Part shown: positions 1 through 32,000 of the stretch, piece by piece | How the letters are laid out: each line of letters starts with the position of its first letter | Position numbering within the stretch: the stretch's first letter is position 1 | Assembly: GCA_964480775.1 (NCBI GenBank) | Contig: CAYZRF010000001.1 | Coordinates: 88,201 to 120,200, forward strand | Length of the DNA: 32,000 nucleotides | Reading direction: 5' to 3' | Origin: an uncultured Nitrososphaerota archaeon | GTDB lineage: Archaea > Korarchaeota > Korarchaeia > Korarchaeales > Korarchaeaceae | Position numbers and translations under genes: made by a program | The notes under the pieces: model-generated | The model's database searches: none | What the model was told of the DNA's origin: nothing | The model's input: the letters and a program-made list of their open reading frames with translations, nothing else

Positions 1-430
1 TGTCTATCTCCCTCTCAGTTTTTGTAATTGAAGGACTTTACGGAATAACCAAAAAGGGCACTTCTACTGGTCACTCAACAACGAAGGTGAATATGATAGA
101 GAACTTCCAAAAGGAAGAAATTGCCCTATTTAAGGAGTTTAAAAGACAGAGGAAGGAAATGACATTTGAAGAAGCCGCTGAATTCCTAATAAAGTACACA
201 GGAATGGTAAGGGATGCTGCAATATCCGAGGTTCAATGGTATACCATGAACCCCATATCCTCTCTCCTATCTGCTAGGAAAAGCACCTAATACTAGAGTT
301 GAAGAAAGAGCTAGCAAAAAGCTGGGTGAGAAATTTGATTTAAAGAAGTTTCACGGTACAATGCTTACGCTGGAGTTTGTCTTTCAAATATATGAGAGAA
401 CTTGTTATAGAGAAATTTGTTGATAGCTAA
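1..430 (+). pseudogene. Decayed 3' end of a DUF885-family-like gene entering from the left edge; the frame breaks about four times
   Basis: Frame 0 is open from the window edge to 290 (...EGLYGIT...EEAAEFL...EVQWYTMNP). The expected continuation is scattered over other frames: YPLSYLLGK (frame 1, ~256), LILELKKELAK (frame 2, ~287), KLGEKFDLKKFHGTMLTL (frame 1, 322-372) and SLSFKYMRELVIEKFVDS* (frame 2, 374-430). Rejoined, it matches my recollection of the DUF885 C-terminus (EV.RY..PGQA.SY..G ... LG.KFDL..FH..vL). No search was run. Confidence 0.45.
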
Positions 431-442
431 CCTTTGCAAACA

Positions 443-2269
443 TTATCTAATCATTCTCTTTCTCAGCATATTAGCTAATAGCTCAAGAGTTCTATTTACC
501 TCTATAAGAGTTTCTTCCATATTTTTGTTCTCGTCTTCAGTGTAGGAACCACCCTCTAATGAACTAATTAGCTGCTTCACATGCTCTAACCCCTTTCTCT
601 CCTCGCTGAGTTCTGTTCCTAGGAATTCTTCTAATCCTCTTAGAACTTCTTCAAATGCAGCCGCTTTCTGCCTAGCCACTTCGATACTTACTCCAACGGG
701 CGAGAGGGCTCCTGCAAGAACAAGGTTCTCTCCAGATAATGAGATGTCCCCGACTTCCTTTACGATCCTTTCAACAACCCACTTTCTCCACCTTGGAGGA
801 ATAAACTCAAGTTCTCCTATGGATACGGAGCCTCTTTCCCTCACTAGGGAAAGTATTCTTCTTCTCCATATGGGATATAACCTTAACAAGTCTTGAAGGA
901 CTTCTTCTGAAGCTCTTGCTCCTCTTACAAGCTCCTTTGTCCTCTTTGTTATTTCTTGAACCTTCTTCTCCAGAGGAATATCGGATTCCAAGATTTTGAC
1001 AAGCTTCTGTATTTGGCGTTTGACCCTTTGAGACTTCCTGGTGTCCTCAGGGATCTTCCCAAGTTCCTTAATTGCCTTGCTCAGCTCGACTATTAATTTG
1101 ATATCTTTCAATACGGTCTCTGCCTTTTGAACAAGGCCATCTAGCTCAGCACTTTCAAGAATCGACTCAATCCCCGAAACAGAATTTAGATCCTTTTTCA
1201 GGGATTCGACCATATTTGAAAAGAAGTTTGTCCCTATCAAAGAATCTAAGGTTGGTACATCGTTTTCCACCTCTTTTAGTGCCTCGAAGAGTTCTATCCT
1301 CTTTTCTAGTAGCGAACTTATGCTTTCTGATTGAATTAATAACTGAGATAGCTCTTTTTCTAATTCTTGTGCCGAAGATATGGCCTCTTCATAGCACTCC
1401 GGTCCTGCTTTCTTACATTTATCTCTAATTCTCGAAATAAGCACATCCTTCCAACTTAAGTATTCATCAATGAATGAAAGCTTCAATCCTGCCTCAGAAG
1501 CTTGCTCTGAGACCTTCCCTAGCTCTTCAAATCTCTGCTTTATCTTCTTCAGATGTTCCTCAAGCTCCTCCTTCTTATCGAATAAGATCTTGCACTCAGC
1601 CTCTAACTCATCTAGCCTCGTAGTGAGCCTTGGGAGGTTTTCAACATAGAAGGTTAAGGTTTCTGGAGTAATTTCTCCACTAACGACTGACTTCAGACCT
1701 TTCTCAATTCTTAAAAGCTCATCTCTAAGCCCTATAGGCTCTAAACCAAGCCTATCCATTTTATCGAGCAATGAGCTACACTTTTCCATTAGATCTCTCG
1801 TTTTAACCCTTAGAGCTTCCACCGCAGATTGTGAAGCATCTTCCATCGCACTATCTATCTCTTCAATCAATTTCCTGAATCTCTCCTCATACTGCTGGAT
1901 AGTTGAGCTAAGGAACATCTTTCTATTGAATAGAATCTTCCTGTTGTAGTGTTCATCCTCGACCATCGAGCTTAGAAGATGTTGAAGCATTAGCTCTAAT
2001 CTGGAAGCTGGATCCTCAGATCCAAAGATAGTTGGATCGAGAAGTTTGATCGTTTTTACAAATCTCTTAAGGTTGTTACAGGCCATCATAGCTTTCTCTA
2101 CAAGCTCTAGCAGCCCATCCTTCTTTAGATTCTTCAAAAAAGACTCTACTCTCTTTTCATCGTGACCTCGCTCAGCAAGGTACGTAAAGAGGTCTATTTC
2201 ATCTGGTGGCTCGCTCAATCTGAAAAGATGTGTAGAGTATGAGGATAAAAAATTATAGGTGGAAAACAA
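443..2269 (-). CDS. Long coiled-coil protein with winged-helix-like segments; function unknown
   Basis: 608-aa ORF rich in E/K/L heptad-like sequence. It has no Walker motifs. The C-terminal third has a wHTH-like stretch (RRRILSLVRERGSVSIGELE). The longest ORF starts at TTG; another in-frame TTG lies 17 codons downstream, so the start is uncertain. It is divergent from the GTPase gene. Confidence 0.6.
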   Translation of the reverse strand: MFSTYNFLSSYSTHLFRLSEPPDEIDLFTYLAERGHDEKRVESFLKNLKKDGLLELVEKAMMACNNLKRFVKTIKLLDPTIFGSEDPASRLELMLQHLLSSMVEDEHYNRKILFNRKMFLSSTIQQYEERFRKLIEEIDSAMEDASQSAVEALRVKTRDLMEKCSSLLDKMDRLGLEPIGLRDELLRIEKGLKSVVSGEITPETLTFYVENLPRLTTRLDELEAECKILFDKKEELEEHLKKIKQRFEELGKVSEQASEAGLKLSFIDEYLSWKDVLISRIRDKCKKAGPECYEEAISSAQELEKELSQLLIQSESISSLLEKRIELFEALKEVENDVPTLDSLIGTNFFSNMVESLKKDLNSVSGIESILESAELDGLVQKAETVLKDIKLIVELSKAIKELGKIPEDTRKSQRVKRQIQKLVKILESDIPLEKKVQEITKRTKELVRGARASEEVLQDLLRLYPIWRRRILSLVRERGSVSIGELEFIPPRWRKWVVERIVKEVGDISLSGENLVLAGALSPVGVSIEVARQKAAAFEEVLRGLEEFLGTELSEERKGLEHVKQLISSLEGGSYTEDENKNMEETLIEVNRTLELLANMLRKRMIR

Positions 2270-2392
2270 TGGGAAAAAGTGGGAAATTTGTTAACACAGG
2301 AATCTAACTTGGGAACAATCACCATCAAAGCAACCTTTAATTTTAGATAGGAACTTTTCTTTTTGTCCCTTCGAAGGGCTAGGGAGCAACAG

Positions 2393-3019
2393 ATGAAGAA
2401 GGTAAAAATATACGTCACTGGGCCTTTTCAGGCAGGAAAAAGCTCGATAATCCACAGACTTGACCCAGAGTCTCTTAGCATAGATTATGAAAAGAGAGAG
2501 TTTTCAACCACCGTTGGATTTGATCTAGGAATCCTTTTCTGGAACGTAGACAGGGGGGAGATACTAACCAGATCGGAGTACCAAGCCAAGTTCTCTGAAT
2601 ACGTGTACGACGAGGTATGGGAGATAGTTCTAATGGGAACTCCAGGTCAAAAGAGATTCGCTCCTGTCAGAGAAATTCTAGCAAAAGGGGCAGCAGGGGT
2701 TTTGCTGGTGATTGACAGCACAAAAATAGGTCAAGTAGGCGTCGCTCTTGCAATATATGAGGAAGTCAGGGCATTTCTAGGTGATGATGCGCCAATGGTA
2801 ATACTTGCTAACAAGCAAGATCTGGACTCTGCAGCTGATATAGAATTGATAAGAAGCATTATGAAAATAAACCCATCTCAACTGTATGGAACGTCGGCTA
2901 GAGATGGAACCAACGTCAAGGAGGCTTTGATCTCCCTTCTGACCATGATTAGAAAGAGAGAATTTGAGAGAGCACTAAAAACGAGGGAAGAACTAAGTTC
3001 TGATAGACCTCCCTCATGA
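2393..3019 (+). CDS. Small Ras-superfamily GTPase, MglA-like (COG2229-type)
   Basis: P-loop GPFQAGKSS, G3 motif GTPGQ (lacks the Asp of DxxGQ, as in MglA TVPGQ), G4 NKQD and G5 TSAR. I placed the start at ATG 2393, preceded by GGGAG, rather than the TTG at 2363 of the ORF track. Confidence 0.8.
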   Translation: MKKVKIYVTGPFQAGKSSIIHRLDPESLSIDYEKREFSTTVGFDLGILFWNVDRGEILTRSEYQAKFSEYVYDEVWEIVLMGTPGQKRFAPVREILAKGAAGVLLVIDSTKIGQVGVALAIYEEVRAFLGDDAPMVILANKQDLDSAADIELIRSIMKINPSQLYGTSARDGTNVKEALISLLTMIRKREFERALKTREELSSDRPPS

Positions 3020-3141
3020 TAACTCAAAGCTTTACACTTAAATGGATATTTTTCCTTAGAAGGTTCCTCATGACCTTATATTAAGCTTCTTTGAGGTAAA
3101 ACTTAAAAGATTGTGTCTATTTCTACAATAGAGGTGATTGA

Positions 3142-3519
3142 GTGTCTACGAGATTAGAAAAAATCGAAGAAAAGCTAAGAGATCTTGAAGCCGCTGTTCC
3201 AAATATAGAAGGGAGTGCGGTCATTAGCCTCGATGGTCTAGTAATGGCTAGCAGGTTTAGGTCAGATGTCTCCGAAGAAAGAGTAGCAGCAATGAGTTCA
3301 GCTCTTCTGAGCATAGCTGAAAGAATAAATGAGGAACTTGGTAGAGGAGAGTTTCAAAGAGCTCTTGTTACTGGTAGCGACGGATTCATAGTTTTGAATC
3401 CGGCTGGTCCAGATGCTTTGGTGGCTTGTATTTGCTCAAAGGAAGCTAAGTTAGGCATGGTGTTCTACGAACTTGACAAGCTTTCTAAGGAATTGGCTCA
3501 AATAATATCTGGGCCTTAA
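3142..3519 (+). CDS. Roadblock/LC7 domain protein (MglB-like)
   Basis: 125 aa with the typical Roadblock pattern (GSAVISLDGLVMAS ... ALVTGSDGFIVL). GTG start preceded by GAGGTGAT. It lies 122 nt downstream of the GTPase on the same strand. Confidence 0.75.
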   Translation: MSTRLEKIEEKLRDLEAAVPNIEGSAVISLDGLVMASRFRSDVSEERVAAMSSALLSIAERINEELGRGEFQRALVTGSDGFIVLNPAGPDALVACICSKEAKLGMVFYELDKLSKELAQIISGP

Positions 3520-3569
3520 TTGCCTGTATTTCGTTAAAGTTATGCTTGCGATAATAGAGGAAGTTGTAG

Positions 3570-3821
3570 ATGTTCTTTAAGACTTTTATCTCTATAATAG
3601 TAAGCCTTTCAATTGATTTTGTTTTTAATTACAATCTTGTTTTGGATTTGTATTTGTTATCTGCTATTTTGATACTCTCAATAGCTGCTCTATTGCGAGC
3701 GGTTACCATTAAAAAATACGGGAGAAAAGGTGCAGAAGAGATATTATGGGCCAGGTTGGCTGCATGGATAGGCATAGCTTGTGGTTATATGCTTCTTATC
3801 GCCCATTTTTTGCTTAGATAA
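3570..3821 (+). CDS. Small hydrophobic membrane protein (2-3 predicted TM helices), unknown function
   Basis: ATG preceded by GAGGAAG. 83 aa, strongly hydrophobic, with a basic loop (KKYGRKG). No recognisable family. Confidence 0.45.
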   Translation: MFFKTFISIIVSLSIDFVFNYNLVLDLYLLSAILILSIAALLRAVTIKKYGRKGAEEILWARLAAWIGIACGYMLLIAHFLLR

Positions 3822-3879
3822 GTTATGCTACTTCAAAAAATCAGAAAAATTTTTGAGTAAAAGAAAGATCCTACACCAC

Positions 3880-4296
3880 ATGCCTCCTGAAGGAGTAGTC
3901 AGAACTGGCATTTCTTTGCCTAAAAAGCTTCTTGATAGACTTGATGAGCTAAGACAAAGCCTAGGAATTGAAAGCCGATCAAAAGCAATCCAAGAAGCGA
4001 TAAACACTTTTATCTCTGAGAAGATTTGGTTATTGGGCAAGGAAGAAGCTGTAGTTGCAGGTAGCGTCACAATATTTTACACACATGGCAAGGGAGATGT
4101 TGAGAGGAAACTTGTCGAACTCCAACATTTCTTTTTAGATCTTATCAGATCTACAACTCATGTGCATGTAACTGAAGAAAAGTGCATGGAAGTCATTCTT
4201 GTGGTTGGAAGTGTAAAGAAGTTGAGGGATCTAGTTTCATACATTGAGACCCTTAAGGCGGTGGAGGAAGTGAGAACCTCTCTTCACATCGTGTGA
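3880..4296 (+). CDS. nikR: NikR-family nickel-responsive regulator (RHH plus ACT-like metal-binding domain)
   Basis: N-terminal ribbon-helix-helix (RTGISLPKKLLDRLDEL). The C-terminal part aligns by eye to E. coli NikR: GSVTIFYTH..., QH..., THVHVTEEKC reproduces the H-x-H-x5-C high-affinity Ni site. Start set to ATG 3880; the ORF-track extension from 3781 overlaps the previous gene. Confidence 0.8.
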   Translation: MPPEGVVRTGISLPKKLLDRLDELRQSLGIESRSKAIQEAINTFISEKIWLLGKEEAVVAGSVTIFYTHGKGDVERKLVELQHFFLDLIRSTTHVHVTEEKCMEVILVVGSVKKLRDLVSYIETLKAVEEVRTSLHIV

Positions 4297-4338
4297 GTGC
4301 AAGTTTATGATTGAAGCAAATACGATTGTAAAATCAGC

Positions 4339-6012
4339 ATGGCTGACAATAAACAAAAGGTCCGAATCGTTAGCTCGGGAAGCATTCTTGATGCCTTCAG
4401 GCTTAACAGAAAAGAGTTAGCCTTTCTCTTAATTATCTATATCTTAGGAGTTGTCTTGAGATTAGCTCCTAGGTTAGAAATAGACAGCCATCTTCTTACG
4501 TTTCAAGGCGACGTTTGGTATAGGGTCTGTATGGCCCAATACATAAAGGATCATAAGACCCTTCCAGAGCCAGACATAAGGTACAGGCCCTATGGATACG
4601 TTCCAATGTGGTATCCCCCATTATCCCCCATACTTTTGGCTCTAGGAAGCTGGATAACTGGACTAGACATACCGACGGTCTGTTCAAGGGTTCTTCCATT
4701 TTTTGAGGCTCTTTCTCCACTAACGATGTATTTTCTTGGTAGAATGCTTTATGATAAGGTGACTGGAGCTGTTTCTACTCTTATGGTTGCTTTCACTCCT
4801 TCCTTTGTGTACTTCACAGGAATAGCTGATCCACAGTCATTTACTGCATTCTTAGTTCCTGTGATCATGACTATATGGGTGCTCCAGGCCAGAAATCCAG
4901 ATGAGAAAAAACTCATAATAGTCGCTCTTTTGCTTACAATAAACTTCCTAACGCATCTCTCATACTTCTTAGTTGTTTGGGAGATGGTAATGATAAGCAT
5001 AGCTCTTTTTATTCAAGGACAAGCGGAAAGAAGAATCTTCAAGGACTTACTTTTAGTCTTTGGAATGTCTCAGCTAATTACTTCTCCTTGGTGGCTTCCC
5101 AGAAACCTTTATTGGTGGTGGATTAGGGTTCTAGTAACATCAAGTGGTCTTTACCCATTGGTCTCACACATAAGTTACTACGGGATGTTCGCTTGGGTAG
5201 TAGGGGCCCTTTCCATTCTGTTGCTCACAATTAGAAACCCAAAAAGACATCTCTTCGTCTTACTATGGTCCATTCCAAACCTCATAGAATCGAATAATGA
5301 GATCATCTTGTCAGCCCTTGGATTGGGGAGACTTGCATGGGAAACTCTAGCTAAACCTTTGGAGGGTTTTAGGTTCTTCCCATTCCTAGCTCAGCCATTC
5401 TCGATGGCAACAGCCGTTGCTTCAGTTGGACCTTTAAGGAATAAGGGGATTGAAGACAGAAGGTTGCTCTGTTTTATTGTAACTGTGCTTTTGTTTGGAC
5501 AAGGAATTAATCTCTATTATTATAGATTACCTTTGAGGTTCCAGCTATCTGGTTTAGTAGTAGAAGAATATGAAGCTGCTCTATGGTTTAGAAACAACAC
5601 TGGCCCCAAAGCAAGGATAGCCGCCGACTACTACAGAGCCCAGATGTTTGCTGGCGTGTGCGGAGGCAAAGCCTTAATAGGCGGAGTTTTTCCTTTGAGA
5701 AACGTTAATTATCCCTACATAAAGGCCCCAGGAAGAGTTCAAAATGATCTTTACGTTTTATACAGCACCTCTAGCCCTTTAGTAGCTTACAACATAGCTA
5801 AACGCTACAATCTAACCCACATCTTTTATTCCACGAACATGGAGCTTTACGGAAACCTGCTTTCCTCCTATAAGCCAGCATATGAATTCGGGGTTGACAT
5901 CAATAAAGAGAAATTCAAAGATAAATCCTTCTTCGAGATAATTTACAGGAGAAATGCTACTTTTGGCGAAGTTTGGATAATAAGAGTATGTGGAATTCCA
6001 GAAGACTCATGA
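4339..6012 (+). CDS. GT-C fold polytopic membrane glycosyltransferase, STT3/AglB-like (divergent)
   Basis: Multi-TM N-terminal part. The first-loop pattern FQGDVWY...DIRYRPYGYVPMWYPPL resembles the STT3/AglB EL1 acidic motif plus yP.G...PPL. The soluble C-terminal part has EEYEAALWFRNNTGPKARIAADYYRAQMF where AglB has ...WL..NT....v.SWWDYG. Confidence 0.45.
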   Translation: MADNKQKVRIVSSGSILDAFRLNRKELAFLLIIYILGVVLRLAPRLEIDSHLLTFQGDVWYRVCMAQYIKDHKTLPEPDIRYRPYGYVPMWYPPLSPILLALGSWITGLDIPTVCSRVLPFFEALSPLTMYFLGRMLYDKVTGAVSTLMVAFTPSFVYFTGIADPQSFTAFLVPVIMTIWVLQARNPDEKKLIIVALLLTINFLTHLSYFLVVWEMVMISIALFIQGQAERRIFKDLLLVFGMSQLITSPWWLPRNLYWWWIRVLVTSSGLYPLVSHISYYGMFAWVVGALSILLLTIRNPKRHLFVLLWSIPNLIESNNEIILSALGLGRLAWETLAKPLEGFRFFPFLAQPFSMATAVASVGPLRNKGIEDRRLLCFIVTVLLFGQGINLYYYRLPLRFQLSGLVVEEYEAALWFRNNTGPKARIAADYYRAQMFAGVCGGKALIGGVFPLRNVNYPYIKAPGRVQNDLYVLYSTSSPLVAYNIAKRYNLTHIFYSTNMELYGNLLSSYKPAYEFGVDINKEKFKDKSFFEIIYRRNATFGEVWIIRVCGIPEDS

Positions 6013-6149
6013 AACTTTTCTGAGTGAGTTAAACGAGAGTGGGAGTATTTTCAAGGAGTAATACAATTTTATTTTGGGAAATCACTGAAATCTATGGGCG
6101 TCATAACAGCAAGAACGGGTGTTTAACCGTGGAAGAAAGTGAAAAGTCT

Positions 6150-6578
6150 ATGATGAAGAGTTTTTTGGATAAAGGAAATGTAGTAGCTGTTGTAGGAGCT
6201 ACAATAAACAAAGAAAAGTTCGGATACAAGGTCTATAAAGTTGTCAAAAAGGCTGGCTTCAAAGTTTATCCTGTAAACCCAAAATATCAAGAAGTAGATG
6301 GTGACAGATGCTATGCATCTCTAAAAGAAGTTCCAGAAAAGCCAGATGTCGTTATAACGATAGTTCCACCAAAAGTTACCGAAGAGATCGTAAGACAATG
6401 TAAGGAGCTTGGAATAGGAAAGGTTTGGATGCAACCAGGATCTGAATCCGAAAAGGCGATTTCCTATTGCCATAAAAACGGTATAGAAGTTGTTCATCAC
6501 GCTTGTTTTGTAGTTGATGGTCTGAAAGGGTCATTTGACGAGGAATTATCTGCTCCAAAGTGGGAGCTTCCAAAATAA
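6150..6578 (+). CDS. CoA-binding domain protein (YccU/COG1832-like)
   Basis: VAVVGATINKEKFGYKVYKVVKKAGFKVYPVNPKYQEVDG..CYASLKEVPEKPDVVITIVPP is the classic CoA_binding_2 pattern. Start set to ATG 6150, giving 142 aa (typical size), rather than 6039. Confidence 0.8.
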   Translation: MMKSFLDKGNVVAVVGATINKEKFGYKVYKVVKKAGFKVYPVNPKYQEVDGDRCYASLKEVPEKPDVVITIVPPKVTEEIVRQCKELGIGKVWMQPGSESEKAISYCHKNGIEVVHHACFVVDGLKGSFDEELSAPKWELPK

Positions 6579-6582
6579 ATCC

Positions 6583-9500
6583 TTATACTTTGACTAAAGA
6601 TCTTATCTCATGATAGACTTCCTTTATCGCCTCTTGATACTCAAATCTTCCCTCTTCTATCATGGACATTTTTTCCTCAAGAGTTCTGGTTCTATCCTCA
6701 CTAATTAAGGTTGGATACTTCTTAGTTAGAAAGTCATACACCGTGATCCCTATCTTTGTTGGTATCAATTTTCCATTCTTTTCAATTACATATCTTCTCA
6801 TAAGGAGCTTTTGTAGGATTACAGCATAGGTAGATGGCCTTCCTATCCCCCTTTCCCTCATTGTTGCGATGACCTCTCCTTGAGTGTAGAGAGGAACCTT
6901 TGGGGCCCTTTTGTGCTTAATTCTCACCAAAATCTCTCCAGACTTTAGAGGCCTCTCAATCCTAAACCTGTATGGATAGATCATGGTCCAGCCAGGAATC
7001 GTTGCCTCTACGTACCTCTCTAGATCAGATGATGCTCCCGCTATCATAACCTTAATCCTTTGCTTCTTTAACCTAGCATTCTCACTCATTGAAGCCATGA
7101 ACCTCCTGAATATCAGGTCATACAGCCTCATATGGTTCCTTTTGAGCTCTACTTGGGGTTTAAGAAGGCCTTCTCTCATGTATCTTATGAGATCGTCTAC
7201 AGTCATGGGCTTAGTGGGACGTATGCACTCGTGAGCGCCCTCTCCTTCCCAAACCCTCGGCCTGAATTTTTCACCAAGGAAAACTCTTGCAACCCTCAGC
7301 CCTGCCTCGGATACTCTATGACTGTCAGTTCTATGGTAGGTTATAAGACCAGCTTCAAAGAGGTTCTGAGCAAGGCTCATTGTTTCTGAAGCCCCGAGCT
7401 TAAGAACCCTGTTGGCTTCCTTCAACATCTCATCAGTGGTGAAAGGAGGCGGCGGAGGAACGTTGACATATTCTTCAGCAACAACTTCGACATAGGCCTT
7501 GGTTTCACCTGGCTTGCCCACCTTTCCTTCAATTCTAAAACATATTCCGTCTCCCTCAATCAGTGTGATATCCTCCCTCTTGAGGTGTTCTTTGTATCTT
7601 TGGATTATCCAGCCAAGAGTAGGTGTTTGAGCTCTTCCAGCGGAGAGATTCCTGTTCTTGAATACTTTCTGAAGAATCTGGCTTAGCTCAAAGCCAATCC
7701 ATCTGTCCTCTATTCTTCTAACAATTTGCGCCTTTACTCTATTTTCTGAGATATCTCTAAGCTCAGAGAGAGCCTTGATTATAGCGGATTTGGTGACCTC
7801 GTGGAATTCTGCCCTAAAAACATCCTTGGAAAAGGGTCTAATTAGCGAAGCTATGTCCCAAGCTATCTTCTCTCCCTCAACATCAGGATCTGTGCCTATG
7901 ATGACCCTCTCATTTTCAAATGCAAGCCTTCTAAGCACTCGAAGAGTGCGCTTGGAATCCAAGATGTTGCTTGAACCACAAACAGGACAATTTTCTCCTT
8001 CTGTAAACTGATATCCACACACCTGACATCTCTTCAAGGTGCAGTAAACTGGTACAAAGAGATCATCCTCAACTAGCACTCCATGATACCCTTCCTTGGT
8101 GGACAGATCTACAACGTGACCTCCGGTCGCAACTATTGTCACTAGCTGATTGCCTGTTGAAAAATCGTAGGCTGGTAGTCCCTCTATGTTCCGTCTACTT
8201 GGCCTACCAAAGAAGCTGGCGATTGTTCTGGCCTTATTTGGACTCTCAACTATGAAAAGGAGGGTTTTAGGCATCATTTCAGGAGGAACTTTCTTCCCCT
8301 TCAGTCCACGGATCCTCTTTCTGTCTGAATCAATCTCTTCTTTCAAAGATTCCAAGTTGACTTGGTCGATTGGCTTGAATTCTATGTCAAAAATACTAGC
8401 TCTCTTAACAAATGCGTTTAAAAGAGAGCCTTCTTCGATCAGGAAGGCTGCTCCCTTAGACAGACCACCCGGGAAGAGTCTTGACGTTCTTCCTGAGCCT
8501 TGAATGTAGGTCCTTATGTCAGGTAGTAGTACCTTGATCCCATTTTCGTACCTTACCACCACATCCCCTAAACCTGAGAGTTTCTCCCAAAATTCGCTGT
8601 TAGACAGAATTTGGGATAGAAGATCCTTGGCTCTAGCAAGATCTTCCTCAACAAAACGTCCACTCCTAAGTTTAAGCGATAAGAGCTTGGATTCCCTACC
8701 CAACAAAGGAGCTATGGTTGAAAGAACTGTGCCGATGGCTCTAGGGCTGGCTTCTTCCAGTTTCTCCAAAGAAAACTCGAAATGAGGGGCTCCATAAAAG
8801 ACAGCATATCTAATCCTCTCAGGGAGGTCTAATCCCCTAACTAATACTCCATACGGTTTAGCAGCTCCTACGAGAGCATCTAACTCTCTAGAGGCAAAGG
8901 CCTGAATGCTTGTCTCCTTGGAGCCTGAAACTTCCTCAGCTCTAAGTCCAGCTGACTCTAAGGCATCGATAACCTCATCTACCAACTCAAGCTTTGGAAC
9001 GTAGACAAGAAGGCCTCCTCCCATCGTTTGAGCTATTTCAGATAGGATTTCCTTGCTTTTATCTGGAACTTCTATGTCCTCTACGTTTCTTAGGACTCCT
9101 TCCCTCAAAACCCCTATGTCAAATCCAAGGAGCCTCCTGAACAGAATAGCCCTCCTACCAGGTCTGGCTGTTGCTGAAGATAGCATTATAACGCCTTTAG
9201 GTAGATCTTTCCTCTCTATTTTCACTGCTCTTAGAGCCGACTCCACGACTTCATGGGGAAAACCAAGCAGGACAAGAACTCTATCGACGTTCTTTGAGTT
9301 CTTCAAAAGAGAATCCACATCATCAACGAATATGAAGGAGAACGTGTTGTTTGCAAGAATATCAGATCTTCTTGCTAAGAACTGAGATGTTATGATAAGT
9401 ACATCGAAATTCCCCTCTTTGATCGTCTCTAAGAGCCTTTCCCTTTCCCTTACCTTCCTAACGCCGCCATAAGCAACTATTCTAAGTTCGAGACCACCTT

Positions 9501-9879
9501 TCTTGGCATAGGCGATAGCCCTTTGCTCTGCTTGTCTGACAAGGAGGACGGTCGGAACAACGACTAAGCTCTTCCCCCAGCCTTTACTAGAGTAAAAAAG
9601 GGACATAATTATGCCGAAAACTGTCTTCCCGATACCTGTCGGAGCAATCGCAGCGAAGCTTTGTTGTTGCAGCACCCTTTTGGCCCAAGATCGTTGGGCT
9701 TCCCAAAGTTCAAACCTCGTGCATCTCTCAAAAAAGGAACAAAACTCATCGCACAAGCTGATGAGATTACCAAGTTCCTTCTCAGGCGAGCACATTTCAT
9801 CTGGTTTGTGGGTAACTAAGTTAAGGCTGTAACCAGGACAAAGCTTCTTGTAGACTGCAGGTATCATTCTCGCAAGCAA
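6583..9879 (-). CDS. rgy: Reverse gyrase (SF2 helicase-like domain fused to type IA topoisomerase)
   Basis: Helicase motifs AIAPTGIGKT, FIFVDDVD, SSATARP and QGSGRTSR. Toprim LLFIVESPNKARTIASFFG and IGTDPDVEGEKIAWD. Internal zinc ribbon CQVCGYQFTEGENCPVCG. Catalytic GLITYHRTDS. TTG start at 9879 preceded by GAAGGT; an alternative ATG lies at 9867. Confidence 0.95.
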   Translation of the reverse strand: MLARMIPAVYKKLCPGYSLNLVTHKPDEMCSPEKELGNLISLCDEFCSFFERCTRFELWEAQRSWAKRVLQQQSFAAIAPTGIGKTVFGIIMSLFYSSKGWGKSLVVVPTVLLVRQAEQRAIAYAKKGGLELRIVAYGGVRKVRERERLLETIKEGNFDVLIITSQFLARRSDILANNTFSFIFVDDVDSLLKNSKNVDRVLVLLGFPHEVVESALRAVKIERKDLPKGVIMLSSATARPGRRAILFRRLLGFDIGVLREGVLRNVEDIEVPDKSKEILSEIAQTMGGGLLVYVPKLELVDEVIDALESAGLRAEEVSGSKETSIQAFASRELDALVGAAKPYGVLVRGLDLPERIRYAVFYGAPHFEFSLEKLEEASPRAIGTVLSTIAPLLGRESKLLSLKLRSGRFVEEDLARAKDLLSQILSNSEFWEKLSGLGDVVVRYENGIKVLLPDIRTYIQGSGRTSRLFPGGLSKGAAFLIEEGSLLNAFVKRASIFDIEFKPIDQVNLESLKEEIDSDRKRIRGLKGKKVPPEMMPKTLLFIVESPNKARTIASFFGRPSRRNIEGLPAYDFSTGNQLVTIVATGGHVVDLSTKEGYHGVLVEDDLFVPVYCTLKRCQVCGYQFTEGENCPVCGSSNILDSKRTLRVLRRLAFENERVIIGTDPDVEGEKIAWDIASLIRPFSKDVFRAEFHEVTKSAIIKALSELRDISENRVKAQIVRRIEDRWIGFELSQILQKVFKNRNLSAGRAQTPTLGWIIQRYKEHLKREDITLIEGDGICFRIEGKVGKPGETKAYVEVVAEEYVNVPPPPPFTTDEMLKEANRVLKLGASETMSLAQNLFEAGLITYHRTDSHRVSEAGLRVARVFLGEKFRPRVWEGEGAHECIRPTKPMTVDDLIRYMREGLLKPQVELKRNHMRLYDLIFRRFMASMSENARLKKQRIKVMIAGASSDLERYVEATIPGWTMIYPYRFRIERPLKSGEILVRIKHKRAPKVPLYTQGEVIATMRERGIGRPSTYAVILQKLLMRRYVIEKNGKLIPTKIGITVYDFLTKKYPTLISEDRTRTLEEKMSMIEEGRFEYQEAIKEVYHEIRSLVKV

Positions 9880-9906
9880 GTATACCTTCGTCCTTAAAAT
9901 TTGAAC

Positions 9907-11991
9907 TTAAATTGCCTCATCACCCCAGGATGATGAAATCCTCTCTACGACACCATCTCTCATCTCTACCTTCGTGTCAGCATACTTGAGCACATCTTCT
10001 TGGTGGCTAATCACGATCACCTGCTTGAAAGACTTCTTCAGGTTCCTTGCCATGAGTTCCATTATCTTCTCCCTTCTCTCCGAGTCGCTAGATGCGAGGA
10101 CTTCGTCTAGAAACAAGAATTCTGGATGAGCTCCTCTAACACTCGGGACAAGGGACAGGGTGAAAGCAAGACGCATGGAGAGAAGAATTTGATCCTGAGT
10201 CCCTCCACTGAACGAGCGGAGCTCCTTGTACTCTCCAGCACTCGAGTCGTATACAAACACATCGTAACTCTCGTTTACTGCTACTGCAAGGTACCTGTTT
10301 AACGTTATTACAGGAAGAATAGTTGACATCCCTTCACTTACTGCTGGGATGACGGCCTTTCTTGATGCCTCAGCAGATTCCTCTAGTAACTTGATCGCAT
10401 ATTTTACGGTATTGAGCTTTCTCTCAAGCTCCTTGACTTTTTTCTGTTGTTCCTCAATTTTCTCCTCTATTCCAGCATTTCTCTCCAGATACTCTCTTAT
10501 ACTAACGAGCCTATCCTCTAGCTGCTTTAATTGGCCCTTTCTATTCCCTAGTTCTTGTGTCCACCTCCTAAATTCAATTTCAATCTCCTTTAAGATTGCT
10601 GGAGAGAATTTGGGAACGTCTGGAGGCAATTCAGGTTCAAACAATGATTCTAGAGAGGTTCTGATCCCATCAATTTCCTCTACAAGCGCACTTCTCTCTT
10701 GCTCAAGCTGCTCAATTTCTCTATCAATTCTCTCCTTTTCTTCGAGGAACTTATTGATCTCACGGTATTTCTCAGCCGATGCTCCAAGTTCTCTTGCCTC
10801 TTCAAGGAGGTCAGCCCTTTCCTTTCTTAGCTGTCCCGCTCTAGCATGTAGTTGAACGCCATAAAGTGCTATAACAAGTCCTATCGATAGGACAGCAAGG
10901 TACTTTATTCCTAACATTATGATCAGAGGAATTCCGACTAAGGCTACCATTATTCCAAGAAATTCAAAAGGTCTTGCTTTTCTTTCGGAGTTTTGGGCTT
11001 CTCTTTCCTTCGAATCTGCTAGTTCTTTGATCTTTTGTAACTTCAAGGAAGCATCTTTAAACTTCCTTCTAAGCTCGATTTCACCTCTTATTTCAGATAA
11101 TCTGCGTCTCTTTTCTTCAATTCTATGATCTATGGTTTCCAGTCTTTTTGAACTAGATCTTAACTCAGTTTCAAATTGTTGTTTCATATTGACATATTCC
11201 TGGAACTTCCTAAGTGCGGTCAGCTTTGAGTTGAGTCTTTTGACCATGCTTTCTGCGTGGACTATAGAGCTTTCTTCATCTTCAGGTCCTTTTAAAGCCT
11301 GAATTTTGGGGATAACCTCCTCTAGCTCTTTCTCTCTGTTCTTATACTCTTCTAGTCTTGTTTTCAAATGTTCGAGTTCTTCTCTTGCTCTTCTAAGCTC
11401 CCCAAGTGTTTTAACAGTTCCTTCAAGGCGCTTTCTCTCTTCGTTAAGCTCTTCAATTGCTTTATCAAAGCTCTCTCGCATCATTATCTTGTCTATTAAT
11501 TCTCTCCTATCTTTCCTAGTCTTCTCCTTTATTCTGGCCAAGTCTTTTTGCATGACAAAGATCGTGCTTCTTGCCTCCTCTGGACCCATTCCTCCAAGCA
11601 TGTTCGAAATCTCAGCGTCAACAGCCATTTTTCCACTAGCTATAAGCTCCCTTCTATTCTCTTTTAGCTTAAAGAGCCTTGCAGTGCTTCTTGTTCCTCT
11701 AGCATCCCTTTCAATCGTTCTTACAACTTCATACTTTTCGCCTTCGGATTCGAAACCAAGCCTCAGGAGAGCTTTGGTCCTCCCGTATGCCAAATAATCC
11801 TCAAGCTTGGATTCGGTTTCCATAGTCCTGCCAAATAGCGAAAAAAACACAGCCTCCATAACGCTAGTCTTACCGCTTTCATTTGGACCTCTTATCCCTA
11901 TGATGCCTTCAGAGAAATCTATTCTGAACGAACCTTGACTTCCTCTAAGATGTTTGAAGCCACTTGCCTCTAAGTAGGTTAGTTTCACCAC
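9907..11991 (-). CDS. rad50: Rad50-family SMC-like ABC ATPase, atypical: no zinc hook, central hydrophobic hairpin
   Basis: Walker A GPNESGKTS, Q-loop FVMQKD, signature SFSGGTQ, Walker B/D-loop FLFLDEVLASSD and H-loop VISHQ. Long coiled-coil arms. The GTG start overlaps the mre11 stop (GTGGTGA) with GGGAGG upstream. There are no Cys residues. Residues ~342-379 are FEFLGIMVALVGIPLIIMLGIKYLAVLSIGLVIALYGV. Confidence 0.85.
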   Translation of the reverse strand: MVKLTYLEASGFKHLRGSQGSFRIDFSEGIIGIRGPNESGKTSVMEAVFFSLFGRTMETESKLEDYLAYGRTKALLRLGFESEGEKYEVVRTIERDARGTRSTARLFKLKENRRELIASGKMAVDAEISNMLGGMGPEEARSTIFVMQKDLARIKEKTRKDRRELIDKIMMRESFDKAIEELNEERKRLEGTVKTLGELRRAREELEHLKTRLEEYKNREKELEEVIPKIQALKGPEDEESSIVHAESMVKRLNSKLTALRKFQEYVNMKQQFETELRSSSKRLETIDHRIEEKRRRLSEIRGEIELRRKFKDASLKLQKIKELADSKEREAQNSERKARPFEFLGIMVALVGIPLIIMLGIKYLAVLSIGLVIALYGVQLHARAGQLRKERADLLEEARELGASAEKYREINKFLEEKERIDREIEQLEQERSALVEEIDGIRTSLESLFEPELPPDVPKFSPAILKEIEIEFRRWTQELGNRKGQLKQLEDRLVSIREYLERNAGIEEKIEEQQKKVKELERKLNTVKYAIKLLEESAEASRKAVIPAVSEGMSTILPVITLNRYLAVAVNESYDVFVYDSSAGEYKELRSFSGGTQDQILLSMRLAFTLSLVPSVRGAHPEFLFLDEVLASSDSERREKIMELMARNLKKSFKQVIVISHQEDVLKYADTKVEMRDGVVERISSSWGDEAI

Positions 11992-13145
11992 CCACCAGCC
12001 TCCCTGAGGGCATCAACAGCTAACCTGTAAGCATCATCAATCAGTTTTCTTCTATCCTCAGACTCTTCCTTGCTGATGGCTTCCTCGTATATCTTATCTA
12101 GCATCCTAATAGGGCTGGCCAGACTTATCTTGGGGGCCGAAAACGCATCTGGATACTCGAATTCTTCCTCAAGCTTTAGATCAAAGAAAAGCTCTCTTGC
12201 CCTTGCAAGGATCTGATCTTTAGCATATGTGGTTCTAATCTCAGGAAGCATAGCTCCTCTAAGCTTAAGCCTGACAATTGCTTCTCTTGGGACTTCTGAG
12301 GATGTTTTCTCAAGCAAGGATATGATCGTCCCGGTGAGGTTCTCGTTGCCCGAAATCCCATATTCAATCGTCACCATTGGCTTTGTGGGAAGATCAACCT
12401 GTTCTACCCTTTTTACCCCATTTCTATCCGCTTCAATGATCGTAAATCCCTTTTTCTCATTTTCCTCGGAGAAAGAAAGCCTTTCTATAGTTCCAACGTA
12501 GCATATAGTAGGATTTCCCCACTGAACGGTGTGGGCATGTAGGTGTCCTGCTACCACGAGGTCAACTTCCTTTGGTATGCTAGTCCTTCTTATGACATGT
12601 CTTTCCCTTCCTGGAGGGGAAAATCCCTCGATGACGTCATGAATCATAAGGATGTTCATGTCTGCATCGAATTCTCCCAAAGTTCTGATGTTTCTCAAGG
12701 GATCGGTTCCTTCCTCTATGATAAAGGGGTTGAACCCTATTCCGCCCAGCGCCACAGAGATGCCGTCAATTTCGAATTTATCCACTTCTATAACATCTAT
12801 CCTATCGAACAACCTCAGAAGTCCAGCTCTGGAGTAAACGTGGAGAGGAGTAGGCATCCTTCTTGTTTTAGGTCTATCGTGGTGGCCTGGCACCGCATAA
12901 ACCCTAACTCCGGCTTTGTTTAACGCTCTAAGCTCCTCTGCAAACTTGACCAAAGTTAAGAGTCTGGGTCTTACTCTATCAAAAACGTCTCCTGGTAGTA
13001 GAAAGAGGTCTGCCTCCTTTTCCAATGCGTATTCAACAGCTTTTTTGAAGTTCTCTTGAAAGTCCCTTCTCCTTTCTTCCTGCGAACTAGGAGCCATCCA
13101 GCTAAAAACAGGATCTAGATGGGACTCTAAGGCAACTATAAGCAT
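11985..13145 (-). CDS. mre11: Mre11 nuclease (calcineurin-like phosphoesterase) with variant motifs
   Basis: Phosphoesterase motifs in order: ALESHLD (I), PGDVFD (II), PGHHD (III), LMIHDV (IV) and AGHLHAH (V). ATG preceded by TAGGAGG. Sits between herA and rad50. Confidence 0.85.
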   Translation of the reverse strand: MLIVALESHLDPVFSWMAPSSQEERRRDFQENFKKAVEYALEKEADLFLLPGDVFDRVRPRLLTLVKFAEELRALNKAGVRVYAVPGHHDRPKTRRMPTPLHVYSRAGLLRLFDRIDVIEVDKFEIDGISVALGGIGFNPFIIEEGTDPLRNIRTLGEFDADMNILMIHDVIEGFSPPGRERHVIRRTSIPKEVDLVVAGHLHAHTVQWGNPTICYVGTIERLSFSEENEKKGFTIIEADRNGVKRVEQVDLPTKPMVTIEYGISGNENLTGTIISLLEKTSSEVPREAIVRLKLRGAMLPEIRTTYAKDQILARARELFFDLKLEEEFEYPDAFSAPKISLASPIRMLDKIYEEAISKEESEDRRKLIDDAYRLAVDALREAGGW

Positions 13146-13157
13146 TGTAAGAGCCTC

Positions 13158-14774
13158 CTATCCCTTATCCCATTCATCTCCTCTAGGCATGTCAACGTCC
13201 TCAAACCCTTCTATCCCAGCCTCCTCCTTGGCTGCTTTCAACCTCTGCACAACGTCGATGTCAGCCCCTCCCTCTTTAGATCTCCTTCTCTTGATCTTCA
13301 CTGTAACTGGAACCCTGGTAAACTCTCCAACGAGGACAGCCTCTCCAACATTTAAGCCAGGGAGATCACGCAGGAGTTCCTCGCTAACCCTCTCTGCAGC
13401 AGATCTTACAGCTTCCTGATCTTTTGGATTTACCATTGAAAGTATTATCTGGTTCTGACACATGCTTAGGCTATCTGGATCTATTTTACAAGGTCTTTGG
13501 CTTATTAACACTAAGTAGATTCCGAACTTCCTTCCCTCGCTCGCTATAACGTTTACTATCCTCTTGGAGTGGGTTTGTCGATCAGCTGGAACAATCTTGT
13601 GGGCTTCTTCTAAGACCAGAAATACGGGATATCTAAACTTGCCGCTTGAAACAGCCCAATAAATGTCTGAAAGGACTTTGGTGGCTGTGAAATCAAAAGC
13701 ATATCCGGTGACACCAGAGAGGTCTATGACGGAAACGTGCCAAGGCCTAAGGATATCATGCCAAGGAGTTGTGCTCTCTCCAAAAATAGGCAATCCTAGG
13801 AGCCTTTGCCTGACCCTCTCTGCAGCAGAAGAAGCTGCTAAACGTAATCTATTGTCCTTTTCCTCTTCAGCCATAATATTCAGCTTTTCCACTAGGTCAG
13901 ATGCAGTATAGCTTCCTCTATTCTCCTTAAGGAAATCAATTGCCTTAGAAATAGCTCCTCTTATATGAACCGATGTTTGAGGAAGATCCAACATGCTAAA
14001 CAAGTCTTCAGGTTCCAAGTCTGAGAACTTAATGGTAAATTCACTAACTTCTGCAAGAATTTGTGATGGAGAGTATCTTCCAGTACTTCCCGGGTTTCTA
14101 AATATGGTAACCCTTTCTACATATTCCATAGATCTGCCATCTTGAGTCTGTCCAAGGAAGACGTAATCAGCATGCGGGTCTAGTATCACGATAGTTGCTC
14201 CTTTTTCCATCAGACCTTCGATGAGGACTGCTGCTGTATTGCTCTTACCAGCGCCGGTTGCCGCGAGTATTGCCAGGTGTCTCCTTAAGCCTTGAACTGA
14301 AATGGAAACAGGAACTTCTGGCCTTGTTATGAGGCTACCCAGCTCTATGCTTGCCTCCCCATAGGAGAAGAACTTCTTTAGGAGGTCTGAAGGAGCTCTG
14401 TAAACCAATCTTCCTGGGACAATTGCTCTTCTCGGTATTTTCACATTTCCTTCATCCGATAGGTATCCTAGCACTCTTGCCTGAGCGTACGCTACCTTTC
14501 TATCAACTCCCATTTCAGCGATCCTCTCAACTGCTTTATGATCCGTTGTAGGTTGTAGCACCATGCTAGCACTGACTGGCTTTTCTACCTGAGCTAAGAC
14601 AAAGACCCTTTCCATACCCTGAGACGTCCTCTCATGGGATTCAACTATGACGTACTCCCACCTCTCTGGCGGGCCTGAAGAAGGATCGCAGGAGAATATG
14701 AAGCTAGTGGGGGTAGCCTCCCCCACTATCCTCCCAAGAATGTCAAGCTCAGATAATCGAAACACGCCTCTCAC
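13158..14774 (-). CDS. herA: HerA bipolar DNA helicase/translocase (FtsK-HerA superfamily)
   Basis: Walker A ILAATGAGKSNT and Walker B VFLVLEEAHK. N-terminal barrel-like region. Operon context. GTG at 14774; a second GTG at 14765 has a better-placed GGTGA and may be the true start. Confidence 0.9.
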   Translation of the reverse strand: MRGVFRLSELDILGRIVGEATPTSFIFSCDPSSGPPERWEYVIVESHERTSQGMERVFVLAQVEKPVSASMVLQPTTDHKAVERIAEMGVDRKVAYAQARVLGYLSDEGNVKIPRRAIVPGRLVYRAPSDLLKKFFSYGEASIELGSLITRPEVPVSISVQGLRRHLAILAATGAGKSNTAAVLIEGLMEKGATIVILDPHADYVFLGQTQDGRSMEYVERVTIFRNPGSTGRYSPSQILAEVSEFTIKFSDLEPEDLFSMLDLPQTSVHIRGAISKAIDFLKENRGSYTASDLVEKLNIMAEEEKDNRLRLAASSAAERVRQRLLGLPIFGESTTPWHDILRPWHVSVIDLSGVTGYAFDFTATKVLSDIYWAVSSGKFRYPVFLVLEEAHKIVPADRQTHSKRIVNVIASEGRKFGIYLVLISQRPCKIDPDSLSMCQNQIILSMVNPKDQEAVRSAAERVSEELLRDLPGLNVGEAVLVGEFTRVPVTVKIKRRRSKEGGADIDVVQRLKAAKEEAGIEGFEDVDMPRGDEWDKG

Positions 14775-16104
14775 CTCTAGTGTGTAACTCCATCCACCCT
14801 AGCCTGTTCCAAAGGATGGGCTCGTAGATATCAGCAAAAGCCTTTCTACTTATCTTAACTATCCTATCAACATCTGCGAGCCAAACGTTATGATTTTCTG
14901 GGTTCGCATATCCTTTAATCAACGTAACCATAATTTTTGAGAAGAGAGACTTATCATAGTCATAAGTTCTGAGGGCATGAACCCTCTCGAAGTCTCCAAA
15001 CATGAAATCCAAACCAAAGACCCAAGCGGGGATGTCAACTCTGACTGGCTGATCCGTCTCTGAAAACTTACAGCAGGTTGATACTATGGCAGGTAGCTCT
15101 AAAATTAGATTTATTACCCTTTTTACTTCCTTTTCAGCTTTAAATGGATCCTCAGCTTTTCTTGTTGCTCTTCTAGCAATATCTTCAGGTCTTGCCTGAA
15201 GTTCAAGGAAAAGAGCCCTGCTTGTTGATGTGTATGGTCCAACGAGGAGGGGTTCAGAGAATCCTCTCTTTTCTATGCAACTCATTATCACTGCAAAATC
15301 ACTTCTCTCCACCAGTATTTCAGAGGCTATCTCTAAAATCTTCCTTAGTCTGCCACCATACTTTTTGTTAAGTTCCAGTATTAGTGTCATTGAGACCTTG
15401 GGATCTGACTCCAGCGCCCCAGCCGCTGTACTTATTGTTATTTGATCCGCTTCTTCTATCATACCCGAAATGCGCTCTAACTCTTCGTCGAAAAGTTGGA
15501 ACAAGACCATTCTCCTAAGAGGGTATGCCCTGCTGTCCTTTGAAATCCCAACAATCGGTATTTTCCTCTCTCTGCAGGTCTCAAATAGCTGAAAAAGAGC
15601 TCTTGCATACTGCACGGCTAGCTCAGCAGGAATTCTACCTAGGTTATAGACGGAAGCCAGCTCTCTCGCTATCAAAGAACCATCAATCAGGACGATAAAT
15701 TCTCCGCTTGTTTCTTCTATTAGCTTTCTCAAGACCTCGTGCTCTAAAGTCTCCCCCATTCGAGAGATTACATCCCTTACCTCCATAGAACCCAGTAAAG
15801 GTCTCAAATCAAGAACCCTCTCTTCTTTTAGCCTTCCTCCTGGGCCATAAAGCACAGCGACCGCTCTTGCCAATAGTATTGATATCCCAGGAGCATATTC
15901 TTTGCTTAAAAAGCTAGAATCGCTTGCTATAACGTTTTTAAAAGGTTCTTTTGATTCAAAATTGTCGAAAGCCAACCAAAGAGACATGAACTTCTCTTCC
16001 ACTTCTTTGTTAACTGAGCTTAATTCTCCCTTACCAAAAGCAGCCTCGATCTCTCTTCTTCTTCTTTCTACTGCCTCAGCAAATAAATCCAAGAACCTTG
16101 GCAA
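14749..16104 (-). CDS. nurA: NurA 5'-3' nuclease
   Basis: NurA-type motifs VIASDSSF and IVLIDGSL. 451 aa. Overlaps the herA start by up to 26 nt. TTG start with a TATA-like box ~30 nt upstream, so it may be leaderless. Confidence 0.8.
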   Translation of the reverse strand: MPRFLDLFAEAVERRRREIEAAFGKGELSSVNKEVEEKFMSLWLAFDNFESKEPFKNVIASDSSFLSKEYAPGISILLARAVAVLYGPGGRLKEERVLDLRPLLGSMEVRDVISRMGETLEHEVLRKLIEETSGEFIVLIDGSLIARELASVYNLGRIPAELAVQYARALFQLFETCRERKIPIVGISKDSRAYPLRRMVLFQLFDEELERISGMIEEADQITISTAAGALESDPKVSMTLILELNKKYGGRLRKILEIASEILVERSDFAVIMSCIEKRGFSEPLLVGPYTSTSRALFLELQARPEDIARRATRKAEDPFKAEKEVKRVINLILELPAIVSTCCKFSETDQPVRVDIPAWVFGLDFMFGDFERVHALRTYDYDKSLFSKIMVTLIKGYANPENHNVWLADVDRIVKISRKAFADIYEPILWNRLGWMELHTRGERRVSII

Positions 16105-16132
16105 TCTAATCCCTACTATAGAGTGAATACCC

Positions 16133-16140
16133 TTAATAAT
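16133..16140 (-). promoter_or_regulatory. TATA-like box (ATTATTAA on minus strand) upstream of nurA
   Basis: AT-rich octamer 29-36 nt upstream of the nurA TTG start. The spacing fits an archaeal promoter driving a leaderless or near-leaderless transcript. Confidence 0.3.
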
Positions 16141-16180
16141 CTCCCCGCAATCACTTGCCTCTCCGATCTATCCAGATAAC

Positions 16181-17002
16181 CTAAGCGGTTTCAGCTTTCT
16201 TAAAGATGAACTCGCAATAGGGGTCCCCCATTGCTATGCATTTTACTTCGCTTGACTCTAAGTCGACGCCCAAAAATGCTGAAAAAAGTCCTTCTAGGTA
16301 GCCTCTTACGAAATGACATCTTGGTTTGCTGCTTCTCCCTTCAAAAGCAGCGGACTCGTATAAATCGTATATACGCAATCTTATGAACTTTTTATCTAAA
16401 TCTGCTTCTAGCAGCTCAGGAATACCCCACCCTGCAGCCTGAAGTGACTTTAGATCTTCTCTGAGGAATTCCTTTGTTATGTTTTTAGAACGAAATATCT
16501 TGCCACTTACTTCTCCCCTTGTTTTCCCTAGGAAATACAGAAAAGCCTCTCCTCCAGTTCCATATTTGTCGTGTATTTCCTTTATAAAGAAAGATAAGCC
16601 CTCTCTATCTTCCAGAATTACTCTTTGTCCTCCTGAGTCTACAGTTATAGGATAACACAAAATGTTGAAGATCTTGTCCTTTACAGGGCTTTTTCTTATT
16701 TTATATTCTTCAATCTCACCCTCTCTCTTTAATATAGAAAATAATTCTTCGAGATTGTTCTCTGCTTTTTTCATCCTCAAGAAACACGCCAGGTAGACTA
16801 CATCTTCACGTATAGTTAAGTTAAGAGATGCAGGCTCAAATCCGCTATCTGAGCACCTTGACATTATTAAAGAGAGTTTTCTTGCAAGATCATTTCTCTT
16901 AAGCTTAATTGCTGTCTCAACGATTTTTTCAGATGGAGAAAGCATGAAAAAAACATCTATAGGATAGAAAACTCCTTCTCCTCTGTCGGTCCTTTCACTC
17001 AA
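16181..17002 (-). CDS. V4R (4-vinyl reductase) domain protein
   Basis: C-terminal CHFVRGYLEGLFSAFLGVDLESSEVKCIAMGDPYCEFIF is a textbook V4R motif (C..GxxxG...E..C..G...C.F). TTG start; TATA-like TTTTTTATA ~30 nt upstream. Confidence 0.7.
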   Translation of the reverse strand: MSERTDRGEGVFYPIDVFFMLSPSEKIVETAIKLKRNDLARKLSLIMSRCSDSGFEPASLNLTIREDVVYLACFLRMKKAENNLEELFSILKREGEIEEYKIRKSPVKDKIFNILCYPITVDSGGQRVILEDREGLSFFIKEIHDKYGTGGEAFLYFLGKTRGEVSGKIFRSKNITKEFLREDLKSLQAAGWGIPELLEADLDKKFIRLRIYDLYESAAFEGRSSKPRCHFVRGYLEGLFSAFLGVDLESSEVKCIAMGDPYCEFIFKKAETA

Positions 17003-17060
17003 TGATTATCATAAGTACTTAGGATAAGCGTATAAAAAACCTTAATTATTGTGGGATAAG

Positions 17061-17573
17061 CTAAGAAAGCCTCACCTTCCTAGCTATCCGCTTAAGAACC
17101 TCTATTCTATCTTTTCTTCCATCTGCCATGGCCTTCAAAACCTGTTTAATCCCGTCTCTATCCCTAAGAATAAAAGAAAAAGCGATCAAGTTAACCATCA
17201 TTAGGTACTCTGGTCCTGAGAATGTTGTGTGCCATCTAATTAAGCTAACAACATCGTTGTCTTTTACAATGCCTTTTTCTATCTTAGTTATCATGTCTTC
17301 ATATCTCCTTAAGGCTTCCATTACTTTAGATCCAACTATGTCTTCACAGCCAGCTATGTCCTTTTCCACTAGAGGAGAGGCAAGTGACTTAGCGATACGC
17401 CGAAGAACATTTTTTCTCATGTATGAATCCATTGAAAGGTAATCGAATGCTATTTTTATCTCCTCTTCATCAAAGATCTTCGATAGTGCTAGGTAGAAAC
17501 GCCCCATTCTCTCCTCTAGATAGCTGAGACATAGTATTGTCCTAGCCAAGTCGAAAGAGCTTTGTTTCTTCAT
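17061..17573 (-). CDS. Hypothetical all-helical protein
   Basis: 170-aa ORF with an ATG start and ATTTTTAAATTA ~30 nt upstream. Predicted helical; no metal or nucleotide motifs recognised. Confidence 0.5.
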   Translation of the reverse strand: MKKQSSFDLARTILCLSYLEERMGRFYLALSKIFDEEEIKIAFDYLSMDSYMRKNVLRRIAKSLASPLVEKDIAGCEDIVGSKVMEALRRYEDMITKIEKGIVKDNDVVSLIRWHTTFSGPEYLMMVNLIAFSFILRDRDGIKQVLKAMADGRKDRIEVLKRIARKVRLS

Positions 17574-17720
17574 ATAACCAAAGTAACCCTAGATAAGCCT
17601 AATTTAAAAATGAAACGTACGCTTAGACACAAACAAATCGTTATTTACTGTTCTTCTACACTTCATTCGATGGAGTTATTTTTAAGCTAGATTGAGAAAA
17701 TGCAAGCAACCTATCCTCTA

Positions 17721-17765
17721 CCTGGGATGACAGCAAACGACGAAGAACTTTCATCCTAGGTTTTT
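17721..17765 (+). promoter_or_regulatory. Stem-loop plus T5 tract in the putative 5' leader of the DUF3795 gene
   Basis: CCTGGGATGA (17721-17730) pairs with TCATCCTAGG (17751-17760): 10 bp with one G-U and a 20-nt loop. It is followed immediately by TTTTT (17761-17765), then GGGAGGTAG and the ATG at 17786. A TATA-like TTATTTTTAAG lies at ~17676-17686. Confidence 0.3.
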
Positions 17766-17785
17766 GGGAAGGGAGGTAGCTTTGA

Positions 17786-18070
17786 ATGATCGCTGCATGC
17801 GGTACAGATTGTAGGACATGCATTATGAAAGAAAGAGAAATTTGTGAAGGATGCGGGCCAGGAAATTCGAAATGGGCTCAAAATAGACTTAAAATGCTTG
17901 AAAAGCGAGGAAAAACCTGCCCAGTATTAGAATGTGCAGTGAAGAGAGGCGTAGCTCGTTGTGACACCGATTGCGAGTCATATCCTTGTAGAATCCACCG
18001 AGAAATCTTTCCATATTCTCAAGAGTACGTCGACTTGATGAGGGAAAAGATGAGACATACCCGAGTTTAG
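17786..18070 (+). CDS. DUF3795-like cysteine-rich protein
   Basis: 94 aa. CGTDCRTC...CEGCG...CPVLEC...CDTDCESYPC matches the DUF3795 pattern as I recall it. Strong SD (GGGAGGTAG). Confidence 0.6.
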   Translation: MIAACGTDCRTCIMKEREICEGCGPGNSKWAQNRLKMLEKRGKTCPVLECAVKRGVARCDTDCESYPCRIHREIFPYSQEYVDLMREKMRHTRV

Positions 18071-18124
18071 GTGAGGTAGAGTACTTGTTTATATCCTCTT
18101 CCTGCTCAAAATGATGGATGGATC

Positions 18125-18571
18125 ATGGTAGATGATAACAGCCTTACATCGATTGCAAGGGAGAATCCAAATGAATTTATCTTGTTGGCGGTAGCTCTAT
18201 CCTTGAAAAATACATGGGGACCTACAGCCAACGTTGCTCTCTATAGTTCGGGCAAAGAATTGGGAAAATCTTTGAAATTGAGCTTTGAGAAGGTTGACAA
18301 TCTAGAAGAAGCCTTCAAAGAAGTCGAAAAAGCCCTGGATAATGCATGGAAGGGTAGGCTGGAGGGAGATAAGCTGATATTTGAGAAATGTTCTCTTAGA
18401 GAACTCTACAAAAAAGGTGGTGTTGAAACAAACGACCCACTACCCATCTGTTACTTTCACATGGGGTTCTTTGCAGGTCTATTAGAGAGGATATTGGGTA
18501 AGAAAGTGAATCTGAAGTTGCTGTCAAGAGGCCCTCTCTCTTGCGTAGAACAGGTGATAATTGAAAAATAA
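18125..18571 (+). CDS. V4R-like domain protein (degenerate)
   Basis: 148 aa. The C-terminal ICYFHMGFFAGLLERILGKKVNLKLLSRGPLSCVEQV keeps the C.f..G...G core of V4R but lacks the E..C element. Confidence 0.45.
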   Translation: MVDDNSLTSIARENPNEFILLAVALSLKNTWGPTANVALYSSGKELGKSLKLSFEKVDNLEEAFKEVEKALDNAWKGRLEGDKLIFEKCSLRELYKKGGVETNDPLPICYFHMGFFAGLLERILGKKVNLKLLSRGPLSCVEQVIIEK

Positions 18572-18609
18572 CCTCTCTAAAGAAGTGAAAGGATTTGAAT
18601 AGCAACCTT

Positions 18610-19287
18610 ATGATAGATATAACACCAAAGGTCCTTTCATTAGGGGTTAGGATCGTTTATGCAATCATAAAAGATGTATCGATTTCCAAGGGAAGTTTAG
18701 ATATTGAAGAGCATCTTTCAGAAGTTATGTCTGAAATTAAAGAGAAATACGAACTAGAATCTCTGAAGGAAAACCCCATCATAAGAGCTTATAGGGACTT
18801 CTTTTGGAGAATAGGGATAGATCCAACCAAAACTAGGCCAAGTTCGGAGGCTTTGATAAGAAGGATCTTACGGGGTAAGCCCATACCACGGATAAATAAT
18901 GTCGTTGACAGTGGAAATATAGCAAGCATAACCACCCTTGTTCCTATAGGTCTATATGATGCTGAAAGAATAGAAGGTAGCCTTTCTCTAAGGACTGCCA
19001 AAAAAGGAGAAAAATTCGAGCCAATAGGATCTAAAGAGGAGAAGTTAACTGGAAAAGAGCTGGTACTTGCAGATGAGAAGAAAGTAATTCATCTCTACCC
19101 TCATAGAGATTCGGAAAGAACAAAAATAGACGGAAAAACCAAAATAGTGCTTGTCGTAGCATGTGGTGTTCCTAAAGTTGATTCAAATCTTCTTATGAAA
19201 GCCACAAGGCTAACGTTAGAGCTAATTGCTAAGTTTGCTGGAGGAAAAGTTACCAAAGAACCAACACTGCTCCCAAAACAACTCTAA
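18610..19287 (+). CDS. Stand-alone B3/B4 tRNA-binding domain protein (COG3382-like)
   Basis: IRAYRDFFWRIGIDPTKTRPSSEALIRRILRGKPIPRINNVVDSGNIASITTLVPIGLYD is the characteristic solo B3/B4 (PheRS-beta-like) pattern. Start set to ATG 18610 rather than TTG 18595. Confidence 0.7.
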   Translation: MIDITPKVLSLGVRIVYAIIKDVSISKGSLDIEEHLSEVMSEIKEKYELESLKENPIIRAYRDFFWRIGIDPTKTRPSSEALIRRILRGKPIPRINNVVDSGNIASITTLVPIGLYDAERIEGSLSLRTAKKGEKFEPIGSKEEKLTGKELVLADEKKVIHLYPHRDSERTKIDGKTKIVLVVACGVPKVDSNLLMKATRLTLELIAKFAGGKVTKEPTLLPKQL

Positions 19288-19383
19288 ACCCAAGAAAAAG
19301 TCTAAAGAATTCAAAACAAACCCGTTACTTCTTTTATTTCGAAAACAGACAACTTTTTCCGATCTATCAGTACGAAAGAAGGG

Positions 19384-20463
19384 ATGAACTCCAGAGAATT
19401 AGTTGAAATGGCATACAGTGGACAAGAGCCTCAAAGAGTACCAGTGCATTTTGAGACCGTTGAGAAACACCAAGAAGTAACCTTGGGGGATGTGCTTCTG
19501 GGTCACGCTTGGGTTCCTATGTGGGGCTTATTCTTTGACGAAGGAGGTCCGTTTAAAAGAGATAGAAAGGATCTAGCAAGATGGGCTGTAGAGCTAGACA
19601 TTGAAGAAGGCTATGACTGGCCCTCTCTTGATGAGGTGGTTCAGGAAACCTTACAGGAATTTAGAGAGTCGATCAAAAACTTCATAGATTTGAATAAATT
19701 TATTGTGTTTGAGGTCATAGGCCCTACTGAGCAGAGTGAATACTTTCTCTGTCCACCTAAACCACCAAGTGGCTTTGATTTAGAGCTTGCATATCATACA
19801 TTTGATTTCGGGGTTTTAACTGTAATAGACAAGGAAAAAGCCAAACAACTCTATGATAGGATAGCAAACTATGTTCTTGAGTTAATTAAGGCTGGTACTG
19901 AAATAGAGTGGGTTGATGCTGTTAGGGTGGCAGACGACGCGTTTACTTACAGTGGTCCCATCTATCCAGATTGGTTTATGGACAAGCTCTACATGCCTTG
20001 GCACAAGAAATTTACGGGACATATACATAAGAAAGGCAAGTACGCGATACTACATACTGATGGAAATGTTTCTGCACATGATCACATAAAAACCCTCTCA
20101 GAGATATACGATGGTTTGCACCCGTTGGATCTGGCTAAGAAGGGTACTGTTTTGGATGCAATGCACTGGATAAATGATGTTGTCAAAGCAAGGACGTCGC
20201 TTGAAAGGAATATGGTGTTTCATACGGGCATACCCATAGATCTAATGATGTTGGATGAAGTTTCTGCATTGGATGTTCTGCGAGTGGTTTCTACTTTCTT
20301 GAATAAACATGGGAGAAAAAATCTGGTTCTTAGCGTAACCCATAGGCCATATCCAAAAAGAAATTTTCTTGAGGATCTGGTGTTTGAAAAGGTAAGAGCA
20401 ATCAGGAGGCTTGTTGGATTACCAGATATAGACGCAAAAGAACTAACACTTTCTGAGGAATAA
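19384..20463 (+). CDS. Uroporphyrinogen decarboxylase (URO-D)/MtaA-like family protein
   Basis: N-terminal LVEMAYSGQEPQRVPVHF resembles the URO-D family opening (..g...DRvPv). AILHTDGNV...DGLHPLD resembles the H.CGn...d.l.p.d core. A weak call made by eye. Confidence 0.4.
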   Translation: MNSRELVEMAYSGQEPQRVPVHFETVEKHQEVTLGDVLLGHAWVPMWGLFFDEGGPFKRDRKDLARWAVELDIEEGYDWPSLDEVVQETLQEFRESIKNFIDLNKFIVFEVIGPTEQSEYFLCPPKPPSGFDLELAYHTFDFGVLTVIDKEKAKQLYDRIANYVLELIKAGTEIEWVDAVRVADDAFTYSGPIYPDWFMDKLYMPWHKKFTGHIHKKGKYAILHTDGNVSAHDHIKTLSEIYDGLHPLDLAKKGTVLDAMHWINDVVKARTSLERNMVFHTGIPIDLMMLDEVSALDVLRVVSTFLNKHGRKNLVLSVTHRPYPKRNFLEDLVFEKVRAIRRLVGLPDIDAKELTLSEE

Positions 20464-20601
20464 TCTGGATAGATTATCAAAGATTTTTGATCTACACTCA
20501 AGATCTCGAGAAATTAATTAGGTTTCTCGCCAAACAAACCTTTGGAGAAGGAACAATAAATTAGAGTCTCACATTGCTAGTTATAATGAAGAACAAAAGG
20601 C

Positions 20602-20609
20602 TTATAATG
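20602..20609 (+). promoter_or_regulatory. TATA-like box for tRNA-Thr
   Basis: TTATAATG centred ~27 nt upstream of tRNA position 1. The nonamer TTATAATGA is duplicated at 20581-20589. Confidence 0.4.
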
Positions 20610-20632
20610 ATGGAAATATCAGAAGTGATCAT

Positions 20633-20708
20633 GCCCCGGTAGCTCAGCTGGCAGAGCAGCGGTCTTGTAAACCGCAGGTCGCGGGTTCGAGTCCCGCCCG
20701 GGGCTCCA
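20633..20708 (+). tRNA. tRNA-Thr (anticodon TGT) with genomically encoded CCA
   Basis: Cloverleaf folded by hand. Acceptor GCCCCGG/CCGGGGC, D stem GCTC/GAGC, anticodon stem GCGGT/ACCGC with loop CTTGTAA (anticodon at 20666-20668), 5-nt variable loop, T stem GCGGG/CCCGC with loop TTCGAGT, discriminator T, then CCA at 20706-20708. Confidence 0.93.
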
Positions 20709-20727
20709 TAATCTTACCTTTCAAATT

Positions 20728-22905
20728 TTAAGACCTTTTAATCGCGAAGTAATTTGTCTTACCACATTTAGAGCATTGAATATACGTGCCAAACCTTCCA
20801 CTCTTTACAACAGCAACACTACCACACTCTCTGCACTTTAAAGGTGAATCCTGACAGTTTCCTAGACACCTTACATACTTCAAACTTCTTCCCGACTTTG
20901 TCCTAACGCTTCCTGAGACCAATGGAAGACCACAAGAACAATTTTCGTCCAATACTTCTTCCCGTAGAAAGAGATTAAAGGTAACTGAGCAATTAGGATA
21001 GGATGAGCAGGCCACAAACCTACCATAGCGACCCCGCTTTATCACTAAATCCCCGCCGCATTTAGGGCATTTACCAACCAATTTTGCTCTCATCCTGTGC
21101 TTCTTCAGCCCTTCTGCTATTTCTCTACCTATTTCTTCCTCGTTCTTCTTGAACTCCCACATTATCTTCTTTAATGTATCCAGAGATGAACTTATGAACT
21201 TTGAATGATCCAGTTCCCCAAACTCTATAGATTTCATGGCCTTATCAAGCTGTGAAGTAAATTCAGGGTCGACTATCTCAGGGACATGTTTTCTCAAGAC
21301 ATTAACGACAACTTCTCCTAGGGGGGTGACCACGAAACTCTTACCTTCAACATACCCTCTTTCTTTTAATATGTCCAATATTTGAGCTCTGGTGTTTTTG
21401 GTGCCCAACCCAAGTTTTTCCATCTTCTTAATCAAAGAGCGGGGCGTATAACGTTTAGGAGGTTGTGTTTGCTTTTCTTCAATCTTAACTTCTAAACAGA
21501 GCAAAGAATCTCCGTCTTGAACTGGGGGAAGAATAACCTCTTTCTCGGCTAAATAGGGATAGACATTTCTCCAACCTCTTTCTAGAATCGCCTTACCCGT
21601 TGCTCTGAAGGGATGACCTTTCACGTCGATGTCAATCCTTGTTCTCAAATCCTTACCATCTGGGGAAAGCGTGGCTAAGACTCTTCTAGCAATGACCTCA
21701 TAAACTTGCCTGTGTTTCTTAGTTGGAAAATCCTCAGGAGATTTGGGTGCTCCTGTAATATGGATGCAAGGATGAGCTGGATCCTCTTTTTTCCCTTCAA
21801 TAGGTTTGTCTCTCATGTTGGCTAATACCCACTCAGCCTCATCCCTCAAAGGAGGATAGGATTGAATTATCTTGACCATCTGGACGAAATCCTTCTTGCT
21901 CCACCCTTTGGGGTATTTTTCGCTCTCAGTACCAATGTACGAGATGTATCCTGCTTCATAAAGCTGCTGAGCTATACCTCTCCTTCTGTCTGCAAGTGCT
22001 CTTGGAGAGAGGCCTGTTATTGTGCTTACTTCAACTTGCATTGAGGTGCCGTTAAATGGGGCTGGAGGTCTTACTACGGTCTCTCTTGACTTTACTGAAG
22101 CAACACCTTTCTTTCCCTCACAATCTTCCTTTATCTTTTGAGCAAATTCTTTGCTATCAATCCTCTCTTTACCGGGAGGAGGAAGAGCTTTAGCTTCAAA
22201 ATTCCCCGTTTCATGCTCAAAAATCCCTATAACACTATAGTATGTCTCAGGAATGAAATTTCTAATTTCTCTTTCTCTATCTACCAAAATGGACAATGTT
22301 GGGCTCTGAACCCTTCCACCACTCAATACCTTTACCCCTGTGTGTTTTCTGGTAGAAATCGTCAGAGCTCTAGTTACGTTTGCACCCCACTCAAGGTCAA
22401 CCACTTGCCTAGAGAATCCAGCAAGAGCCCTCGGTCTATCAAAAGGCTTTAACTTTTGAAATGCTTCTTTTATCTCCCTAGGAGTAAGTGCTGAAAACTC
22501 CATTCTCCTAACATCCTTTTTTCCCTCCCATCCCAACACCTTAAGTATCTCAAGAGCTATTGCAGAGCCCTCTGTATCCAAATCGGTTGCTATAACCACT
22601 AGATCAGCATCCTGTCCCATTTGCTTTATGGCTTGAAGGTATTTTCCTTTGCCTCTAATCTTTCTATATATGAGGTCATTCGGTTCCATGATTATGGGAT
22701 AAAACCACTCTTTCCCAGGAAAATCAAGTTCCACAACGTGTCCGGAAGCAGGAACAACGAAACACTCATCGCTATTTGAGGTAAAACTATATGTCTCCAC
22801 TTTTCCAACCTTAACTTTCTTAATTTTTCCTTCAGAGAGGATTTTAGCTATCCTTTCAGCGACCCTAGGTTTTTCGGTAATTATTATGACCTTCAACCCA
22901 GGCAC
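20728..22905 (-). CDS. Type IA DNA topoisomerase (Topo III/TopA-like) with three C-terminal zinc ribbons
   Basis: Toprim IIITEKPRVAERIA and VIATDLDTEGSAIA, then GGRVQSPTL, then active-site region LYEAGYISYIGTES. C-terminal KCPKCGG...CSSYPNC, CSCG...CLGNC and KCRECG...CSKCG. GTG start. Confidence 0.85.
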   Translation of the reverse strand: MPGLKVIIITEKPRVAERIAKILSEGKIKKVKVGKVETYSFTSNSDECFVVPASGHVVELDFPGKEWFYPIIMEPNDLIYRKIRGKGKYLQAIKQMGQDADLVVIATDLDTEGSAIALEILKVLGWEGKKDVRRMEFSALTPREIKEAFQKLKPFDRPRALAGFSRQVVDLEWGANVTRALTISTRKHTGVKVLSGGRVQSPTLSILVDREREIRNFIPETYYSVIGIFEHETGNFEAKALPPPGKERIDSKEFAQKIKEDCEGKKGVASVKSRETVVRPPAPFNGTSMQVEVSTITGLSPRALADRRRGIAQQLYEAGYISYIGTESEKYPKGWSKKDFVQMVKIIQSYPPLRDEAEWVLANMRDKPIEGKKEDPAHPCIHITGAPKSPEDFPTKKHRQVYEVIARRVLATLSPDGKDLRTRIDIDVKGHPFRATGKAILERGWRNVYPYLAEKEVILPPVQDGDSLLCLEVKIEEKQTQPPKRYTPRSLIKKMEKLGLGTKNTRAQILDILKERGYVEGKSFVVTPLGEVVVNVLRKHVPEIVDPEFTSQLDKAMKSIEFGELDHSKFISSSLDTLKKIMWEFKKNEEEIGREIAEGLKKHRMRAKLVGKCPKCGGDLVIKRGRYGRFVACSSYPNCSVTFNLFLREEVLDENCSCGLPLVSGSVRTKSGRSLKYVRCLGNCQDSPLKCRECGSVAVVKSGRFGTYIQCSKCGKTNYFAIKRS

Positions 22906-23026
22906 CTTATTTGAGGTGGCTAAAAGGTGCTGATCACTTAAGGGCCTTGTTGGGTAATTCAGAAAAACCCCTCCTGTTCCACTAACCCTTTCGGAGTTTG
23001 TGTGTAGAGTGGTTTAGATCGATCAC

Positions 23027-24244
23027 TTAAATCTTTACTTTAATACCGTGTTCTTCCTCTGCATTTCTAAATAACATGTAAAAGGCAGCTATATAGACGA
23101 AATAAATTCCGGAAGTCATGTACAAGGGTACATCCAGACCAACGTTTTCCATAACATAGCCACCTATTTGCTGTGAGAAAGAATTCGGTAGACTCCTTGC
23201 TAAATGAGTTATTGAGGTTATAGAAGCTCTCTCATCCTCTGGACTTAGCCTCATCAAGAGAGCAGAGATTAAGGGATGTGACATGTTCATCAAAATAGTT
23301 CTTGGTATGTAAAGGCTTGCAGCCACGTAGAAACTAGGCGAGAAGGGAATAAGAATCAATAAAGGAATAGAAACACCCGAAGGTATCAATATCCCCTTTA
23401 TAATTCCCATCTTCTGGGCGAGGGGAGCACTAGCAAGAAAAGCAGGAGCACCTATTACGCTAGAAATAGCATATAGTGTGCCTATGGGGCCAGACTCTAC
23501 CCCAAACTTGACGCTAAAGAAGTAAGGAAGTAAGGGGATAGAGAGGCCCGCTCCAAATCCCACTATGGCGTTCACAAAGGAGAACTTAGCTGCGATTGTT
23601 CCTGCTTTAAATTTGAAAATCGGCCTAGAAACAGGCTTAAATCTTTCTTTAACCAGAATTATTGGAACTAAAGATATGAAACCCATTAGCAAAGGGAAGA
23701 CCAAGGAGCACCTGTAGGCTCCGAAGTATCCTAAGGAGCTATAGCGAACTATCAGTTCAGGAACCCAGCCCAATAGACTCCCCAAAGCCATAGCTATATT
23801 TCCCAAAAATGCACTCAGTCCATATCCTGCCTCCATTCCGGCCTCTTCTATGGTTTCCGCAAAAAGAGCATTCCATGCGGGAGCAACTATGGCTCCAGAA
23901 ATTCCACTGAGCAAGGCAGATGCTGTTATCACATAGAGAGAGGTTGACATTAAAATGATTAATGTGGAAAGAGATCCAATGAGAGATCCAACCACCGTCT
24001 GTTTCTTCCTACTCATCCTATCAGCAAGCATTCCAAAGGGAAAGATGAGAGCGGTTGTAGTAATTCCTTGCAAGAAAGAATAATACCCGATGACGGTGGC
24101 TCTATATCCAGCCTGCTTCAAGAAAAGCTGCCAAATGGATCCATACAGACCCCAAGAAATCCCAGACATAGTAGAAGCGATTAGTAATAGCCTCGCATCT
24201 CTTCCCAGTCGTGCGTAGGCTGAGAAGTACTTCTTAATTGCCAT
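23027..24244 (-). CDS. MFS transporter
   Basis: 405 aa with ~12 hydrophobic segments. MFS motif A-like GMLADRMSRKK after TM2. SD GGAGGAG 9 nt upstream of the ATG. Confidence 0.8.
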   Translation of the reverse strand: MAIKKYFSAYARLGRDARLLLIASTMSGISWGLYGSIWQLFLKQAGYRATVIGYYSFLQGITTTALIFPFGMLADRMSRKKQTVVGSLIGSLSTLIILMSTSLYVITASALLSGISGAIVAPAWNALFAETIEEAGMEAGYGLSAFLGNIAMALGSLLGWVPELIVRYSSLGYFGAYRCSLVFPLLMGFISLVPIILVKERFKPVSRPIFKFKAGTIAAKFSFVNAIVGFGAGLSIPLLPYFFSVKFGVESGPIGTLYAISSVIGAPAFLASAPLAQKMGIIKGILIPSGVSIPLLILIPFSPSFYVAASLYIPRTILMNMSHPLISALLMRLSPEDERASITSITHLARSLPNSFSQQIGGYVMENVGLDVPLYMTSGIYFVYIAAFYMLFRNAEEEHGIKVKI

Positions 24245-24469
24245 ACTAATGACTCCTCCTGCTTTCGCAACTTGGTGTTTTCATCCGATCCAAAGATCTC
24301 ATTATATATAAACAAAACTCCCTAATTCTTAAATTATTGGATAACTTCATCATCCAAGTTTCAGGTTGCATAGATAAGTCTAGGGAAATAGCTTAATTTA
24401 TGGAGATCTAAGGAAATACATGAGAACAATTATTCTGATCAATGCTAGTACAATATATTCAATCAAATT

Positions 24470-24832
24470 TTAGGATCCAACTAAGATCAGGCCAAAGCCA
24501 AGTAACATGCTTACTATTATTCCAATTATGAATGCGAGCACTGCTATCGCAATGGATTGAAACCATCCGATGCTAAACCAAGATTTAATTAACCATATCC
24601 AAGCCAAAAGCCCTATTAACCATCCAATGGGGGGAATCAACGACAACAGCGATGTAAGCACAGCTCCGATTAAGGCGAGCATTAGTACAGACAGAAAACT
24701 TCTTTCTTTGTCCTTTGGTAATACTACAATTTGGGATATCCAAAGCACAATGGCATTTATGATTAAGCCGATAACAAACCTGATTAATACCCGGCCAAAA
24801 CCGAACAATAGTTCAACCATAACCTTATTCAT
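24470..24832 (-). CDS. Small 4-TM membrane protein (possibly YvlD/PF04020-like)
   Basis: 120 aa, four hydrophobic helices. LIRFVIGLIINAIVLWISQIV resembles the N-terminal LINA motif of that family. A weak call. Confidence 0.45.
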   Translation of the reverse strand: MNKVMVELLFGFGRVLIRFVIGLIINAIVLWISQIVVLPKDKERSFLSVLMLALIGAVLTSLLSLIPPIGWLIGLLAWIWLIKSWFSIGWFQSIAIAVLAFIIGIIVSMLLGFGLILVGS

Positions 24833-24887
24833 TAGGTGCTACTTATAAATGGTTCGAAGATTTTATGATGTTTTATCTTAGTTCACC

Positions 24888-25637
24888 TTATTCCTCCAGT
24901 ATCAAGATAGTTTCTAAAGCAGTTTTTATGGCCCGTTTAACGGCTAAATTCCGTCTAGGATCTTCTTCTTCAAAGACACCTTCTCGGGTGCTGAGATTTG
25001 CGACAACACCGAGTATAGTGCCTGCTTCTAGGCCTCTTAGGTGAGAGACTATGAAGATGGCCGAACTTTCCATATCTAAACTTGTTATTCCGAAATCTCT
25101 AAGTTCTGAAAGGAATTCAGGACTTTCTGCATAGAAAGAATCATCAGTGCTTATAATACCGATGTGATGCTTGTAGCCCAATTTTTCGCAGGCTTGAACG
25201 AGGGCTTTAAGAACCCTGAAACTAGGAACCGCTGGAAATCCATCAGGAACATAATAATAGGAGGTACCTTCATTTCTCATAGCTCCTTTTGGTACGACCA
25301 AATCTCCAGGCTTAACCTCTGGTTGTATGCCTGCGGAGGTTCCCACCCTTATGAACACCTTAGCTCCAACATTTGCAAGTTCTTCGACAGCTATGGCAGC
25401 TGAAGGACACCCAATCCCTGTAGAAGTAGCAGAAACTAAAACTCCCTTATATTCCCCCGTATAAGTTAAGAACTCCCTGTTTCTTGCGACCTCCCTTGCG
25501 TTATCTAAGAATTCGGCTATCTTAATCACCCTACCCGGATCACCTGGAAGTAGAACGTACTTTGCTACGTCTCCGGGTTTCACCTTGAGGTGGTATTGTA
25601 GCTTCCCCTTAGAAACCTCTCTTTTATCGACTGACAC
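24888..25637 (-). CDS. udp: Uridine phosphorylase-like nucleoside phosphorylase (PNP_UDP_1 family)
   Basis: LLPGDPGR, STGIGCPSAAIAVEEL, RVGTSAGIQP and DMESSAIF align closely by eye with E. coli Udp (STGIGGPSTSIAVEEL, RIGTTGAIQP, EMESATL). GTG start preceded by GGTGA. Confidence 0.8.
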   Translation of the reverse strand: MSVDKREVSKGKLQYHLKVKPGDVAKYVLLPGDPGRVIKIAEFLDNAREVARNREFLTYTGEYKGVLVSATSTGIGCPSAAIAVEELANVGAKVFIRVGTSAGIQPEVKPGDLVVPKGAMRNEGTSYYYVPDGFPAVPSFRVLKALVQACEKLGYKHHIGIISTDDSFYAESPEFLSELRDFGITSLDMESSAIFIVSHLRGLEAGTILGVVANLSTREGVFEEEDPRRNLAVKRAIKTALETILILEE

Positions 25638-25815
25638 AAAATCACCATCGTTATCTAGAGCTCATTACCCTTAAAATTAACAACCAAAAGGATAGACAGC
25701 ATCGATATACCTAAGCAAAAAGAAAGCTGCCCTTTCACCTCATCTTGAAGAATGGTGAAGTTACTTCAAAGAAAAATCATTTAAAATATGGTGTAAGGTT
25801 TACCTTTGCATCTAA

Positions 25816-26712
25816 ATGAATGAGAAGACTGACAAGACTTTGAAAGCTTCTAAGCTTGTTTTCATGGTAGTTATAGGATCTTTATTCGTCACATTCTTGG
25901 CACTATCTTACTTGATTGGCTTTTTCCTTCTTATATTGGCGTTAGCGCCAGGCTTTTTCCTGATGCTATATTTCTACACTAGAGACAAGTATGAGCCTGA
26001 GCCTAGAAGTCTTATAATTAAGATATTCATTTTAGGAATTCTAATCTCAATTCCAGCAGCAATCCTAGAGTTAATCATAGTATCTGAAGATGAAAGCCTC
26101 TTCAGATTAATCCTAGATTACTTCATAGGAATAGCTCTTGTAGAAGAACTCTTCAAATTCTCAGTCTTTTATTTAGGAGCCTATAGAAAATCGGAGTTTG
26201 ACGAACCAATGGATGGAATAGTTTACTCAGTAGCAGCAGCCTTAGGATTCGCGACCATCGAAAATGTGCTTTATGTTGCAATGGGTGGAATTGTTGTTGC
26301 CTTATTGCGAGCAGTCTTGTCGGTACCTGGTCATGCCCTCTTTGGCGCAAGCATGGGATACTACTCGGGGCTTGCCAAATTCAATCAAAACAAAGAGAAC
26401 AGACTCCTCGCTAAAGGAATTCTGCTAGCAACTATATATCACGGACTATATGATTTATGCGTCACGATAGAACCCTTTCTCTTATTTTTGGTGGTAATTC
26501 CTATGATGATTTGGCTAGTTATTAGCGTCAGAAGAAGCATTATAGTCGCTTTAGAGCTTTCACCACACAAACCCATAAGCCAGACTAGAGTTGAACGATT
26601 ACTAGCAAAGTTGGAGGAATCTTACAGAGAAGGAAGGATTAGTAAGGAGACCTACGAAGAACTAAAAAGAAAATTAAATCTAAGGTTGGCTACAAATGAC
26701 TTATTAGGATAA
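25816..26712 (+). CDS. PrsW-family intramembrane metalloprotease with SHOCT-like C-terminal tail
   Basis: YFYTRDKYEPEP, VEELFKF (EExxK), GHALFGASMGY and HGLYD are the PrsW signatures. The tail LLAKLEESYREGRISKETYEELKRKL resembles SHOCT. TATA-like TTTAAAATA ~30 nt upstream. Confidence 0.75.
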   Translation: MNEKTDKTLKASKLVFMVVIGSLFVTFLALSYLIGFFLLILALAPGFFLMLYFYTRDKYEPEPRSLIIKIFILGILISIPAAILELIIVSEDESLFRLILDYFIGIALVEELFKFSVFYLGAYRKSEFDEPMDGIVYSVAAALGFATIENVLYVAMGGIVVALLRAVLSVPGHALFGASMGYYSGLAKFNQNKENRLLAKGILLATIYHGLYDLCVTIEPFLLFLVVIPMMIWLVISVRRSIIVALELSPHKPISQTRVERLLAKLEESYREGRISKETYEELKRKLNLRLATNDLLG

Positions 26713-26727
26713 GCTATTCTCAAACAC

Positions 26728-27597
26728 TCAAAACTTTTTTGGCGTATATTCCTTCAAGGTATATCTTAACAAGCTTCTAACTAAAAGATCTATTATAAAA
26801 TCAGTGTTTGAGAAAGTATTATCTCCTAAAAGAAACATTCCACCTAGACCAACTTCAAATAGTCTTTCTCTAAGATCCTTAGGTATATGAGCCATTCCAA
26901 CATCGAGCTTATTCAAAATTTTCTCCTTGTATCTAGTTTCTTTCAATAAGGGGGCTGCACACCCAATCAGCTTCAAGTAGGAAAGTGCATATAGAGTCAT
27001 TCCATTTCTAGAGTCTTTCACCAAATCATAAGTCTCTAAATCTTCTTTCGTTGGCTCAAGGAGGTATGATACGTATGCTACCTGATCCTCCAAGAATCCT
27101 TTGTTCACGAATAACCTCGTGACTTCATAATCCTTGACTGCTATGGAAGTTAGGTACAGGATATTGTACAAGAACTCGCTATTTAGACCAAGTTCGATCC
27201 CTAGAGAGAGGAGAGACGAAGGAATGCGGAATTTGTAATACTTAGGAGAGCCATGTAGCACCGAGTGACCAACTTCATGTCTTATGCAACCATCCCTGAC
27301 AAGAGGTTGAACCTTTCTTAGAGAGTCCATCCTAAGGATAATCCTAGGTCTTCCTCTCCAAGCATCATGGGTAGCGATAAAACGGTTGCCAAATTCGGCA
27401 GATGCTATTTCTAAAGTAGCCCGCTCTTTTTTCATGAAATTCATGGCCGAATCAGAATCAGCGAATAGGTAGAGATCAAGCTCAAGCCCTTCCTTCTTCC
27501 CTATCTTTTTGTAACACCTTTCAATAAGGTTGATAATGTACTCAATTTCAGCATCATCAATTGAACCAAACTTTCTGAGCTTAATGGTAACTTTCAT
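26728..27597 (-). CDS. Hypothetical protein with HExxH zincin motif
   Basis: 289-aa ORF with an ATG start. CIRHEVGHSVLHG carries HEVGH (27265-27279). No family recognised. Confidence 0.5.
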   Translation of the reverse strand: MKVTIKLRKFGSIDDAEIEYIINLIERCYKKIGKKEGLELDLYLFADSDSAMNFMKKERATLEIASAEFGNRFIATHDAWRGRPRIILRMDSLRKVQPLVRDGCIRHEVGHSVLHGSPKYYKFRIPSSLLSLGIELGLNSEFLYNILYLTSIAVKDYEVTRLFVNKGFLEDQVAYVSYLLEPTKEDLETYDLVKDSRNGMTLYALSYLKLIGCAAPLLKETRYKEKILNKLDVGMAHIPKDLRERLFEVGLGGMFLLGDNTFSNTDFIIDLLVRSLLRYTLKEYTPKKF

Positions 27598-27741
27598 TCC
27601 TGATCCCTGAAGTTATGAGATTACTAAAAGATGACAAATGGCATAAATAACCTTTGAACAGTCCTTTGTAAAGAAGAATTTTAAGTCTGGCCATTTTTAT
27701 GCATCTGCCCGAAGTCATTTCACAATTAGAGAGGTATAGAA

Positions 27742-29826
27742 ATGGGCAAAAACATCATATGCGTGGACATAGGTGGTACGTTTACAGACGTCATAGCCTT
27801 AGATGTAGAGACAGGAGAGGTAGTGAGAGAGAAAGTTCTATCAACGCCTAAAGAACCAGAAATCGCGATGTTAAGTGCAGTTTCTAATGTTTTTGAGAGA
27901 ATAAAGTACAAAGAGGTTGAATTCATAGTACATGCAAGTACAATAGCCACAAATGCAATCTTAGGTCAAATAGGGCTTGAACTTCCAAAATGTGCGATGT
28001 TGACTACGAAGGGCTTTAGAGACATCATTGTGATAGGTAGACAGCAGAGACCAGAACTTTACAACATCTTCTTTCAAAAACCAAGGGAACTCATTCAACG
28101 CAAGTACAGGTTTGAAATAGAGGAAAGGACTGGGCCCGATGGCAGCGAAATAATGCCTTTAAATCAGGAAGATGTCAAAAGGGCTATATCTAAGATAAAA
28201 GAAGAAGATATAAAGGCAGTAGCTATTTGCTTCCTCAACTCTTATGCGAATCCAACGCACGAGATGAAAGCAAAAAACCTCGTAGAAAAGGAGTGTAAAG
28301 TATTTACAGTGGCTTCAAGCGAGATCTGCCCAGAGTATAGAGAATACGAGAGGTTCAGCACAGCAGTTGTAAACGCAGTTCTTATGCCCATCGTCTCCTC
28401 ATACTTAGGACGCCTCAGACAAGGACTTGAGGAAATGGGTTTGAACTGTCCTCTCTTGATGATGAAATCAAGCGGTGGTCTTATCTCTAGCCAAAGAGCT
28501 GTGAGGATGCCTGCAGCGATAATAGAGTCTGGTCCCGCCGCAGGAGTCATTGCAGCAACGTTCTATGCAGAGTTGATTGGTTTAGAAAACATCCTGAGCT
28601 TTGACATGGGAGGAACTACAGCTAAAGCTGGCACCATAGTGGACAGAACCCCCGAGGTCACTAGGGAATACGAGGTGGGGGGCAGAACTCATAAGGGAAG
28701 GTTGGTCAAGGGAAGTGGTTACCCGGTTAGGTTTCCATTCATAGATCTTGCAGAGTGCAGTGCTGGAGGAGGCACCATTGCATGGGTGGATGAAGGAGGC
28801 TTTCTGAGAGTTGGTCCCGTAAGTGCTGGATCGGATCCCGGACCTGCTTGTTATGGAAAAGGAGGCAGCGATCCCACTGTAACAGATGCAAACGTGATTC
28901 TTGGAAGGTTAAATCCAAAATATCTTCTTGGAAGGGCATTGAAAATCCATAAAGAGCTGGCTGAAAAGGCAATAAGGGAGAAGATATGTGATTCTTTAGA
29001 ATTAGATATAGTGGAGGCAGCAAACGGAGTAATTGAAATTGTGAACTCTGAGATGAGCAGAATTTTGCGCATAATGTCAGTTGAGAGGGGACTTGATCCA
29101 AGAGAATTTGCTCTCATGGCCTTTGGAGGAGCTGGACCAATGCACGCTTGTTGGCTTGCTGAAGAGTTGTCCATAAATCTCATAATTATACCCCTAGATC
29201 CAGGACTCTTCTCTGCATGGGGCTTGATGTCTGCAGATGTAACGCATGAAGTTTCCAAACCCTTGATGACGACGTCAATTGATCATGAAAGGCTTGAAGA
29301 TCTCTTTGAAAGTCTAGAAAAAGAGGCAAGAGAGGTTCTTTTGGAACAAGGAATCAAAGAAGGAAAAATATTCCTCTTCAGAGAGCTGGATGTGAGGTAT
29401 TTAGGACAGTCTTACGAGTTACAAGTTTCAGTTCCTTCTGAACTAAACGAAAACTCTCTGAACAAGGTAATAGAGTCCTTCCATGAGAAACACAGAAGGA
29501 TGTATGGTTATTACATGCGCGATGAAGAGGTTGAGTTTGTAAATGCAAGAATAAAAGCAATTGGAAGGATCATAAGGCCAAATATCCCGAAACAACCACT
29601 TCAAGGCGCTGTTCCAGATGAAAATTCAATATTGGGCTTTAGAGAGGTGTATTTTGGCAGAGAAGAAGAGTTCCACAAGACTCCAATCTACATTAGAGAA
29701 AGGCTTAAACCAGGAAACATGATTGAAGGTCCGGCCATAATCGAGCAATACGATACGACAACAGTGATTCCTCCCGGATGGAGTGCAAAGGTTGATGAGT
29801 TTGGTTCCTTGAGGGTGGTGCGTTAA
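27742..29826 (+). CDS. hyuA: Hydantoinase/oxoprolinase family, A subunit (HyuA-like)
   Basis: N-terminal VDIGGTFTDV and internal FDMGGTTAK (ASKHA-fold phosphate loops typical of HyuA/OplA). 694 aa. SD AGAGAGGT. Confidence 0.85.
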   Translation: MGKNIICVDIGGTFTDVIALDVETGEVVREKVLSTPKEPEIAMLSAVSNVFERIKYKEVEFIVHASTIATNAILGQIGLELPKCAMLTTKGFRDIIVIGRQQRPELYNIFFQKPRELIQRKYRFEIEERTGPDGSEIMPLNQEDVKRAISKIKEEDIKAVAICFLNSYANPTHEMKAKNLVEKECKVFTVASSEICPEYREYERFSTAVVNAVLMPIVSSYLGRLRQGLEEMGLNCPLLMMKSSGGLISSQRAVRMPAAIIESGPAAGVIAATFYAELIGLENILSFDMGGTTAKAGTIVDRTPEVTREYEVGGRTHKGRLVKGSGYPVRFPFIDLAECSAGGGTIAWVDEGGFLRVGPVSAGSDPGPACYGKGGSDPTVTDANVILGRLNPKYLLGRALKIHKELAEKAIREKICDSLELDIVEAANGVIEIVNSEMSRILRIMSVERGLDPREFALMAFGGAGPMHACWLAEELSINLIIIPLDPGLFSAWGLMSADVTHEVSKPLMTTSIDHERLEDLFESLEKEAREVLLEQGIKEGKIFLFRELDVRYLGQSYELQVSVPSELNENSLNKVIESFHEKHRRMYGYYMRDEEVEFVNARIKAIGRIIRPNIPKQPLQGAVPDENSILGFREVYFGREEEFHKTPIYIRERLKPGNMIEGPAIIEQYDTTTVIPPGWSAKVDEFGSLRVVR

Positions 29827-31485
29827 ATGGATCCTGTAACTGTTGAGGTCATAAGAGGAGGGCTCGTTTATGCTGCCGAGGAAATGGGAATAGTTCTGAG
29901 GAAGACAGCTTACTCTCACAACATAAAGGAGAGAATGGACCATTCTTGTGCGATATTTGACAGCAAAGGGAGGTTGATTGCTCAGGCTGAACACATACCT
30001 GTTCATCTGGGTTCGATGTCAATCGCCTTGAAGAACTGCCTTAAGGAGATCGATTTCACTCTTGAGGAGGGAGACATGGTGGTCTTCAATGATCCTTACC
30101 TGAGCGGAACGCACCTCCCAGACATAACACTGGTAGCACCGGTATACGAGGGGAAGGAGCTGCTTGGTTATGTTGTAAACAAAGCTCATCACTCTGATGT
30201 AGGGGGAAAGGCTCCTGGTAGCCTTCCAGGAGATGCTAGCGAGATATATCAAGAAGGGCTGATAATCCCTCCAGTAAGGCTTGTAAGAAAAGGAGACATA
30301 GCTAAGGACGTCCTAAAGCTGATATTGTCAAATGTGAGGACTCAGAAGATAAGGATGGGAGATCTTAAAGCGCAAGTAGCTGCAAATCTGCTGGGAATAA
30401 GGAGATTAAGAGAGATCGCACAGAAGTTCGGAATAGGTGTGGTTAACGAGGCTATCGACGACATACTTGATTACTCGGAGAGGAGAATCAGGAAAAAGAT
30501 ATCAGAGATAAAAGAAGGATCTTATGAGGCAGAGGACTATCTGGAAAGCACTGGAACGGAGGATAAACCCGTAAGGCTGAAAGTAAGGGTTCAAGTGAAA
30601 GGAGATGAGATCTCTTTTGACTACTCTGGTACCGATCCTCAAGTAAATGGACCGGTGAATGCTGTTCTTGGAGTAACTTTGGCTGGAATTTATTACGTCT
30701 TAATGTGCATTACGGATCCAACAATTCCCATGAATGAGGGCTGTTTTAGACCTGTTTCTGTGAACGTGCCAAAGGGATGCGTGCTGAATCCAGTAAGACC
30801 AGCCCCCGTAGGAGGAGGAAACGTTGAAACGTCTCAGAGGAATGTAGATGTGCTCTTTAAAGCTCTTTCAAAAGCCATTCCCCAAAAAGTTTGTGCAGCT
30901 GGCCAAGGCACGATGAACAATGTTTGTGTTGGTGGAATAGATGCCTCAGGGAAACAGTGGGTCTTCTATGAGACAATAGGTGGGGGGTATGGAGGGAGGC
31001 AGGGGCTTGACGGAGTTGACGGAGTTCAGGTCCACATGACAAACACAATGAACACTCCGATTGAGGCAATAGAAGCATCTTATCCCATTCTATTCTTGAG
31101 ATATGAGCTTAGAAAGGATAGTTGTGGGGCTGGAAAGTGGAGAGGAGGCTGTGGTATAGTCAGAAGCTGGAAACTTCTGGGAAAGCATGCTTCGCTCTCC
31201 ATAATGGCAGAAAGACATAAGATAGCACCATGGGGTCTCTTTGGTGGAAATCCTGGGATGACAGGCGAAGCTCTGATAATTAAACCAGATGGAAGTAAGA
31301 TGAAATTACCCTCAAAGTGCACCGTAACGCTGAAAAAAGGCGACGTCTTCATAATTTTTACTCCTGGCGGTGGGGGGTATGGAAAACCACAAGAGAGAAG
31401 CCAAGAAGCGATATTGAAGGACTTTGAGAATGAGTTACTTTCAAAGGAAAAAATTATTGAAGATTACGGTTTTGAGCCTTCTTAA
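29827..31485 (+). CDS. hyuB: Hydantoinase B/oxoprolinase family (HyuB-like)
   Basis: DPVTVEVIRGGL...A.EM......TAYS..IKER.D.SCAIFD is the typical HyuB opening, with FNDPY..GTHLPD following. The ATG directly abuts the hyuA stop (TAAATG). Confidence 0.85.
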   Translation: MDPVTVEVIRGGLVYAAEEMGIVLRKTAYSHNIKERMDHSCAIFDSKGRLIAQAEHIPVHLGSMSIALKNCLKEIDFTLEEGDMVVFNDPYLSGTHLPDITLVAPVYEGKELLGYVVNKAHHSDVGGKAPGSLPGDASEIYQEGLIIPPVRLVRKGDIAKDVLKLILSNVRTQKIRMGDLKAQVAANLLGIRRLREIAQKFGIGVVNEAIDDILDYSERRIRKKISEIKEGSYEAEDYLESTGTEDKPVRLKVRVQVKGDEISFDYSGTDPQVNGPVNAVLGVTLAGIYYVLMCITDPTIPMNEGCFRPVSVNVPKGCVLNPVRPAPVGGGNVETSQRNVDVLFKALSKAIPQKVCAAGQGTMNNVCVGGIDASGKQWVFYETIGGGYGGRQGLDGVDGVQVHMTNTMNTPIEAIEASYPILFLRYELRKDSCGAGKWRGGCGIVRSWKLLGKHASLSIMAERHKIAPWGLFGGNPGMTGEALIIKPDGSKMKLPSKCTVTLKKGDVFIIFTPGGGGYGKPQERSQEAILKDFENELLSKEKIIEDYGFEPS

Positions 31486-31553
31486 AGATTATTAAGAAGA
31501 ATTAGATTGCGAGCTATCCATCTTAAAATGATTTATTTTAGAAGGGGGAGTTT

Positions 31554-31982
31554 ATGAAGATAAGAAGACTTGTTCCAGACGACTATGAAAAGATTATTGA
31601 GCTATGGAAAGTGGCAGGACTACCCTATAAACCAAAGGGGAGAGATAGTAAGGAATCTATTGAAAAACAAATGAAAGAAAATCCAGAATTCTTCATCGGG
31701 GTATTTGTTGGGGATAAACTCGTAGGAACGGTTGTAGCTTCCTTTGACGGAAGAAAGGGATGGATTAATAGACTAGCAGTTCACCCAAAGTACAGAAGAA
31801 GAGGAATAGGAGAACTTTTGATTAAGAAGGCAGAAGCCGTTCTTAAAGAAAAAGGAGCATGGATAATTTCTGCCCTCGTCGAAAAGGAGAACGAACCTTC
31901 CTTGAATTTATTCAGAAAGTGCGGTTACAAAATATCTAATGATGTAATCTATGTGAGCAAGAGAGATAGCGATCTTGTTTGA
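31554..31982 (+). CDS. GNAT family N-acetyltransferase
   Basis: 142 aa. Acetyl-CoA motif A VHPKYRRRGIGELLIKKAE. SD GGGGGAG upstream. Confidence 0.8.
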   Translation: MKIRRLVPDDYEKIIELWKVAGLPYKPKGRDSKESIEKQMKENPEFFIGVFVGDKLVGTVVASFDGRKGWINRLAVHPKYRRRGIGELLIKKAEAVLKEKGAWIISALVEKENEPSLNLFRKCGYKISNDVIYVSKRDSDLV

Positions 31983-32000
31983 AGAGCTGTATAAGTTCTT

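Follow-up and report, generated by a model that had tools for sequence, protein, structure and literature searches.

A Rad50-like ATPase without a zinc hook, encoded in an archaeal nurA-herA-mre11-rad50 operon, carries a predicted hydrophobic hairpin of transmembrane character at its coiled-coil apex

The Rad50-like protein encoded in the window, the whole stretch of 32,000 nucleotides of archaeal DNA analysed here, has no cysteine hook. Sequence comparison and structure prediction support the view that a hydrophobic helical hairpin of transmembrane character occupies the apex of its coiled coil, where a zinc hook would be expected. We assign a probability of about 0.7 to the reading that this protein is a hookless Rad50/SbcC-class ATPase of the SbcE/YhaN type, whose hairpin lies in the membrane and tethers the head, DNA ends being resected near the membrane. 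Reviews treat the CxxC zinc hook as a defining and conserved part of Rad50 (e.g. PMC7752040), and it has been described as a constitutive dimerisation module for which an SMC hinge can substitute (PMC6969161). A full-text literature search retrieved the 2009 paper on Bacillus subtilis SbcE and found no membrane or hairpin Rad50 in archaea.

The gene belongs to a set of four co-oriented genes, overlapping or nearly abutting, in the order nurA-herA-mre11-rad50, followed on the same strand by a reverse gyrase gene:

14749..16104, minus strand: nurA, 451 aa, first gene of the operon (Pfam NurA, E=2e-15)
13158..14774, minus strand: herA, 538 aa, HAS-barrel plus DUF87 hexameric translocase (Pfam DUF87, E=1.5e-40; HAS-barrel match weak)
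11985..13145, minus strand: mre11, 386 aa, the nuclease partner (Pfam Metallophos; NCBIfam Mre11 below cut-off)
9907..11991, minus strand: gene for a Rad50-like ATPase of the hookless SbcE/YhaN type, 694 aa (domains, motifs, AlphaFold2 model, family comparison)
6583..9879, minus strand: reverse gyrase, 1098 aa, context only (Pfam DEAD, Toprim and Topoisom_bac)

The 3' end of nurA overlaps the start of herA, and the rad50-like open reading frame, which begins with GTG, overlaps the mre11 stop by 7 nt. Reverse gyrase starts 27 nt past the rad50-like stop and is possibly co-transcribed with it; this synteny is common to loci L001 and L002. The features of the Rad50-like protein are as follows:

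11866..11889, minus strand: Walker A GPNESGKT, residues 35-42 (N-E-[S/A]-G-K, the mark of the hairpin-type family)
11272..11295, minus strand: break in the N-terminal arm, LKGPEDEE, residues 233-240 (AlphaFold2 non-helical 235-242)
10912..10962, minus strand: hairpin helix 1, FLGIMVALVGIPLIIML, residues 344-360 (hydropathy sums; within AlphaFold2 helix 312-360)
10903..10911, minus strand: apical turn G-I-K, residues 361-363 (the sole AlphaFold2 helix break in 312-410, at 361)
10843..10902, minus strand: hairpin helix 2, YLAVLSIGLVIALYGVQLHA, residues 364-383, followed by RAGQLRK (within AlphaFold2 helix 362-410)
10597..10641, minus strand: break in the C-terminal arm, FEPELPPDVPKFSPA, residues 451-465 (AlphaFold2 non-helical 449-463)
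10189..10212, minus strand: ABC signature FSGGTQDQ, residues 594-601 (located by motif)
10084..10119, minus strand: Walker B and D-loop, FLFLDEVLASSD, residues 625-636 (located by motif)

The set of ABC/Rad50 head motifs, split between the N- and C-terminal halves, is complete, with the Q-loop at Q148 and the H-loop at H663. The protein matches Pfam SMC_N, AAA_23 and SbcC_Walker_B. Among solved structures it comes closest to Rad50 heads (PDB profile search, E 1e-40 to 1e-33), and Foldseek gives TM-scores of at most 0.84 against the Rad50 proteins of P. furiosus and M. jannaschii. Its 694 residues include 7 histidines and no cysteine, in agreement with the original prediction, which had described a 694-residue Rad50 with complete head motifs and not a single cysteine. 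The neighbouring proteins of the window contain 1.2% cysteine on average, a frequency at which a protein as long as this one would lack cysteine with P ~1e-3 to 3e-2. A Pfam search gave no match to Rad50_zn_hook (PF04423), and CxxC is absent from all other frames of 10800-11020.

The AlphaFold2 model (mean pLDDT 83.5, only about 64 at the apex) predicts a long antiparallel intramolecular coiled coil made up of helices 198-234, 243-309 and 312-360 on one side and 362-410, 412-448, 464-504 and 508-562 on the other. Helices 312-360 and 362-410 are continuous, which makes the hydrophobic segment the apex itself. The Pro/Gly-rich interruption that had been noticed in each arm is recovered as a non-helical stretch of the model in both cases, and the one in the C-terminal arm carries a near-invariant P-x-L-P, with P453, L455 and P456 at least 90% conserved in alignment A1.

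The hydrophobic segment is found exactly where it was originally placed, at 10855-10968 or residues 342-379 (FEFLGIMVALVGIPLIIMLGIKYLAVLSIGLVIALYGV). Its core spans residues 344-383 (10843-10962), 40 residues that are uncharged except for K363. The Kyte-Doolittle maximum over 19 residues is 2.72, and the hydropathy maximum over 38 residues is 2.22, compared with 0.78 +/- 0.24 in 20,000 shuffles, none of which reached as high a value (z = 5.9). A run of 40 residues with at most one charge has an expectation of about 2.5e-4 per protein of the same composition. On the Wimley-White, Hessa and Eisenberg scales, helix 1 has a Wimley-White 19-residue sum of -10.5 kcal/mol, a Hessa sum of -1.8, an Eisenberg <H> of 0.92 and a hydrophobic moment of 0.05; helix 2, weaker and marginal when taken alone, has -4.4, +3.4, 0.72 and 0.10, respectively. 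Both helices are apolar on all faces (<H> 0.72-0.92). In the window protein and four family members <H> is high and the moment lies between 0.03 and 0.16, compared with -0.4 and 0.31 in the flanking coiled coil. Together with the turn at residue 361 of the AlphaFold2 model, the shuffling result upholds the earlier description of a mid-protein hairpin of transmembrane character at the apex.

Basic residues stand at either end of the hairpin (ERKARP and RAGQLRK), as had been pointed out, and such collars are conserved in dozens of divergent homologues. Indeed, in almost all of 28 diverse members, Arg or Lys immediately adjoins the core on one or both sides and the flanks are net-basic. The turn carries 0 or 1 charge across these 28 (2 in P0004) and consists in homologues of 2-4 polar residues or Pro. 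An aromatic residue lies close to the C-terminal boundary, and small residues are found at G346, G353, G361, G371 and G378. The position and hydrophobicity of the hairpin are kept in homologues despite their diverging sequences, the core measuring 35-50 residues throughout the family. Arg/Lys at both ends, combined with hydrophobicity on all faces, agrees with a membrane hairpin whose two ends are cytoplasmic.

The most likely location of the coiled-coil tip, as far as the sequence can tell, is the cell membrane. An antiparallel coiled coil some 20 nm in length is predicted to connect the two halves of the head and to have at its tip an all-round hydrophobic helix-turn-helix of 40 residues (344-360, G361-K363, 364-383) instead of the CxxC hook. 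This hairpin would insert into the cytoplasmic membrane with its N- and C-terminal ends on the cytoplasmic side and the G-I-K turn predicted to be extracellular, so that the Mre11(2)-Rad50(2) head would hang about 20 nm beneath the membrane. A fully spanning hairpin and a monotopic, half-buried one would look the same here, with helices of 17-20 residues and a turn of 3. One may speculate further that the bilayer takes over from the zinc hook in closing the Rad50 ring, possibly aided by hairpins dimerising through side-by-side packing. With the products of the adjoining upstream genes, the co-diverged Mre11, HerA and NurA, the protein would recognise and resect DNA ends near the membrane. Nucleoid anchoring, DNA uptake or export, and segregation, the roles put forward in the original prediction, would be conceivable uses of such a tether.

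The hairpin marks a large family. It is present in the centre of 145 of the 149 best cluster representatives (E <= 4e-84), not one of which contains CxxC, and in hundreds of distant homologues. Walker A could be matched in 140 of these 149 and reads N-E-x-G-K in 139, N-E-[S/A]-G-K in 129. Among all motif-matched sequences, N-E-x-G-K, mostly as N-E-[S/A]-G-K, goes with the hairpin, the sole exception being P0117, which combines GPNGSGKS with a hairpin. All motif-matched hook-type proteins have N-G-x-G-K or a similar non-N-E form (GRNAAGKT, GRNSTGKT) and CPxC at the apex. The N-E-[S/A]-G-K signature was derived in the present analysis and has no published definition. A neighbour-joining tree of the heads alone, as observed, sets all hairpin types apart from all hook types. 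The core hairpin clade of 50 has a bootstrap of 42/60; the strict bipartition reaches only 13/100 because the Veillonella homologue, P0046, L028 and L034 wander, and the placement of the deepest bacterial members is unstable. Therefore, we rely on the core clade together with the motif correlation.

P0255, a protein labelled 'YhaN', matches the family profile with E=2.7e-33; this protein and the Veillonella homologue, whose gene lies beside an sbcD-like gene, both have the N-E-[S/A]-G-K Walker A and the central hairpin. By these sequence comparisons, which took in YhaN-labelled proteins, the window protein is most likely a member of the hookless SbcE/YhaN-type family, and the likeness to YhaN/SbcE to which the original prediction had pointed was well founded. 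What does not stand is its designation as a canonical archaeal Rad50: Walker A is N-E-S-G-K, the head-only tree places the protein with the hairpin type, and the best score against an NCBIfam Rad50 equivalog (NF003034) is 126 bits, short of the cut-off of 700. A canonical Rad50 that lost its hook through a local swap of the apex was likewise rejected, the head-only sequences, Walker A and the partners all pointing to a separate lineage. Pfam AAA_27 (PF13514, the YhaN N-terminal domain) scores 17.4 bits in the window protein, against a gathering cut-off of 22, and is present in homologues with 32% identity; it was dropped as a family marker since several hook-type Rad50s also match and it does not discriminate.

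The partners have diverged with the ATPase, the whole operon (HerA, Mre11 and NurA) forming a lineage of its own. HerA reaches 238 bits against NCBIfam helicase_HerA (cut-off 970). It scores 333-476 bits, with 37-49% identity, against HerA of other hairpin-type operons, the bacterial one included, and only 126-195 bits against HerA of hook-type operons from Bathyarchaeia and Jordarchaeales. NurA has no NCBIfam match. Mre11 scores 75 bits for a cut-off of 500, and the motif alignment gives it unusual metal-site residues (E-S-H in motif I, G-H-H-D in motif III), so that nuclease activity is not certain.

In related loci, too, nurA lies upstream of herA, and the entire nurA-herA-mre11-rad50 arrangement is kept in L001-L012, L026 and L063. 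Operons with a hairpin-type Rad50 also occur in Promethearchaeota, Odin-, Hermod- and Thorarchaeota, Bathyarchaeia, Infirmifilum (Thermofilaceae) and one bacterium. In many Asgard and TACK archaea the hairpin form occupies the position of Rad50. The DNA of the window is itself assigned to the Korarchaeota through its topoisomerase I cluster, which includes a 'Candidatus Korarchaeota' protein. Both Rad50 types are found inside Bathyarchaeia and inside Asgard, and none of the archaeal loci examined has the two together, the hairpin type holding the single slot of the operon. Plasmids and phages gave no meaningful matches to the hairpin type, and a mobile-element origin was rejected for this reason. 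A match on a Priestia megaplasmid proved to be an unannotated cluster of HerA-like, Mre11 and hook-type (CPVC) Rad50 genes without YhaN.

The closest parallel is B. subtilis SbcE (YhaN). It, too, is devoid of CxxC, and its hydrophobic central domain proved insoluble on over-production in E. coli (Krishnamurthy et al. 2009, PMC2811018). SbcE functions in double-strand-break repair and transformation and collects at the poles of competent cells (PMC2811018). The same paper reports foci on the nucleoid besides those at the poles, and does not term the domain transmembrane. The SbcE (YhaN)/SbcF (YhaO) pair and the window protein have in common an SbcC/Rad50-like ABC head, long heptad arms without CxxC, a central domain enriched in hydrophobic residues and an adjoining gene for an SbcD/Mre11-like nuclease. 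In contrast to SbcE, the window protein is archaeal, has 694 instead of about 960 residues, is encoded in a nurA-herA-mre11-rad50 operon and not in yhaO-yhaN-yhaM, and may be the cell's sole Rad50. With the canonical archaeal Rad50s (P. furiosus, M. jannaschii, Sulfolobus; NF003034, NF002244, NF041034; PF04423) it shares the fold and motifs of the head, the antiparallel coiled-coil plan, the Mre11 partner and the place in the operon. However, it has neither CxxC nor any other cysteine, its apex is a hydrophobic hairpin, its Walker A is N-E-S-G-K where the canonical form is N-G-x-G-K, and it is some 200 residues shorter than the profiles of 872-895 residues.

That the hairpin could be explained by an assembly chimera, or by a frameshift masking a hook-bearing frame, is so improbable as to be negligible. 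The reading frame is continuous, CxxC occurs in no frame of 10800-11020, and hundreds of distant homologues share the hairpin; moreover, the same architecture in independent ENA, JGI and NCBI assemblies, at 97%, 84%, 80%, 77% and 50% identity, excludes a misassembly. Another alternative, which we consider improbable, is that the hairpin is the buried core of a soluble apex-to-apex bundle, for example a four-helix bundle of two hairpins, replacing dimerisation through zinc. The hook is a dimerisation module replaceable by another (PMC6969161), the five glycines would permit tight helix packing, and SbcE-YFP foci are also seen on the nucleoid (PMC2811018). Yet the helices are hydrophobic on all faces (moment 0.03-0.16), so that a two-hairpin bundle would expose large apolar surfaces to water. 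Membrane interfaces typically show Arg/Lys collars and an aromatic residue like the one close to the C-terminal boundary, the length of the core stays at 35-50 residues while the sequence of the family drifts, and the isolated central domain of SbcE is completely insoluble (PMC2811018).

The role of the operon is a different matter. A hairpin-type operon could be a specialised second system, for instance for defence or for the processing of DNA that enters or leaves at the membrane, with general break repair left to a canonical hook-type Mre11-Rad50 encoded elsewhere in the genome. This view concerns the role of the system and is compatible with membrane insertion. We regard it as rather unlikely. 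In B. subtilis, SbcE/SbcF exists alongside hook-type SbcC/SbcD and has a competence phenotype (PMC2811018). The HerA scores (333-476 versus 126-195 bits) make the hairpin-type operon a separate lineage, so that hairpin and hook operons could be paralogous modules, and the two types are both represented within Bathyarchaeia and within Asgard. Against this, the hairpin type occupies the single operon slot at every archaeal locus examined, and no plasmid or phage copies were found. HerA is closer to the double-strand-break-repair HerA (238 bits) than to anti-phage HerA models (114-155 bits), and PADLOC gives no match for Mre11 or NurA. The best PADLOC match of the Rad50-like protein, LmuB (89.5 bits), is weaker than the Rad50 models. 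Lamassu LmuB, Wadjet JetC and PARIS AriA share with it the generic SMC/ABC head and coiled coil, whereas its partners are Mre11, HerA and NurA, and not LmuA/LmuC, JetABD or AriB. An anti-phage system was rejected, the PADLOC similarity being of a generic SMC/HerA kind and lower than that to repair models.

The membrane-tethered reading has a stronger form, which we hold only tentatively and think doubtful as a whole: in Korarchaeia, many Asgard lineages, Bathyarchaeia and Thermofilaceae, the cell's only Mre11-Rad50 machine would be anchored in the membrane, with the bilayer closing the ring and end processing taking place at the envelope. Break repair would then perhaps be linked to DNA import, export or segregation, and the zinc hook would be only one of two ancient ways of building the Rad50 apex. 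One paper connects rad50 and herA genes with Ted, a DNA-import system of Thermoproteales (PMC9905601), which is suggestive only.

Current models of DNA-end sensing by Mre11-Rad50 assume a ring closed at the hook. The locus described here reveals a large and old sister family with a membrane-type hairpin at the Rad50 apex, and in several archaeal phyla, among them relatives of the eukaryotic ancestor, this form is part of the operon credited with essential end resection. If the hairpin truly lies in the membrane, zinc-mediated ring closure would be dispensable where the apices are held in the bilayer, break processing would be spatially bound to the envelope, and the polar foci and insoluble central domain of B. 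subtilis SbcE would receive a simple structural account. Members of the family are annotated as 'AAA family ATPase', 'SMC family ATPase' or 'SbcC', and because of these generic names genomes that have only the hairpin type may be scored as lacking Rad50. Being free of cysteine, the window protein is well suited to topology mapping by cysteine accessibility.

The gene in question is the fourth of a repair operon, and reverse gyrase lies close behind it on the same strand. These genes are:

14749-16104, minus strand, nurA (Pfam)
13158-14774, minus strand, herA (Pfam)
11985-13145, minus strand, mre11 (Pfam)
9907-11991, minus strand, Rad50-like gene of 694 aa (open reading frame and Pfam)
6583-9879, minus strand, reverse gyrase, starting 27 nt past the stop of the Rad50-like gene

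The Rad50-like protein possesses a complete set of ABC motifs and matches the Pfam families SMC_N, AAA_23 and SbcC_Walker_B, the zinc-hook domain being absent from its Pfam matches. It contains no cysteine at all, while the neighbouring proteins average 1.2%. The original prediction of a cysteine-free protein with a hydrophobic mid-protein stretch was thus confirmed, residues 342-379 matching the predicted sequence exactly. All four products of the operon (NurA, HerA, Mre11 and the Rad50-like protein) score far below the NCBIfam equivalog cut-offs.

The hookless apex proved both real and more general than had been thought. The central hydrophobic stretch is present and CxxC absent in relatives at 97-50% identity, in 32%-identical relatives (~780 aa) and in bacterial proteins 550-1400 aa long; more distant matches carry a central CPxC instead, without the hydrophobic stretch. 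When 1.84 billion cluster representatives were searched exhaustively with a profile, 2,961 matched at E <= 1e-30. The hairpin is found in 145 of the 149 best representatives (E <= 4e-84), the other four being two fragments and two proteins just below the hairpin threshold, and none of the 149 has a CxxC. The Walker A motif reads G-x-N-E-x-G-K-[S/T], with x mostly S or A, in 139 of 140 motif-matched representatives (the exception is cluster P0117). In a second search, motif-matched proteins with the N-E type of Walker A were without exception free of a central CPxC hook, and nearly all possessed the hairpin; CPxC accompanies N-G-x-G-K and similar non-N-E forms, and one N-A-S-G-K protein also has the hairpin. 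One hairpin-type match is labelled 'uncharacterized protein YhaN', and a Veillonella homologue adjoining an sbcD-like gene shows hairpin-type features too. Neighbour-joining on head residues alone separates every hairpin type from every hook type. Support is moderate, at 42/60 for the core clade and 13/100 for the strict hairpin/hook split, owing to a few unstable deep branches in bacteria. By these comparisons the protein is a family member and not an isolated oddity. The original prediction had taken it for a canonical Rad50; the Walker A motif, the hairpin, the head-only tree and the diverged operon set it apart from that type, and by motif and apex it is a member of the hookless SbcE/YhaN-like family.

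The solved Rad50 heads of M. jannaschii, T. maritima and P. furiosus are the best matches to the family profile (E 1e-40 to 1e-33), which E. coli SbcC matches at E=1e-21. The AlphaFold2 model (mean pLDDT 83.5) shows a Rad50 head fold, with a Foldseek TM-score of up to 0.84. Helices 312-360 and 362-410 are parted only at G361, in an apex with a pLDDT of ~64; therefore, the hydrophobic stretch is the tip of the antiparallel coiled coil, the position of the hook. From ~146 modelled helical residues (about 198 to 343), we infer a head-to-hairpin distance of ~20 nm. The two predicted Pro/Gly-rich breaks in the arms are indeed non-helical in the model. Of these, the break in the C-terminal arm (residues 451-465; 10597-10641, minus strand) carries F-E-P-E-L-P-P. 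This motif occurs in all archaeal hairpin-type Rad50s aligned, with P-x-L-P nearly invariant, and could be a joint or docking site.

Membrane insertion of the hairpin is a strong prediction from sequence, to which we give a probability of about 0.7. The uncharged core spans residues 344-383 with one Lys inside, and its 38-residue hydropathy (z = 5.9) was reached by none of 20,000 protein shuffles. On two scales, helix 1 (344-362) is strongly hydrophobic (Wimley-White -10.5 kcal/mol, Hessa -1.8); helix 2 (364-382) is weaker (-4.4 and +3.4), and its insertion would probably need helix 1. In this protein and four distant relatives, the two helices have a high mean hydrophobicity (0.72-0.92) together with a hydrophobic moment close to zero (0.03-0.16), a pairing that suits helices embedded in lipid rather than ones with a side exposed to water. 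Among 28 diverse family members the core measures 35-50 residues. In almost all of them Arg or Lys stands directly at one or both core ends, with net-basic flanks, and the turn has 2-4 residues with 0-1 charge (2 in the cluster representative P0004). These basic collars and turn charges fit a hairpin with both ends cytoplasmic.

In reviews, the apex of Rad50 is the CxxC hook (e.g. PMC7752040), and one study reports it to be a constitutive dimeriser, exchangeable for an SMC hinge (PMC6969161). The SbcC-like SbcE (YhaN) of B. subtilis has no CxxC and a unique central domain, completely insoluble, whose first half is hydrophobic but which was not termed transmembrane; its gene adjoins the SbcD-like yhaO (SbcF). 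It works in break repair and transformation, coexists with SbcC, and forms foci, which lie at the poles in competent cells and over the nucleoid in growing ones (Krishnamurthy et al. 2009, PMC2811018). In bacteria, the hookless SbcE/YhaN-like family dates in the literature from 2009 and has received very little study. In contrast to SbcE/YhaN, the present variant is archaeal and lies in a NurA-HerA-Mre11-Rad50 operon; a full-text literature search returned nothing on a hairpin or membrane Rad50 in archaea.

The sequence shows a Rad50-class head, a coiled coil and, at its apex, a conserved, basic-collared hairpin that is hydrophobic all round. We propose that this hairpin inserts with its ends cytoplasmic, which would tether the Mre11-Rad50 head ~20 nm below the membrane. 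Two anchored apices and the bilayer would close a ring topologically, hairpin contact being optional, and the co-diverged HerA-NurA would resect ends caught near the envelope. Tether, ring closure and resection are each less probable than insertion itself. That the hairpin is instead the core of a soluble bundle is improbable, since its helices lack amphipathicity and are flanked by basic collars. An assembly or frameshift artefact is excluded: no other frame of 10800-11020 hides a CxxC, and relatives of 97-50% identity have the same hairpin.

The genome might also encode a hook-type system at another locus, which would make the present module a specialised paralogue, as SbcE is beside SbcC. 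The hairpin-type module does form a separate lineage: HerA scores 333-476 bits among hairpin-type operons vs 126-195 to hook-type ones, and hairpin-type Mre11 partners are likewise much closer to each other than to hook-type ones, so that by these scores the lineage is the whole module, not the apex alone. However, every archaeal locus examined has a single-operon context, and we consider a paralogue rather unlikely. A defence or mobile-element origin found no support in PADLOC or plasmid/phage searches.

The four-gene operon with a hairpin-type Rad50 recurs in the 84% relative of the window, where synteny is the same, in a 32% relative and, among GTDB genomes, in Promethearchaeota, Odin-, Hermod- and Thorarchaeota, Bathyarchaeia and Infirmifilum. 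The window itself is Korarchaeotal, its topoisomerase I sharing a 90% cluster with a protein labelled 'Candidatus Korarchaeota'. The variant occurs widely among Korarchaeota, the Asgard archaea and other Thermoproteota. Elsewhere within Bathyarchaeia, and in Jordarchaeales, this operon position is taken by hook-type Rad50s. One bacterial MAG (GCA_014360495.1, L062/L063 3892-10784) has the complete nurA-herA-mre11-rad50 operon, with a hairpin-type Rad50 and a HerA 40% identical to that of the window, which suggests transfer of the four-gene module between the two domains. In a Chloroflexota member, Mre11 is the sole partner of the hairpin-type Rad50. Two contigs of the Promethearchaeota MAG DZ2S.148 (L008 and L011) each bear a hairpin-type mre11-rad50 region, so that either the operon is duplicated or the bin combines strains.

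In the window Mre11 and in its 89% relative, phosphoesterase motif I reads E-S-H (residues 7-9) and motif III G-H-H-D (~87-90), where all other aligned hairpin-type partners read D-[N/T]-H and G-N-H-[D/E] (G-T-H-D in bacterial L063). This Korarchaeal clade may have an altered metal site. V4R-domain proteins are encoded close to the operon at 16181-17002 (minus strand), ending 76 nt 5' of nurA on the same strand, and at 18125-18571 (plus strand). A V4R protein, which may be a regulator, also lies close to the hook-type operon of Bathyarchaeon L064. Four sizeable window ORFs had no Pfam match: 443-2269 (minus, 608 aa), 17061-17573 (minus, 170 aa), 19384-20463 (plus, 359 aa) and 26728-27597 (minus, 289 aa). 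A Ras/Arf-like small GTPase gene (2363-3019, plus) followed by a Roadblock/LC7 gene (3142-3519, plus) forms an MglA/MglB-like pair, kept in the 84% relative.

Given the 27-nt gap and common strand, reverse gyrase may share a transcript with the repair operon. Gene calls for the 84% relative (L001 12441-15393) divide reverse gyrase into three ORFs (705 + 188 + 92 aa), and do so in two independent assemblies; in an Acidilobaceae MAG (L069 9771-13331) a hook-type Rad50 abuts it in convergent orientation. On the 1.08-Mb Priestia megaterium replicon pFDU301A, positions 784922-795356 of NZ_CP045273.1 (L070), unannotated in a gene table that gives one feature for the entire record, encode as a cluster a HerA-like ATPase, an Mre11-like nuclease and a hook-type (CPVC) Rad50.
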